Source: an uncultured virus (IMG/VR IMGVR_UViG_3300021085_000013) (taxonomy: Duplodnaviria > Heunggongvirae > Uroviricota > Caudoviricetes). From it: a stretch of 64,000 bases of DNA. Below are positions 1 through 64,000 of the stretch, piece after piece. Numbering within the stretch: position 1 is the stretch's first letter; every line of letters starts with the position of its first letter. The stretch covers positions 1 through 64,000 of IMG/VR virus record IMGVR_UViG_3300021085_000013; one strand, 5' to 3'. The position numbers and the translations under genes are program-made. The notes below the pieces were generated by a model, which searched no databases, was not told where the DNA came from, and saw only the letters and a list, made by a program, of their open reading frames with translations.

Positions 1-700
1 GTTTTACGAATTTAGTAGATTTACTTAAATTATATGGATTAAATAAATTATCATTACATTCTTCTACGATAATGTTTGCACATCCGTCCATTGAAAAGGG
101 ATCTAAACACTCAACACAAAAGTTAGGACATGCTTCAATAATACCGTCTTCCGTTTGTGTAGTATATGTGATCGAGATCAATGAAAGAGAATTTCCACCC
201 GATATTTCAGTTATTTCTGCTTTTAAATCAATATAGAGTGGAAGTGTATTATTAAAATCTAAACTGAATAAATCTCCGATGTTTGAAGTTTTATTTAATT
301 CTGAAAATTCTGAAAAAGATCCACCAGTCTGTGACCATCTAAATTCATAATCAAATTTATTTAATTCATTAGGAACTAAGAAAAATTCTATTCCAGATGG
401 TTGTGTTGAAAACTGGGGTGACGTTGTTAATTCCAGGGTGTATGCGTCTGGTACGGAACTAATTTGAAATATCTTATTTCCTAATACAATTTCATCACCA
501 TTGGCTAGAAATGTAAAATCTGTTCCCATTCCTATTACTGTTGGAGATCCTGCATTCAATATAACTACACCCTTTGTCTGTGGTGTTGTTAAACCTGCTA
601 TAATTTCCCAATCCGTAATCTTTATTACGTTCTGAAAAGGATCTTGTAGGGATGCTATGAGTTGATCTCCGTTTGCGTTTGCAGTATATCCTGTTACCAT
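1..700 (-). CDS. Partial (runs off left edge) putative virion structural protein
   Basis: Manually read ORF from ATG at 700 (MVTGYTANANGDQLIASLQDPF...), open to the window edge; preceded by late-promoter motif at 722-730. Confidence 0.6.
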   Translation of the reverse strand, partial: MVTGYTANANGDQLIASLQDPFQNVIKITDWEIIAGLTTPQTKGVVILNAGSPTVIGMGTDFTFLANGDEIVLGNKIFQISSVPDAYTLELTTSPQFSTQPSGIEFFLVPNELNKFDYEFRWSQTGGSFSEFSELNKTSNIGDLFSLDFNNTLPLYIDLKAEITEISGGNSLSLISITYTTQTEDGIIEACPNFCVECLDPFSMDGCANIIVEECNDNLFNPYNLSKSTKFVK

Positions 701-741
701 TTAATATCTAGTTCTTTTGTCTATATATTCGTTAAAGAAAG

Positions 742-1395
742 CTAGTAATCAGTGATTAACATTATTTTGGGATTATCATCTTGGATCTTAGCTTCTATGC
801 AGTCCATTAGATCTAATGCAGTATCAAATTCTTTTCCATCTGAACCTTCTCTCGATCTTACAAAAGAATCTAAAGCATTAAATATATGAGAAGCATGGTG
901 CCTTGCATAAGGAACATTCTTTTTCATAAGACCTAGCGAAATTAAAATAGAGTTTATTTCTTGTAAATCTTTTTCTTGTTGAAATATATCATATAGCCTT
1001 AATGTTCCTGCCAATACTTTAAAATTAAATCGAAGAGTCTTAATTCCATCTATGTCAGATAATCTACTATAAGATTTATTTTTATTGATAGTCAGCTTAA
1101 TATATTCTAAGTTTGTAAAATCTGTTAAGATCTTGTGTAGAAAATAAATAGTAGTTGCTTCTTTATGAAATTGTTCAAAACCAGTTGCGTTGATTCTATT
1201 AATATCGGATTGAAAGTTTTCCTTTAAAAACAAAGATAATTGCTCTTTACTTACAAGAAGAGATCCATCATTAACGACCCTATAGTCCAATTGATTCTTT
1301 ACTAATGTAAGAATCTTATTGTCGATATAATTATATTTGAATAGAGTGGCGTCAACGACAGTGGCCACATCATTAAAGTCGTAGTAGCTAATCAT
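742..1395 (-). CDS. Hypothetical protein (217 aa)
   Basis: ORF abutting upstream gene; no recognised motif. Confidence 0.6.
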   Translation of the reverse strand: MISYYDFNDVATVVDATLFKYNYIDNKILTLVKNQLDYRVVNDGSLLVSKEQLSLFLKENFQSDINRINATGFEQFHKEATTIYFLHKILTDFTNLEYIKLTINKNKSYSRLSDIDGIKTLRFNFKVLAGTLRLYDIFQQEKDLQEINSILISLGLMKKNVPYARHHASHIFNALDSFVRSREGSDGKEFDTALDLMDCIEAKIQDDNPKIMLITDY

Positions 1396-1827
1396 TTAAT
1401 ATACCTGCATTGTGTTTTCTAATTCCAATAGATTCTTATTTAATTCAACCGGGTTGAATTTCTTAAGATCATTGAACTCTCTCATTCCAATTTCATTTCT
1501 TTGTAAAAAGAATTTAATTGTTTCTTCTTTAGGTATATATTCTTTTTTTGATTTTTTAGGTTTTGGAGCTGCCTTCTTAGTTTTAGTATAGATCCATCCT
1601 GGAACTGACCTAAATCTTGAAGATACCATGTGCCAGCTGTCGATAACTGCATTGCCATTAATTCCATTCACATTAAATAACTGTGCATTTGATGGATATT
1701 TAATAGCAAAAAATCTGTTAATCATGAAGTGGTGTCTCTTCTTATTAAAGTTCTTTACGTTCTTGTATTGATTAGGTTTTGTAAACATGATCTTTACAAA
1801 ATCAAATAATTTTGTTTCGTCTAGCAT
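1396..1827 (-). CDS. Putative clamp loader small subunit (gp62-like)
   Basis: 143 aa; FMINRFF...AQLFN...W pattern resembles gp62 family; near gp44 homolog. Confidence 0.5.
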   Translation of the reverse strand: MLDETKLFDFVKIMFTKPNQYKNVKNFNKKRHHFMINRFFAIKYPSNAQLFNVNGINGNAVIDSWHMVSSRFRSVPGWIYTKTKKAAPKPKKSKKEYIPKEETIKFFLQRNEIGMREFNDLKKFNPVELNKNLLELENTMQVY

Positions 1828-1859
1828 ATAAATTATACTGTAAACTTGCTATAAGTTTA

Positions 1860-3086
1860 TTAAAAAAGTTCGTTCAATTTCTTAGTAGAAGGTCTTTCCT
1901 TGCTACTATCTTCTTTTAATCCTGCGAAGGCATCATACTTTTTAGGAGCACCCTGTGATTTCTTTGCCATCCAATCTGTTCCTTCTAAGATCTTTTCCAT
2001 CTGAGTGATATTAGAGAACTCTGGTAAAACATTTCTATCTGCTTCAATATTATTATAAATACCCTTTTGAATTGCAAGGGGAATAGTATTATAGTGAAGA
2101 AGAACTAGATCTAAGTTTTGATTAAATCTAATTCTGATTTCCTTAGGATCAGATTTACCAACAACTCTATAAATAATATCTACTAGCTTATTTACTTGAC
2201 CTCTATTGAAAAAGTGTTCTATTGTAAATTCGCTTTCTTCTTTCTTATATTGTTCTAAGATCTTTACACAATGTTTTTCTGTAAGTGAATAGTTTCTGAT
2301 CTTGCCATTAGATGCAGCTTTAGTCCATGTAATAACTGAAGGAATATTATCTGATTTGTCACCTTGTAAGATTTTACCGAATACAAAATCGTCGCAGTTA
2401 ATTTCTTGAACTTCTACTCTATTCTTATCCATCCATGTTTGGAAGTCTTCTTTTAGCTTGTCGTATGTTGCTTCTTCTGAGGCAATGTTGAATAATAATT
2501 CGTCATTGGTCATTGTAGATGTTTTTCTAGATGCCATTACATCTTCGAAACCTTCAAAGGCAATAAGCTTTTTCTTAGAATTATAATACCATAGAGTATA
2601 TGCATCTGTTGCTTGATTGTAGTTTACAAGTTGAATTAAATCTCTATCACCTGTCCATGCAATGCAATTTTTACCTTCGCTATTTAATTGAGTAGACCAA
2701 CCGTACATTACATCATCTGCTTCTGCACCTTGAACTTGGTGGATAATAATACCTTTTTGTTCTAGTATTTTTTGCCATTCAGCATAAACACCAAACACTG
2801 CTTTCCAATTAATAGAATCGTCATGTGTTCTAGTTCCTTTATACTGTGCATCTGGAAAAAGATCTTTACGCCAAGATTTAGCATCTACTGCTACGACAAT
2901 TTGATCTACGAAAGGAGCCATTTTACGAACTTCTGAAGCAAAGTCAATGCATAGCTTTCTCATAAGCTGGGATTGTGATTCTTTGTCACCTAACAATTGT
3001 TTACCTTTAGGCCTAGGTAGAACGAATAGTCTACTGTGTAAAAAATAGTTACCGTCAATTAACAATGTATGTTTTCCTAGTTTCAT
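1860..3086 (-). CDS. rnh: RNase H / 5'-3' flap exonuclease (T4 rnh-like)
   Basis: LLIDGN, SWRK...YKGTR, EADD, TGDRDL, GDKSDNIP motifs of the 5'-nuclease family. Confidence 0.9.
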   Translation of the reverse strand: MKLGKHTLLIDGNYFLHSRLFVLPRPKGKQLLGDKESQSQLMRKLCIDFASEVRKMAPFVDQIVVAVDAKSWRKDLFPDAQYKGTRTHDDSINWKAVFGVYAEWQKILEQKGIIIHQVQGAEADDVMYGWSTQLNSEGKNCIAWTGDRDLIQLVNYNQATDAYTLWYYNSKKKLIAFEGFEDVMASRKTSTMTNDELLFNIASEEATYDKLKEDFQTWMDKNRVEVQEINCDDFVFGKILQGDKSDNIPSVITWTKAASNGKIRNYSLTEKHCVKILEQYKKEESEFTIEHFFNRGQVNKLVDIIYRVVGKSDPKEIRIRFNQNLDLVLLHYNTIPLAIQKGIYNNIEADRNVLPEFSNITQMEKILEGTDWMAKKSQGAPKKYDAFAGLKEDSSKERPSTKKLNELF

Positions 3087-3104
3087 GTGTTTTGTTTTAT
3101 ATTA

Positions 3105-3136
3105 CTAATATAAGCAAAATTTCTGAGATAAAAAAA
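3105..3136 (-). promoter_or_regulatory. Putative early/host-type promoter TTTTTTATCTC-N12-TATATTAG
   Basis: Identical architecture at 33413-33443; variant at 47148-47179. Confidence 0.65.
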
Positions 3137-3147
3137 TATTTCAGCAA

Positions 3148-4125
3148 TTAATTTCTAATTATTTCTTGTAGCTTATATATACAACTTAGCATGGTTATCG
3201 CTGGGTCAATTACATGAACCCTTTGTGCCTGATGTTCTGCTACAGTTACTGCAATTTGAGGAATATGCTTTGCGCTATTTCCCTTCTCTGATTGAATATA
3301 TTCTATGAACTCTTCTCCTAATGTTTGAAGTATTTCATCTGTTCTATTTGAATATTCGCCTACTAAATACTTATAGTTTTTAACAGGGTCGGTTTCATTA
3401 AAGATTAATTCAAAAACATCTTTATAGACTGAGTTGAACTTTTTAACATCATTTAATGTAATCTTACTCGTTCCTTCTGACTTATATCCTTGTAATTTAT
3501 TAAGTGTCGAGCGAAGATCTGGGAAGTTTCTACGGACAAATTCAACCAATGCTGGTTTTTCTATTGTCATTTCTTCTTTTCCACATATATCATATACTCG
3601 TCTAATATATTTCTTTGTCAATTCGCTCTCTTCTTCTTTATCAAAGTCGAAATTAATTACTTCGAACCTTGAAAGAATTGGATCTGGAATTTTATTTACA
3701 TAATTACAAGTTGCAATAAACCTTGAATTAGATGCAAATTGTTCCATAGTAGCACGAAGCGCTTTAAAGAATTGATCAGATACACCATCTACCTCATCGA
3801 GGATAACTATTTTCATCTTACCCTGATCATCTAAGATAGACATAGTAGAACAGAAATCCATAATCCTGGTTCTAATAACATCTACTGAAGTATCAGTTGA
3901 TGCATTGATGTAAATATAAGGAAGTTCGAATTGCTTAACAATCGCCTTCGCAGTAGATGTCTTACCGGTACCAGGGCTTCCAGCTAAAAGTACATTTTGA
4001 GTTAGACCATCTTTAAATTTTGACATTACTCTTTCTGGTAAAATCAATTCGTCTAAGTTGCTTGGACGATATTTTTCTGTGAACAGTGTGTGAACCATGT
4101 AAATTTGTTTAATAATTATACACAA
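3148..4125 (-). CDS. gp44: Clamp loader AAA+ subunit (gp44/RFC-like); true start probably 4098 (MVHTLFTEKYRP)
   Basis: EKYRP, Walker A GSPGTGKT, INAS, Walker B LDEVD, SRF arginine finger. Confidence 0.93.
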   Translation of the reverse strand: MCIIIKQIYMVHTLFTEKYRPSNLDELILPERVMSKFKDGLTQNVLLAGSPGTGKTSTAKAIVKQFELPYIYINASTDTSVDVIRTRIMDFCSTMSILDDQGKMKIVILDEVDGVSDQFFKALRATMEQFASNSRFIATCNYVNKIPDPILSRFEVINFDFDKEEESELTKKYIRRVYDICGKEEMTIEKPALVEFVRRNFPDLRSTLNKLQGYKSEGTSKITLNDVKKFNSVYKDVFELIFNETDPVKNYKYLVGEYSNRTDEILQTLGEEFIEYIQSEKGNSAKHIPQIAVTVAEHQAQRVHVIDPAITMLSCIYKLQEIIRN

Positions 4126-4142
4126 AAGGGCAGTTTTGTTTC
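4115..4142 (-). promoter_or_regulatory. Putative middle promoter AAAC-N16-GTA(T/G)AA(T/C), representative copy
   Basis: Same 16-nt spacing with -10 boxes at 1832, 4115, 13400, 21024, 25361, 30388, 32252, 35351, 35795, 53626. Confidence 0.8.
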
Positions 4143-4157
4143 AAGAATAAATACTAT

Positions 4158-4670
4158 ATGGCATATAATAAAAAATATCCTAAATTAGAAAGGGTTTCCC
4201 CTCATTCTCCTTACTCTAATAGATTTGGAATTAAGTTATCGAATCTTGCAAGACAGCAGAAGAGACTATTAATAGAAAATCCTATTTTAGGCGAGAGGTG
4301 TGAAAGTGATCAGTTCGTTCATATCATATTCAATATATGTCAACATAGATATACTTCCTCTAAAAATAAGTATTATTATGATTGGTCTACTGATTCGTTT
4401 GTGAAGATGGAAGATCTTAAAGAAAACTATAATACGATAGATTGGGTCTGTGCACTATCTGGTAAACCTATCAGATCTAAGACTGATAACTTTAGCTTGG
4501 AAAACTTTGTACATCCAGAGTATCATGATGCATTACTGGCTCCTATGGTGGATGCTAGAATACTTAAGTCATCAATAGAGTTTCGTAAGCACATAAAAAA
4601 ACTCCTATTGAATCAACAACAGGAGTTTCTAAATTTAGCTCGTAAAAATTCTAAAAAGAATTTAGATTAA
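4158..4670 (+). CDS. Hypothetical protein; only credible plus-strand gene
   Basis: 170 aa ORF fills the gap between minus-strand genes; GAATAAATA upstream at 4145-4153. Confidence 0.65.
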   Translation: MAYNKKYPKLERVSPHSPYSNRFGIKLSNLARQQKRLLIENPILGERCESDQFVHIIFNICQHRYTSSKNKYYYDWSTDSFVKMEDLKENYNTIDWVCALSGKPIRSKTDNFSLENFVHPEYHDALLAPMVDARILKSSIEFRKHIKKLLLNQQQEFLNLARKNSKKNLD

Positions 4671-6092
4671 CTTAGAGAAACGATCTTTAACTGAAATAGA
4701 CTCCTGTATTAAAGATTCCATTTCCATTTTTCTAAGATCAGATTCAAATATTAAACCTAATTTAGTATTGTTTAATTGCCATGATTCTTTTGCAAGAATT
4801 TTAGCTTTAAGTTCTTTAGCCTTTTTGATTTTAGCTTCATCTCCACTTTCTTCTGCTTTCGCAATAACAGCATCAACTCTTTTAGTCATACCTTCTTTTG
4901 AATTATCCGTTTTATCGACTTCTTCAGTTTCTTCTTCAGTTTCTTCTTCCTTTTCAGATTCTTCATCGTCATTAGATGTTCCAAACGCATCGAAATCATC
5001 TTCTTTTTCTGGAGTTTCTTCTGGAGTCTCCGTTGGATTTTCTTCTTCAGTTTCTTCAGGCGTTGTTTCTTTCGCTTTATTCTTCTCTTGCTCTGCCTTT
5101 ACTTTTTCTAATTCAGCCTTAACCTTTTCATCGTTTGCAGCTGCATCATCTAGTTTTTTTGCATTCTTCTCCTGCTCAGCCTTGATTTTGTCCATTCTCT
5201 CCTTTTGAGCCTGTTTAGATTTTGTAATTCTTTCTTTTAGATCTTTCTTAGTTTCAGGACTCATCTTATCTCCCATTGCATCTAATTTATATGTTGCAAT
5301 TTCTTGAGCAGTGGAATCTTTAATATCTGCTATTAGGGTTTTTACTTTACCAGATCCAAATCCGCTTACTTCAGCATATTTAGCTTCAGTCGATGCTTCA
5401 AAATCAGAAGTGGCCTGTTTAATTCCGTCTCTTTTCTTTGTCATTGCAGATATTTGATTATCTAATTTGACTTTCATTTTTGCTAAAGCATCTTTTTTAG
5501 CCTTAGCCGAAGCAGCTTCCTTATCCTTTTTAACTTTAGCCTTAACTTTAGCCTTTGCATCCTTTGTAGGAGCATCAGCTTCTTCAACAGATTCAGTAGT
5601 ACTTAATTCTGCCTTTTTAGTTTCTAATGAAGAAACAGCTACTTCCATTTTAACAGTTTGCATTTTCAGCTGCTTAAGTTTAGTGTAATCTTTTTCAGCG
5701 CTCTTCATGACCTTCTTATTTTTAGAAGTATCTTTAATAGCCTTTGCACCTAAACCAACCGTACCGATAATTGCCGTTAATCCTAAAACTGCTCCCATGA
5801 TAATAGGATCTTGCATAAGAACAGCTCCCATTGGATTTTGTTCATTTAATACCTGATCTTCTGACTCTGTAAGTTGATCGGAAAGAGTTTTTAATGAATT
5901 GATAATATCATCACAGTCTTGCATCATCTTAGAATAACCTTCTTCTCCTGTTGTTTCTGGAGATGCTACTACAGTAACTGCGTCTGATTCTATTGAAGTT
6001 GATGATTTAGCTACAGGTATATTATCTTCGGTTGATTCATCTATTGAATTAGCCTTTTTTGTATGATTATACCATTGTTCGAATGTTTTCAT
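4662..6092 (-). CDS. Putative internal head/ejection protein with hydrophobic helix and long coiled coil
   Basis: N-terminal MKTFEQW (IP-like); hydrophobic IIMGAVLGLTAIIGTVGLGA; K/E-rich helices; directly downstream of major capsid gene with its own late motif. Confidence 0.6.
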   Translation of the reverse strand: MKTFEQWYNHTKKANSIDESTEDNIPVAKSSTSIESDAVTVVASPETTGEEGYSKMMQDCDDIINSLKTLSDQLTESEDQVLNEQNPMGAVLMQDPIIMGAVLGLTAIIGTVGLGAKAIKDTSKNKKVMKSAEKDYTKLKQLKMQTVKMEVAVSSLETKKAELSTTESVEEADAPTKDAKAKVKAKVKKDKEAASAKAKKDALAKMKVKLDNQISAMTKKRDGIKQATSDFEASTEAKYAEVSGFGSGKVKTLIADIKDSTAQEIATYKLDAMGDKMSPETKKDLKERITKSKQAQKERMDKIKAEQEKNAKKLDDAAANDEKVKAELEKVKAEQEKNKAKETTPEETEEENPTETPEETPEKEDDFDAFGTSNDDEESEKEEETEEETEEVDKTDNSKEGMTKRVDAVIAKAEESGDEAKIKKAKELKAKILAKESWQLNNTKLGLIFESDLRKMEMESLIQESISVKDRFSKLI

Positions 6093-6125
6093 CTTTTATA
6101 TTGATTTGTTTATAAACTTATAATC

Positions 6126-6133
6126 TATATATC
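6126..6133 (-). promoter_or_regulatory. Putative late promoter (G/A)ATATATA, representative copy
   Basis: Copies start at 722, 6126, 7742, 9867, 10279, 11922, 14263, 16446, 28450, 39566, 49367, 53670, 53900, 55040, 61603, all just upstream of gene starts. Confidence 0.75.
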
Positions 6134-6153
6134 CGTTTAAGTTTCAGCGAAAC

Positions 6154-6184
6154 AAAAAAAGGTCCTCTAAAATAGAGGACCTTT
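6154..6184 (-). terminator. Rho-independent terminator after major capsid gene
   Basis: Perfect stem aaaggtcctcta/tagaggaccttt, 3-nt loop, followed by U-run on minus strand. Confidence 0.85.
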
Positions 6185-6212
6185 AATATTAAAATCTAAA
6201 AGTTAGTTCTAA

Positions 6213-7640
6213 TTAAAGAGCTAATTTAGATACATTGTATGTAACATATTGAGTTTCTGGGTGGAAACCTGCTTCAACTAATGCGAATCTAGATTTAACA
6301 GCAACTTTAGGAGCCATAGTTCCTTCAGCGATTGTTTGTACTGATTCAGCCATTAAGTAAGGCATGAATACTAATCCAGGACCGTTACCATCACCTTTTC
6401 TACCAACTACTACTTCATAAGTATTGTCAGCAGCACCTTCCCATGCTTGTCTTGGGTCAGTGTATACATTTACACCAGCTACAGAACCTACTGGGTAGAT
6501 TGCACCTGCTGCTTGTGATAATGTGTTAGCCATTGGGTTAGCAACGAAACCAGCAACTGATTGTAAAGCTGTAGCCACTTTAGGACCTACAACACAGAAG
6601 TTACCTGCACCTCTTCTACCTCTGTTTGCGATAAAGTTCGCAGCAGCAAGGATTGAAGTTAAGATTCTTCTATGGTTAGAAGCGATAGTCTCACCACCTA
6701 ATGTATCTTCAGATAAGTCTAAGTCTAAGTTAGCACCTGAAGCTGTAACGTTAGCTTTACCTAAAGAATTAAGTTTAGCTAAGATTAAGTTGTTGATTGA
6801 CTGAGTTAATTCGTTAGTTAATACTGACTCAACTTGAGCAACAGCATCTACACCGAATTGTTTAAGATCTTGTACTTGTTCTCTAGTAACTGCAGCAGCA
6901 ACTTGGAAAGTTTCAGCAGCAACACTTTTTGAGAATAAAGAAAGACCCATAACTTTGTCAGGAGTTTGTTCACCAACACCTCTTGAGAATGCATTACCAT
7001 CCTTGTCAGCAGCAGCGAATCCTTTAATATGATCTTCTAAAGCTTTCACTAATTCGATCTTTAAAGTAGAAATACCATCAGCGTCGTCAGCTGAGAAACA
7101 ATCTGCAACTGCACCAGCATCAGCTTTCGCTTCACCAGCTACAGTGATTTTGTAAATTTCCATACCGTCTAATCTAGAAGCACCTTGAGCAATTGCAAAA
7201 GTATCTCCTTCAGCAGTAGCACCAACAACTACGTTAGTACCTGATACTTTTACATAAGTTGGAGCAGTTGATCCGATTAATTTACCACCTTCGTAAACGA
7301 AGTCTAAGTAAGATAAAAGACCCATTGGTCCAGCCATTGGTACAACTGGTACTAAGTCTAAACCGATAGTTTGTGCAGCAACTTGCATTGCTAATGGTAA
7401 TAATGTAGGAGCTTTATCACCTGAACCGTCTGCAGTTGCAGAAGGTAAAGATACATCACCCATACCGTAGATGTTACCAGCAGTCCCTAAAGACATGATG
7501 TGTGCATCTTCGTAAAGTTTGTGGTTATGACAGTATTCTGACATCCACGCTAGTTTTTCTGCTTCGTTGATACCTGTAGCTGATTCGATGATCGGAGCCC
7601 AAGTTTCTCTAACTTCTGCAGAGTTAATTAAATTTGCCAT
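6213..7640 (-). CDS. gp23: Major capsid protein (T4 gp23 family)
   Basis: W-PI-E N-terminus, VVPMAGPMG-L-YL, LTNELTQSIN, IANRGRRGAGNF, GLVFMPY, PKVAVKSRFAL. Confidence 0.95.
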   Translation of the reverse strand: MANLINSAEVRETWAPIIESATGINEAEKLAWMSEYCHNHKLYEDAHIMSLGTAGNIYGMGDVSLPSATADGSGDKAPTLLPLAMQVAAQTIGLDLVPVVPMAGPMGLLSYLDFVYEGGKLIGSTAPTYVKVSGTNVVVGATAEGDTFAIAQGASRLDGMEIYKITVAGEAKADAGAVADCFSADDADGISTLKIELVKALEDHIKGFAAADKDGNAFSRGVGEQTPDKVMGLSLFSKSVAAETFQVAAAVTREQVQDLKQFGVDAVAQVESVLTNELTQSINNLILAKLNSLGKANVTASGANLDLDLSEDTLGGETIASNHRRILTSILAAANFIANRGRRGAGNFCVVGPKVATALQSVAGFVANPMANTLSQAAGAIYPVGSVAGVNVYTDPRQAWEGAADNTYEVVVGRKGDGNGPGLVFMPYLMAESVQTIAEGTMAPKVAVKSRFALVEAGFHPETQYVTYNVSKLAL

Positions 7641-7795
7641 TTTATTATTTGTTTTTTTTTAATGGTTGTTTAAATTTGATCGATTGAACGATCTTCTCGA
7701 TGTTTGTCAGATTTTTTCTTCTTATCTGATTATCGATATACTATATATTGTTATTATATTTACGTTTTTTACGTTTTTCCTAAAATATTAAGATA

Positions 7796-9844
7796 CTACT
7801 TGTTAAATCTCTTGTTAATAGACTTCTTAACATCAGTTAAATCGTATAAAGGTTTCTTATCTTCAATAACAGGAGCAGCTTCATTTACTGTCTCTACTTT
7901 TTCCATAACTACAGCAACATCTCTAAGATCTCTAGTTTGCCAGAAGTTTCTTACTTGGTAAGCAGTTTCTAGTTTATGGTATTTAGATTGAGCTAAAAGA
8001 GCTGTTTTCTTGTTATCTGATAATTTAGACCATGTTTCTTTATATTCTTCTGGCATCATTTCAATAACATTAGGTTCGTTAGTTTTAACGCTATTTAATA
8101 ATGAAGAGTTCCATAATGTAAGAATTTGTCCTTCAGTTAAGAATCCTTTTCCTTCGATTGATTTTAATACTTTAGATTGATCTTCAGTATTTAATTCGTT
8201 GTATTCTGCTTTCTTAGCTTCAGAAATAAATCTAAAGAAATGAGGGTTAGTATTTTCTTTAACGGTTGCTTTTTCGATTAAAGCAGATAATTTAGAACTA
8301 ATTTCAGATTTGTAAGCATCTAGTGAATCTACTGCTTCTTCAACTTCTTCAGTTTCTTCAACTTCTTCAGTTTCTTCAACTTCTTCAGTAGCTTCAATTT
8401 CTTCTTCTACGAATTCTTCTGCATTTTCTTTATCTTCGGCATCAACGTCTTTAACTTTGAAAGTTTCACCGTCTACTGTAAATTCTGTTTCTCCGTCTGC
8501 GATTGCTTTAGCTCTTGCAGCACCGAATGCATTTCCTTCTTCAACTTCTTCAGTTTCTTCAACTTCTTCAGTTTCTTCAACTTCTTCAGCAGCCTCTTCT
8601 TCAGAAATTTCTTCGTCACCGGCATCGTCAACTGTATCTTCTAACTCGTCTTCTAACTCGTCAGATTTGTCTTCAACTTCTGCACCGTGATCTAATTCAT
8701 TATCTTCAGCATCAACAGTAGGTTCAGTAACATCTGTAGAATCGTCTTCATCTTCAATTTCTTCAACTTCTTTACCAGCTTCATCTTCTAGTAATAAGTT
8801 AGAATTAACTGTTTCTGCAACGTATTCTGCATATTCAGTAACTTTTTCTAAATTTTCTTTTAAGTATTCAATATACTTTAATAAGCCTTCATGGGTTGTT
8901 GCACCTTCATTATAAGATTCTGCTAAGTAATTAGTATAGTCTTTAATTGATTCAACACCTTCAGCAACATGCTCAGTATATGCAACGCTATTATCTAATT
9001 TCTCAGATATTTCGTTATTTGTAGTTATTGTATTATCTAAGTTTTCAGCAAGGTATGCAGAATACTCGATAGTCTTTTCTAATTTCTCAGCAAGATAGTT
9101 TGAATATTCTTTAACGCTTTCAACTTCAGACTTTACAGATTCATCACTATTTAAAGATTCCATTCCCTCTTTAATAGTTTTTATTTCGCTTGATAAATAC
9201 TGTGAATATTTATTAAAATCATCAGTACTTACGAATTTTGATTCAGCCATTTTGTTTTCAGTTTTATTTTCGGTTGTTAAAAGTTCTTTTGTATTTCCAA
9301 TTTCATAAATTTGAATGCTAGAATCGTTATCAAATCCGAAAGATTCGTTAACTCTTTTTAATTCAGCATTTTCAAAACCAGGATCTGCAACTAAATCATA
9401 AGTGAATAATTGCTTAATTTTAACAGTCCCGTTAGATTCAACTGTACCAGCTGCTCTAGATGAAATTTGTAAAGGAACACCAGCATCAACCAAAGCTTTA
9501 GCCTGACGACCAGCTTCAGTATCAAGTAATCTGATTTTACCTTTTACTTGTTTTGTTTCGCTATCATAGGATAATTCTTCAATAACGTGAGATACGTTTT
9601 TTAAAGATACATCAAATGTTTGTGGGTGATCTAATTCTCCTAAAAGTTTAGAAGAACCTATTTTAGATTGAAGAGCTTCAATTTGTGGAACATATTCTGA
9701 CTCAGTATAGATTCTATTATTTCTATTCTTTTTGTCAATTTCTCCAAATATACCTTCAAGGACATAAGCCCCATCACCATCTTGTTTGAATTCTAATTCA
9801 CTAGAAGATCTTTCTAGGATTAATAGATTGTTTTTTGTATTCAT
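7796..9844 (-). CDS. gp21: Prohead protease (gp21-like) fused to scaffold/core domain (gp22-like)
   Basis: N-terminal ~170 aa with NRNNRIY, GELDHP, ISSRAAG, TYDLVADPGF; then helical YxxYLAE repeats and acidic region. Confidence 0.9.
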   Translation of the reverse strand: MNTKNNLLILERSSSELEFKQDGDGAYVLEGIFGEIDKKNRNNRIYTESEYVPQIEALQSKIGSSKLLGELDHPQTFDVSLKNVSHVIEELSYDSETKQVKGKIRLLDTEAGRQAKALVDAGVPLQISSRAAGTVESNGTVKIKQLFTYDLVADPGFENAELKRVNESFGFDNDSSIQIYEIGNTKELLTTENKTENKMAESKFVSTDDFNKYSQYLSSEIKTIKEGMESLNSDESVKSEVESVKEYSNYLAEKLEKTIEYSAYLAENLDNTITTNNEISEKLDNSVAYTEHVAEGVESIKDYTNYLAESYNEGATTHEGLLKYIEYLKENLEKVTEYAEYVAETVNSNLLLEDEAGKEVEEIEDEDDSTDVTEPTVDAEDNELDHGAEVEDKSDELEDELEDTVDDAGDEEISEEEAAEEVEETEEVEETEEVEEGNAFGAARAKAIADGETEFTVDGETFKVKDVDAEDKENAEEFVEEEIEATEEVEETEEVEETEEVEEAVDSLDAYKSEISSKLSALIEKATVKENTNPHFFRFISEAKKAEYNELNTEDQSKVLKSIEGKGFLTEGQILTLWNSSLLNSVKTNEPNVIEMMPEEYKETWSKLSDNKKTALLAQSKYHKLETAYQVRNFWQTRDLRDVAVVMEKVETVNEAAPVIEDKKPLYDLTDVKKSINKRFNK
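8339..8590 (-). repeat. Two short tandem arrays of an 18-bp unit encoding EEVEET
   Basis: cttcaacttcttcagttt repeated at ~8339-8390 and ~8539-8590 within the scaffold region. Confidence 0.8.
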
Positions 9845-9902
9845 ATATTTTAATACTATGTTTGTTTATATATCTTTTGAAGAATAATGATTTTTCATTT
9901 TT

Positions 9903-10271
9903 CTATATTTCTAAGTCTCCTAGTTCATCTTCTAGGCTTGAGCCTTCTTCTCCTTCTCCACCATCATCTCCACCGGCTTCTTCTTCTTCAGTTTCCTTTT
10001 CAGTTTCTTCAGTTTCAACCTCTAAAAAATACTTTAATAATGTCTGCATATCTTCTTCAGTAAATGCATTATTACCATATTCTTTATAGAAATATTCTTT
10101 AAATTCCTTTTCAGTTTTACTAGTTTTAATAACGCCGATAATTTCAGCTGATTTAATCTTTTCACCTGAATCTAAAAGAATATCATCTACTATTACATCT
10201 GAATCGTCTCCGACCTCTATTGCGTCTTCTGTTAAATTAGAAAAATTTTTAAATGTTTGTAAGTGTTTCAT
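9903..10271 (-). CDS. Small acidic prohead core/internal protein (gp67/68-like position)
   Basis: Between portal and protease; N-terminus MKHLQTFKNFSNLTE; very acidic. Confidence 0.6.
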   Translation of the reverse strand: MKHLQTFKNFSNLTEDAIEVGDDSDVIVDDILLDSGEKIKSAEIIGVIKTSKTEKEFKEYFYKEYGNNAFTEEDMQTLLKYFLEVETEETEKETEEEEAGGDDGGEGEEGSSLEDELGDLEI

Positions 10272-10298
10272 TGCTATTTATATATTCTTTTTTCTGGA

Positions 10299-11888
10299 TT
10301 ACATTGCCATAGGATCAACGTCCGGTTCTTCTGCGTCAATATTAGCTTGTCTTTGTTTATATGCTAAATTAGCTGCTTTATCGTCCGGTGATAATTTTAA
10401 ATATCTGTCTACTAAGAATTCCATATCAAAGTAAGGCATTTCTTCCATGGTAACTGGATCTGTTTTCATTAGAGAATCTTGCATTGTAGATATAAAGTCT
10501 AATCGTTTCTCCATGATTTCCATTTGTTTTAATTCAGCAAACATATTCTCTTCATTAAATTGAATAGCTATTTGAGTTCTGAAACCTGCATCATCTTTGA
10601 ATTCAGGAAATTTAAGACACATCTGTAGCCATAGTGGTTTTACTAAAATTTCTTGGAAAGAAGAACGTAATCTTTTAATAAATTTAGAAAACTTAATTTC
10701 ATCTCTAATCATACCATCAGCTGCAAGGTTAAAGTCACCACCACCGTCTTCATACATAAATCTATTGAATGGTATTTTAGAAACCATTTTTAATTTATCA
10801 TTAAAATATTTAAGTGCTTCTGTATCTGATAATTCGGGACCGTCTCCTCCTAAAGTTTCAATCTCTGGAGATTCTCCTTCTTTGGATGGTAACCAATATT
10901 CTTTGTTAAATTGGAGCATTGGTTTTCCATTAGTTGCCAATGTAGCTGAATCCCAATCAAAATCTACAACTTCTTTATAATTACCCATTAATTGAGCAAG
11001 AGATTGCTTAGCTCTTGTTTTAGATTTACCACCAACTGGAATAATAAACTTCATTCTATATGATGAGTTTGTAACCGCCCAGATAACTCTAGTATGTTCC
11101 ATTATTCTCATCAGGTTAAATGATCTTATAAGTCTTTCTAAGTAACTTACTCTCGAGGCAGTGGTTATTGAAGAATAAGAAAGATAGATAATCTGTGAAT
11201 CATACAGGACTCTCTCCTTAACAGGATCGTCCTTAAATTGAACCCATACTTTTTTACCATCATCTTTATTATAACCTGGCATTAGTGTAATAGGATCTAT
11301 TTCCTTAAATCCTATAATCTGATCTTGATCTGGGCTGTAAATAATTTCAAAAGAAAGATATCCGTCAATTAAGAATTTTCTAAAGAAGTACCATGCCGAT
11401 TGATCTGAATTAAATCCAAAATATTGATATAAATCTCTGTATGATTTATTTAAGTACTTTGTAACTTCTTCTGAAACATCCATTCCTATAAGTTCTGGAT
11501 TTCCAATAAAGTTCTTATTGTCATATACTATAGATTCGTCACATAGAATATCTAATATATCTTCTATTTCATCATGTGTGGAAAATCTTCTTAATTCGTC
11601 TCTTTTACCTTCATAGCCTTGGTCAAAGAAAGGAATATTTTTTCTCATGTTGGTATCTGCCATCGATAATGCGGCAAATGCTCCATACATGTTATCGTCG
11701 TCTAGTCCCATTTGATTCATTTGGCCGTAACCAAATTCATCTTCTACAGGACCTATTGCCTGAGATTGTCTTAAGACTAAATCATCATAATACATTCCGA
11801 AAGACGAGAGTCTTTTTAATGTATCACTTAAAGTGAATGATCTTTTACCAGTACTTAATGGTCCGTTTCTTTCTATAAATCCTGCCAT
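10299..11888 (-). CDS. gp20: Portal vertex protein (T4 gp20 family)
   Basis: SYLERLIRSFNLMRIME, EYWLPSKEGE-PEIETL-G, IRDEIKFSKFIKRLR motifs. Confidence 0.93.
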   Translation of the reverse strand: MAGFIERNGPLSTGKRSFTLSDTLKRLSSFGMYYDDLVLRQSQAIGPVEDEFGYGQMNQMGLDDDNMYGAFAALSMADTNMRKNIPFFDQGYEGKRDELRRFSTHDEIEDILDILCDESIVYDNKNFIGNPELIGMDVSEEVTKYLNKSYRDLYQYFGFNSDQSAWYFFRKFLIDGYLSFEIIYSPDQDQIIGFKEIDPITLMPGYNKDDGKKVWVQFKDDPVKERVLYDSQIIYLSYSSITTASRVSYLERLIRSFNLMRIMEHTRVIWAVTNSSYRMKFIIPVGGKSKTRAKQSLAQLMGNYKEVVDFDWDSATLATNGKPMLQFNKEYWLPSKEGESPEIETLGGDGPELSDTEALKYFNDKLKMVSKIPFNRFMYEDGGGDFNLAADGMIRDEIKFSKFIKRLRSSFQEILVKPLWLQMCLKFPEFKDDAGFRTQIAIQFNEENMFAELKQMEIMEKRLDFISTMQDSLMKTDPVTMEEMPYFDMEFLVDRYLKLSPDDKAANLAYKQRQANIDAEEPDVDPMAM

Positions 11889-11920
11889 GTGTTAAAATTA
11901 CAATTGTATTATACTTCTCT

Positions 11921-12517
11921 TTATATATTCTTTTTTCTACGATGATCTTCAAATAATTTAATAAGCTGCTGTTTATTGATTCCCTGTAAGGAATTAAAGT
12001 CAATAATTGCCATTTTACACCAATCCTTATATGCAACTACAGCTTGATTAGATTTACCAATTCTCTTATATCTTCTTATCGCAAAATCATATCCGGATTT
12101 CTCTAAGTACTTTTTTGCACCTATATATGAAAATTTAGGTAATCCTCTTTGTGCATTTGCACTTTTTGTTTTAGATGCTGCCTTTATTATCGCAGAATAC
12201 TTTTCGTATACTTCGTCTAAAAAATCTTCTCTGATGTTAGGAGGAAGTATTGTTATATTTACTCCTATATCATCTCCATTATAAGGATCTAATGCAAGAA
12301 CTACTGGCTTATCATCAAACCACATTAAATTTTCTGAGACTGGTTTATAATTAAATACATATAATTTACCTGGTGTAAACTTGCCTCTAGTAGATCCTAC
12401 TGCCTTTTCTTTTCTATCTTTAAGACCACTTTCAAACCAAGCTATCGATTCTTTCGAAGCCTTAGCCCTTCCTTTGCCCTTTATTAATTTTTTTATTTCT
12501 TCTTTAATGTAGCCCAT
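11921..12517 (-). CDS. DNA end protector protein (T4 gp2-like)
   Basis: PGKLYVFNYKP, WFDDKPVVL, GVNITILPP, AIRRY pattern. Confidence 0.7.
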   Translation of the reverse strand: MGYIKEEIKKLIKGKGRAKASKESIAWFESGLKDRKEKAVGSTRGKFTPGKLYVFNYKPVSENLMWFDDKPVVLALDPYNGDDIGVNITILPPNIREDFLDEVYEKYSAIIKAASKTKSANAQRGLPKFSYIGAKKYLEKSGYDFAIRRYKRIGKSNQAVVAYKDWCKMAIIDFNSLQGINKQQLIKLFEDHRRKKNI

Positions 12518-12992
12518 TGATTATAGTTTCTTCTGTTAGAACTATGAAATTCCAATTTCTTTGAGAGCAGAATTCTTTAGCTGCATTATATTTATCCATA
12601 TTTTTAACATATTGCTCTGCTAAAAATTTATATGACTTAAGAGCCTTCTTAGAATTTACTTTAGGAGGCTCTGGTTTTTGTATCTGTTGCTTTGGTTTGA
12701 TTTCTACTAGATATTCTTTAGTAGTTTTATCGGGCTGAATTGCCTTAAAATAAAAATCAGGGTAATATTTTCTTTTGGTAGAATCTTGTCTTGACCAATA
12801 TGGTATTTCAACCGGTTCGCTTGACCACATACTTACCTTTTCATTTTTGTCACACCACATCATAAACTTACGTTCCCAGGAACTTCTATATATGATAGGA
12901 GTAGGTCCTGCATATTTAGAAGGATTATTAGGTTTATAATAACCTTGATTGAATCCTGAATTTTTAGTTGGTTTGACATTCTTTATTGACAT
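12504..12992 (-). CDS. gp4: Head completion nuclease (T4 gp4 / TnsA-like)
   Basis: KPNNPSKYAG, IIYRSSWERKFM-WCD, WSSE, YYPDF, LVEIKP. Confidence 0.88.
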   Translation of the reverse strand: MSIKNVKPTKNSGFNQGYYKPNNPSKYAGPTPIIYRSSWERKFMMWCDKNEKVSMWSSEPVEIPYWSRQDSTKRKYYPDFYFKAIQPDKTTKEYLVEIKPKQQIQKPEPPKVNSKKALKSYKFLAEQYVKNMDKYNAAKEFCSQRNWNFIVLTEETIINGLH

Positions 12993-13375
12993 TAGATGCT
13001 ATAAATTCCTGTTTGATTTTCAGAGTTACCTGATCCTTTGTCTATAGATAAAGTTCCTTTATATTTTTGAGGGTGAATCTTATTCCATCCTTTAGCATAT
13101 CCTCTCTTTGCTATCTCCGTAAAATATGCAAATGCATTTGGGTATTTAGGATTGAAATTTCTCCAATATTTTAAAAGGTCTAATATAGCAAATTGTAGAC
13201 AATCGTTCCTATCATCTTCGCTAACATACCTCATTCTATTGATCGCCTTTTCTGCCAAGAGAATTAACATTTTTTCAGCATCTCTTGTTAATTTATCCTG
13301 TTCTTTTGAAAGAACCATCTGATCAAAGAGGTCTCTGTTATTTAAGTAGTTTTTTGATTTTCTTCTTTTAGCCAC
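12992..13375 (-). CDS. gp55: Late-transcription sigma factor (gp55-like), compact 127 aa
   Basis: NYLNN N-terminus, KYWRNFNP, NAFAYFTEIA. Confidence 0.85.
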   Translation of the reverse strand: MAKRRKSKNYLNNRDLFDQMVLSKEQDKLTRDAEKMLILLAEKAINRMRYVSEDDRNDCLQFAILDLLKYWRNFNPKYPNAFAYFTEIAKRGYAKGWNKIHPQKYKGTLSIDKGSGNSENQTGIYSI

Positions 13376-13434
13376 AGTGTTGTTGGTTTATTTATAGAGA
13401 TTATACTCAAAAATGTTAAAAAGTTTATTAACCT

Positions 13435-13457
13435 AAAAAAGGGACCATTGGTCCCTT
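13435..13457 (-). terminator. Rho-independent terminator
   Basis: Stem aagggacc/ggtccctt with U-run on minus strand, downstream of 13480..14232. Confidence 0.75.
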
Positions 13458-13479
13458 CTCTATTTTACGATGATACGTC

Positions 13480-14232
13480 TTATGCGTTTAAAGCTTCGAT
13501 CTTATCTTCCCATATTTTGATCTCTGAATTAATTAAAGCATCAGCAGCTTTAATTTCTTCAATTGATTTATCAGCCTCAGCTAATAAACCTCTTTGATCT
13601 TTTAAGAAAGAAATCATTTCTTCAAACTTTGAAATTTCTTCAGATTTCTTAGCAAGTTCTAAAGTTTCTCCTTCTAACATTTCAATTAATACAGCTGAAG
13701 CGTCTTCTGAAGTTTCTGCCTTAATATAAGATACTGCTTCATTAGCGGTCGCTGTAAAGAATTTATTTAATTTGGTGTCTTTGTTGAATCTTGAAACAAA
13801 TAGATTTTCATCTAATTTGAATAAATCAACAGTGACACCTCCCTTCTTATACGTGGTAGCGAAGTCTAAATGCATGAAATTTTCTACAATTGTAGAAAGG
13901 TTTTCAAATAATTCAGCTTTATTTTTGTTTTCATATCTAACTAGTCCGCTGGCTAATACGTATGTTGAGAATGATTCTTTAATTTCAGATGTTCCATTGT
14001 AGAATTTTCCTTCTTCAATGTTGTAAATAAATTTTGAACCTTTGTTATACCATTTGATATCGTTTCCTACTATATCGAAATTTTCAAAAGCATCGATTGC
14101 GTTTAAAAATTCTTTATTAGTTGGTCTTTCGATAATTTCAATGTTGTTTTCTTTTATTTCGTAAGCTCTATTGTTTAAATAGAATTGAATACTTTCTTCA
14201 ATTTGTACGAAAGGTGCTAACATGTTTGTCAT
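13480..14232 (-). CDS. Hypothetical late protein with C-terminal coiled coil
   Basis: 250 aa ORF between a late motif (14263-14270) and a terminator. Confidence 0.6.
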   Translation of the reverse strand: MTNMLAPFVQIEESIQFYLNNRAYEIKENNIEIIERPTNKEFLNAIDAFENFDIVGNDIKWYNKGSKFIYNIEEGKFYNGTSEIKESFSTYVLASGLVRYENKNKAELFENLSTIVENFMHLDFATTYKKGGVTVDLFKLDENLFVSRFNKDTKLNKFFTATANEAVSYIKAETSEDASAVLIEMLEGETLELAKKSEEISKFEEMISFLKDQRGLLAEADKSIEEIKAADALINSEIKIWEDKIEALNA

Positions 14233-14261
14233 TTTATTATTCGTTTAATTTTATTGTTTAA

Positions 14262-15077
14262 CTATATATCTAGATTGTTCTCATCAATTACGTTAGGATC
14301 GTCTGGTTGTGCCTGTATTTGCTCATCCTTTGCTTCTCCCTTATTAGATGTAATTGATTTTTGTTTTATTTCAAACATTCTATTTCCTGCATGAACTTCT
14401 GTTTCAAATTCAAAGGAAGGAATAAATGAATTTACCTCGATAGGAAATGATATTTTATAATTTTCTTTGTCGTCAAATCCAAAGTCTATTGGATTTTCTT
14501 GACCATAATCTTCAGGTAGCGAATAGTATGAAGCCAATCTATATGTTGCCTCGTCTAAATGACCTACCTCTACGTTAAAATAATTTGACTTATATAATCT
14601 TTTGATAATCATTTCTGTGATCTTAAATGAATCAAGGCTAGAAGATACTAATATTTCTATATCAAAACTAACTGTCACTGGGATCATTTCCACTTCAGCT
14701 GCAAAAGCCTGTAAAGCTCCATCTTTATCTAGTTTAGAATAATTTCCCATTATTCTTTTATTAACTAGCTTAGAAGATTCTATTGCCATTGATGTTATTC
14801 TAGCTACTCCTCTAGGAATTGCATCATAATTTCCATCTGCAAAACCAGGATCAGGATAACAATCTTCTCCAGTTGGTGTAGTAAATAAGAAAGTATCTCT
14901 TAGAAATTGATCATCTCCTGTAACTGAATAATAAAAAGGAACATCAATTATTTTTCTTTCGCTCTCGCTAGACTGTCTATAAAAATATACTTTATTATTT
15001 AAGTCTGCTATTAAGCCAATTATAATGTGCCTAACAACCGAATCGTCTGAATTATATTTAAGATTATATGTAGCCAT
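14262..15077 (-). CDS. Putative tail completion/sheath stabiliser (gp15-like)
   Basis: IDVPFYY, IPRG, IPVTVSFDIEI, IIKRLY layout resembles gp15. Confidence 0.55.
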   Translation of the reverse strand: MATYNLKYNSDDSVVRHIIIGLIADLNNKVYFYRQSSESERKIIDVPFYYSVTGDDQFLRDTFLFTTPTGEDCYPDPGFADGNYDAIPRGVARITSMAIESSKLVNKRIMGNYSKLDKDGALQAFAAEVEMIPVTVSFDIEILVSSSLDSFKITEMIIKRLYKSNYFNVEVGHLDEATYRLASYYSLPEDYGQENPIDFGFDDKENYKISFPIEVNSFIPSFEFETEVHAGNRMFEIKQKSITSNKGEAKDEQIQAQPDDPNVIDENNLDI

Positions 15078-15080
15078 TTA

Positions 15081-16418
15081 TTATAGGTATCTTGTCGCTG
15101 CTCTTTGCCAGTTTGGTAAACCAGACATTTTTAAACCAGCTGCTTTAACGAATGTTCTCATAGAAATATCGTTTGCGTTTTTCATGAATTCGTAGATTTC
15201 TTCCTTTTCTTTAAGTGGCATCTCAGTAGGTTCTAAATAAGGTAATAACCTTTCCATTCTTTCCATTAAAGTTGCATCATCCGGATTTACATCTACTAAA
15301 ATAGATCTAGATCTGATAGCTCCATCTGGATCTGCCTTTTCTTTTGCTAAATTAGAAATAAAGATTACTCTTCCTGCAAATTCAAATGAGTTAGGAACAA
15401 TTCCATTTTCTTCTAGTGTGAATGCTTCTTCAGGACTCACGTCTTTAGGATCATATACTGCTTTAGTCTTTTTTAAATAAGAAATCTTTCTTATTTTCTT
15501 TGTATCTAAAGCCGCTTTCATTAGGTTTCTACCATTTTCATCTCTAAATACTGCGTCACAATCATCAAAGATTAATGTTTTATTTCTATATTGATAGAAT
15601 TTCTTATACATCATAATAACAGATGCTGCACCTGAAACCATAACATAATCTTCTTCGTCAACAAGACCTTCATCTTTCATTGCTCTTTCTACATTATATG
15701 TTTTACCAGTACCCGCTCTACCCGAAATAAATAAAGAGTTAAATGCACCAGCAGCCACTCTTCTAGATATTTCATAAATATCTTCCATTGTTTCTTCAAG
15801 ATATTTAACCTTATCATTAAGGGTCATATCATTTTGTGTTTCGGCGGCAGTAGGCTTTATTGCAACCTGCTGTCCTTTCTTAATATTCATGATTGAAGAA
15901 TAAGGAACTTCTAATTCGTCTGCTATTTTATTAACGGCCATTCCAGCTGCTAATTTAGCCTCGATCATTTTAATTTCTTCTTTAGAGAATGCTCTTTTAG
16001 TTCTTCTTTCTAATAACATTGACTCTTGTATAGATGCAACGTATTTTTTATCCATTAATCTAACAAATTCTCCAACTAATTTAACGATTGGGAATGTTTC
16101 AGATGAAATAGAAAAATCAGATTTAGCGTCTGCTGCATCTGAGAAATAGATTATAGAACCTACAATACCAGGGTTTTTTGCAGTAGCGGGAGTTACCATA
16201 AATGCCTCTGTACCTTTACTTGAGTAAAACATTACTCCAGAACCCATATCAGTTATCATTTCGAATGGAAACTTTTTAAAGTCCTTCTTTGTTTTCTTAT
16301 TTACAAATCTTGCGATTATCGTAGCTGCTTTATTTAGAGAAGGATTTACAAGTTCTATTGAACCCGTTTTCATAGCTTCATTTAAATACTGATCGTATTT
16401 TAAGATTTTATTATTCAT
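15081..16418 (-). CDS. AAA+ ATPase with HTH and N-terminal capsid-targeting-like peptide
   Basis: Walker A GRAGTGKT, Walker B LIFDDCD, AIRSR; HTH AVNKIADELEVPYSSIMNI; N-terminus KILKYDQYLNEA. Confidence 0.8.
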   Translation of the reverse strand: MNNKILKYDQYLNEAMKTGSIELVNPSLNKAATIIARFVNKKTKKDFKKFPFEMITDMGSGVMFYSSKGTEAFMVTPATAKNPGIVGSIIYFSDAADAKSDFSISSETFPIVKLVGEFVRLMDKKYVASIQESMLLERRTKRAFSKEEIKMIEAKLAAGMAVNKIADELEVPYSSIMNIKKGQQVAIKPTAAETQNDMTLNDKVKYLEETMEDIYEISRRVAAGAFNSLFISGRAGTGKTYNVERAMKDEGLVDEEDYVMVSGAASVIMMYKKFYQYRNKTLIFDDCDAVFRDENGRNLMKAALDTKKIRKISYLKKTKAVYDPKDVSPEEAFTLEENGIVPNSFEFAGRVIFISNLAKEKADPDGAIRSRSILVDVNPDDATLMERMERLLPYLEPTEMPLKEKEEIYEFMKNANDISMRTFVKAAGLKMSGLPNWQRAATRYL

Positions 16419-16454
16419 GTTTAAGTGAAATCTTTTTATTTGATTTATATATCT

Positions 16455-18128
16455 TTATTCTATAACCTCTATCTCGAGTTTAGAGAATCCATTTTCTCTA
16501 TATATTTGTATCTTTTTATCAAATAATTCATGGGGAAGAACAGTGTGATTAATTACGAAAGTATTAATCTTACTATCTTTGATAACTTGTGATAGAATTT
16601 TAAGAATATTGTGGACTCCATCTGCATCCACTGAAGATAATAGCTCATCTAAGAATAAAAGATTTAATTGTGGAAATCTTAATTTAAGTATTTTGATGAT
16701 AGCAATAATTATAATAAAGTCTGCCTTCTTTCTTTCACCTGTTGATAATGTAAGTGGATTGATCTCTTCTCCTAAATGATTAATAAGACAATTAAACTTT
16801 TCATCGAATCTTATATGGAAAGGTAAGTGCATTGTCTGACCCATTGCAGCAATATTAGCATTAAGACCTGGTAAAATAGTTTGAATTGCAAGGTTCTTAA
16901 CGCCATCTTCACCTAGAACCTCTTCTATTATTTCTAAGAAATTATAGTTACCAGAAGTTTCATCCTTTAAATTTGACTTTGATGATTCTTGTATTTCGAA
17001 TTCTTCAATGATTTGCTTTAAGTGTGAAAAATCATTATTAGAATTTAAAGAATCTTTTATCTTTACTAATTCATTCTTTAAATTTCTAATGTTAGTATTA
17101 ATAGTAGACACTTTATCGTTAATTGCCTTGTCCTTAATTCTTAAATCTGAAATATTAGTTTTAATATCATTCACCTTTGTTTCTGCCTTTGAGATATCAG
17201 AAGGAAGAGATTCTGCCTTAGACTCTATTTCTTTTTTTCTTTCTTGGTGAAAAGAAGAGGTTAGTTCGCCTTCACATGTTGGACATTTATCGGTTTCATA
17301 TAACGCTAGCTTTTTCTTTAATTCTACTAACTCATATTTAAGTGAAGTATATTTAGATTGTTTTTCCTGTAAGTCAGAAGAATTAGAAGTAATCATTTTA
17401 GATACTTTGGTGCTTGCCTCTTCTAATTTAATTCTATTAGAATCATATTTTTTAAGACTAGTTTTCAAAGATTCTATTTCTTCTTTGTTTTTAGTGTCAG
17501 CTTCTGCTAGTAATTGATTTAATTTCATATTAACTGAAACTATATTTTCACTAAGCTGACTTAATTCTTTTTCATAAGAATCTAATTCTATTTTAAGATC
17601 TCTTCTTTCATCTTTAATCTGCTTTTGCATATCATTAAGGATGGAGAATCCAAACATTTTATCGATGATTTGTCTTTTATCATGATTTGTCATTGTTAAG
17701 AACGACTTAAAATCATTTACAGATAAAATTATAATGTTTTTAAATACGTGGTATGGGATTCCGAATATCTCTTCTTCTAAATAATCTTGAACTGATTTCT
17801 TACCTGCTTTATCAAATTCAATTCCATTTAAAAGAACTTTAAATCTATTAGGCATTAGGCCTCTCTCAATTTCTACTGTAGTTCCTTTACATTGAAGTTC
17901 TATTCTTACCCATAGTTCCTTATTGATTCTATTGGGAAGGTCTGCCATCTTAACACCTTCAACTTTACCATATAATGCATATACGATTGCATTGGCAATA
18001 GTGGTTTTACCGTGGCCATTTTTACCAAGAGTTAATAACAACTCTGCCTTATCATCTTCGAAATCTATCCTTTGAATTGAATTTCCGTATGATGCAAAGT
18101 TTTTAAATTCTATTGATTTGATTTTCAT
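16455..18128 (-). CDS. gp46: Recombination endonuclease ATPase subunit (gp46/SbcC/Rad50)
   Basis: FKNFASYGN, GKNGHGKTT, zinc hook CPTC, LSTGE, LFLDE. Confidence 0.93.
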   Translation of the reverse strand: MKIKSIEFKNFASYGNSIQRIDFEDDKAELLLTLGKNGHGKTTIANAIVYALYGKVEGVKMADLPNRINKELWVRIELQCKGTTVEIERGLMPNRFKVLLNGIEFDKAGKKSVQDYLEEEIFGIPYHVFKNIIILSVNDFKSFLTMTNHDKRQIIDKMFGFSILNDMQKQIKDERRDLKIELDSYEKELSQLSENIVSVNMKLNQLLAEADTKNKEEIESLKTSLKKYDSNRIKLEEASTKVSKMITSNSSDLQEKQSKYTSLKYELVELKKKLALYETDKCPTCEGELTSSFHQERKKEIESKAESLPSDISKAETKVNDIKTNISDLRIKDKAINDKVSTINTNIRNLKNELVKIKDSLNSNNDFSHLKQIIEEFEIQESSKSNLKDETSGNYNFLEIIEEVLGEDGVKNLAIQTILPGLNANIAAMGQTMHLPFHIRFDEKFNCLINHLGEEINPLTLSTGERKKADFIIIIAIIKILKLRFPQLNLLFLDELLSSVDADGVHNILKILSQVIKDSKINTFVINHTVLPHELFDKKIQIYRENGFSKLEIEVIE

Positions 18129-19240
18129 GCTTCGTTATCGTAATTATATGCACACTTATCATGCAAGTTTTTTAAACTAGTCTTAACTCTTTTTCGAGTT
18201 TCTTCATCATGTGGAAGACCATCAACGAATGTATTACATAAATGTAGAATGTTATAGTTCTTATAAAGATCTTCTATTTCATCCATGTCATATAGATCCT
18301 TATCTAAAAAAGAATCAGATTCGTATATGTTTGGTTCTATTCTTCTACCTATTTTTTGTATTTTGTTTATTAATCTAGATAGTGCACTTGTCGTTGCGAT
18401 ATTAGAAGGAACATATAAGTCTACGTAGTTATTTCTAATCTTATCTTTAAATTCACCGAGAGAAACATTGTAAAGACTTGTAAGATAGAACTTTACGAAC
18501 TTAGGTGATATAGTATTTTCGTAAAAGGTTTCTTCCATGGTTCCTAGATCAACCATATCAAAGCCCTTAGTGTTACCTGAATCAGATCTTGTTAATTCGT
18601 AAGGAGTTCCTACTAATCTTAACTTTCCTTTAGTTTGTCTATAATGAATATGTCCTGAATAAACTGCATCATAGTTTTTATAAGAAATCGTATCTGTTCC
18701 GTGGTGGTTTTTAACTTTAGAATTTAAAGAAACTCCTGAAACTTCAGAATGGCAAAATACAATATCTGAATTTGGAAATTGTGCAAGTGTTTCTGCCTCA
18801 TGTATTGAATCTCTTCTCCATGGCATTAAGAGAACTTTCTTTCCTCCCCATTTAAATTCTTTAGGTTCCTTATATACTGCCACGTTAGGAATCCACTTTA
18901 AAGAATCTATTGAACTTACATCATTAGATTTTTTAGCCCATATATCATGGTTACCACATATAACATGAACTGGTAAAATTTCACCTAGTCTTTCAAAAAG
19001 ATCTACAGCATAGTGAAGAACTCTTAAGTTTATACTTTGTCTATTATCAAATGCATCTCCAACTTGAACTAAAATGTCACCTTCTTTGACATCTCTTTTT
19101 AGTGTTGGAATAAATTGGTTTTCGTAAAAATCTTTCTGTGTCTGTAACCATTCCAGAGAATTAGAACGAACTCCAAGGTGCATATCTCCGAGAATCCAGA
19201 TTCTATTTACTGGTTTCTCTAATACCTTTGACTCTATCAT
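18125..19240 (-). CDS. gp47: Recombination nuclease subunit (gp47/SbcD/Mre11)
   Basis: GDMHLG, GDAFDNR, GNHD, SGHIH metallophosphoesterase motifs. Confidence 0.93.
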   Translation of the reverse strand: MIESKVLEKPVNRIWILGDMHLGVRSNSLEWLQTQKDFYENQFIPTLKRDVKEGDILVQVGDAFDNRQSINLRVLHYAVDLFERLGEILPVHVICGNHDIWAKKSNDVSSIDSLKWIPNVAVYKEPKEFKWGGKKVLLMPWRRDSIHEAETLAQFPNSDIVFCHSEVSGVSLNSKVKNHHGTDTISYKNYDAVYSGHIHYRQTKGKLRLVGTPYELTRSDSGNTKGFDMVDLGTMEETFYENTISPKFVKFYLTSLYNVSLGEFKDKIRNNYVDLYVPSNIATTSALSRLINKIQKIGRRIEPNIYESDSFLDKDLYDMDEIEDLYKNYNILHLCNTFVDGLPHDEETRKRVKTSLKNLHDKCAYNYDNEA

Positions 19241-19242
19241 TT

Positions 19243-19689
19243 TTAGAAAAGTTTATTTATGTTCTTTCTTTTTAAGACGTTTGTTTTCTTGTCAAGTTCC
19301 TGAATAAGTGCTTCCTTATATTTGTTACTTAGTGAAGAATAAAATTTAGTTGGATTAATATTAAAGTAGTCGCATAATTCTGAAAATAAATCTATTATAG
19401 AAAACTTTGCGCTTAGTTCGTCATACATAAACCCATACACTTCATTTATGTCTAATTTTCTTAGTTTCGTTATTTGTTGAAATTCATCTACCTCATTAAA
19501 CTTCTTAAATCTTGAAGCCTCTATTAATTCATGAATCTTATTTCTAATTTGTTCACTTTCTATTTTATCTTCTTCGTCTCTGTTATCCGTGTATTGTGGA
19601 TTAAGGTTAAATGAAATAGTTCCATTTAGTTCAAAGTCTCCTCCGTCTTCGAAAGTGTTGTCAAATATTTTATCTCTTTTTGTTCTCAT
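19243..19689 (-). CDS. Putative late-transcription coactivator (gp33-like C-terminal half)
   Basis: IIDLFSELCDYFNINP...SLSNKYKEALIQEL...NVLK...KLF resembles gp33. Confidence 0.45.
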   Translation of the reverse strand: MRTKRDKIFDNTFEDGGDFELNGTISFNLNPQYTDNRDEEDKIESEQIRNKIHELIEASRFKKFNEVDEFQQITKLRKLDINEVYGFMYDELSAKFSIIDLFSELCDYFNINPTKFYSSLSNKYKEALIQELDKKTNVLKRKNINKLF

Positions 19690-19691
19690 AA

Positions 19692-21005
19692 TTATAAGCT
19701 GTGTATGTTAGAATTAGTAACTTCATCGGTCTCTGTAAGTCTCATGTAATTATAGTTAATTCCTAATTTACATTTAGATCCTCTACCTTCACCGTCTCGT
19801 ATTTTCAATATTTTAAGCCAGTATTCATAACTAGCTCTCATCATATCGTCTTGTATAATACCAAGCATAATATCTGCAGTATGCGATAGACCTGCTGATT
19901 CTGCAACATCTGTCATTGTGATATCGCTTGAATTATAACCGTTTCTTGTAATCTGTGTTGCTGTTACAATCAACCATCCGTTTCTTACACCCATTGCTCT
20001 AAGATCTTCCGCGATTTGCTTGATCTTAAGATATGTGTTTTCAGAATTAGGATTTCTAAAATTAGAAAGAATATTAATATAGTCAATAACTACTGCACCG
20101 AGTTTTATCTTTCTTTCTTCTTCAATTTGCTTTAAGTATGCTTCAATATCTGGAACAGTTGCCTGTGATGTTGGAAATTGCTTTACAAATAATTGACCAG
20201 GGGGAGTAAAGCCATCTCCTACTGTTTCTAATTTTCTTTTAATTAGATCAGAATTTTTAGATTTTTCTTCGTATTCTGAAATATCTATGCCTAGTAGATT
20301 TGAACCGATTCTTTTCATAAATTTAGGTGCTGACATTTCTGCAGTTATGACGGCAGTGTTAGTTCCCATCTTTACAAAATTAGCTGCATCGTTAGCAAGA
20401 TAAATTGATTTACCAATATTCTGTTCACCTACATAAACAACTAGAGAGCCATCTTTATCATAACCACCATTTAATGCTCGATCTAAAAAGTTATATCCAG
20501 TAGATACTTTAACTGCATCTTCGAAAGAGTGATCCTCTGGTTTAAAGAAGTCTAATCCTAGGTCAGAGTTAAATACGATAGAGTTTCTATCATTAATTAA
20601 AGTTTTAACCTTAGAAATGATAGAGTCTGCATTATCCGGTGTTACTTCAGTTGTTTTAATATACTCAATAGTATCTATAAGAGTGTTATCAAAATTACGC
20701 CATTTAATCCATGCTTCAGCAGTGGAAGTTAACCACTCTTCATCGTATTGATCTAGGTCTACATTATATACAATATCTATAATCGACTCTTCGACCTTTC
20801 CTGAAATCTTATCATTTTTAATAAGTAGTTTCATTTGCTCGCTAGAAGGAGTTTCATGAAACTTATCATAGAACTTAGTAGCAAGGAAGTGTATTAAGTC
20901 AATATCTTCTGAGGTGTAAAATCCTCGTTTAATATTTCCTAGATACTTAGGTTTCTGTAAAGATAACTTAAAGAATATTTTTTCAAAATCAGGTCCAAAT
21001 TTCAT
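19692..21005 (-). CDS. gp41: Replicative helicase (gp41/DnaB family)
   Basis: STGY-FLD, GEQNIGKS, ITAEM, VIDYINI, TATQITR, AESAGL. Confidence 0.93.
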   Translation of the reverse strand: MKFGPDFEKIFFKLSLQKPKYLGNIKRGFYTSEDIDLIHFLATKFYDKFHETPSSEQMKLLIKNDKISGKVEESIIDIVYNVDLDQYDEEWLTSTAEAWIKWRNFDNTLIDTIEYIKTTEVTPDNADSIISKVKTLINDRNSIVFNSDLGLDFFKPEDHSFEDAVKVSTGYNFLDRALNGGYDKDGSLVVYVGEQNIGKSIYLANDAANFVKMGTNTAVITAEMSAPKFMKRIGSNLLGIDISEYEEKSKNSDLIKRKLETVGDGFTPPGQLFVKQFPTSQATVPDIEAYLKQIEEERKIKLGAVVIDYINILSNFRNPNSENTYLKIKQIAEDLRAMGVRNGWLIVTATQITRNGYNSSDITMTDVAESAGLSHTADIMLGIIQDDMMRASYEYWLKILKIRDGEGRGSKCKLGINYNYMRLTETDEVTNSNIHSL

Positions 21006-21021
21006 ATTATAGTTTTTATAC

Positions 21022-21603
21022 TTATTCTACCACCAAATCACCTTTTGTTTTCGCATAAGGTATTTCTGACCATAAATTAATCGCAATTGCTTTTCTTGTT
21101 CCCTTTGTAACGATGTCAACTGCATGCACATCTTCACCTGCCCTAAATATAATTAATCTATTAGGTCTGGTTTGTATTACATCTGGCTTTTTATCTTTAC
21201 CCGCAGTATGAACAATAAGTTCACCTCCTTCAAAGTCTGCCTGTGGTGGATAATATACGGTCCCTATCACTGGTGTAATAATTTCTCCAGTTTCTTTAAA
21301 CCATGATTCATCTTTGTCAAAATGAAAACCTAAATTATTTTTAAAACCTAGTTCTTTATTTGCAGTTTGAATACCTGTCCAATATTCAAACCCTGATATA
21401 TCCCACACCTCAGATATTGGGCAATCGTTTGCCCATATAGCTGATATAAGCCTTTGCTTTACCGTAGGTTCATGGCCTGGTTCTTCGTTGAACCATCCTT
21501 TCCACCAGTAATAAACACCAGGATCTGCGAAAAATGTATTATCATTTGCAATATCCCTAAGCAGTTTTTCATCTTTAATAAAGTTGTCTCTAATTGTTAT
21601 CAT
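21022..21603 (-). CDS. 2OG-Fe(II) dioxygenase
   Basis: HFD (HxD), FEGGEL, RPNRLIIF, HAV, R-x-A-I motifs. Confidence 0.85.
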   Translation of the reverse strand: MITIRDNFIKDEKLLRDIANDNTFFADPGVYYWWKGWFNEEPGHEPTVKQRLISAIWANDCPISEVWDISGFEYWTGIQTANKELGFKNNLGFHFDKDESWFKETGEIITPVIGTVYYPPQADFEGGELIVHTAGKDKKPDVIQTRPNRLIIFRAGEDVHAVDIVTKGTRKAIAINLWSEIPYAKTKGDLVVE

Positions 21604-21911
21604 AAGAATGGGTTAATTAATATTTTATAAGCTTCCTTTCCTTCCTTTGAATTGGTTTGTTCTATTAGTCCCATACCAATCGCTTCAATTAATCCGGATT
21701 CTACATTTTCATTTTTTCCTTTTGCGAAATATTTATTAAGAGCATGTTTAGTGAAAGAAGCCTTTTGTCTGTCGGGCTGTCTCACTGCTCTAGTTATAAA
21801 TATATGCATAATGTCAAATGCATCTGGAAAAGATTCTAATTCTTCTTGTATTCCTAGGATATATTTAATCGGAAGCTTGTCTTCGTTTATTTTGTTTATA
21901 TTCAACTTCAT
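21600..21911 (-). CDS. Hypothetical protein, possible winged helix
   Basis: 103 aa coupled to neighbours; GLIEQ...YKI wing-like end. Confidence 0.55.
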   Translation of the reverse strand: MKLNINKINEDKLPIKYILGIQEELESFPDAFDIMHIFITRAVRQPDRQKASFTKHALNKYFAKGKNENVESGLIEAIGMGLIEQTNSKEGKEAYKILINPFL

Positions 21912-23020
21912 TATGCCTCACTATCTTCTAACATTTCTTCTACGTCAATTTGAGAAATTTCAGTATTGTAATTAAATATTGGTTGAATGTGTGATTCGAT
22001 TTGTTCTAAGACAGTTTGTGTAAATACCATTTCAGAAAAGAAATCTTTATTTGCAACAGTATGATCTAGGTGTTTACATATCCATGTTCTTGCTGTTGCC
22101 TTTGGAATCTTTTCTCCCTTTACGATATTTCCTCTAGTAATTCCACAAATATCCCATGTAGCATATTGTTCTAATCCAACGTAAGGATTCATACCTTCTG
22201 TAAAGTTTAAGTGAAACTTAATAGGATGTGGCTTTGCAAATCTATTTTTATCAGGTTTAGCCGTAACTATGATACCTACCTTTTCAGCTCCGTCCTTTAA
22301 TTGAGCCTTGTTTAACATCAATACAATTGATGCTGCATACTGTGGTCCTGTTCCACCACCTGCAATTTGCATAGGAATAAAGGACTGGGATTGATATGTG
22401 TGGTTTGTAAATAAGAAAGGTATTTTAAGATCTGCTAATGGAGTCATTATAATTCTAAAGATAGATTTTAAAACCTTAGATCTAGTCATATCTGATTTAT
22501 CAGAACCGCTTGCTGCATCTGCTATTTCTTTCGCTGTTGCTAGGTTACCAGCAGAATCTAAAATAATCATTACTTTAGGAACTTCACCGCCGGCTCTTTT
22601 AGCTTCTTGCATTTTCTTAGTAATAGTGGTTACAGAAGTTCTAAAATCCTGAACAGTGTTTGTTGGCTGATAGTTAACTTTAGAAGTATCTATGCCGAAC
22701 TTTTCCATTTGTTCCTTATCAACTGCCGCTTCTGAATCATAATAGATTACGCTATACCCTTTATCGATGGCTTCTCTAACAGTGTTTAACATTAAGAATG
22801 TTTTACCTGTTCCTGAAGGACCTGCAATAGATGATGATCTATTATTAGGCCATCCTTTAAAAAGTGAACCTGATACACATGCGTTTAAGTGATAATTCCC
22901 CGTGTGAATCCAATCTGTTACTTCTGAAAAGTTAGAACTTTCCATAATAGAACCTAGTGGATTAATATTAGCTAATTCGCTATTTAAATCGTCGAATGTA
23001 AAATCTTTATTTTTTGCCAT
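21911..23020 (-). CDS. uvsX: RecA-like recombinase
   Basis: GPSGTGKT, YYDSEAA, ILDSAGNL, TNHTY, GGGTGPQYAAS, KNRF. Confidence 0.93.
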   Translation of the reverse strand: MAKNKDFTFDDLNSELANINPLGSIMESSNFSEVTDWIHTGNYHLNACVSGSLFKGWPNNRSSSIAGPSGTGKTFLMLNTVREAIDKGYSVIYYDSEAAVDKEQMEKFGIDTSKVNYQPTNTVQDFRTSVTTITKKMQEAKRAGGEVPKVMIILDSAGNLATAKEIADAASGSDKSDMTRSKVLKSIFRIIMTPLADLKIPFLFTNHTYQSQSFIPMQIAGGGTGPQYAASIVLMLNKAQLKDGAEKVGIIVTAKPDKNRFAKPHPIKFHLNFTEGMNPYVGLEQYATWDICGITRGNIVKGEKIPKATARTWICKHLDHTVANKDFFSEMVFTQTVLEQIESHIQPIFNYNTEISQIDVEEMLEDSEA

Positions 23021-23195
23021 TTTTAAATATGTTTTTTTCTTTTTTTCTTAGTGTTTCTAGTTCTTTAATAAGAACACTGGATTCTTCTTTTATAGAATCC
23101 ATTTTTTCTTGAAGAGAAGTCAATTTATTGTAAATCATTTTGTATTTTACGACAAATTCCTGTTGTTCTTCGGTAAGTGTGTTTGGATCAAGCAT
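23007..23195 (-). CDS. Small coiled-coil hypothetical protein
   Basis: 62 aa, overlaps both neighbours in operon. Confidence 0.55.
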   Translation of the reverse strand: MLDPNTLTEEQQEFVVKYKMIYNKLTSLQEKMDSIKEESSVLIKELETLRKKEKNIFKNGKK

Positions 23196-23364
23196 TGTTT
23201 TTTCTTTCTTCTATTTCGTCAAAGATACTAATTTGTTTAGGATCATTTGAAATTGTTTTTTCTTTAAAAATTAAAGGCCAAATCATTTTTCTTACCTTAT
23301 CTCCTAATTCATAATTATTAGGGGTTTGTTCAACCAACTCTATTATTTTACTTTTAAAATCCAT
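23188..23364 (-). CDS. Small protein (58 aa) missed by ORF track
   Basis: Manual translation MDFKSKIIELVEQTPNNYELGDKVRKMIWPLIFKEKTISNDPKQISIFDEIEERKNNA; fills the gap exactly. Confidence 0.65.
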   Translation of the reverse strand: MDFKSKIIELVEQTPNNYELGDKVRKMIWPLIFKEKTISNDPKQISIFDEIEERKNNA

Positions 23365-23375
23365 TTTGTTTATTT

Positions 23376-24575
23376 TTAGAATAATGAAGATGAATATATT
23401 AGATTTCTGTTTAGTCTCTGAAGACCTACTGAAGATAATACTCTATTGATAGGATCTATTACAGATTTTTCAAATTGTGTTTCATAATCTACCTGTGGTG
23501 CAATTTCATAAGGATGGGCACCTGGTTGATATGCATACATTTCACATACATTATGTTTACAATGATATAATTTTAGCTTTTCGCCATTACCAATCATTTT
23601 ATACTTGTTTTTATATTTTGGATTCTGATTCATTAAGAAGTTATAGAATCCTGCTGCCTTGACGTTCGGAGGACATTTTAAACCATATTGAAATTCTATC
23701 GTATCATCTACAATGTATTTTTCAATATTATTAGTTCTTTTATTGAAAGCTATTTCATCAACATTAGACATCTTAAACTCTTTCTTTGCCGTTTTCAAAA
23801 AAGAAACTAATCTACTTAACATCTCTGCAGTTGGCTTTTCAGATAAAATCAATTTAAGAGCTTCAGTCAAATGCTTTCTTGCTAATGTAGGAGTAGAAGA
23901 TTGAATAGTATCGAATCCGATCGTCTTAATCTTCTTAAGGGAAGGGTATCTGTCGTCTACTTCAAGCTTATCTTCCCATGCAATGTCTTGTAAATATTTC
24001 TTTTTAGCTAACCATATTCCTGAATATGCAATTGTTTCTAAATCGAAATATAAAAAGTTGTCCGTATTCGTAACTTCGGCATACTTTGCCATACATTTCG
24101 TGATATAGTCTTTGATTCTGAACGTATATAATTCCATAATAAACTTATCAATTGGTAGTTTATTATCTCCTAGCCATTCAATAGATTCATACATTTCTTC
24201 AAACTGAACGTAACATGAATCAGTATCTATATAGACCACGGAAGGTCTTACTAATTTATTCTTAATAGAAATATTAAAGTGCTCGTGGACTACAGTATCT
24301 TTAGGCCAAAACTCTTGAAAATATTTATTAAGAATCTTTTCAGAATATAGAATTGCATTCTGTCCTTGTAATGTAATAGATTCTGCAATGTCTATATTAA
24401 AAAAGTGAAACCACTTATTACCAAATGCACCATAAATCGAGTTAAGAGTTACTTTAACGGCCTGTTCGTATGCAGTAAACTTGGCGGACATCGTCTGATA
24501 GTGATCCGCCAAGATTTGCATTTCATCCCTTGTAAGGTCGTCTTCGGGCTTGTTAATTAGTGTGTTTATATCCAT
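23376..24575 (-). CDS. gp43: Family B DNA polymerase, C-terminal half (fingers/palm/thumb)
   Basis: Motif B KVTLNSIYG, AESITLQGQ, motif C YIDTDS, KKKY, QSSTP. Confidence 0.92.
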   Translation of the reverse strand: MDINTLINKPEDDLTRDEMQILADHYQTMSAKFTAYEQAVKVTLNSIYGAFGNKWFHFFNIDIAESITLQGQNAILYSEKILNKYFQEFWPKDTVVHEHFNISIKNKLVRPSVVYIDTDSCYVQFEEMYESIEWLGDNKLPIDKFIMELYTFRIKDYITKCMAKYAEVTNTDNFLYFDLETIAYSGIWLAKKKYLQDIAWEDKLEVDDRYPSLKKIKTIGFDTIQSSTPTLARKHLTEALKLILSEKPTAEMLSRLVSFLKTAKKEFKMSNVDEIAFNKRTNNIEKYIVDDTIEFQYGLKCPPNVKAAGFYNFLMNQNPKYKNKYKMIGNGEKLKLYHCKHNVCEMYAYQPGAHPYEIAPQVDYETQFEKSVIDPINRVLSSVGLQRLNRNLIYSSSLF

Positions 24576-24578
24576 AAA

Positions 24579-25334
24579 TTACTCTGCTGTTTGGCAAGTT
24601 GCAATCGTTAGCAAAGTTTCTGAATCATTAGATCTAAGAACTACTCTATTATCTAATACATGAGCAGTATAATCTTCTTTATCTAAAAGGTTAAGATATT
24701 TTTTGAATAATGTAACGTTAGTTCCTGATTCACCGTCATAATCTGGTGTTACTAACATGTTGTAGGTTTTTCCTAAAAGCTTTACACCGTTTCCGTTTGC
24801 ATTAATCGAGAACGTTTCTTCTTTATCTAAAGAGAATAGGTTTCTTACCTTTGCAAGTGAAGTGTAATCTAAATCGAATTTAAAAGTAGAAGCTTCAGTG
24901 TTAAAGATACCTTGAATCTGTGCATCAGTTAGATCTTTATATCCTAAAGATGGTTCTGAACATGCGAGTGTAATTTCTAATTCATCGTTAAAGATCTTGA
25001 ATGTAGTTGCAACACAATCTTCTTCGTTTTCAACAAATTCGATTTCTGCAGAAATAGCGTCATAGTCAAATTGTTTGAATGCATCTGTTATTTTAGAAGC
25101 GTCAAAGAATGCAATCTTTAATTCCTTGTCTGTAGAGATTTCACCATCTTCGATTTGAAAAACTTGAGAAATCGGCATTCTGTGATGCTTAACAGCATCT
25201 CTTTGTGGTAAATAAGCGGATGCCTGTACGACACCGTCTTTTAATTTAAAATAGACAAAAGAATCAATTACTTTAAGTCTATTAACGAAGCCGATGAAGT
25301 TGTTTGAATCGACCTTACTGATTGAAATTTTCAT
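24579..25334 (-). CDS. Putative sliding clamp (gp45/PCNA-like)
   Basis: 251 aa, acidic, two-repeat alpha/beta pattern, directly upstream of polymerase; clamp loader present in window. Confidence 0.55.
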   Translation of the reverse strand: MKISISKVDSNNFIGFVNRLKVIDSFVYFKLKDGVVQASAYLPQRDAVKHHRMPISQVFQIEDGEISTDKELKIAFFDASKITDAFKQFDYDAISAEIEFVENEEDCVATTFKIFNDELEITLACSEPSLGYKDLTDAQIQGIFNTEASTFKFDLDYTSLAKVRNLFSLDKEETFSINANGNGVKLLGKTYNMLVTPDYDGESGTNVTLFKKYLNLLDKEDYTAHVLDNRVVLRSNDSETLLTIATCQTAE

Positions 25335-25391
25335 GAATGTATAATTTTTATTTGTTTATTATTCTACACAAAAATCACAAATAGTTTCAGT

Positions 25392-25430
25392 AAAAAAAGT
25401 GAGGCCAGGAAGTAGCGAACTCCTGGCCTC
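25392..25430 (-). terminator. Terminator after nrdA (last of three hairpins)
   Basis: 10-bp stem gaggccagga/tcctggcctc, 10-nt loop, U7 tract on minus strand. Confidence 0.8.
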
Positions 25431-25480
25431 GATCCGAGAACTATCTCGGTCCTAAGAAGTGGACTTAACCACAACTAATC

Positions 25481-27331
25481 TTATCCATCACATGCTAAAC
25501 AATCTTCCATTGCTCGCTGTGCGATGTCTCCTCTTAATACAGATTCTGTTCTCATGTAATAAAGAGTTTTTATTCCCTGCTTATAAGCTTCTAAATGAAC
25601 TTGATTAATATATTTAGGTTCAGCCTGTGTAGGAAAAGCTAAATTTAATGAAACTGCTTGATCAATATATTGTTGTCTTACACCAGCTTGTTTAACCAAT
25701 TCCATTTGATTAATTTCTTTAAAGGTTCTAAATACATCTTTAACAGAAATATAAAGATCCTTTTCATGATCTATTAATTTGTCATAAGCAAGTTGCTTAA
25801 TCGGAGCATCATTGCTTCCTTCCTTTACCCAATATTCTTCTAATATATCAACGCCTTGAACTGAACCACCGTCTTCTAGTATTTTGTCCCATACTGTTTT
25901 CTTATTTTGCTTAATCTTAGTTAACATATCTTCTAGCGCAGGGTTCTTTCTGATAAAAGTTCCTTTTGCAGTTTGTTCAGTAAATACATTTGCTGCCCAT
26001 GGTTCAATACCCGGTGAAACATTTCCTGCTAATTTAGAATTAGAAACAGTAGGAGCAATTGCTCTTAAGTGGGTGTTTCTCATTCCAGTTCCTACACACC
26101 AAAGAGGTTCTCCAAATTCTGTAGCTAAATCTCTACTTGCTCTTTCACTTTCTACTTTGATTTGTGAAAATATCTTTCTAGTTTCAAATTGAGCTGTTAA
26201 AGAATCGAATGGAATATTTCTATCTTGTAAATAAGTATGCCATCCAAGAACTCCTAAACCTAGTGCTCTACCCTTTTCAGCAGATCTTACTGCATTTTCA
26301 AAGCCTCTCATATATTTCGCTCTATGAATAAACTCTTGAAGAACTCCATCTAAAAAGTAAGTTGCAGTATAAATTAAATCAGTATCTTTCCATTCTTCAT
26401 ATCTTTTAAGATTCACAGAAGATAAACAGCATACAAATGAATGATTTTCATCAGTGTGTAGAGTAATCTCAGAACAGATGTTAGTCATATAAACCTTTAA
26501 ACCATTTTGTTTATATGCATCGGGATTCATTCTATTAATATTACCCTTAAACATTATATAAGGTTCTCCCGTTGCTCTTCTTTTTCTAATCACGGCAGCC
26601 CATCTTTTACGAGCTTCTTTATCTCCAGCCTCGATCTTTTGCATAAACCCATCAGATACTACAATACATTGATGTACGTTTAAACATTGTCTGTTTACAT
26701 CACCCTTAGGTTCTCTAACCTCTAACCATTCCCAGAAATCATCATGTTCTATATCTATATTGACTGATGCTGCACCTCTTCTTACTGAACCCTGATTAGT
26801 TGCTAAAATAGTAGAATCGTAAATTTTTATAAATGGAACTACTCCGTCTGAAGTTCCGTTTCCTGTAATAGTTGCTCCTGCCGGTCTTATTTGATTTACT
26901 CCGATGCCAACACCACCTCCATGTTTAGCAAGTAACATTAATTCTAAATTCTTTGAACCTATGTCGTGAATTGAATCTGCTACATCTATACCAAAACATG
27001 AAATTGGAAGACCTCTTTCTGAACCTGTGTTTGAAAAAACTGGAGTTGCAAGATTTAACCATCCTTTCCACATATAATCAAAGAATTTACTTGCTAATTC
27101 TGGCTTTCTTAATCTTTGTGCAACTGTCGTTGATACTCTCCAGTATGCATCTTTTGGAGTTTCTCCTTCTAGTAAATATCCTTTGGAAACGGTCTTTACA
27201 TAAACTTCAGTATTAGCCCATACTGGGAAGTCTACTCCTAATTTCCATCCTTCAGATTCTCCGAAGTTTCTTTCTTTTCCCTTTTCATTGTATTCGGGGT
27301 TTGGTGCGTCGTTGTAATTTCTTATCATCAT
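25481..27331 (-). CDS. nrdA: Class I ribonucleotide reductase alpha subunit, no ATP cone
   Basis: PISCF, GGGVG, NQGSVRRGA, TNICSEI, AIAPT, KTLYY, C-terminal CLACDG. Confidence 0.95.
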   Translation of the reverse strand: MMIRNYNDAPNPEYNEKGKERNFGESEGWKLGVDFPVWANTEVYVKTVSKGYLLEGETPKDAYWRVSTTVAQRLRKPELASKFFDYMWKGWLNLATPVFSNTGSERGLPISCFGIDVADSIHDIGSKNLELMLLAKHGGGVGIGVNQIRPAGATITGNGTSDGVVPFIKIYDSTILATNQGSVRRGAASVNIDIEHDDFWEWLEVREPKGDVNRQCLNVHQCIVVSDGFMQKIEAGDKEARKRWAAVIRKRRATGEPYIMFKGNINRMNPDAYKQNGLKVYMTNICSEITLHTDENHSFVCCLSSVNLKRYEEWKDTDLIYTATYFLDGVLQEFIHRAKYMRGFENAVRSAEKGRALGLGVLGWHTYLQDRNIPFDSLTAQFETRKIFSQIKVESERASRDLATEFGEPLWCVGTGMRNTHLRAIAPTVSNSKLAGNVSPGIEPWAANVFTEQTAKGTFIRKNPALEDMLTKIKQNKKTVWDKILEDGGSVQGVDILEEYWVKEGSNDAPIKQLAYDKLIDHEKDLYISVKDVFRTFKEINQMELVKQAGVRQQYIDQAVSLNLAFPTQAEPKYINQVHLEAYKQGIKTLYYMRTESVLRGDIAQRAMEDCLACDG

Positions 27332-27358
27332 ATATTTTATATTAGAATTATTGATTTG

Positions 27359-28366
27359 TTATGAAAACAAATCGTCTTCATCCCAGTTTTCATCTTCGCC
27401 TGCTTTAGAATAATCAGTAGGTCTTACTGCGAAGAAATCTGTATGTGTATGTCCACCTGTTAGGTGATAAAACCAATCTAATTCAGAAGCACTTTCTTCG
27501 TTGTATTCAAAAATAGATTGATATCCTAGTTCTGCTAATTTCTCATTAGCTCTTTTCTTAATAAATTCTTTAAGATCTTCTTTCTTAAGATTTTCTAAAT
27601 CTCCCATCTCAAACATTTTATCAATAAATTTCATTTCCATTTCAACCATTAATCTAGCAGCTTCTTCAACCTGAGATTGAACTGAATCTCTAAGCTCAGT
27701 ATATTCTTCACACATGTGGTTAAACAATTGACATCCCATTTTTGAATGAAGAGATTCATCTCTAACTGACCACTTCATTTGTTGTCCAATTCCCTTAAGT
27801 TTATTTCTCATTTGAAAGGAATAAAGAACAGCGAATGAAGAGTATAATGCAACTCCTTCTCCAAATGCACTAAATATAGCCAAAGATCTAGCAACATCTT
27901 TCCTGGCTGAAGGGTTTTTTAATAGATCTTCATGTGAATATTCTGCCTCTGTGTTCATTAAATAATCAAATCTTTCTGCAGTTGTCGGTTCATGTAAGAA
28001 TGCTTCAAAATCCTCAAGACCTAATGTTTCATTTAAATAAGAATAAGCGGTTGCATGAATAGTTTCTTGAGAACCAAACAACATTGCCATGTGTTTGATT
28101 TCCCATTTAGGAAACCAATTAGTAACCATTCCTGTCCAATAATCTGAAACTGCACATTCAGTTTGTGCAAACCCCAAAAGAATATTTCCAACTAAATTCT
28201 TTTCAGAATCCGTAAGTGTTTCATTCCAATCCTTGACATCGCCTTGCATTGAAATTTCGGTATGTAACCAAAACGCCTGTGCTTGTTTTAACCATCCTTC
28301 AGTATAATATACTGGATATTCAAATGGTTTGTATTCTATTCTTTCTTTAAATATTGATGGTTTCAT
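27359..28366 (-). CDS. nrdB: Class I ribonucleotide reductase beta subunit
   Basis: KPFEYP, FW-HTEI, ETIHATAYS, EGVALYSSF, RDESLH, HTDFF. Confidence 0.95.
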   Translation of the reverse strand: MKPSIFKERIEYKPFEYPVYYTEGWLKQAQAFWLHTEISMQGDVKDWNETLTDSEKNLVGNILLGFAQTECAVSDYWTGMVTNWFPKWEIKHMAMLFGSQETIHATAYSYLNETLGLEDFEAFLHEPTTAERFDYLMNTEAEYSHEDLLKNPSARKDVARSLAIFSAFGEGVALYSSFAVLYSFQMRNKLKGIGQQMKWSVRDESLHSKMGCQLFNHMCEEYTELRDSVQSQVEEAARLMVEMEMKFIDKMFEMGDLENLKKEDLKEFIKKRANEKLAELGYQSIFEYNEESASELDWFYHLTGGHTHTDFFAVRPTDYSKAGEDENWDEDDLFS

Positions 28367-28494
28367 AAATTATGTTTTCTTAAATTTTTTAACTAGTTCC
28401 TAAAGTCTACAAAAGACCAACTGGTAACAGATTGGTCTCGTTAGTAGTCTATATATTCATGTAGAATAATAGACTGCCTCTCGAGACAAAAAGA

Positions 28495-29892
28495 TTATCT
28501 TAATCTTTTTTTAAGTCTGTCGGCTTTAGTGAAATATTCGTATGAGGTTTGTTTATAATCTTTACGCTGATCATATAAATCTCCTAGAATTTTCTTTAAC
28601 ATTGAAGTCTCTTGTTTATATACTACTCCGTTTTCACAAACGATTACTTCTTTATCTTTTCTTCGCTCAGCGACTTCATGCTTTGCTACCTTTTCAACAA
28701 AGGCGTCGGGTGAAATATTAAATTGTCTCATTATAGAAGGATATAGTGATGCGAAGTCAAATGCACTTACACCTGCATAATACCCTGTAATGGGTTCTTT
28801 TACATAAGCACCTGCATATTGTGCATTCTTTTCACTGTCTTCCTTCTTTTCAGATCCAATTCGTTTACCTTCTTCTGATAGTTTTCGTGCAATCAGGGAT
28901 TCTGTAACTGCCACTGGTGATGCTGCTTTATATAGAGGCATCTTTGTAATGTTTGCCAAGGTTAAAAGAACTTCCATCGATTTCAACTTCTGATCTATAT
29001 AATAAACCAGTACGGAATCGACTACATTGTAGTAAATGTATTTTACAAAATCATCTCTATATAAATCCTGTAGAGATCCTGTAAATTTAATCTTGTTAAC
29101 ATTAAGAACTTGGCCTGAAACATAATCAAGTGCATTGGATTCTTTTACCTTTACACTTCTATCATATTTATCATATAATTGCATGTAATCTAAGATTCCA
29201 ATATGTAAAGGTCTGCTATCATTTCTATCCAAAGACTGTGTCATAGAAACTTCAGCAATGTCTATTTGTAATCTTTTACATCTATTTACGATATACTGCC
29301 AATCATAATTAATAAAGTTCCAGCCTGTCATCATTGGAAACTTAGGTAGGAACTTCATTAAGAACGTATAGACCATATCATATTCTGACTCGAATTTCTG
29401 ATATTTGAATTCCCAATCCTGATCAAAGTCTTTAAAATACTTATTAGTATCGTCTTCTATTTTTTGAATGCTTTTAGAATCCATATCTTCCAATCCTAAT
29501 ACAATAGCCTTATGTTCTGGTGTAATTATGGAAAATGACAGGATTCTACTTTTAGCTTCTTCGGCTTTTGGAAAGCCATCTACGATTTCAGTTTCAATAT
29601 CGACGAAGTATGTTTTAGGCATATTGTATGCAAAGATTTCTTCTTTATCCTTTGCGGGTAATGAATCTAAGAAATAAGTTAAAGAAAACTTATTATATCT
29701 TCTTGCACTTCCTAGTTTGACTGATCTGCCATCCCAGTTTTTATGATCTAGACTTCTGCCTTTATCATTATCATTACATACATACCAGTTCTGATACTGT
29801 GAAATTGGATATTGTTTAAATGCTACTTTACCTTCGGTGTCGTAGTAAGAGATGATAACATCCCTGTCTCTCTGTTCAATATCTAATATCAT
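28495..29892 (-). CDS. gp43: Family B DNA polymerase, N-terminal half (3'-5' exonuclease + motif A)
   Basis: ExoI DIETE, ExoII GWNFINYD, ExoIII YNVVD, YAGAYVKEP, motif A DFASLYPS; ends in first fingers helix. Confidence 0.92.
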   Translation of the reverse strand: MILDIEQRDRDVIISYYDTEGKVAFKQYPISQYQNWYVCNDNDKGRSLDHKNWDGRSVKLGSARRYNKFSLTYFLDSLPAKDKEEIFAYNMPKTYFVDIETEIVDGFPKAEEAKSRILSFSIITPEHKAIVLGLEDMDSKSIQKIEDDTNKYFKDFDQDWEFKYQKFESEYDMVYTFLMKFLPKFPMMTGWNFINYDWQYIVNRCKRLQIDIAEVSMTQSLDRNDSRPLHIGILDYMQLYDKYDRSVKVKESNALDYVSGQVLNVNKIKFTGSLQDLYRDDFVKYIYYNVVDSVLVYYIDQKLKSMEVLLTLANITKMPLYKAASPVAVTESLIARKLSEEGKRIGSEKKEDSEKNAQYAGAYVKEPITGYYAGVSAFDFASLYPSIMRQFNISPDAFVEKVAKHEVAERRKDKEVIVCENGVVYKQETSMLKKILGDLYDQRKDYKQTSYEYFTKADRLKKRLR

Positions 29893-30359
29893 TAATAGTT
29901 ATTTTTCTGACGGTTAACATTCTCTTCTGCTTTTGCAAAGTAGTAGTTGTATGCTGTTTTAGCATCTAGCCCAATTGAAGCGGCGTAATTAATAAAGAAG
30001 TGTAGAATGTCTACCCATTCCATATACAATTCTTTTTTGTCGCCTTCGGACATGTCAGAAATTTTTAACTTATCATACTTAGTGAAGTCTTTTTTCCAGT
30101 ATTTCCATACTGCATTACCGCTTCCGTCTTTAATACCACCTAGAGCATCTGTCATTTCATGAATTTCGTCAACTACTGCATGTGTGTTACAGTGCCAGAA
30201 ATCCATAATTTCTCGGATTGTCATATCATCAAAGTTTAAACCATAAGTCTGCTCTTGCATCTTCTTTTGGTTTTCCATGATATCTGCTAAGTGTGTTGTT
30301 GATTGGTCGTAAAAATCTTTTACTTCTAGATCTTTACATTCGTTGTCAATGTTTGCCAT
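29892..30359 (-). CDS. All-alpha dNTP pyrophosphatase (dimeric dUTPase / dCTPase-like)
   Basis: DEIHE, WKYWK, MEWVDILHF, K--EN--RQ motifs. Confidence 0.85.
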   Translation of the reverse strand: MANIDNECKDLEVKDFYDQSTTHLADIMENQKKMQEQTYGLNFDDMTIREIMDFWHCNTHAVVDEIHEMTDALGGIKDGSGNAVWKYWKKDFTKYDKLKISDMSEGDKKELYMEWVDILHFFINYAASIGLDAKTAYNYYFAKAEENVNRQKNNY

Positions 30360-30394
30360 TTTTCGCTACTTTTTAATGTTACTTATTATTCTAC

Positions 30395-31618
30395 TTAAAA
30401 TAATGAATCTGTTTTTAATTCTACTGGTTTTTCTACTGATCTTTTATTAACATTGTTAATAGCTTCAAAGAGATCATTGTTAACAACTTCTGGTGCGTTG
30501 TGTAATTTAGCTAATCTTAAAGAGTTTTTTCTAAACTCTTCTCTTCTTTCGTTATTGTTTGCTAATTCTAAAATCTGTGGAATAGAAGCTGCAATATCTT
30601 CTTTGTCTACGAAGATTGCAAAATCTTCAAGTTCTATGAAAGGAACTCCTTCTGTTCTGTGAATAACGTGAGTTCCCCAGTGTTTGTCAAATAACGGTAT
30701 AGTTCCCGCTGCAATAACTTCACACATTGCGTATTCAATCATTGAACCATAAAGTCTTTCTGGTAAGTTAAAGAATTCTGCACCAAACATTGATTTTCCA
30801 AGTTCTGCCATTCCTTCTGCTAAATTATAAGGCCCATACATATACATTCTGTCTTCGACTTGTGGATATGTAACAGGGTTTTTAATTTCATGAACTTCAA
30901 AGATATCTTCTCTTAGAGTTTTTCTATCTTCTTGTAAAAACATAGGAAGAGCTCCAATAGATCTTTCAACTCCTCTACATTCTGTTACGAAATTATTACC
31001 TTTCAATAGTTCCATAATATCGAACATTCTAAAAGGATCTTTAAATCCAGCGAATCTTCCGAAGTATGTGGTTCTTCTTTCTTGTTCTTCAACTGGAACC
31101 ACAATATTAGACCATGCATCATAGTCATAAGGATTAAGATTCATTTCAATTAATGGAGTATCAGGTGCATGTTCTCTTAATTTATTTGCAAAATTAGATC
31201 TTGCAGAATAGTTGAACATAGCGTCCATTGATTTCATGATTTCCCAATACTTATAATTCTTTGCTAAGTTTGCAGTGTTATGATCTAGGCAGTTTCCTAT
31301 TTTAATAGGATTTTCTAAACCATAAATACAATGTTCAATAAAGTCTTCGTTGAATTCATCTCCTACTGATTTATGTGGATATGAAGTGTAATATACTACA
31401 TCGCTCTTTTCAAGTTCTTTAGCAATATTAGGAATATCCTTTCTTTTAAATTCAGTACAAACGATATCTGTAGTTTTATGGCGAGGCCATTTCTTTTCTA
31501 CCGCTGCATAAATCGTGGCATCATGGCCTTCTTTTATAAGCCAATTATAAAATTCGATCGTGTGTCTTGTGAGTCCACAACCTTCAACTCCTTTTGCTAA
31601 TACTAATGCTATTTTCAT
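30395..31618 (-). CDS. agt: DNA alpha-glucosyltransferase homolog (T4 AGT family, GT-B)
   Basis: Collinear similarity to T4 AGT as recalled: AKGVEGCGLT, DH, GR---FK---MFD, GVERS, EY---E--A-GTIPLF-K. Confidence 0.85.
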   Translation of the reverse strand: MKIALVLAKGVEGCGLTRHTIEFYNWLIKEGHDATIYAAVEKKWPRHKTTDIVCTEFKRKDIPNIAKELEKSDVVYYTSYPHKSVGDEFNEDFIEHCIYGLENPIKIGNCLDHNTANLAKNYKYWEIMKSMDAMFNYSARSNFANKLREHAPDTPLIEMNLNPYDYDAWSNIVVPVEEQERRTTYFGRFAGFKDPFRMFDIMELLKGNNFVTECRGVERSIGALPMFLQEDRKTLREDIFEVHEIKNPVTYPQVEDRMYMYGPYNLAEGMAELGKSMFGAEFFNLPERLYGSMIEYAMCEVIAAGTIPLFDKHWGTHVIHRTEGVPFIELEDFAIFVDKEDIAASIPQILELANNNERREEFRKNSLRLAKLHNAPEVVNNDLFEAINNVNKRSVEKPVELKTDSLF

Positions 31619-31968
31619 ATTTGTGATCCGTGTTTTATGTTAAATCCTCCATGTTTTCTGTATGATTGGTCTTCTTCTCCTATTTGTATTTCTCCTTCAT
31701 ATCCTTTTTCAGATGAATCAGAATATACGTCCATTTCGGAATAGACCAAATCTCCTAATGCGTTATGAGTTTCTTCGTCATTTACCCCGATATCAGTTCC
31801 TACTAATTCGTCCATTCCTTCAAGCTCCCAATAGTTTTCTGCTAAGTATTGAACGAATTCTTCTTCAGTTGTTCCTTTATAATTAGGGAATTTTTCAGTG
31901 TCTAATGTTACGATAGGAGTTGCTTCGGCAATATATCGATACTCGGTTCTTCTTACCTGTACTTTCAT
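31615..31968 (-). CDS. Hypothetical acidic protein
   Basis: 117 aa, overlapping agt start. Confidence 0.6.
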   Translation of the reverse strand: MKVQVRRTEYRYIAEATPIVTLDTEKFPNYKGTTEEEFVQYLAENYWELEGMDELVGTDIGVNDEETHNALGDLVYSEMDVYSDSSEKGYEGEIQIGEEDQSYRKHGGFNIKHGSQI

Positions 31969-32235
31969 TTATTTTCCGTTTTCGTAATTATCTAAACCTT
32001 GAATGTATGCTACTGCATCTAAGAGATTATCTCTTTTATGATTGTAACTTTCTCTTGAAAACTTAAGAGCAACTAATGCTTTAAACATATCAGCGCCACT
32101 TACATCATGGCCTGTCATACCTTTAAATATTAGGGCAGCTCTGTCCATGCCTTCTGAAAAAGGACCGTAATTACGATCCGCTTCTTCACTCCTGTTGTTT
32201 ACAATTTCGTTTGCTTCTTCTAAGATACTTTTCAT
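31969..32235 (-). CDS. Small helical DUF6378-like (nucleotide-modification-associated) protein
   Basis: SILEEA-EIV--R----YG, ALK-SR, DNLLDAVAY pattern. Confidence 0.65.
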   Translation of the reverse strand: MKSILEEANEIVNNRSEEADRNYGPFSEGMDRAALIFKGMTGHDVSGADMFKALVALKFSRESYNHKRDNLLDAVAYIQGLDNYENGK

Positions 32236-32259
32236 AAGAATGTGTTTAACTATTATACT

Positions 32260-32436
32260 CTATATATGCGTTTTGTTTACGGCTAATTTTTCTAATTTTG
32301 ATTCTACTAGAATTATTAGATCTTCAATTCCTTCGTTATATGCAAATTGTGTTTCGTGGTCCATATTTGCATACTTAATTTCATCTGCTGCATCGGTTAG
32401 TAGATTAACCAATACCTTTACGTCTTCTTTGCTCAT
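32260..32436 (-). CDS. Small protein (58 aa) missed by ORF track
   Basis: Manual translation MSKEDVKVLVNLLTDAADEIKYANMDHETQFAYNEGIEDLIILVESKLEKLAVNKTHI. Confidence 0.6.
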   Translation of the reverse strand: MSKEDVKVLVNLLTDAADEIKYANMDHETQFAYNEGIEDLIILVESKLEKLAVNKTHI

Positions 32437-32443
32437 CTTTGTT

Positions 32444-33385
32444 TTATTTTAGTAAGTTTTCTATTCCTAATTCTTCGGCGAAAGCAACTGTGATATCCTT
32501 TAGCAACTTTATATTTTCTTCTGAGAAATCAGTGTTGTCAAATTTAAATGAAATTGTTTTATCATTGGCACCTGAACTTTCTTTTACGAATTCAAATCCT
32601 GGAACTTTAGATTTTATACTATCAATTATCTTTCCTGTTTCATCTATGATTCTAGTAAGTCCATGATCTTTAACTAAATATCCTGATATTTTAATTCCAA
32701 GGTCATGGTTCTTTTGATTAATAACCCATTCGATACCTAATCTAGAACCAGTATAAGCCTTTCCAATATAAAGGTATCTACTACGGTGTGGTAATTCTTT
32801 TCTATTTTTGAATCCCATTTCAGATGAAGCGACTTTCATCCATTTTAAACCAAGCTCTTCAAGTGAAGCGAGTTTAACTGAAACCTTTTCCTTCTTTTCT
32901 TCTATTCCATATACATCTGCAAAATAACCTTGATCATTGAACCTTAGGTGTATAGCATAAGAATCTTCCATCTTAGAAAATTCATTAAGATAGGGTGCGT
33001 CGAATTCTTTAAACGCGATTGCAAATGAATATACTTGTTCGTAGTCCTGTTTAAGTCTATTAGATTTAAGATAGAACTGTTCATGGTGATCATTGTCCCA
33101 TTTACCCTTTTGAGATTGACTCATCACTTCAAAATAATACATCTGTCCTTCGTCTTCAAACGTAAGATCAGCTCTTTTGGTTGCCATTCCAATTGTGATA
33201 GGTGTTTCTAATTTTCTGTCTATATCTTCAATGCTGGATAAACCACATGCTTCGATTACAGTGTTCATTTCTTCTTTGCCAAAAAAGGCTTCTACGAATT
33301 GAGTTTCTCTATTACATTCATAGGCTGAAAATACATCTGTTAACGTGTGGTCGTTAGTTTTAATTCCTTTCGAATATCTTTTCAT
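32444..33385 (-). CDS. Putative PD-(D/E)XK-like nuclease with DUF4268-like C-terminus
   Basis: LETPI...RADL...YFEV...DNDH pattern; own promoter at 33413-33443. Confidence 0.5.
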   Translation of the reverse strand: MKRYSKGIKTNDHTLTDVFSAYECNRETQFVEAFFGKEEMNTVIEACGLSSIEDIDRKLETPITIGMATKRADLTFEDEGQMYYFEVMSQSQKGKWDNDHHEQFYLKSNRLKQDYEQVYSFAIAFKEFDAPYLNEFSKMEDSYAIHLRFNDQGYFADVYGIEEKKEKVSVKLASLEELGLKWMKVASSEMGFKNRKELPHRSRYLYIGKAYTGSRLGIEWVINQKNHDLGIKISGYLVKDHGLTRIIDETGKIIDSIKSKVPGFEFVKESSGANDKTISFKFDNTDFSEENIKLLKDITVAFAEELGIENLLK

Positions 33386-33422
33386 TTATTGCTTTGTTTA
33401 TTAATTACTATACTAATATAAC

Positions 33423-33451
33423 AAAAAAACCCGAGATAAAAAAATCTCGGG
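33423..33451 (-). terminator. Terminator of the rmlB operon overlapping the next promoter
   Basis: Stem cccgagat/atctcggg, U7 tract on minus strand. Confidence 0.75.
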
Positions 33452-33480
33452 CTGCTTTTTTTCAAAAAAAGTGCAATGTT

Positions 33481-33696
33481 TTACAAATCTTCTGGAAAAT
33501 ACTTGTCAAGTGCTTCTAACTTATCATCAGCGTCAACTAACATTGATAAAGCTTCTTCTGCATTTTTATAGAAATCACCAGTTGAGTGATCTCCAATACC
33601 AGATCCTTTATTTCCTAAAAGATCTAAAGATAAAAGTGCTTTTGATTTTTCAGCTAAGGCACTAGCTCTTAGCATTTCGATTAATTTCTTATTCAT
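33481..33696 (-). CDS. Hypothetical protein (71 aa)
   Basis: ORF overlapping rmlB stop; GIGDHSTGDF motif. Confidence 0.6.
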   Translation of the reverse strand: MNKKLIEMLRASALAEKSKALLSLDLLGNKGSGIGDHSTGDFYKNAEEALSMLVDADDKLEALDKYFPEDL

Positions 33697-34622
33697 AATT
33701 GAGTTTCTAGTAGTTTAAATGTTTCTTCTTTTAAAAATTCTTCAAAGGATAAAGGGATCATTTCTCCTAAAATAGCATTTACCTTTGAGCTATTAAGTGC
33801 GTATCTTCTATCATGTCCGAGACGGTCTGCTACAAATTCAAATTCAGGAGTTTTGCCCATGATGTTTCCTATCATTTCAATAACTTCTAAATTAGTGTAT
33901 CTTTCCTCTGAACCAATATTAAATACTTCGTTAATTCGGTCTGACATCATTAAGTTATAAATAACTAAAGTGTTGTCTGTTACGTCCATCCATTCTCTAA
34001 CTTGCTTTCCATCTCCATAAACAGGAATTTTCTTTCCTTCTTTAATAGAGCGCATGATAGTTGGGATAAATTTTTCTTTATGTTGATGGGCACCATAATT
34101 GTTACATGTTCTGGTAATAATATATGGAAGATCAAATGTTCTGTTAGCTGAAAGGACTAGCATGTCTGATGATGCTTTAGTCGCCGAATAATAAGAAGAA
34201 GCTACTAGCGGAAATTCTTCATCCGCTACTACGTCCTTACTAATGTCGTCCATGTCGCCGTAAACTTCATCTGTAGAAATATGAATAAATTTTCTAAGAT
34301 TAGGGTTTTGTCTAGCACACTCTAAAAGATTGAACGTTCCTTCAACGTTTGTTCTAACGAAAGGTCTACCGTCTTTTATAGAATTATCCACATGACTCTC
34401 AGCTGCGAAGTGAACAAGGAAATCATATTCTCCTAGATCTTCTACTGTTACTTCGCAAATATCTTTCTGAATTAATGTTACTTTAGTTTTAATGTTATTT
34501 GGATTTGCAGCATAAGTCATTTTATCAACTACTACAATTTCTGCTGTTGGGTTTTTTCTACCAATCGTGTTTACAAATTCAGATCCTATAAATCCAAATC
34601 CACCAGTTACTATTATTCTCAT
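33693..34622 (-). CDS. rmlB: dTDP-glucose 4,6-dehydratase
   Basis: TGGFGFIGS, DKMTYA, HFAAESHVD, STDEVYG, YSATK, NNYG, DRLGHDRRY. Confidence 0.93.
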   Translation of the reverse strand: MRIIVTGGFGFIGSEFVNTIGRKNPTAEIVVVDKMTYAANPNNIKTKVTLIQKDICEVTVEDLGEYDFLVHFAAESHVDNSIKDGRPFVRTNVEGTFNLLECARQNPNLRKFIHISTDEVYGDMDDISKDVVADEEFPLVASSYYSATKASSDMLVLSANRTFDLPYIITRTCNNYGAHQHKEKFIPTIMRSIKEGKKIPVYGDGKQVREWMDVTDNTLVIYNLMMSDRINEVFNIGSEERYTNLEVIEMIGNIMGKTPEFEFVADRLGHDRRYALNSSKVNAILGEMIPLSFEEFLKEETFKLLETQL

Positions 34623-35113
34623 TTGTTATTAATTATTTTAGCCGCTTCATCAGCTGTTAATGACTTTACGTTTTCTTCTACAATAGAAGGATTCTGTAAG
34701 ATGGTTTGCTTAGTTATTAAATCTTTAATTCTTGTCGTAGACCAATTATGTGATCTAGTTGTATAAAGAACCTCAATTGGCATGTGATCTCCTGTGAATC
34801 TTTTACCAATGTAATCATCTCCTAAAATTCTAACATCTGGTTTATAAAATTCCATTAAGTTAATAAGATCTTCTTCTGTTTGATATGTAACTACTTCGTC
34901 TACATATTTAATAGCCATTAAAGTTTTATATCTTTCGTATAATGGAATTACTGGCTTGTATTTAGTAAATCTAGTTTCCGAAGGATCTCTTTGTAGAAAT
35001 ACCATAAAGTAATCGCAGTGTTCTTTTGCTGTTTCGAATGTGTAAATATATCCGGGGTGAAGAAGATCGAAGTTCCCTGCTGTAAATCCTATTTTACCTT
35101 TATTTTGATCCAT
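34619..35113 (-). CDS. Cytidylyltransferase (TagD/RfaE-like)
   Basis: GNFDLLHPGY, ERYKTL, YVDEV, LGDDY, RSHNWSTT. Confidence 0.85.
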   Translation of the reverse strand: MDQNKGKIGFTAGNFDLLHPGYIYTFETAKEHCDYFMVFLQRDPSETRFTKYKPVIPLYERYKTLMAIKYVDEVVTYQTEEDLINLMEFYKPDVRILGDDYIGKRFTGDHMPIEVLYTTRSHNWSTTRIKDLITKQTILQNPSIVEENVKSLTADEAAKIINNK

Positions 35114-35345
35114 TTATTTTATTTTCTTGTAACTTAATTCTGAGCCACAGTTGGTGAATAATTATTTCAATGGATTTTTCATCATCCTGTTCAAGCGCAG
35201 TAATTATAGAAAATTGATCAACTAGTTTTCTAGCAGAATCTAGATGATCAAAGGTAACGCAAGAATCAATGACAGCTTCGATTTTCTCTATCGCCTTAAT
35301 TGACCATGTTTTATAATTTCCGGGTCTGAAGATAATGTTATCCAT
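35100..35345 (-). CDS. Hypothetical protein (81 aa)
   Basis: First gene after promoter 35351-35378. Confidence 0.6.
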   Translation of the reverse strand: MDNIIFRPGNYKTWSIKAIEKIEAVIDSCVTFDHLDSARKLVDQFSIITALEQDDEKSIEIIIHQLWLRIKLQENKINGSK

Positions 35346-35375
35346 ATTATATTATACTTAAAAAGACTAAATTGT

Positions 35376-35768
35376 TTATATTTTATATTTAGATCTATAC
35401 CACTTGATAAGAATACTTGCAGTGCTGTAGTTGGTAGCCAAGGGGATGTCATGGACATCGCAAAGTCTCATTAGCATTGATATATCTACATCATGTGGAT
35501 GTTTATCGAGAGGGTCTCTCATGAATATTACGCCTGTGATTTCTCCTCTAACTACCATTGCCGCTATTTCAGCATCTCCACCTAGAGGACCACTTTGAAC
35601 AGTAGAAACTCTATCAATTCCAGCATGCTCTACCTTTTTCCCCGTAGTTCCTGTCGTAACTATATCCACTGCATCGCTATTAAAGAAATCTAATCTCTTA
35701 GAGACAAATGCTACCATGTCTGCTTTTTTGTTATCGTGTGCAATTAATGCGAATCTCATCTTGTCCAT
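35376..35768 (-). CDS. mgsA: Methylglyoxal synthase
   Basis: ALIAHDNKK, TTGTTG, SGPLGGDAEI, RDPL--HPHDVDI, ATN all present. Confidence 0.93.
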   Translation of the reverse strand: MDKMRFALIAHDNKKADMVAFVSKRLDFFNSDAVDIVTTGTTGKKVEHAGIDRVSTVQSGPLGGDAEIAAMVVRGEITGVIFMRDPLDKHPHDVDISMLMRLCDVHDIPLATNYSTASILIKWYRSKYKI

Positions 35769-35835
35769 ATCTTATTAATAAAAAATGCTCTGTAGTTATA
35801 CAGAGCATTCTTAAATTGTTTAAATATTTTAAAGA

Positions 35836-37884
35836 TTACCAGCTAGCGGCCCATACAAATTCAAAGTTATGTTTCTTACAAAACTTTTCAATCATATCTG
35901 AAATCTTAGCTTGGGCAGCTTCGTACTTAGCGTAATCTCTTCCATCTATAATATTATAAGCACTTTCACCATATTCATCAGGATGTCTTAATTCTCTTGG
36001 CTCGTCAGTCTTATAATAAACTTTCTTTTCAGCTGTTCTAATATAAGGCATTCTTAATTCTATTCTTCTATGTGCTTTTCTTCCGCTTGCCTTTGCGATG
36101 TCATATTGCTTTTCGATTCTTGGCTTTAATCTAGTCCATTCGGCTAATATTTTATCATTAGCTTTAAAACCTGCTAAAATAGTTTTCATGTCAAATTCTA
36201 CTCCGTTTACTCTTTTGTAATCTTTGAAAACTCCAACTACATCATCCATAAATTTATCAAAGCTAGAAATAGATTGATATGATCCATGGACAATTCCCAT
36301 ACCCCATTCATCTTCTACCTTTCCAGTTGATACTTTTTTGGTTCCATTGAATAATTTTGCAAATGAATAATTAGGTCTACGAGTTGAGTTGTTAGAAGAA
36401 AACTTAAATACTTCATGTTTCCATGATTTTCCTCGAAGATCAATAGCTAAACACAAATTACCTCCATAATTCCATTCTGATCTATAAACTCTACATCTAA
36501 ATTGAATTTTTGGAAATTCCTTTTTTAAACGCTCTGCCATTTGTAAACCATTACCGAAGTTAGATTCTCTTTTGTATGCTTCTTTACATTCTTTAGATTT
36601 TCTAGCAATAGCTAAAACCTTACTTATTGTATAGTATGTTTCTGAATCGAATATTTCATCATCTGTTTCTTTATCTAAAATAACATCTTCATTAATAGAT
36701 TTTAAATGAGTCAGTTTAGTGGATGTTGATTCTGCAAATGCTTCAATATCCCATTGGATTCTTTGCATTGGATCATCACCTCTAAAGTTTTTCTCAACCC
36801 AATCAATAAGACCTGGTTCGAATTGGGCGTTTTGTGCCATATCATAGGCATTCTTCCAACCGTCGTTTGATGCAACGTCTTCTAACCATTGGTCATATTT
36901 CCTTTGAGTCCATCTTACTTTCTTAACAGCTTTCTTATGAGGACCAGCTCCTAATGTTGACTTTACAGTATTGTAGTGTTCTGGACCTGCAAATACGCCT
37001 TCTGCCCATTCTTGATCTCTTTTATTACCGTCCCAATATTTAATTTCTTTTCTGAATCTTCTTAGTGAATAATTACCACCTTCAATTTGTTTACGCTTTG
37101 TTACTTCTCCTTGTCTGTAACCTATTTCAATCTTCTTTTCTTCGGCAGTTTTAGGATCCATTTCGAAATGTAAAGATTTTACTAAATCTCCAATACCATC
37201 AAATTTACCTTCAGTAACTACTGATTCATCTAAACCTAATGATTTATTAACTAGATCTTCAATAACAGTAGAATAATCGTCCTTCAAAGCCCATTTAATT
37301 GTTTGACCTTGACTTCTTGCTTTTTTGTTTATCCATTTAAGATGTGTTGCATCAGTAAGAAACTCGGAAGCTTCTTTTGCAATTCTCTTTGGATCCTTTT
37401 TCCATTCTTCAATAGTAGTGCCAAAGTTATTACCGTATGTAGAACCATTAGTTCTTTTAAGGTTATTGATTCCACCAATCTTAATGTATATGTCATTATT
37501 AATAGGCATTGCTTCAAAGAAAACTACATCTCTTTCTTCTGGGTTGTTTTCACCAGATAATTGATCAATAGCATAAGTACTATGAACTCTCCAAGTAGGT
37601 TCGCCCTTTACATTGTATGCTGCTGAGTGCGTATCTCCACCAAATTCAGAAGCTTTTAACTTATATGCTTTAGCTTCATTGGTGGATCCGAAAGATTCAA
37701 ATGATATAATGTTTTTCATTTCGCGTTGTTTCTTTTTATTTCTCTTCTTCTTATACTCTTCTTCGGCATCTCCCTTTCCGGCTGGAATATCCCCTGATCC
37801 AACTGATGTTTCAGTTGGTAAAGAGACTTCTCCCATTCCGGCCATATCGCCAAGTGATAAGTTTTCGTTTTCGTTTAATTCCAT
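35836..37884 (-). CDS. Putative capsid-packaged multi-domain protein (possible second start at 37719)
   Basis: Internal MKNIISFESFGSTNEA; linkers LDESVVTEG and KSINED. Confidence 0.65.
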   Translation of the reverse strand: MELNENENLSLGDMAGMGEVSLPTETSVGSGDIPAGKGDAEEEYKKKRNKKKQREMKNIISFESFGSTNEAKAYKLKASEFGGDTHSAAYNVKGEPTWRVHSTYAIDQLSGENNPEERDVVFFEAMPINNDIYIKIGGINNLKRTNGSTYGNNFGTTIEEWKKDPKRIAKEASEFLTDATHLKWINKKARSQGQTIKWALKDDYSTVIEDLVNKSLGLDESVVTEGKFDGIGDLVKSLHFEMDPKTAEEKKIEIGYRQGEVTKRKQIEGGNYSLRRFRKEIKYWDGNKRDQEWAEGVFAGPEHYNTVKSTLGAGPHKKAVKKVRWTQRKYDQWLEDVASNDGWKNAYDMAQNAQFEPGLIDWVEKNFRGDDPMQRIQWDIEAFAESTSTKLTHLKSINEDVILDKETDDEIFDSETYYTISKVLAIARKSKECKEAYKRESNFGNGLQMAERLKKEFPKIQFRCRVYRSEWNYGGNLCLAIDLRGKSWKHEVFKFSSNNSTRRPNYSFAKLFNGTKKVSTGKVEDEWGMGIVHGSYQSISSFDKFMDDVVGVFKDYKRVNGVEFDMKTILAGFKANDKILAEWTRLKPRIEKQYDIAKASGRKAHRRIELRMPYIRTAEKKVYYKTDEPRELRHPDEYGESAYNIIDGRDYAKYEAAQAKISDMIEKFCKKHNFEFVWAASW

Positions 37885-37887
37885 ATC

Positions 37888-38205
37888 TTAATATTCAAAT
37901 GGTGGAGTTCCATAATCACCTTGTTCGATGCCATACCATACTCCTGATACTTGTAAATACCACCATCCATATTTAGTGTCGTCTACTACTTTAAATTTCT
38001 TAGGTAATTTAACAGATTTTTTTGGAGCTCTAGCAATATACTTTAAAACTGGAACACCATCATCCCATGTTTTTTTAGTAGATCTTGCTTGAACTGATTG
38101 TCCATCTGAAAACGCATCAAATGCTTTTGCATCTTCTATTTCATCTGCTAATAAATCGATAGCTGATTCATTAATGTATTGTTCAAATAATTTTACTTTT
38201 TTCAT
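37888..38205 (-). CDS. Putative internal head protein
   Basis: N-terminus MKKVKLFEQYINES. Confidence 0.65.
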   Translation of the reverse strand: MKKVKLFEQYINESAIDLLADEIEDAKAFDAFSDGQSVQARSTKKTWDDGVPVLKYIARAPKKSVKLPKKFKVVDDTKYGWWYLQVSGVWYGIEQGDYGTPPFEY

Positions 38206-38206
38206 T

Positions 38207-39541
38207 TTACCAAACTATGTTTTTATTATCCCATTTAGCCATTCTTTGCTTAAGCTCTAGTGCTTTACGCTTAGCATCTCTCATATACCAAGAACTTGAT
38301 GAACCGAATTTTTCTTCTTCAGTTTTCATATTAACGTATGCTGAAACATATCCTTGATAATCTGACAATATATTTGCAATATAATTGGTTAAATCTCTAG
38401 GTCTAATTTCTCTTCCTTTAGGGTCTTTTCCTATTGTTAATTCGTTATAGTTTCCTAATTCTTTTTTAGCTAAACCAGCCATTAAGAATTGGTGTGCATC
38501 TTCGATAATTTCTTTAACTTTCTTGTCTATTTTATCTGGGTTATCAGCTTTCTTCGCAAGAATATCGTTATACCTTGTTAAGTTATCCTCTTTGATTTTC
38601 TTAGGGTTTGTAAGTGCAGTAGCTCCAGATTTTGCCTCTGCTCTTGCAGATGTCTTATCATCGGTAGATAAAGAAGCTCTTAATGTGTCTAAATTAATAA
38701 TGTAACATTCGTCAGACATTTCCGCAATTCTTTTAATGTTACCTAATCCCGTTCCACTATATTGGTTGTGTGATTTGTTAACACCGACAGTATCTTTAGA
38801 TCCAGGGTATTTACCCATGTTCTTAAGTCTTCTTGTGTTTTTCTTACCACCTATTGTGTCGCTGTTTCTATTCCATATTGAATCGTTCTGAAACATTTCA
38901 TTTTTTCCATTAGAAACAGCTAATAAACAATTTCCAGGAATCATTTCAACATATCTTCCGGAAGAAGGAGCATATTCATTTTCTTTTTCATTTCTAGAAA
39001 TCCAAAATACAATTACGTTTCCGAATGTTTTTGCTTTCTTATAAACTTCAACTGGGTTGCTATTAGAAATTATCATATCATCGGTAACTTTATCTAGTGC
39101 TACTTTAGCAAGACCGTATATACCTTTAATTAATTCCTTACCACCTTTTTTGATGTCTATTAATCCTCTTAACTTGGAAGAAGCTAGAGCTTCATTAAGT
39201 TCTAAAGATTCAGTTGCTCTGTATTTTGCAAATTTACCCTTTTTAATTGTTTTAACTAATTCAGCTTCGCTATCGTCAATATTGCCATATACATCATTAT
39301 GTGTTGCTGCGTTTACTATTTCACCAGCATCACCAATAAAATAAGTTCCTCCTGCATATTCGTCTCCATCCATATCTAGATCAAAACCACCGGCATCTAA
39401 TGAATTTTTAGAAATTGTGAATTCTTTTCCGTCTGCTTTTGAAAGAGCAGCTGCTAATTTTTTTGCTATTTTAGCAGTATCTTTCTGCTTCATAACCTTT
39501 GCTTCATTGATAAAATTATCGAAGTTAGTATATAGTTTCAT
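38207..39541 (-). CDS. Putative two-module capsid-packaged protein
   Basis: N-terminus MKLYTNFDNFINEA; internal linker ATESLELNEA; late motif at 39566-39573. Confidence 0.65.
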   Translation of the reverse strand: MKLYTNFDNFINEAKVMKQKDTAKIAKKLAAALSKADGKEFTISKNSLDAGGFDLDMDGDEYAGGTYFIGDAGEIVNAATHNDVYGNIDDSEAELVKTIKKGKFAKYRATESLELNEALASSKLRGLIDIKKGGKELIKGIYGLAKVALDKVTDDMIISNSNPVEVYKKAKTFGNVIVFWISRNEKENEYAPSSGRYVEMIPGNCLLAVSNGKNEMFQNDSIWNRNSDTIGGKKNTRRLKNMGKYPGSKDTVGVNKSHNQYSGTGLGNIKRIAEMSDECYIINLDTLRASLSTDDKTSARAEAKSGATALTNPKKIKEDNLTRYNDILAKKADNPDKIDKKVKEIIEDAHQFLMAGLAKKELGNYNELTIGKDPKGREIRPRDLTNYIANILSDYQGYVSAYVNMKTEEEKFGSSSSWYMRDAKRKALELKQRMAKWDNKNIVW

Positions 39542-39575
39542 TTTATATTGTTTTGTTTATAATAGTATATATCTT

Positions 39576-42500
39576 TTAATGTAAGGAATCATGTGCTAAT
39601 TCATTAGCTAAGTCTGGATTATCATCTGTGAAATCTGATAATTCTTCGTCAGTCATTTCTTTTCCATTAGAATATTCACCATAACTAAAGAATGCATCTG
39701 TGAAATCTGGATAATCTTTCATATCAACATCTTCCATTTCTAATGAACTAATATCTACTTTCTTTCCTTTAAATTTAATATAATTAGCTTCGTTAATAAA
39801 AGATTCTAATGTTAAACTAACAACTGGTTTAATTCCAGTTAATATTCTTTTTCCAAATTTAGAAAGACCAATTCCATTTTCACTTACTGTAAAGTATTTA
39901 GAATTTCTTCTCATCCATCTTTTATTATCGATTGATTTTTCTTTTAGAATATTATTGAATTCTTCTTCTGTTAATACACCATCCGCTAATGCCTCGATCA
40001 TTGCGTTTCTGACTTTAGCAGTTCTACCTGAAGTTTGTGCAGGATGATTATCGGTATATCTTCTTTTTATTTGAATTTTAGATTCTCTAAGACCCGGTTT
40101 CATTACGTTTAATTCCCACCACTGTTCTAATTGGTGATAAATATTTGCACCCATGTTTGAAATCATGAAGTCAATTACATCATCATAATTGTCTTTTTCA
40201 TCTTGATAAAAACCAGGAGTATCGATATATTCTTTACCCATTATCTTTCTAACTGCTCTTTCTGGCATAGCATCGATTTCTTTTAAAAATTCTTCGAAAT
40301 CTTCATCGTTTTTAAAACCCTTAGCTTCAATAACCATTGATTCCATTAGGCCAATAGCAATCTCTCCAACTTCTCTATCGCCGCCGTCAACATATCTTTT
40401 GTTAAGTATTGCAAATTTAAAACCATCTGCTTTTATCGTATACATTGGCATCATACTATCACTATAGTCGTATTTGTATTTACCTGCTTTTAATTCTTTA
40501 CCGATTGCAAAGAAATCTTTAGCTTTACCTACTAAATCTGCAAGATTATCTAAGTGGTCACCAGCGTCGTCCTTTTCATTAACTAATGATTCATAAACTC
40601 CTTTTTCAATGTTCTTGATTAAGAGTTTAGCACCCTTCTTGTCAAGTTCATTTTGAATAAAGTCCATCATTTCGTTGGGATCTTCAGCATCTATACCAAA
40701 TTCAGATGCTAAGTTTTGATATGCATCAAATTCCATATTAGAAATAGTGTCTTCTAAGTCTGCATACACATCTTCATTAACTGCTGATTCTACCATTACT
40801 AGCCCTATATCCTTATATGCTATTTCATGCTCTCCACCGTCTTGATCTAGTGCAAATACTGATTTATCATGCCACATTGCAGCATTGTCATCGTTATTAG
40901 AATCAGGATTATAAATGATATATTCTTTTCCGTTTCCGGTTTGAATCATTGCATCATCTGCATCTCCTAATTTTTTTAATAATGACTTTTTAGTATACCT
41001 TTCTTCAACAGCTTCACCTGACGTATATTCAAAATCATTATATAGTGCCTTTAACCATTCTAAAAACTCTGGAGTTTTCTTCATTACTTTCTTATGTCCG
41101 TATTCTTTAAAGAATTCTTTCTGAAAAGTATCAAATGATTTGTGATTACCTATCATTTGGTGAATGTCAGACATAACACCCTCACTGATAACTAATTTTA
41201 CATCTTTGTTTTTACCAGCTACTGCATCATCTAGTTCATTTGTAAGAGCTTTCTTTTTTGCTGTTAAATCTATTAGCTGCTGTCTAGTTGCTGCTTTCTC
41301 ATCACTTCCATCTTCCGCAGCGATGTATATCTTTACAATATCTTTCATCTTATTAACTGTTTCTCCAAATTCCTTTGAAATCTTGTTAATAGATCTAGCT
41401 TCTAATATATTAGATTCTTCAATGTATTCTCCTAATTCAGGATCGTCCCATCCATTAGGATCGGCTAATACCGATTGTAAATCTTCTCTTGAACCTGTCA
41501 TTTCAACTTCTGGCCAATTGCCACCAGGGCCGTTCATTGTTAAAACTTTCATTTTAACATTATATTTCTTTAAAAGCTTTTTGAGTGTTTTTGATTTAGG
41601 ATCTATTGCATCCATTACTACAGTAGCTTCATTTAAATTTTCGTCTAGCTTATCAAAGAATCCACCATGTTCACTTTGTAAATCTTCACCATACTTGTCG
41701 TCCCATATTTTAGCTAATTCATCTTTAGTAATTTTACCTTTATATTTTCCCATGATTTCAACATAGACACTACCATATTCATATTCAAAATCTTCACCAT
41801 AAGAAAAATCCCATGCCTTTTCAACATCTTTAATTGTAAGCTTTTTGGCTTCAGTAACCTTTGATTCATACCATCCGTTTTCGTAATCGTCATCATCTTC
41901 ATAATCATCATACTCAGGTTCTTGATACCATGATTGATTTGGATCAGATTCTGCTTCTTCAGTAAAGTCATGTCTTTTCCAATTAAATCTTGGATCTTCA
42001 ACTAATGCAGGGAATAATGTCTTTTTCTTTTTATCTTTGGTCTTTATTTTACCGAATGCTAAATCAATACCAAGTTGTCTTAATTCTTTAAATGAACCTT
42101 TCATTGTTTTAACATCTTCTTCAGTATATCCATTCATTGTAGCAACAAGATCATAATAATCCATTCCACCAAATTCACCATATCCTTCATAATCCTTTTC
42201 CGTCCACTTGTTACCCATATTATCATACATAAATACTGTAATCATGTTCTGTCTTTCAGAACCTATTTGTGTGTTTGTATCGGATGTAAGCCATGAAAAT
42301 TGACCTTCAACTATCATCTGTTCATGTAACAATTGAGCACCAGTCGTTACAATGTTTAAATAGCTTTCAGGAATTCCATTTACAAAGTTATGTAATTCTG
42401 GTTCGAAATCTGGCATACCACATGCATATCTTGGATATGTTGCTCCTTCTGTATTTACAAGAATACTCATTCCATAATACTCTCCAAGCTCACCTGATTC

Positions 42501-42794
42501 AGTGTTACAATATAATACAAATACCTGTGGCACTTGAACTTTAAAGTTAGATTGTAATGGATATTCGTTATGACATCCTAATTCTTTAGTAGTGTATACG
42601 TCTAAGGAATGTAATTCTTTATCATATTTAGTTAATTCTCTATATGGAATAGAAGCTCTTTGGTTAAATAGATCTCCCCAATAAGAAGGCTTTCTCAAGG
42701 AATATTTCCCAGAAACCTTTTTGTATACTTTATATAAATCAACGTTTTCGTTCATTGAATTTACAAAGCTTTCGAATGTTTTTTTAGTGCTCAT
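39576..42794 (-). CDS. Putative capsid-packaged polyprotein (1072 aa, about 10 small modules)
   Basis: N-terminus KKTFESFVNSMNE; repeated linkers ESKVTEA, ENLNEA, ESNILEA, ESAVNED, ESLVNEK, ESMVIEA, ESFINEA. Confidence 0.7.
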   Translation of the reverse strand: MSTKKTFESFVNSMNENVDLYKVYKKVSGKYSLRKPSYWGDLFNQRASIPYRELTKYDKELHSLDVYTTKELGCHNEYPLQSNFKVQVPQVFVLYCNTESGELGEYYGMSILVNTEGATYPRYACGMPDFEPELHNFVNGIPESYLNIVTTGAQLLHEQMIVEGQFSWLTSDTNTQIGSERQNMITVFMYDNMGNKWTEKDYEGYGEFGGMDYYDLVATMNGYTEEDVKTMKGSFKELRQLGIDLAFGKIKTKDKKKKTLFPALVEDPRFNWKRHDFTEEAESDPNQSWYQEPEYDDYEDDDDYENGWYESKVTEAKKLTIKDVEKAWDFSYGEDFEYEYGSVYVEIMGKYKGKITKDELAKIWDDKYGEDLQSEHGGFFDKLDENLNEATVVMDAIDPKSKTLKKLLKKYNVKMKVLTMNGPGGNWPEVEMTGSREDLQSVLADPNGWDDPELGEYIEESNILEARSINKISKEFGETVNKMKDIVKIYIAAEDGSDEKAATRQQLIDLTAKKKALTNELDDAVAGKNKDVKLVISEGVMSDIHQMIGNHKSFDTFQKEFFKEYGHKKVMKKTPEFLEWLKALYNDFEYTSGEAVEERYTKKSLLKKLGDADDAMIQTGNGKEYIIYNPDSNNDDNAAMWHDKSVFALDQDGGEHEIAYKDIGLVMVESAVNEDVYADLEDTISNMEFDAYQNLASEFGIDAEDPNEMMDFIQNELDKKGAKLLIKNIEKGVYESLVNEKDDAGDHLDNLADLVGKAKDFFAIGKELKAGKYKYDYSDSMMPMYTIKADGFKFAILNKRYVDGGDREVGEIAIGLMESMVIEAKGFKNDEDFEEFLKEIDAMPERAVRKIMGKEYIDTPGFYQDEKDNYDDVIDFMISNMGANIYHQLEQWWELNVMKPGLRESKIQIKRRYTDNHPAQTSGRTAKVRNAMIEALADGVLTEEEFNNILKEKSIDNKRWMRRNSKYFTVSENGIGLSKFGKRILTGIKPVVSLTLESFINEANYIKFKGKKVDISSLEMEDVDMKDYPDFTDAFFSYGEYSNGKEMTDEELSDFTDDNPDLANELAHDSLH

Positions 42795-42814
42795 TTTTAT
42801 TTGTATTTGTTTAT

Positions 42815-43894
42815 TTAAACTCGGTTAGGCTTTATTTTATATTTAAATTTACCTTGTGTAATAGAATATATTTGTAATTTGCTAGTTTTTCCAGGTAATT
42901 TCTTGTAATAGTGAAAAGCTACTATTTCATGATCTTTAGACTCTATAAAAAGGAATGGAGTAGGTATATCTCCTACTGCTGAAATTACATCGTCTTGTAT
43001 TTCAGTAAATGTTCTAACGGAAGGCTCAGTCTCTATTATACTTTTAATTTTTTCTGCAGTTTTAGAGTCACTTAGCTTTCCTAATTCTACGTCATTAAAT
43101 TTAATTACTAATGCGCCGTTATCTTTATCTCCAGGACCTATTTTAAAATCTCTTTCACTAGAAGAAAGGGCCTGAATATCTGTCTTAGTTAAATTTTGAA
43201 TATGCTTAAATCTTTTTCCACCTACAGTTCCCCATTCATTTATCCAACCTCCACCGGCAGCCATATCTTTACCATCTCCGTCCGGGTTGATTTCTTCAAT
43301 ATTATATTTTACTGCGTCATATAATGCCGTTAACTTCGGTACATAAGTACTATTAATTCCCTGGTGTTTTGCACCTGTTCTCCAATTTTGTAACATGCCC
43401 TTTGACATTTGAGCTTCTTTTAACTCACATTTACCAAGGGGTGGTTTAATTGGTGACCACCTTTCATTATATAATTCTAAGTCAGTATCGGCCGCACCTC
43501 CACCTATTTTTATATTTTCTACAATATACGCTAGCATTATTTCTCCAGCACCAATTCCATTATCGTCTCTTCCAATATTAAACAATTCGTTTGCTTCGCT
43601 TTTATTTAACATTAAATATTGAAAAACTACTCCGAATGTATCGTCATCCATTTTAGAAAGCCATAACCTACCATCAGGTTGTTGTTTAACATCCTGTGTT
43701 GAAGTAAACTTAACACCTTGCCATGGACACTTATTCTTTTTAAATGTTCTATTAATTGAATTAAATAAATTCTGTTGGGCAGCCTTACTGCCGGTTGATG
43801 CAACTCCAATATAGGATTCTATAATTAATGCTTCATTTTCAGCATTGGTTTTTGCAGCACTATGTAGTGCTCTTTCAAAATCGTACCTATCCAT
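42815..43894 (-). CDS. Hypothetical protein, possible PD-(D/E)XK nuclease fold
   Basis: GAGEIMLAY...DTDL...CELK arrangement. Confidence 0.45.
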   Translation of the reverse strand: MDRYDFERALHSAAKTNAENEALIIESYIGVASTGSKAAQQNLFNSINRTFKKNKCPWQGVKFTSTQDVKQQPDGRLWLSKMDDDTFGVVFQYLMLNKSEANELFNIGRDDNGIGAGEIMLAYIVENIKIGGGAADTDLELYNERWSPIKPPLGKCELKEAQMSKGMLQNWRTGAKHQGINSTYVPKLTALYDAVKYNIEEINPDGDGKDMAAGGGWINEWGTVGGKRFKHIQNLTKTDIQALSSSERDFKIGPGDKDNGALVIKFNDVELGKLSDSKTAEKIKSIIETEPSVRTFTEIQDDVISAVGDIPTPFLFIESKDHEIVAFHYYKKLPGKTSKLQIYSITQGKFKYKIKPNRV

Positions 43895-45758
43895 TGTTTT
43901 CTAAAAATTGTTTAAATGTTAATAATGATTCAGTGACTTCATTTGATTCTGAAGCACCTACTGAATCTTCTAATTTTTTCTTAAGTTCACCATACATTTT
44001 ATGTAAGGCCTTTGGTGTTGTAGACTTAAATAGTTTTTCATCTCCGTCTAACATTGCATTTCTAACCTGAGTCGCTGAAATATTATTGTCTGTTCTTGGA
44101 ATTTCAAATAATCCAAAATCACTCCTAACTCCAAGATCTTCTCTATAAGAATCTTTATTTACTTGGAATCCGTAAGTTTTCATTCTATCGCTTCCTGTTC
44201 CCCATAATACGGGTTCATAAGTTGGTCTCATTGCATTGAACATTGTATCAATACCTCCGGTTGGAATTACAAAGATTTCTTTTAAGAATGGATATTGTTT
44301 TTGAACCGCCTTAAACATATCTAATTGTGTCTTCTCATCATAAGGTCTTTTAAATGCATCTTCCTTTTTCTTATTCTTTGCTTTTACTAATAAAACAACC
44401 ACAGGATATCCATTTTCTTTGTGTATAGTTTCTAATACTTTAGCATGTCCAAGTGTAAATGGTTGGAATCTACCAACAAACATATTTACTAATTCTCCTC
44501 CTTGTTCAGGATGATCTACTTTAAGTGCTTCATTTAAATTAACACTTGTCTTTACTTTATTATGTAATATGAAATTATTAAAGTCGTATATGGAATTTTC
44601 ATCGGTATTCTCTACAAATACTTTCTTATCTATAGTTTCTACTATTTGATTTAAATGCTCTAACATTTCTGCATTTATGATATCGCTTTCCTTGCTTCTC
44701 TTTTTTCTAAAAGAACCTAAAGTTATTTTAAATAATTCTGCAAGTATTTCGTTTTCAACATAAGAAAGAGTGGTCTCGTTCTTAATGTATTTAGTATTTA
44801 GTTTAAAGGAATCTGAATCTGCAAAATCAGCTGATTCAAAGTTAACACCAATAAACTTAGCAGAGTGTTCTTTAACATACGTATTAAACATCACTGACAT
44901 TAATTCAATATATCTCCAGTCTGCTGTTTCTTCATTTAGTTGAATGTCTTTCATTTCAAATGTAGAAATAAATTCAATAAGACCAGCAATAGTAATTTGA
45001 TACATGTGGCTTGATCTCTTATTTTCACTAACAGTTCTTGTAAAATCTTCTAATTTAAAAGATCTAGATTTTTTCTCATCAATAAAAGAAACTATTAATC
45101 CGTCAATTTCTACTTCAAAGTCTTCATTTAACGTAGGAGAAATTGCATTTGGATTAAATGTCTTAATCATCTTTTGGGTAAAAGGTAATCTTGCATCTGT
45201 ATTTGGATCATAATCAAATGCTTCAGAAAACTCCTTATCTGACATAGATAGAACAGTTATTAATTCTTCTTTTTGCATTTGAGATAACATACCATCAAAT
45301 ACAATGCTAGGTCCTTGAACCTCTAATATCTTTGACCATTTATTTAATATAACTGGATCGCTAATTGTTTTTTTAATCTTACCTGATTCATTCATAGTTT
45401 GAATGTGAGTAAGTATTAAATTGTTTTTAGGCAGTTTAGTATATTTATATTCTGACACGTTTAATTCAGGTAAATATTCAAAACCAAATTTCCAATCATG
45501 TGGCATTTGTTCCTTTATACTAGGATCTAGACTTTGGATGTGCTTGACACCTGTTTCATATAAACCTACTATTGTTCTGTCTATCATGTTCATTCTAGAA
45601 TCTCCAGATTTGTAATATTCAAATTTAGTCTGGTTTCTTCTAACGTGAAATGAAGCTCCTTGTATTTTTTCAGTTACTAGAACCCTGCTATTCAACATAT
45701 CTTGAAATGCATTGATATTAGTTTCCTGAAATACTTGTCTTAGTTTTTTAAGTGCCAT
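43887..45758 (-). CDS. RNA-ligase-like nucleotidyltransferase fused to HUP-family (NadM/cytidyltransferase-like) domain
   Basis: Motif I TEKIQG, FEY, DGLIV...K; C-terminal domain GRFQPFTLGH, GSDR, ISATQVR. Confidence 0.75.
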   Translation of the reverse strand: MALKKLRQVFQETNINAFQDMLNSRVLVTEKIQGASFHVRRNQTKFEYYKSGDSRMNMIDRTIVGLYETGVKHIQSLDPSIKEQMPHDWKFGFEYLPELNVSEYKYTKLPKNNLILTHIQTMNESGKIKKTISDPVILNKWSKILEVQGPSIVFDGMLSQMQKEELITVLSMSDKEFSEAFDYDPNTDARLPFTQKMIKTFNPNAISPTLNEDFEVEIDGLIVSFIDEKKSRSFKLEDFTRTVSENKRSSHMYQITIAGLIEFISTFEMKDIQLNEETADWRYIELMSVMFNTYVKEHSAKFIGVNFESADFADSDSFKLNTKYIKNETTLSYVENEILAELFKITLGSFRKKRSKESDIINAEMLEHLNQIVETIDKKVFVENTDENSIYDFNNFILHNKVKTSVNLNEALKVDHPEQGGELVNMFVGRFQPFTLGHAKVLETIHKENGYPVVVLLVKAKNKKKEDAFKRPYDEKTQLDMFKAVQKQYPFLKEIFVIPTGGIDTMFNAMRPTYEPVLWGTGSDRMKTYGFQVNKDSYREDLGVRSDFGLFEIPRTDNNISATQVRNAMLDGDEKLFKSTTPKALHKMYGELKKKLEDSVGASESNEVTESLLTFKQFLENNG

Positions 45759-45768
45759 ATTATATTAT

Positions 45769-47139
45769 TTATCTTCCGTACTTTATGATTCCCATCAGCT
45801 GATTGATAGCAGCAAAAGTACCTGTTAGTTTCATAGTCTTTCCTTTATATACAAAAACTATTCCTTCAGTTGGTATGATAGATTCTACTCCTCCAATTCT
45901 ATCTAATCTCTCTAGTTCTTTCATTACCTTTTCGATCTGAGTAACGCTTCCATCTTTTTTGATCTTTTCAGATTCTGATCTAATTTGATTATGTAGTCTT
46001 TGCATCTCTTTGTCTGGATTTGCAGCTACAAAATTAGAAGCATTCATAAGAATTATAGACCCTAGTTCTAAAAATAAATCTTCAAACGGTCTAATGTTTT
46101 CTTTATATTTCTTTTTAACATCTTCTTTGTCAAATTTCTTAACAGAAGCAGCTTCATCTTTTCCTATCTCCTTTGCAAGTGATCTCATATTTAAAGACTT
46201 TTTATCTCCATAAGCCCATCTTAATAATAAACCTTCCTTATAGTCTTGTTGTAAATCGGGGAAATTTGCATCTATTGTTTCTCTCCACCACATTTCATGA
46301 TATCTAGAAACTTCGTCACCGTCTGTTAAGTTATAACGATCTCTTAATTTTTCAATCTGCTTTATAAATTTAGCTTGATTTTTATCAAAATTAATATCTT
46401 TACCTAGTTTTAAAATCTGAGGAGGAATTATTGTAAATGTCTTTTGAACATCGGCATCTACTTCCTTTAAAGCTTTGACTAATTCTCCTGCTATTTTTCT
46501 AGATCCTGTAATATTACCATTCCCATCAGTTTCTTGAATATCGTGAAATTGAAGAACATCTCTTTCGTAATAGATTACATTTGGGTTTTTAGAATAGATT
46601 AATTCTATATTTATAAAATCTTTACCGTCATTAAATATGGACTGATCTTTAATTTTTGGAAGAGCTTCATTTAGATCTTTAGCTGCAAACACGTATGTTT
46701 CTCGCACTAAAGGTACCTCATGCTTTTCAAACATTTCTATAATACCGTCTAAATCAACGGGACTAATTAATTGACCTTTATTTCTAGAAAACATCGTAAC
46801 TCCGTTTTTTACGGTTGCTAATAGATTTTGACCGTCTGTTTTTTCAGTGGCTACCTCTTCAAAGTTTAATTCTCCTTGAAGACCAGACGTTACGATCTTT
46901 TTAAAATCTGCGAATGTTAAATCTTTTTCATCGAAAGGATGAGACATGTGACCAGCTGCACCGCCTTCTAAGATTAATTCTTCTTTAAGTGTATTGTATT
47001 TTTCAACGATATATTCATCAAATGATAAAACTTTACTCTTATTTTCACTCATATAATGTGCAACATATTCCTCTCTGGTCATGCCATGTGCATCTGCGTG
47101 ATGTTGAATAAAATCTACGAAGTTGTTATTTAGTTCCAT
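45769..47139 (-). CDS. Ligase-superfamily (KxDG) nucleotidyltransferase-like protein
   Basis: EGGAAGHMSHPFD, TEKTDG, NIE, EGIVF, KLTG-FA. Confidence 0.7.
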   Translation of the reverse strand: MELNNNFVDFIQHHADAHGMTREEYVAHYMSENKSKVLSFDEYIVEKYNTLKEELILEGGAAGHMSHPFDEKDLTFADFKKIVTSGLQGELNFEEVATEKTDGQNLLATVKNGVTMFSRNKGQLISPVDLDGIIEMFEKHEVPLVRETYVFAAKDLNEALPKIKDQSIFNDGKDFINIELIYSKNPNVIYYERDVLQFHDIQETDGNGNITGSRKIAGELVKALKEVDADVQKTFTIIPPQILKLGKDINFDKNQAKFIKQIEKLRDRYNLTDGDEVSRYHEMWWRETIDANFPDLQQDYKEGLLLRWAYGDKKSLNMRSLAKEIGKDEAASVKKFDKEDVKKKYKENIRPFEDLFLELGSIILMNASNFVAANPDKEMQRLHNQIRSESEKIKKDGSVTQIEKVMKELERLDRIGGVESIIPTEGIVFVYKGKTMKLTGTFAAINQLMGIIKYGR

Positions 47140-47158
47140 GTATATAGCTAATATAATT

Positions 47159-47188
47159 AAAAAACTTGACCCGGAAAAATCCAGGTCA
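47159..47188 (-). terminator. Probable terminator overlapping a class-3 promoter
   Basis: UGACCUGGA/UCCGGGUCA stem (one G-U) followed by AGUUUUUU on minus strand. Confidence 0.6.
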
Positions 47189-47206
47189 GTTTATTTTTAT
47201 TTTTTA

Positions 47207-49333
47207 TTATAAATATCTATCGATAAATTCTTCTTTGCTACCAACAAATGATCTAGTCTTTGGGCCAAAAAGAACAATTTCAGCACCTTCTGATTTAAGC
47301 CAATCTGCGACTTTTTGAGCTTTTTTCTTATCAGCTGATAACCATACTGTGTCAAATTCAGAACCGTGAGACCTTTGCATTACAATACCTCCTTTTTCAT
47401 TTGTAAATTTAAACTTATCTCCAAGAGCAACACTTACTTTAATATTTTTATCAAAATTCTTTTTATGATTCTTAAAAGAATATGCTAAAGCACCTGAGTA
47501 ACTTTTAGTGTCAGTTGTAAATTCATCTAAAGATGTAGTAGTACCTTCATAAATATTTGATTCAAATGCTGGAACTAATCCAGTTTCTCCGTAGATATCT
47601 GCCATCATCCATTTTTTAGAACCTTCATCCCATAAATAAACGAATTCTGCACCACCTTCGTAATTTGCATCTTTAATATATTTGTTAATATTCTTAACAT
47701 TACCTTTCATCAGATTAACATCTCCGCCATAGAAATTAATTTTCTTAACGTCTTTATCTAAACCTGAATTATCTCCATTTTTAAGAACAAAATCTACATT
47801 TTTACCACTTTTAAAGGTTGATTTAATAATAGGCAACATGTTTTCAGGATATGAATCATAGTGAGTATATACTGAAGTAATATTTCCTTTCTTGTCTATT
47901 TTACCAAATTGACCTCTAGTTCCTTCATTAATTACATAATTGATTACTTCGTTAAATTTAGATTCTTTTAAAGAAATTTCTTCTTCAGTTAATTGAAACT
48001 TAACTGATTCTTCTACTGCGTTAAATCCTGCTAATAATTTTTCAGCAAGTTTAGATTCACCAATAGATTCTAAATATAGAGCAGTGCCTTCAGCAACTCC
48101 AATACCTGACCATCCGGCAGCATTTGAAATTCTAGAATAATACTCATCTAATATCTGTGATATTTTCTTTGCTCCTACTATAATAGCTTGTTTACCAAGA
48201 GTTAAAGGATTAACAGTAACACTTCCTAATCTTCCTTTGATAATTTTTTCAGTAGCTGTTCTTTCTCTATGGAAATTAGCATCAGTTAATGCTTCAGCAT
48301 AAATATATTTAATAGCTCCTAAGTGAGAAATTTTATCAGCTGTTAAGCTTCCTAGTTCTGCAAATATTTTATTGTATTGAGTTAATACTTTCTTTGCATC
48401 TCTTTTATATTTAATATCTAAGGCCTCATTCATTAATGATTCTCCTAATCCCCAGTAATTTGCGTAATCGTATTCAACTGGGAATATACCTAAATCACCT
48501 TCATCACCTTCTTCACTTTTAACAATTTTAGCAAGATAGTAATCTCCCTTTGCAGTATCTTCATATCCGTATGAATCTGCATCTGATCCCATTTCTTTTT
48601 TAAATTGTTTTGATATCTTTCTCCAATTATCGATAGCGATTATTTCAACTTCACTTCCAATTGAATTTTCAGTAGTATCTCCTACTTTAAATTTAGCTTT
48701 TTCAGTAACTAAAGATTCTGAAAATTCTTCAATATGTTCCATATCGATTTCATCTTCTCCCTTTAATTCTTTTTGTACTTCTTTAGACTTTACTAATTTT
48801 GAAAGATCTTTCATAGTGATTTCTCCATCAATGAAGTCAGCTAGTATATAGTATTGATTAGCAGAAAGTCCTTCACTGTCTCTAAAATCACCAATTTCTT
48901 CAATTGCTGCTTTAGTAACGGTCTTAGCTTCAGTAATCACTGATTCGCTTAATGAATTTCTTAGACCACAGTGTACGCATTCTACCGTTCCGTCCTTGTC
49001 AATTTGCTTATATAAATGTCCTTTTTTATTAGTACATTTTGGTTCGTCTGATTCAGTAACTTCTTCTGATGCAGTAACCTCTTCTACCTCTACTTCTATT
49101 TCAGCGATTTCTTCTTCTGAAACATCTCCAAATATTTTTGAGATAATTGATTCTTTCTGATCTTCTTCTAAACCTTCGAAAGAAGTTAATCCTAATTCAT
49201 CTAGAATAGCAGCTATTTTACCAACTGATTCTTGTCTTTTTAAATTGTTTTCTTCTCTAAGTTTACTAACAGATTCCTGTTTTCTAATCTCTGTAAACGA
49301 TTTAAATGAAGAAATTTTATTAACTTTTGCCAT
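47207..49333 (-). CDS. Putative capsid-packaged polyprotein (708 aa)
   Basis: N-terminus KISSFKSFTE; linkers ESVITEA, ESLVTEK, ESLMNEA, VINEG, ESNIYEG; late motif at 49367-49374. Confidence 0.7.
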   Translation of the reverse strand: MAKVNKISSFKSFTEIRKQESVSKLREENNLKRQESVGKIAAILDELGLTSFEGLEEDQKESIISKIFGDVSEEEIAEIEVEVEEVTASEEVTESDEPKCTNKKGHLYKQIDKDGTVECVHCGLRNSLSESVITEAKTVTKAAIEEIGDFRDSEGLSANQYYILADFIDGEITMKDLSKLVKSKEVQKELKGEDEIDMEHIEEFSESLVTEKAKFKVGDTTENSIGSEVEIIAIDNWRKISKQFKKEMGSDADSYGYEDTAKGDYYLAKIVKSEEGDEGDLGIFPVEYDYANYWGLGESLMNEALDIKYKRDAKKVLTQYNKIFAELGSLTADKISHLGAIKYIYAEALTDANFHRERTATEKIIKGRLGSVTVNPLTLGKQAIIVGAKKISQILDEYYSRISNAAGWSGIGVAEGTALYLESIGESKLAEKLLAGFNAVEESVKFQLTEEEISLKESKFNEVINYVINEGTRGQFGKIDKKGNITSVYTHYDSYPENMLPIIKSTFKSGKNVDFVLKNGDNSGLDKDVKKINFYGGDVNLMKGNVKNINKYIKDANYEGGAEFVYLWDEGSKKWMMADIYGETGLVPAFESNIYEGTTTSLDEFTTDTKSYSGALAYSFKNHKKNFDKNIKVSVALGDKFKFTNEKGGIVMQRSHGSEFDTVWLSADKKKAQKVADWLKSEGAEIVLFGPKTRSFVGSKEEFIDRYL

Positions 49334-49365
49334 TTTTAATGTTTATTTAATTTAGTTTCGTTATT

Positions 49366-50874
49366 CTATATATCTCCGTCAAATTTGACTTTCTTAATAC
49401 TATACTCAAATTTCTCTTGTTTATAAATTTTTTGTCTAGCTTTACTGTGTTTGTATAGGTAATTGTCCCATTCGTCGGTTCTAATGTCATCTACAAAATC
49501 GATAATTAATACAGCTTCTTTAGACTCATGCTGCCTTAGACCTCTACCAATTGACTGCCTGATGATCACCTCGGACTTAAATGACTCTGTAAAGAATATA
49601 TTGTGTATTTTCTTAATGGAAATTCCAGTAGAAAATGTACCATAACTAGCTACAATAACTACTTCATCTCCTGCTTCCATTTTCTTCTTATATTCTTCTC
49701 TAATATCTTTATCAGTTCCTCCATCTACATAAAAAACTCTTTTATCTGAGTTTTGGCGAAGTTGTTCGTATATTTTTTTACCATGTTCTATCCTATGAAA
49801 CAGAACCAGAGAGTTTCTAGGAACCTTGCCAACGACATTACATATAAAATTAAGTCTACCAAAAGAATTAATAATGTAATTTTGTTCTAGTTGAAAAACA
49901 TCCTTCCTATCATACTTATTAAATGCTAATTCTTCAAATGCCTTTTTGGCGGAATCAGGTGCGTAATTCATTTCAATTACCTTTACTTTACATTTAGCGA
50001 TGTGACCCTGGCTCTGTAAAAATGCAGCCTTAACTTCGCTAATTACAGGACCCGTTTGACTCATTAGTGTTAACTTGTCTAAAGATCCATCTTTGGGAAT
50101 TGTACCCGATAAACCATACTTATATTTTGCGTTAGTGCATTTTTGTAATATAGTCTTAATAGAATTAGATTTCGCCTTATGGGTTTCATCTACGATAACA
50201 GCGTCGAACTGTTGAAAGTATTCTTTGGGCTTTTTAACTAGGGATTGATATGTACCTATTACTACATTCCGGTCTGACTTTATTTTCTGACCAGCATATA
50301 TTTGTTGTATCTTTAGTTTTATTCTATTCTTATTATTGTATTCGTGGAAATCTTCATGAGCCTGTACAACTAAAGAAACATTAGGAACTATAAATAGTAT
50401 TTTCTCTGCTCTTTCTTTTTCTAACATATAAGCTACTGTTAAAAAGCTAATAAGTGTTTTTCCAGCAGACGTTGCTAATTCAGCTAAACATCTCCTAAAC
50501 TTTAGGATATTAAATGCAGTTTCTATTTGATAATCCCTTGGAACAAATTTGCTACCCTCAAAAAATTCTAAAGCCCATGCTTCAAATGATTCGGCTCCTA
50601 TGTTTCTATCAAATAGTCTTTGAATTCCATTAAGTTTAAGATCAAACTTATATTCCTTGCAAATAAGCATAACGTATCGCCAAAGACCAGCGGGAATCCA
50701 CTTATCGTCTTTGATATATGAAACATATCCGTCCCATATTCCTTTCTTGACTAAAGGATTAAATCTCCAACTATCAATTCTTTTAGTTAAAGATATTTTA
50801 ATCTGCTCTAGTTCAAGTTCCTCTGCTTCATCAATTCGTAAGAATTGATTATCATCCGTTAGAGTTAAAATCAA
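49366..50874 (-). CDS. uvsW: SF2 DNA helicase UvsW
   Basis: PRDYQ, ATSAGKT, GTYQSL, DETH, GLSGT, FSTGISI, QSIGRGLR. Confidence 0.92.
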   Translation of the reverse strand: MILTLTDDNQFLRIDEAEELELEQIKISLTKRIDSWRFNPLVKKGIWDGYVSYIKDDKWIPAGLWRYVMLICKEYKFDLKLNGIQRLFDRNIGAESFEAWALEFFEGSKFVPRDYQIETAFNILKFRRCLAELATSAGKTLISFLTVAYMLEKERAEKILFIVPNVSLVVQAHEDFHEYNNKNRIKLKIQQIYAGQKIKSDRNVVIGTYQSLVKKPKEYFQQFDAVIVDETHKAKSNSIKTILQKCTNAKYKYGLSGTIPKDGSLDKLTLMSQTGPVISEVKAAFLQSQGHIAKCKVKVIEMNYAPDSAKKAFEELAFNKYDRKDVFQLEQNYIINSFGRLNFICNVVGKVPRNSLVLFHRIEHGKKIYEQLRQNSDKRVFYVDGGTDKDIREEYKKKMEAGDEVVIVASYGTFSTGISIKKIHNIFFTESFKSEVIIRQSIGRGLRQHESKEAVLIIDFVDDIRTDEWDNYLYKHSKARQKIYKQEKFEYSIKKVKFDGDI

Positions 50875-50891
50875 TTTTCATTTAACTTTTT

Positions 50892-51326
50892 TTACAGTCT
50901 CGAAATATCAAGGCGATTCTTTATTGCAAAGCCCATATTGTCGAGAGTTTTTACTGAGCCTTCAATAAAGGCCTTTTGGCTTTCAAGTAAATCCAAAATT
51001 TGCTTATCGTCTGAAAGATCTGCATCAATAAAACGTTCTCTTTGTTTATCTGTTATCTTATAATCAAACTTATAATATTCAATCCATTTTTGTTTATATA
51101 ACTTGTCTACTGTTCCTTTCTGCGTTCTAATTTTACCACCAATGGTTGCTAAATTTTCAACTAATATTTGCCTATAACTTAATGTGTATGCGCTAACATC
51201 TTCTAGGTTAATACCTTCTTTTAAGTTTTCAGTAAGTTCTTTAATCTTTAAAGTCCATTCTGATCTTTGTTTTGCTAAATATTCGTCTAATTGTACAATC
51301 TTAGATTTGTTTGATTGTTCTGCCAT
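50892..51326 (-). CDS. uvsY: Recombination mediator (UvsY-like)
   Basis: 144 aa helical, EYY, FIDAD, KTLDNMGFAIKN; adjacent to uvsW. Confidence 0.7.
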   Translation of the reverse strand: MAEQSNKSKIVQLDEYLAKQRSEWTLKIKELTENLKEGINLEDVSAYTLSYRQILVENLATIGGKIRTQKGTVDKLYKQKWIEYYKFDYKITDKQRERFIDADLSDDKQILDLLESQKAFIEGSVKTLDNMGFAIKNRLDISRL

Positions 51327-51337
51327 GTGGTGTTTTT

Positions 51338-51550
51338 TTAGAATAATGAGTTGTTATTAGTATTCTTCTTAATATAAACTTGACTCTTAAATTTTTTCTT
51401 ATATTTAGGAGTTATTTTAATTTCTTTTTCATCATGTGATAAATCAGCGGCTGCAAACCCAATAATCATTTTTAGATTTTTGTGTCTTTTTCCATCTTCT
51501 TCGAATTGATCTAATTCGTCGTTTACCATTTGTACGTAATCGTCTATCAT
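51338..51550 (-). CDS. Small hypothetical protein ending in SLF
   Basis: 70 aa, overlaps primase stop. Confidence 0.55.
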   Translation of the reverse strand: MIDDYVQMVNDELDQFEEDGKRHKNLKMIIGFAAADLSHDEKEIKITPKYKKKFKSQVYIKKNTNNNSLF

Positions 51551-52629
51551 AAGTAATAAGCATCTAGTCGTGAATTACTAAAATACTTATCCATTGTAGA
51601 TAAACATTTATTTTTTGTTTTCCAAGCAGCGATAACTAGATCGTTTAGATCTTTAATCTTGCTAGGATATTTATCCATCTTAGATTCAGAAAGAAATTTG
51701 TCCCATGTAAATACTTCTTTACCTCTTTTTAATTTTTGCATCATCTTTGATTTTCCTGCTTCGTCGTTATCAAACATATATCGTATTGTTGGAATTTCGT
51801 CTAATTCTTCAGTTGATCTAGTTACAGACGCCAATGCTATAGAGTTAGGCATAAATAAGGCATCTAAGGGTCCTTCGAATACCGTACAAGGCATTTGGAA
51901 GTTTGCAGTCATGATACCAAACAAAGTTGATAGCTTCTTAGAGGATATAAGCTGTTCATCCTGAAGAGGTATTTCTTTATTCATTTCCTGATATATCTTT
52001 TCTATATCGTATGTTAAATATCTTGTGTTTTTACTTTTTCTTAAAGATCTACTTTGAAATCCTATAACTTTACCTTCAGGTGCTAAGTTTAAAACTAAGA
52101 TTCTTTTATCTTTGGGAGAATATAAGAAGTGATTAAGTTTCTTATGTAAAAACCTGTTCTTTAAATAGAAAAAGGCAGGATCGCCTGGTTCTATTTCTAC
52201 AAGTTTAAAAACTTCTTTAAGTTCCTTTCTTGTAGGTGATAAATCATATAAAGTTTTAAATACACCATGTTGTAGAGTGTCTACTTCATTAACAGATACC
52301 TTGTGTTCTTTAATATATTCTATAATTGTAATAGAATCTTGAGTATCTTGGAATTTTAGGTGATGATCTTTTAGAAAACCATATAGATCTGAGTGTTGTC
52401 CACAATTAAAGCAGTGGAATTGTAACGTTGCCCAATATAGATTACCTCTTTTCTTATGAGTTTCACCATGTGAGTCACCACAATAAGGGCATGCCAGGTT
52501 TAAACGACCTGGCATTTCCTTAATCATGTGTTTGTTAGGGTCAGTATGTTCTTTTACACAAACTTGTTTAACTAAACTTCTGACCTTCTGCTTTAAATCT
52601 TCTGTGATTTTTTTAGATTCCGATTTCAT
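51547..52629 (-). CDS. gp61: DNA primase (gp61-like)
   Basis: Zn finger CPYCGDS...HCFNCG; Toprim FEGPLD and FDND; KDLND. Confidence 0.92.
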   Translation of the reverse strand: MKSESKKITEDLKQKVRSLVKQVCVKEHTDPNKHMIKEMPGRLNLACPYCGDSHGETHKKRGNLYWATLQFHCFNCGQHSDLYGFLKDHHLKFQDTQDSITIIEYIKEHKVSVNEVDTLQHGVFKTLYDLSPTRKELKEVFKLVEIEPGDPAFFYLKNRFLHKKLNHFLYSPKDKRILVLNLAPEGKVIGFQSRSLRKSKNTRYLTYDIEKIYQEMNKEIPLQDEQLISSKKLSTLFGIMTANFQMPCTVFEGPLDALFMPNSIALASVTRSTEELDEIPTIRYMFDNDEAGKSKMMQKLKRGKEVFTWDKFLSESKMDKYPSKIKDLNDLVIAAWKTKNKCLSTMDKYFSNSRLDAYYL

Positions 52630-53569
52630 CTAAGAAAGAATCTAGATCATCGCTATCTGCTGATGCAGTTGAAGATTTTGTTTCTGCTGCCGTTGGAGTC
52701 GCTGTCATTGTGTCAGGGAATTCAAAGTTAGCATCATTTCCTGTTACCGGAGCTGCTTCTTTTACTGCTGCTTTTTTAGCAGCTGGTTTCGGTGTAGAAA
52801 TTACAGAATCCATTGAAGAACCAGGGTTAAGATATTGTCTTAAAATACCATTGACAAAGTCAAGAGTTTCAGCATCCCATTTCTTATATCCATAAGGATC
52901 TAAAGATGGTGCTGTATCTAATTCACCTTTAATAGATGTCATAGCTTCTTGGTTTCTTTCAGCTGGTTTTCCATCAATTGCAATAGCTGATCTAGTTGCA
53001 GAGAATTTAGACTTATCATAGTTATTATATTCACCTTGGCGAGTAATAATAAGTTCAAAGTTCTTTCCTTCGAATAAATCATAAATCTGAGTTGGTTCAC
53101 CAAATGCAGGTTTAGTTTCTTCTTCGATCTTCTCTTTAATTTTGTAACCGAATTTAAATACTTTATAAGTACCTTCTAATTCAGGGTTCTGAGGATCTTT
53201 CACTACTTTAATAAGTGAGTAATACTGTTCTCTACGCTTAAGCTTGTCGCTCATCTTACGGTCTACTGCTGAATCACTCTTACGAAGTTTGAAGAATGCA
53301 TCTGCAATTGGACACTTATCTCCTACCGTTGAAGGTGAATCAATAAGTCTTCCATCGCCGTTAGCGTCAGTTAGCCAGTGTACATACTTTTTAACTAATG
53401 AATTTCTTGGGTTTGTTGGGTTTGGAACAAAACGAATAAGTGCTTTGTAAGTTCCGTCTTTACCATCGTCTGCTGATGGTTTGTAGATCTCATTTGTAGA
53501 GCTTGAGCTCTTTGTTTCATGAGTTTCAACGTCTGATACGCTGAGGTTAAAAATGTCAAAATCTGCCAT
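52613..53569 (-). CDS. gp32: Single-stranded DNA binding protein (gp32-like)
   Basis: ALIRFVP, KDPQNPELEG, FKFGYKI, NYDKSKF, acidic tail DDLDSFLDEIGI. Confidence 0.92.
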   Translation of the reverse strand: MADFDIFNLSVSDVETHETKSSSSTNEIYKPSADDGKDGTYKALIRFVPNPTNPRNSLVKKYVHWLTDANGDGRLIDSPSTVGDKCPIADAFFKLRKSDSAVDRKMSDKLKRREQYYSLIKVVKDPQNPELEGTYKVFKFGYKIKEKIEEETKPAFGEPTQIYDLFEGKNFELIITRQGEYNNYDKSKFSATRSAIAIDGKPAERNQEAMTSIKGELDTAPSLDPYGYKKWDAETLDFVNGILRQYLNPGSSMDSVISTPKPAAKKAAVKEAAPVTGNDANFEFPDTMTATPTAAETKSSTASADSDDLDSFLDEIGI

Positions 53570-53571
53570 GT

Positions 53572-53612
53572 CTTTAATTGCTTTAATTTACGTTAATGTC
53601 TTTAATCTTTAA
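53572..53612 (-). repeat. TTAAAG repeats in SSB mRNA leader (putative autogenous operator)
   Basis: ctttaa at 53572, 53581, 53600, 53607 plus variant cgttaa at 53591. Confidence 0.6.
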
Positions 53613-53702
53613 AAAACTTTCAATAGTTATACATGTAATTCCTAAAAGGTTTCACAATAATAACTATTCTATATATCCGTATCGCAGGGGGCAGGGGAAG
53701 AA

Positions 53703-53894
53703 TTATAGCTCTGTGTAAGTTGCACCAGATTCGTCAATCCACTTTGAAGAAGAGTTTGGAAGACGAGCTAAACCAGCCTTTCTTAACATATCTATCATTT
53801 CATTTTCTGTTATTCTATGTTGAGTTACCATATCACTTAAAATCTCTTTAAGCTTTAATAGGTGTGCCGGTATTATTTCTTTATCTGTTTGCAT
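53703..53894 (-). CDS. Small hypothetical protein (63 aa)
   Basis: ORF directly behind late motif 53900-53907. Confidence 0.55.
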   Translation of the reverse strand: MQTDKEIIPAHLLKLKEILSDMVTQHRITENEMIDMLRKAGLARLPNSSSKWIDESGATYTEL

Positions 53895-53975
53895 ATTTTT
53901 ATATATCTTTTTATTTTATGAAACTTTATGGGGAAAAGACAGTATAACTTAAGACTTTAAGCCTCAGTGGTAAAT

Positions 53976-54671
53976 CTATTCCTCAGTGGCCGACATCTTT
54001 GCTCTAACGAAGTGAGTTAAAAAGTAAGCGTCAACTAAATCGTCAAAGGGTTTTGGTATTTTTTTCGAAGGTCCAATTTCTTTCACACAAAAATCTAAAA
54101 GAGGATGTTCTGCTAAGACTTGATCTTCTAATACATTACCTAAAAAGGCATCCCATAATTGAGACTTATTCATGTTTCCTTTTCCAGCGTGTTTCTTAAT
54201 TGTAGTAGGAGCAATGGTTTGAATGTCTAGGATTTCAAGTTGACTTAGCATTCTTTCTTTAAGTATTGCAGCTCCTGCAGCCATATCTATAATATTATTA
54301 GTTCCCATTTTCGAACCGAAAGAAGTTCCTTCAAAAGAAATAATATATTGCTTCTTTGTTTTTGTAATATCCGTTATTAAATTAATAATGTCATCTGCTG
54401 TTTTAGCGTATCTCTTTATCTTTGCTAATTCAACGCTTGAATAATCTGCACCATGTTTTCCCCAGTCGGGTTGATTAATAAGAGTAACTCCCTTCAAATG
54501 AGATATGTCTTCTTGCCAAGCTCTTTCTTTCTTGGTTCCTTGGCCTTCTTTAATATAAGATATGAAATGATATTCGTTAGTTTCTTCTTGGTATATAAAA
54601 ATACCTGGAGAGTTTAATGAAAAGTCTACTGATACGTAATTCAAATTAGAATGATTTTCCGATAGCAGCAC
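53976..54671 (-). CDS. RuvC-like Holliday junction resolvase (start may be TTG at 54644)
   Basis: VDFSLNSPG, SFEG, APTTIKK-AGKGNMNK, DDLVDAY. Confidence 0.8.
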   Translation of the reverse strand: MLLSENHSNLNYVSVDFSLNSPGIFIYQEETNEYHFISYIKEGQGTKKERAWQEDISHLKGVTLINQPDWGKHGADYSSVELAKIKRYAKTADDIINLITDITKTKKQYIISFEGTSFGSKMGTNNIIDMAAGAAILKERMLSQLEILDIQTIAPTTIKKHAGKGNMNKSQLWDAFLGNVLEDQVLAEHPLLDFCVKEIGPSKKIPKPFDDLVDAYFLTHFVRAKMSATEE

Positions 54672-55014
54672 CTAATCCAGCGCCAACTAATCTTGAGGTT
54701 AATAAATCGTAAAAAATACCTTTTTGAATTCCTAAAACTTTAGCAACTGTTTTACCAATTGTTTTACCTAAAGCAAATCCTGTAAGGCCACCAAATATAG
54801 AACCTAAGAAACCTTCATTTGTTAATTCCTCATTAAATCTTTCAAAATCAAACGTTCCATCTTCATTTGCGTACTGTCTAGTAAATTCTTCTAATGCCGC
54901 ATCAACCTTTTGCTCTAATTCGTCAGTCCATTCTGACTGTAGAGATTCTTCTAATAGAGTAATTTCCTCTTTAGTTATATTCTCTTCGCTTAAGTATTCA
55001 AAAAATGTTTTCAT
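54646..55014 (-). CDS. Putative packaged membrane-active protein with glycine zipper
   Basis: MKTFFEYLSE; acidic N-half; LTNE then GFLGSIFGGLTGFALG...VGAGLGAAIG. Confidence 0.65.
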   Translation of the reverse strand: MKTFFEYLSEENITKEEITLLEESLQSEWTDELEQKVDAALEEFTRQYANEDGTFDFERFNEELTNEGFLGSIFGGLTGFALGKTIGKTVAKVLGIQKGIFYDLLTSRLVGAGLGAAIGKSF

Positions 55015-55051
55015 TATAATTGTCTATATTGTTATGGATTATATATCTCTT

Positions 55052-55609
55052 TTATTTATTATCTATTTCAGGAGTTATATTGAACTTGTTGTAATAAAAA
55101 TTAAGGGTGAATGTAGAAAACTCCGCGACATTACTTGACATATTTAATTCCAACTCTGATATTGAATTAAGAATAGGTTTTTCGAAAACTGCACTCATTA
55201 AATGTATACCCTCAGAATCCATTATTTGAAGTTTAAGATCGTTAATAAACGGGTCTCTAACCTGTTTTGAATAATAATATAATAGAGTATCTTGCATTAT
55301 AAAATAATTAACATATCCATCTAATAACTGAAGCTCTATAGAAAATTGTCTTTCAATAGTATTCTGTATAGGAATAGATCCTCTGTGATATGTAATAGTT
55401 CCATCGTTAGGAGATTGTGATATTGGATCAAAATTAATCCCTGGCATACTTAAACCCTGTATTGAATAATTGATAAAATCAATAGGTTCTTCTAGAATAT
55501 TTCCCGGAATTCTATTCAAATAAGGTCTGTATTTATCAGCTACTTCCTTTGGAATAAAGGTCCTAGGGAACTTAAAGTTAAATAAGTTATTTCTACTATT
55601 TAATATCAT
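55052..55609 (-). CDS. Tail tube-fold protein (gp19/gp3/gp54-like)
   Basis: SIQGLSMPGI, NYFIMQD, ISELEL, FTLNFYY pattern. Confidence 0.55.
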   Translation of the reverse strand: MILNSRNNLFNFKFPRTFIPKEVADKYRPYLNRIPGNILEEPIDFINYSIQGLSMPGINFDPISQSPNDGTITYHRGSIPIQNTIERQFSIELQLLDGYVNYFIMQDTLLYYYSKQVRDPFINDLKLQIMDSEGIHLMSAVFEKPILNSISELELNMSSNVAEFSTFTLNFYYNKFNITPEIDNK

Positions 55610-57666
55610 TATATTATTTCTACTTTTCCGTGATACAATAGGGACTCAGTTTCTCCATTCTTTATATTAATATAGAATTTATCTTCAAATTTATTCGTAT
55701 CGGTTTTATCAAATCTAACAGCGGTTGTTTTAGGTATTTTAAAAAACACCTCTCCTAATCCTAAATCTATATTAGGAAATGATGGATCATGTGTCATTCT
55801 TTGTTCCGTAGCACCGCTTTTAATTATTAGTACTATATTTTCTGCACTTACTAATGAAACTGCTTTTTTATCGTCTCCGAATGGTTGTGCAATATTAAAT
55901 TTCACAAAGTTATCAGATACCTTAGATAATGATATCGTAGCTTTACCTTCTTCAAAAAACTTAATGTTATCTAATTCTTCAGATTCTGTTAAATCTGTTG
56001 TAACATTCGTAGCGGATGCTAATATCCCATAAGTGTCTAATGCAACTGGAACATATTTAGTTTCTCCAACACTAGGTCTAATTGAATTAACAAATTGATT
56101 TAACTCTCTATTTACTGTAGTGTTAGGAAGCTTGTTATAAATAATAGTAGGATCTACATTTCTTAGATTAATCTTTTCCATTCTAGTTCCATACTTTTTA
56201 GTATTATAAGAAGTCATGGTCGCAACTTTAATAATTTGAGTATTATCGGTTTCGTTATAAATTCTCATTGTATGTCTTATATAAAAAGAACTGGCAATGC
56301 TAGCATTAAATATGATTGGTCTAAATGGTATTGGAGCTTCATAATTTGCAGTCTGGGTAAATGTCATAGATGAAGTATCTAAAAAATCTAAACCTATTTG
56401 CTCACTGACTTCTATATCATGAAATATTATAATGTCATCACTTGAAGTTTGTATTCTTCCATTAATGTAATTTTCAAAACCTTGTCTAGAACCGTCTTTA
56501 GTTCCATATACTTGAAAATAATCCATGTCTTCTACTTCTTCTATGTTGGCTGCAATATCTAAATATTCATCTTCTCTAGAAACAGTAACGTCAATCGTGT
56601 CTTCGACGTTGATATATTCTACATTTCCTTCTTCAGTTAAGGTGTTTATTAATTTTAAACTTATTTCATAGTTAGTAGAATCTAATATTGCATCTTCGTT
56701 TTCTCCAAAAAATGCGTCGTGAAAATCTTTATTCTTAGTTGAAACATCAAAATAAATTAAAGAAGGTACCTTGATTTGTATGTATTTAGAATATGAAGTA
56801 TCACCTAATACGAATGAATTAGGATTACTTATTTCAAAATTAGAATGATTTAAATAAACTATAGATGTAAAATAATTATAAACCCCTGATTCTCTTTTAA
56901 CTTTTACCTGAAACATAAAACCTTCTTTGCCTCTTGCAGCAAATGAAAATCCTGTTTTTAGATGCAATCTAATCGTGTCATACCAAACATCTCCTACTAT
57001 ATTATCATCCACGTTTGCGAGAGAAGAATCAGTACCGTTCCACTGTGAATTATCTAAATATGCCAGATCATTTTTAAGTAAAGCCCATTTACCATCACTA
57101 TTTGATGGAACCCCATAATATCTTCCAACTTCACCTGTTGCGGTTTTAATACTATTTCCAGTTTCTTGTTCTGGTTCTGCAAATAAAGGGTTAGCTCTAT
57201 TTCCTACATTTATTTCTCCTCCTTTAAATGTATCTCCAGCTAAATTTTCATATGAATATTCAAATCTTCCATTAGTGCCAGGGGTATATACGTATGTATT
57301 ACCTATTAATTGTGTAGTTGAACCATTTATTGTGAAGCCGGCTATATTGTCTATTGTAGAATCTGATAAATTAAATTTATAAGTTTTGCCATTTTTAAGA
57401 ACTAATTGTCTCGATGCGAAGTCATTAATAAAAACATAACCATCTTGTATCTTTACACTGAAGTTAACAACATCTGCTCCTAATTCATGAATCAAGAATC
57501 TAGAGGCTGAATCATTAGATGCCTCTGTGTTTAAAAATTTAAATTGACTTCCATTGTCGTCGTTTTCTATCTTAGCATCATCTACATAATCAATGTTTTG
57601 ATCATGGTACATGAACTCCATTAGAATGTCGTCATCTAGTCTTAAGAATTTGGATGATTGTGCCAT
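55609..57666 (-). CDS. Putative virion structural protein (685 aa)
   Basis: Beta-rich acidic protein within tail gene cluster. Confidence 0.5.
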   Translation of the reverse strand: MAQSSKFLRLDDDILMEFMYHDQNIDYVDDAKIENDDNGSQFKFLNTEASNDSASRFLIHELGADVVNFSVKIQDGYVFINDFASRQLVLKNGKTYKFNLSDSTIDNIAGFTINGSTTQLIGNTYVYTPGTNGRFEYSYENLAGDTFKGGEINVGNRANPLFAEPEQETGNSIKTATGEVGRYYGVPSNSDGKWALLKNDLAYLDNSQWNGTDSSLANVDDNIVGDVWYDTIRLHLKTGFSFAARGKEGFMFQVKVKRESGVYNYFTSIVYLNHSNFEISNPNSFVLGDTSYSKYIQIKVPSLIYFDVSTKNKDFHDAFFGENEDAILDSTNYEISLKLINTLTEEGNVEYINVEDTIDVTVSREDEYLDIAANIEEVEDMDYFQVYGTKDGSRQGFENYINGRIQTSSDDIIIFHDIEVSEQIGLDFLDTSSMTFTQTANYEAPIPFRPIIFNASIASSFYIRHTMRIYNETDNTQIIKVATMTSYNTKKYGTRMEKINLRNVDPTIIYNKLPNTTVNRELNQFVNSIRPSVGETKYVPVALDTYGILASATNVTTDLTESEELDNIKFFEEGKATISLSKVSDNFVKFNIAQPFGDDKKAVSLVSAENIVLIIKSGATEQRMTHDPSFPNIDLGLGEVFFKIPKTTAVRFDKTDTNKFEDKFYINIKNGETESLLYHGKVEII

Positions 57667-57681
57667 TGTTTATTTATTATT

Positions 57682-58503
57682 TTAAAATCTAAGAAATTTA
57701 GGTGACCAGTATACTCCTATACCGATTGATGGACCAGTACTTATAACTTGATTGTTATTCAAATTAATTCCATATTGAAATCCAACACCAATAGACCACC
57801 CTGCTTTTTTCTCATATTTATTATTTAATCTATCGTTAACTAAGTTTATATTTTCTATATTAGTGAACGTTACTCCTTTATATGGAGTTGTAATTTTAAG
57901 TCTGTCAAATCCTTCTTCATTAATGATGGCAGCACTTAAACCTATTCCCTGTATAATATCAAATCTAGAAGAGAATAAATTATAATTAGTGCTATCCTTT
58001 AAAAGAGATATACTTCCTTGAAATCTTCTCCAGTTATATTTATCAAACTCCCACTTATCGTTTACGTCAACTGTTATCGTATCTATATTATTTATAGAAT
58101 CTGTATCTACCGTTACAACTCCATTCGCGTTTATTATCGAATCTTTTACGTTTAGTGTTGTTGAAAGTAAATTATTAACATTTTCTAATTCGTTATTAAT
58201 ATTTAATTGATTAGCATATTTAGAAACTAGTTTTTTATTGCTTTCAGTTAAAGTGTTTACATCATACTCAAAGGATCTTATACTAGAAACTAATTCTTTA
58301 TTTTTATTCTTTTCAATTATAATAGTATCTTGCGTCGCCTTATAGTTATTAAGATTTCTATCTGAAACCTGCTGAACCTGAACTATCTCTCTTTTTAAAT
58401 TTTGATTAGAATTACATTGTTGTAAAAGACAGAACACCAAAATCGCAAGTCCTCCGAAAAGAATTGCGTTTTTGTAAAGTTTATATGTGTTCAGTATATT
58501 CAT
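57682..58503 (-). CDS. Membrane-anchored coiled-coil protein, possibly spanin-like
   Basis: N-terminal hydrophobic helix ending LLQQC, coiled coil, C-terminal WSIGVGFQYG...IGIGVYW beta-hairpin. Confidence 0.5.
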   Translation of the reverse strand: MNILNTYKLYKNAILFGGLAILVFCLLQQCNSNQNLKREIVQVQQVSDRNLNNYKATQDTIIIEKNKNKELVSSIRSFEYDVNTLTESNKKLVSKYANQLNINNELENVNNLLSTTLNVKDSIINANGVVTVDTDSINNIDTITVDVNDKWEFDKYNWRRFQGSISLLKDSTNYNLFSSRFDIIQGIGLSAAIINEEGFDRLKITTPYKGVTFTNIENINLVNDRLNNKYEKKAGWSIGVGFQYGINLNNNQVISTGPSIGIGVYWSPKFLRF

Positions 58504-58519
58504 ATATTAAATCTAAATT

Positions 58520-61500
58520 TTATCCTGAGAACTCTCCGGTTCCGTCGCCGTTTTCTGCGCCACCGTTTGTGTTTGTTGCCTTTTTATTATTTCCTCCAAG
58601 AGGCTGTATGTTACCCGGTGCCTGTGTGGCCCAATTTGAAGCATTACTACTGTCGGTGTATTGACCTCCGTTGGCATATAAAAAATGTCCAAATAAAAGA
58701 GCAATATTATCTCCTGGATTTGATGCATTATAATTTAGAATTTGATCTACTACTGACGAATCTAAAAGAACCTTAAATTCCACTGTTTGATATCTTCTAA
58801 ACATGATGTCTTCTTGTCCAAACCTCCATGAATGTGAATCCATGAAAGAAGTACCCGCTGCTTCTGTACTACCCACAGTCACATTATATCCTCCTTGTAG
58901 AGCCGTTCTACCTCCCATATAATTGAATCCATATTCGTATGGACCATACGGATTCGTACCGCTATTATTATTTCCTGTACCTCTAGCTTGGCCGTCGTCA
59001 TAATGTACAGCTCTCCAATGATCATCTCCTTCGTCGTATGTATATGGATCTAAATATTGTACAACATCATTTGCCGTAATACCTAGAGAGGGGTATTGTG
59101 ATTGTATTTCTGATAGGTTAAACGTAGTTATCACAGGTAATAAAATTTGATCTGCCGCACTATTCCCATTATTGGTTATAGGGTCGATTGCAACCTGTAT
59201 AGGCTGGGTGTATATTCCTTTACGACTAACTAGTGAATCTCCTGCAGAAATTGTCATAGCCGGAGGATAAATTCTTGAGATGTATGATTCACTATCATAC
59301 CATTCGTCATCAGCTAAAGCATTTCCAGTTCTATCTGAATCATAACATCCGGAAAATGAGTCTGGATACATTCCACCTCCACTTGGATTTGGAAAGTTAA
59401 CCCATGGAGTCGCCGGATATTGCGCATCATAGCTGCTAATTGCATTCTCATTAGAATCCGGTAATCTTACGAAATATCCCTCCACAGCAGAAAGGTTTGA
59501 AATTCCGCGCCATGATGAATCTGCTAACCTAGCTCCAACTGGATTAGGATATGCTGCGGAAGGCGTTACAGTGTTTCCATATATGTCAGTGACACTAGAA
59601 GTTGAAACGCTCGTTAACATTGGATTTATAGTATACCAATGTCCGGTTAGACTGTAGCCGACGCCATCTGCATAATAAAATACATCACCTGCTACATAAG
59701 TAGCTCCGGTGCTAAAAGTACCTCTGTCATTCCATGTTCCAGTAACAAATGCTGGAGATGGTACTGCGTATGGTGTTGATGTAGGCTGATTTGGATTTGG
59801 CAACCTATATTCGTTCCAATTAACAAACCATGAATAATGATCTAGTGATGAATAAAAACCCAAAAGATTACTGTTATCGTTATCACTACCTGTTTGGTAC
59901 CATGCTTTTCCTTTCATTTGCACAGTTAAAATTAAATTTTCACCATACTCTAAATTATGCGATCCTATTGTGTCAACCACATAAGTAAAATCACTTTCAT
60001 CATGATCTAATATTTTTACACTTCCGAATCTATACCTAAGTTGTTTAGTCAATGCCTGGTCAGCTGTTGGTTGAGATGTGTCCATTCTAGTTTGCTCCAT
60101 TGCAAACTCATATTGTGCATTAACTGGGGCCATCGATGGCTTTTGCCATCCAAGTACGCCACCGCTCTCTGGATCTACACCGCCTCCACTTAAAATAGTG
60201 GATTTGGTGGCATTAAAGAAATCTATTGTTGCCGGTGGAGCTCCTGCTGCTTTAAAGTAGAATCCAGGTAGACCTAAATAAATAAGTTGTGGAGTTCTAA
60301 CAATTTTATAAACTATATGATCTTCGGGTATGCTTGATGGTTCTGCCATTCCGACCGATTCATCACCTGTTACATAAGTATCTGTAAGAGTACTTCCATT
60401 TTGATTCATTGTTGCATAACTTCCTCCTAATACATTAAGAGCAACCGGTCCTGAAGTAGTATTACCGTCAGGTGTTGTTATACTATAATTAAACGAATTT
60501 AAATTTGGAACCGTATACGATTCTCCATTTTGACCTACCCATGTTTCACCATTACAGAGATACCATCCTTCATATTCAGTACCTGCAATCCCTGCTCCAA
60601 TTTCTATCTCTATATTATCCGGATTTGTTCCACTATCAATATATGTTTGAATGTTCTGAGACTGTATAAAGTTATTTGTATCTTCGTAAATAGAAGGTAA
60701 GAATGATATTATCGTTCCTATTGGTATTCCTGCTCCAATTTCTTCAGGTGTTTTAAAACCTATCGTACCATCATTATCTAGAGAAACTGCTATTTTTCCT
60801 GCAGCGGGATCAGTTCCTGGGGTAGAACTAGGACCTATGTCTATTTTAAATATTGATCCAACAAAATGAGCACTTCCTGTAGAAACAAAATTACCAGTAA
60901 ACAATGCACCATTATTAGCGTCCATTGTTAATATGTTGTTATCGCTTAAATCTTTAAATTTAAAAGAATCAGCTCTATAGTTTATATTTTTTTGAACACC
61001 TGTAGTCTCATTAAACCCAATATTTAAATTATATCTGTTTAGTGAATTACCATAGCTTGCATCAAAGTAAGTATCTGTTGTTAAATCAAAATCAGCATAT
61101 ATTCCTTGTGAATTATTAGAAACTAATCTAATATTAGAATCTACATATTGGTCGTTTTTATTTACTACTAATTGTGCTCTATATATAGGAGAACTGGAAT
61201 TTTGAATATCACCATATTCTGGATAATCGGTTGTAAATCCTAATAATACAGTAGGTGAATGATCATTCTGTGTACTGCTAATAGTATCGACTGGAACTAT
61301 TGTTTGTATATTTAAGCCTGATGTTTGATACACTACACCATCTTTCCAGAAATTAGAAACAGATGTATTAATAGGTCCTTGAGGACCTTGATCTCCACCA
61401 GTACCCTGAGGGCCTTGATCACCAGCCACACCTTGCATCCCAGTTTCTCCAATTGGACCAGTAGATCCCATTGGACCACCTCCATTGGCAACTAATTGAT

Positions 61501-61579
61501 CAAAATTATAATTAATTTTATCAAGTCTTTCCTGTTGCGAATCAGATTCTAATATCTGTTTTAAATTTGGTATAGGCAT
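58520..61579 (-). CDS. Tail fibre/appendage protein with collagen repeat and collar-like domain
   Basis: DKINYNFDQL, ~12 G-X-Y triplets, IPIGTI...GWYLCNG...VPNL. Confidence 0.75.
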   Translation of the reverse strand: MPIPNLKQILESDSQQERLDKINYNFDQLVANGGGPMGSTGPIGETGMQGVAGDQGPQGTGGDQGPQGPINTSVSNFWKDGVVYQTSGLNIQTIVPVDTISSTQNDHSPTVLLGFTTDYPEYGDIQNSSSPIYRAQLVVNKNDQYVDSNIRLVSNNSQGIYADFDLTTDTYFDASYGNSLNRYNLNIGFNETTGVQKNINYRADSFKFKDLSDNNILTMDANNGALFTGNFVSTGSAHFVGSIFKIDIGPSSTPGTDPAAGKIAVSLDNDGTIGFKTPEEIGAGIPIGTIISFLPSIYEDTNNFIQSQNIQTYIDSGTNPDNIEIEIGAGIAGTEYEGWYLCNGETWVGQNGESYTVPNLNSFNYSITTPDGNTTSGPVALNVLGGSYATMNQNGSTLTDTYVTGDESVGMAEPSSIPEDHIVYKIVRTPQLIYLGLPGFYFKAAGAPPATIDFFNATKSTILSGGGVDPESGGVLGWQKPSMAPVNAQYEFAMEQTRMDTSQPTADQALTKQLRYRFGSVKILDHDESDFTYVVDTIGSHNLEYGENLILTVQMKGKAWYQTGSDNDNSNLLGFYSSLDHYSWFVNWNEYRLPNPNQPTSTPYAVPSPAFVTGTWNDRGTFSTGATYVAGDVFYYADGVGYSLTGHWYTINPMLTSVSTSSVTDIYGNTVTPSAAYPNPVGARLADSSWRGISNLSAVEGYFVRLPDSNENAISSYDAQYPATPWVNFPNPSGGGMYPDSFSGCYDSDRTGNALADDEWYDSESYISRIYPPAMTISAGDSLVSRKGIYTQPIQVAIDPITNNGNSAADQILLPVITTFNLSEIQSQYPSLGITANDVVQYLDPYTYDEGDDHWRAVHYDDGQARGTGNNNSGTNPYGPYEYGFNYMGGRTALQGGYNVTVGSTEAAGTSFMDSHSWRFGQEDIMFRRYQTVEFKVLLDSSVVDQILNYNASNPGDNIALLFGHFLYANGGQYTDSSNASNWATQAPGNIQPLGGNNKKATNTNGGAENGDGTGEFSG

Positions 61580-61623
61580 TACTTAAATCTTTATTTATTT
61601 AGTATATATCTTAATTTATTTCT

Positions 61624-64000
61624 TTAGTCTATCGGCATTATTGTTGGGCTATCCCCGGTCATATCTTCGTCATAATACAATTCTACATTAACGTTGCTTC
61701 CACCTATTGCATTTTGCCCAGACTGTTGCCATGATTCAACAAACTCTAGAGAAAACTCCCAATTATCGCTAAGGCTTGTATTTCCAGGAATACTACCCAT
61801 AGGCAGCCATGCATTTCCACCGCCGCCAGTTGGGGATAAACATGACCCACCGCCCGTGAATATCCAATTGTTAGATGGGTTATCCTGAACACATCCATTG
61901 TTGGAACCATTACCAATAATACCTTTAATAAATTCAAATTTATATCCTGCAGCATCCGGATCCTGTATTTTAAGGAATAAGTATACTGTATTACTAAAGT
62001 TATTAACTATTCTACCGTGCGTCATAACTGAATCTCCGGCCTGATCACCTATCGCTGGATACGATGAAGGCGAGTCATTATCGCTATTATAGTATATTGA
62101 TCCTGAAGGTGGTGGAGGCGGTCCGCCACAGCTTTCTGGCATACCAGTGAAACCTGAGTCTGTGCCTATGTTCCAATATACTGAATCTTGTTTCTGCCCT
62201 TCTCCTATTAAAGGGAAGGCATTTGTCATGTTAGGTGATGATGTGTTATCTAATACCTTCTGTAATGGATATTTTCCTAAATCCTGAACAGAGCTTAAAC
62301 CTACGATAGGAGATTGTCCTAATGGAACGTAAATTTTTACGTTTTCTCCAAGATGACCTCGAACACTATTATCTAAATCAGTTTGATTATCATTAGATGC
62401 AAATTCATTATTATAATTAAATCTTTCTGTCATTGATGTAGGGTAATCTCCACTAAAGAAACATACATGTTTATTAATACCATCGCATACTGCAGTTGAT
62501 GCTCCGGCTCCTGATGCTAATGTAAATTTAGTAGACCACAAATGAAAGTTACCGTGTAGAGTTTCTCCTAAGAATCCATTCTCAGATGGTCCACCCCAAT
62601 ATTTAGATAGTGTAGGGTAATATGAATTTCCCGTATAAGGATCTCCATTGTATGTAAATGCATCTGTATATGCTATTGATCTGTACCATCCCTGCGCCGG
62701 TTTAACTATTTGATTATCGTTATCTACTTTCCATATATGGGTGGCATAATCATCATACCATTCCCATGTATTTTGGCTCGTTGAAGCCGGGTGATTATCA
62801 TAATTAAATGAACAATAATATTCTGTTATAGTGGCGTTTGAATAGACACTTCTTCCGGAAGCAATACCTCCATTATTTATCGCATCAATAATAGTTTGTT
62901 CTGTCACAGGGTCTCCAGATTGATTGCTACTATTACCGGCAGACTTTCCAAACATATAGTCCTTGTCTCCTTCTACGTCTTTTATAGATTCTCCGTATGC
63001 AAAATATTTATTTTGAGGATTTGCATAAACACTATCTCCACTCGTGATTCCTTGTCCGTAAATATATTTTTTAGATTGTCCATCGATGTGAATATAACAA
63101 TCCTGTAACTCTATTCCATTTTTGTAAAATCTTTCTCCAGCATTTGAGCTTCCACCCCATTCTTGTGAAATTGATTGACCATTTTGTCCTCCGGTCCATT
63201 GTAGAGAATCAGTGGCTTTAGTAGCAGCATAAAGGGCTGAGACATCTTTTAGTGTTCCACCATAATTGCTATTTTCTATTGGATGCCAAGACGCACTTAC
63301 TCCATTTAAAGTTATTCCAGAATTATCATTACCCCATTCATACCCGACGCTCCCGAGTCTAATTATAGAAACTTGATCACCCATTTTATCATACATGTTA
63401 TGGTTTTCATCAGCTGAATTACTTTGGAGAAGATATACATAATTTGGATTAGCATTAGGATAACCATTAATTACACTATCCGATACACCAGCTCCCATTC
63501 CAGCTCCATAAAGACCACCTAGTAATACATGTTGCTGGTGTACAAGTGTACCATTATTGACGTTATCTGTTCCATCTGGGGAAATTCCGGAAATATTATA
63601 TTCAAATGTCATAATATCTGGAGTAGCATACGATATACCACCTCCATCTCCCCATGCTTGGCCGTGACATAAATACCATCCAGAATACATACCATATCCT
63701 GCTCCAAAGTTAGATGAGAAATTATGTGCACCATTACTGTAACCTATATAAGAGGTAGTGGAGTCGTTTAAGTAAAAGTTTTGATTAAATATGTCAACGG
63801 GTATCTTTGTTATACTACCAAGCGGCATTGAATTAAATACAATTCCCGGGTTAATCCAACTTACAGTTCCTTCTGTATCTGCAGATATTAATACGTTATT
63901 AGTATTTGCAAGCACGTCGTATTTTATATTACCTACTGTAAACTTTATTTCTTGACCATTACTTTCTACTTTTATTTTTTCTTCAAAGTTAGAAAGAGTT
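61624..64000 (-). CDS. Partial (starts beyond right edge) tail fibre paralog with collar-like domain
   Basis: Frame stays open from 63915 to window end; MPLGSI...GWYLCHG...TPDI parallels the 58520 gene. Confidence 0.7.
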   Translation of the reverse strand, partial: TLSNFEEKIKVESNGQEIKFTVGNIKYDVLANTNNVLISADTEGTVSWINPGIVFNSMPLGSITKIPVDIFNQNFYLNDSTTSYIGYSNGAHNFSSNFGAGYGMYSGWYLCHGQAWGDGGGISYATPDIMTFEYNISGISPDGTDNVNNGTLVHQQHVLLGGLYGAGMGAGVSDSVINGYPNANPNYVYLLQSNSADENHNMYDKMGDQVSIIRLGSVGYEWGNDNSGITLNGVSASWHPIENSNYGGTLKDVSALYAATKATDSLQWTGGQNGQSISQEWGGSSNAGERFYKNGIELQDCYIHIDGQSKKYIYGQGITSGDSVYANPQNKYFAYGESIKDVEGDKDYMFGKSAGNSSNQSGDPVTEQTIIDAINNGGIASGRSVYSNATITEYYCSFNYDNHPASTSQNTWEWYDDYATHIWKVDNDNQIVKPAQGWYRSIAYTDAFTYNGDPYTGNSYYPTLSKYWGGPSENGFLGETLHGNFHLWSTKFTLASGAGASTAVCDGINKHVCFFSGDYPTSMTERFNYNNEFASNDNQTDLDNSVRGHLGENVKIYVPLGQSPIVGLSSVQDLGKYPLQKVLDNTSSPNMTNAFPLIGEGQKQDSVYWNIGTDSGFTGMPESCGGPPPPPSGSIYYNSDNDSPSSYPAIGDQAGDSVMTHGRIVNNFSNTVYLFLKIQDPDAAGYKFEFIKGIIGNGSNNGCVQDNPSNNWIFTGGGSCLSPTGGGGNAWLPMGSIPGNTSLSDNWEFSLEFVESWQQSGQNAIGGSNVNVELYYDEDMTGDSPTIMPID

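Follow-up and report, generated by a model that had tools for sequence, protein, structure and literature searches.

The window analysed here is a stretch of 64,000 nucleotides from an uncultured virus of the Caudoviricetes (a record of 116,899 bases, 42% complete according to CheckV, with 33% G+C and present in marine runs). It raises the question of why a domain that elsewhere forms a small gene of its own is enclosed here in a protein of 708 amino acids, directly behind a glutamate, and what it might do if it were released. Our reading, to which we give a probability of about 0.6, is that the protein is late head cargo cut after Glu470, that this cut would recreate the native N-terminus of the domain, and that the freed domain would be injected and act against host defence. 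The features discussed are collected in Table 1.

Table 1. Features of the window, all on the minus strand, with the basis of each assignment
Feature	Position in window	Strand	Basis or remark
T4-type major head protein	6213..7640	minus	phrog_138, E 1e-41
gp21-type head maturation protease, long Glu-site-rich C-terminal part	7796..9844	minus	phrog_207, E 2e-38
T4-type portal protein	10299..11888	minus	phrog_213, E 2e-67
Terminator-like hairpin after the ORF	47167..47188	minus	Weak: 1 found, 0.5 expected
Modular polyprotein ORF, 708 aa (P0002)	47207..49333	minus	23 I/L/V-x-E sites
Last module, residues 597-708, begins G-T after I-Y-E	47210..47545	minus	Only near-identical relatives found
C-terminal joint A-F-E-S-N-I-Y-E: conserved PAFE domain end, then I-x-E site	47546..47569	minus	C-terminal contexts
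phrog_1987-family domain, residues 471-596 of the polyprotein (P0001)	47546..47923	minus	Profile match, fold model
Conserved centre Y-T-H-Y-D-S-Y-P (domain Y19, H21, D23, Y25)	47846..47869	minus	Alignments
Predicted prohead-protease site I-N-E, residues 468-470	47924..47932	minus	Start register; T4 gp21 I/L-x-E rule (PMC12991175)
Glu-rich linker, residues 443-470, 21% Glu, no Asp	47924..48007	minus	Three I/L/V-x-E sites
Module 4, residues 304-442, unknown function	48008..48424	minus	Before or after the phrog_1987 domain in relatives
Three small modules, residues 95-135 (Cys/His cluster), 136-211 and 212-303	48425..49051	minus	Bounded by Glu sites
Glu-rich leader, residues 1-94, 22% Glu, 7 sites	49052..49333	minus	F-x-x-F-x-E at residues 10-15
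8-mer GATATATA, 41 nt before the polyprotein ATG	49367..49374	minus	Candidate late promoter

Read on the minus strand, the locus runs ...YVINE/GTRGQFGKIDKKGNITSVYTHYDSYPENM...GAEFVYLWD...W...AFESNIYE, as an earlier note made from the letters alone had described it, with the domain following Y-V-I-N-E directly. That note had located the module correctly but had given it as 47555..47940; the codon of G471 begins at 47923, and the true end, 47546, lies nine bases beyond the one given. Likewise, AFESNIYE does close the module, with the correction that a further module begins directly after IYE596. The domain matches phrog_1987 (E 5.5e-12, profile positions 2-118 of 128) and reaches 84 bits against a profile of the free-standing family, and all residues conserved in phrog_1987 and T4-GC 66 are present in it (T2, R3, Y19, H21, D23, Y25, G50, S53, Y65, Y96 and W105). 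The family motif Y-x-H-x-D-G-Y-P, given in that note, was borne out, with S replacing G24 in the window copy, and so was its mention of a widespread family with a fixed start, except that its M-(S/G)-T-R was too narrow a set; the start is M-[G/A/S]-T-R. phrog_1987 is annotated as of unknown function, and the domain and its relatives gave zero Pfam, NCBIfam and PADLOC matches at curated cut-offs, defence and anti-defence families included. Sequence searches of the PDB returned nothing real (armadillo-design matches without any stretch passing alone), and a sub-threshold match of P0162 to a helical Pfam domain (21.7 bits, cut-off 52.2) was regarded as chance. All 30 of the 30 feature matches in the ESM Atlas are unnamed. 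Separately, a Prok-E2_D cluster appeared there at 0.85 (15% of members), which we record as a lead only.

The arrangement is not an assembly artefact, since the domain is identical (100%) in 17 of the 80 IMG/VR loci retained and since one contig from each of two runs crosses the whole gene without gaps, with two substitutions in one (run X15, a possible source of the window DNA) and one in the other (run X9). Contigs from RNA runs cover the gene; these can show neither transcription nor its timing and were set aside as evidence for either.

The strongest clue to the role of the preceding glutamate is the register in which relatives begin. The longer proteins of the family number 459 (246 representatives at 50% identity), and with the profile 5,220 clusters of 57-322 amino acids were found. 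Among the 131 representatives scored (of 150 listed, 246 in all), the residue before G/A/S-T-R is Glu in 95, the initiator Met in 36 and anything else in none, and 94 of the 95 Glu sites read I/L/V-x-E (P3: I 58, L 26, V 10, M 1). Of the 19 unscored representatives, nine start within the domain and four are long, repetitive and unrelated proteins; the other six are divergent members, all of which have Glu before G/S-T. In a further 107 profile hits, 95 matches follow an initiator Met and 8 follow Glu, and the four exceptions have, on inspection, Met or Val (possibly a GTG start) directly before the start; one of the 107 escaped the register pattern, yet begins M-G-S-R. At the DNA level, a start codon directly precedes the match in 155 of 159 loci, a set fetched by the free-standing pattern and hence biased to free-standing forms, and the other four are parser offsets that show M-S-T on inspection. 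Annotated phage genes begin at the match or one codon earlier (in KVP40.0229, the annotated start lies five codons upstream of an M-S-T-N start), and no free-standing member, in a set that spans many phyla as well as phages and plasmids, has a genuine N-terminal extension. Hence the earlier claim that a captured free-standing gene starts exactly at G471 is upheld, both by the phrog_1987 match from profile position 2 and by the starts of homologues. Internal translation initiation at this point was considered and ruled out, the preceding codon being GAA, which is not a start codon.

Methionine aminopeptidase takes off the initiator Met before small residues such as G, A and S. The T4 protease gp21, in turn, is reported to cleave after Glu in I/L-x-E (PMC12991175). 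Under these two rules, a cut after Glu470 and removal of Met lead to the same N-terminus; that is, cleavage would free Gly471 as the counterpart of the first residue of the Met-processed free-standing relatives. The domain probably needs a free alpha-amine in this exact register, as suggested by the observation that exactly one residue always separates Glu from Thr in embedded copies, while the linkers upstream vary freely.

A different explanation takes the cutting and packaging for granted and denies that the free N-terminus is needed: the register would be a relic of one capture, in which a Glu-ended leader replaced the start codon, and would have been kept since the first strand begins at once. 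The history of the embedded forms gives this idea some substance. In a quick tree of 121 columns that also includes 90 free-standing cores, the 53 embedded ones group as a single clade (SH-aLRT 98), which makes them the shuffled descendants of one capture and not a series of independent trials, and four embedded copies that have lost His21 and/or Asp23 (P0219, P0257, P0227 and P0238) keep the Glu-then-G/S-T register nonetheless. Module 4 is instructive on both sides, in that its own register is fixed in 46 of 59 contexts, and the phrog_1987 register may accordingly reflect the mode of capture in part, while the remaining contexts (11 at +2, 1 at +3 and 1 without a site) include 12 of 59 in which it shifts. 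Neither the variable linkers with their single invariant residue between Glu and Thr nor the free-standing members without any genuine N-terminal extension are what a relic would predict, and we regard this explanation as unlikely, although not negligible.

The shuffling itself is evident from the architecture of the long proteins. A BLAST of the long relatives against the 708-residue protein gave matches in 204, and 141 of these 204 share the leader, whose F-x-x-F-x-E seems to resemble the T4 capsid-targeting sequence and which is also present in other ORFs of the genome. In these alignments, blocks start and stop near Glu joints and their order differs among relatives. The three small modules, which are without family match, move as blocks; P0111 has the phrog_1987 domain first, then module 4, then modules 1-3; P0021 and P0061 contain the domain twice; and P0005 and P0007 consist of the leader and the domain alone. 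The start of the embedded domain ranges from residue 7 to residue 498 of the host protein. Among 50,697 records, none is of a cultured phage that has an embedded copy.

Modelled alone, the domain reaches a pLDDT of 92 and a pTM of 0.88 (strands at 4-9, 14-20, 72-75, 94-99 and 104-109, and three helices in 126 amino acids), and a free-standing member reaches a pLDDT of 97, both models having 5-6 strands and 3-5 helices in 126-131 amino acids. The fold thus forms without the upstream sequence, on whose dispensability the earlier note had made its proposal depend. Foldseek against the PDB found no match at E <= 0.001 for either model, VIA-align found none at Z >= 5 among 48,161 chains (the highest Z scores being 4.3, with 79 aligned at rmsd 3.9, and 4.2, with 68 aligned at rmsd 3.8), and in a viral structure library the matches (5 at E <= 0.001) were all to uncharacterised proteins of phages. 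Weak matches to anticodon-binding and Brix-type domains were regarded as chance, and a homodimer predicted with zinc scored 0.05. In alignments built without selection by motif, T2, R3, G7, Y19, H21, D23, Y25, G50, S53, Y65, Y96 and W105 proved conserved, and position 93 is mostly Glu or Asp. A turn at residues 10-13 implies a hairpin, in a register derived from the secondary-structure string and not from coordinates, that sets residue 1 opposite D23 and R3 opposite H21. On this basis, we tentatively suggest that the amine, His21, Asp23 and probably Glu93 might come together in a single site, whose ligand would most likely be a metal or a phosphate-bearing molecule.

By analogy with T4 endonuclease V, for which an N-terminal amine acting as Schiff-base nucleophile is described (PMC5422863), or with Fpg, the alpha-amine could instead be the nucleophile itself, and the domain might then repair or unmark incoming DNA. 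Such chemistry would explain why the side chain at residue 1 is free to vary under a fixed register (G 39, A 7 and S 7 among 53 embedded cores, with Gly in the window copy; S 44, A 36 and G 7 among 87 free-standing ones), and Arg3 and a carboxylate would be close by. It sits less well with the plasmid relative YgcA, which has V2, S3 and H for D23 and hence is without Arg3; the invariant His21 and the Asp23-to-His swap, of a kind that appears typical of metal ligands, fit a metal site better, and we think a Schiff-base mechanism improbable.

Passage of the embedded copies through a prohead should deplete their internal protease sites. Cores were dereplicated at 70%, leaving 53 of 218 embedded and 87 of 129 free-standing. 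I/L/V-x-E occurs 0.14 times per 100 amino acids in the embedded cores vs. 2.17 times in the free-standing ones, that is, 16-fold more rarely, and at least one such site is present in 8 of 53 vs. 78 of 87 cores; these contrasts rest on one origin, as the embedded forms are a single clade, and P values overstate their independence. The tripeptide followed by G, A or S is found in 0 embedded vs. 21 free-standing cases, and the Glu content is 4.4% vs. 8.8%, whereas the control I/L/V-x-D is not depleted (2.28 vs. 1.56 per 100 amino acids). All 53 embedded cores are preceded by I, L or V at P3, against a background of 2.6% of positions, and this is the only result independent of the definition, since the embedded set was defined by Glu at -1. 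The window copy conforms, with no I/L/V-x-E in its core (residues 471-575) and three in the linker before it. A genome-wide bias is not the cause of the purge, given that the frequency is 1.88 per 100 amino acids in 21 hand-picked cytoplasmic ORFs of the genome and 1.86 in all 113 minus-strand ORFs.

The genome also has the machinery for such processing, with genes for a gp21-type protease, capsid and portal occurring together. The His, Ser and Asp motifs of the protease are present (residues 69-73, 128-133 and 150-155), as identified by motif shapes that we presume to be those of gp21-type enzymes. The capsid protein is nearest to those of uncultured huge phages (52%) and Lak phages (40%). 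The 8-mer GATATATA occurs 20 times on the minus (coding) strand and never on the plus strand, and 18 of the 20 copies precede an ORF by at most 120 nt; the ORFs include those of the protease, the polyprotein and others with F-x-x-F leaders. By this distribution, it is a candidate late promoter; a scan for sigma-70 promoters gave a chance-level result (16 vs. 14.4). It is quite likely, by inference from these elements, that the 708-residue protein would be made late, enter the prohead via its leader and be cut after Glu by the gp21-type protease. Both the limits of the domain and its lack of internal sites are consistent with this enzyme, which strengthens the case for polyprotein processing that the earlier note had made.

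The protein could alternatively stay uncut between modules, either to function as a single multidomain protein or to fill the scaffold and be degraded, with the Glu motifs reflecting acidic linkers. In T4, as described in PMC9958956, only N-terminal peptides are cut off the internal proteins, and gp22, gp67 and gp68 are degraded, which speaks for this idea. It nevertheless leaves unexplained why I/L/V-x-E is lost and I/L/V-x-D is not, why Glu replaces Met, and why the conserved centre is retained, and we consider it improbable. The preferred reading, with cuts at the joints, goes further than what is known of T4. The internal proteins IPI, IPII and IPIII and Alt are alike in the T4-type head, the gp21 protease, the N-terminal leader and the I/L-x-E cuts (predicted ones in the window chain), and the short relatives P0005 and P0007, as a leader plus one domain, match their plan; the T4 proteins differ in undergoing a single N-terminal trim, whereas the window chain has about six shuffled modules with internal joints and predicted processing. 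There is no sequence likeness between them (no Pfam match). The head-packaged ejection proteins of SPN3US and phiKZ, reported to carry long propeptides cut after Glu in A-x-E (PMC5694885, PMC10052503), differ in the P3 preference and in that a propeptide is removed, not several unrelated modules released. Polyvalent proteins, known from phages and from conjugative elements (Iyer et al. 2017), are described as strings of unrelated early-acting domains whose processing is tied to built-in metallopeptidases (PMC5512222); they have neighbours in common with the phrog_1987 family, e.g., ArdC-N, and no Pfam match ties the phrog_1987 domain to that set.

One further proposal of the earlier note was an N-terminal-nucleophile (Ntn) enzyme activated only by head maturation. 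Ntn hydrolases are four-layer alpha-beta-beta-alpha sandwiches, for which five predicted strands and three helices in 126 amino acids would seem too little. Whether Thr2 were freed by self-cleavage or residue 1 were the nucleophile, this reading, in spite of the strictly N-terminal start and the nearby, nearly invariant Thr2 that the domain shares with such enzymes, fails on residue 1, which is G, A or S throughout and G or A in 89 of 140 cores where Ser, Thr or Cys is needed, and on Val2 in YgcA, quite apart from the much smaller domain and confident models that match no solved fold, and we rate it as highly improbable. (Ntn hydrolases, DenV and Fpg are absent from the 50 matches listed for each VIA-align search, which does not imply their exclusion.) The other half of that proposal, namely that a putative activity is switched on solely by head maturation, is plausible.

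What the domain might do can be approached through its free-standing relatives. Members of this same family occur among the small hypothetical genes of cyanophages (T4-GC 66, including S-PM2p016 and PHM1_059) and also in KVP40 (KVP40.0229) and GAP32-type phages, for a total of 101 phage records; these are free-standing genes starting with Met, as opposed to the embedded window copy with its S at G24 and the halved Glu content of embedded cores. Neighbours among the 159 loci, identified from 32 of 60 listed neighbour clusters, include a VirB4-like ATPase (19), DUF3846 (12), a DNA methylase (8), an amidoligase (6) and ArdC-N (5); the commonest of them reaches 19 of 159 loci, none is general, and most of those that recur belong to particular clades. 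In the Streptococcus prophage YS387, a member is found outside the early genes, with terminase on one side and portal on the other.

The KVP40 protein matches 2,097 plasmid records, 1,902 of them conjugative. In both IncI1 records inspected, ygcA lies in the leading region directly after ardA, between psiA and nikA, and its product reaches 88 bits against the family profile in the same start register; its 'PndC' label in some records we take as an annotation slip, the gene lying after ardA and giving no profile match. The 499 nt before ygcA, an ssi-like sequence, share 90% identity with the stretch that precedes ssb. An IncI1 leading region is reported to contain three ssi-type single-strand promoters with up to ~500-fold induction after transfer, hp22, hp16 and ssb being listed among the genes behind such promoters (PMC12672017); going by position, our guess is that hp22 of pESBL is ygcA. 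In Enterococcus faecalis pTEF2, a member (66 bits, same register) lies near the relaxase, between PcfM and a PcfK/AcrIIA9-family gene, and by this position appears to be PcfL. These plasmid genes share the register of the embedded copies, and they would reach the cell as first-transferred DNA, not as capsid protein. Leading regions are described as enriched in anti-defence genes (PMC11541004). We found no function for ygcA or the pTEF2 gene in our literature search, nor any description of the family or of gp21-jointed polyproteins in the literature searched (mainly open-access papers, and the main text of PMC11541004).

Taken together, the IncI1 ygcA, the Enterococcus gene beside the AcrIIA9-family gene and the cyanophage T4-GC 66 genes point to action at DNA entry, probably against defence. 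T4 IPI offers a precedent for the capsid route, as it is reported to be injected and to block GmrSD (PMC9958956, PMC3012670). With slightly better than even odds, the freed domain would likewise enter the cell along with the phage DNA and immediately shield it from host defence, a job that also seems to be that of the plasmid relatives expressed from the leading region. A bolder version, which we put forward as doubtful, is that of an amine-dependent anti-defence enzyme of new fold, common to phages of many phyla and to the IncI1 and Enterococcus leading regions, which in the embedded clade would be a zymogen, silent in the polyprotein of the producing cell, activated by the protease and injected in a state to act ahead of any phage gene expression.

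On the evidence of the sequences, T4-type phages would apply capsid targeting not only to single proteins but also to polyproteins assembled from captured genes, in which the start Met is swapped for the Glu of the protease and cut sites within the domain are lost. This loss may be used as a test to predict head cargo in any T4-type phage genome. Further, a family that is uncharacterised, exceeds 5,000 sequence clusters and has no solved fold is hereby linked to two separate routes of acting at entry, capsid delivery and single-strand promoters on conjugative plasmids, and an anti-defence activity still to be discovered may well be sought in it.

The F-x-x-F leader that opens the 708-aa predicted polyprotein also opens several additional ORFs, both in the window and elsewhere in the full 116,899-base virus record (G000), and we regard these ORFs as candidates for further head cargo. 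One of them encodes a chain of 1072 aa that is rich in I/L/V-x-E, the predicted cut site of the gp21-type head protease. The protease itself has a C-terminal part of ~480 aa that is dense in the same motif and is probably a fused scaffold degraded by the same protease.

Features and loci discussed here (G000, full virus record)
Feature	Location	Strand	Detail
ORFs with F-x-x-F leader	window 37888-49333, 54646-55014; G000 95624-97064, 108222-109175
1072-aa chain with leader	window 39576-42794		25 I/L/V-x-E sites
Head protease	window 7796-9844		36 I/L/V-x-E sites across entire protein
Cytidylyltransferase-like domain behind N-terminal part	window 43887-45758		T-E-K-x-x-G in N-terminal part; domain Pfam E 8e-9
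Next gene	window 45769-47139		T-E-K-x-D-G
GATATATA	window 49367-49374; 19 further sites across G000	minus	20 copies on minus, 0 on plus
IncI1 plasmid family member	L248:4001-4435; L247:7001-7435
KVP40.0229	L246:2986-3375
Streptococcus prophage YS387 family gene	L082:4998-5342

Among embedded relatives of the phrog_1987-family domain (P0001), P0219, P0257, P0227 and P0238 have lost His21 and/or Asp23 and retain the cut-site register; these copies are possibly inactive or repurposed. Among the 30 plasmid matches listed, the IncI1 member is labeled hypothetical in most, ygcA in one and 'post-segregation killing protein PndC' in six; the PndC label looks wrong. For KVP40.0229, the annotation places the start five codons before the M-S-T at which the family begins. 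In Streptococcus prophage YS387, a RelE/ParE toxin-antitoxin pair precedes the family gene, which is located between terminase and portal. In the ESM Atlas, the closest named cluster to P0001 and P0361 scores 0.85 and carries Prok-E2_D on 15% of its members, which may reflect a fusion and serves as a lead only.

The T-E-K motifs of the two neighboring genes are reminiscent of ATP-dependent RNA ligase motifs. Finally, GATATATA is strictly strand-biased across G000 (20 minus vs. 0 on the other strand), and protease, structural and leader-bearing genes lie downstream of its copies; we propose it as a candidate late promoter for phages of this group.
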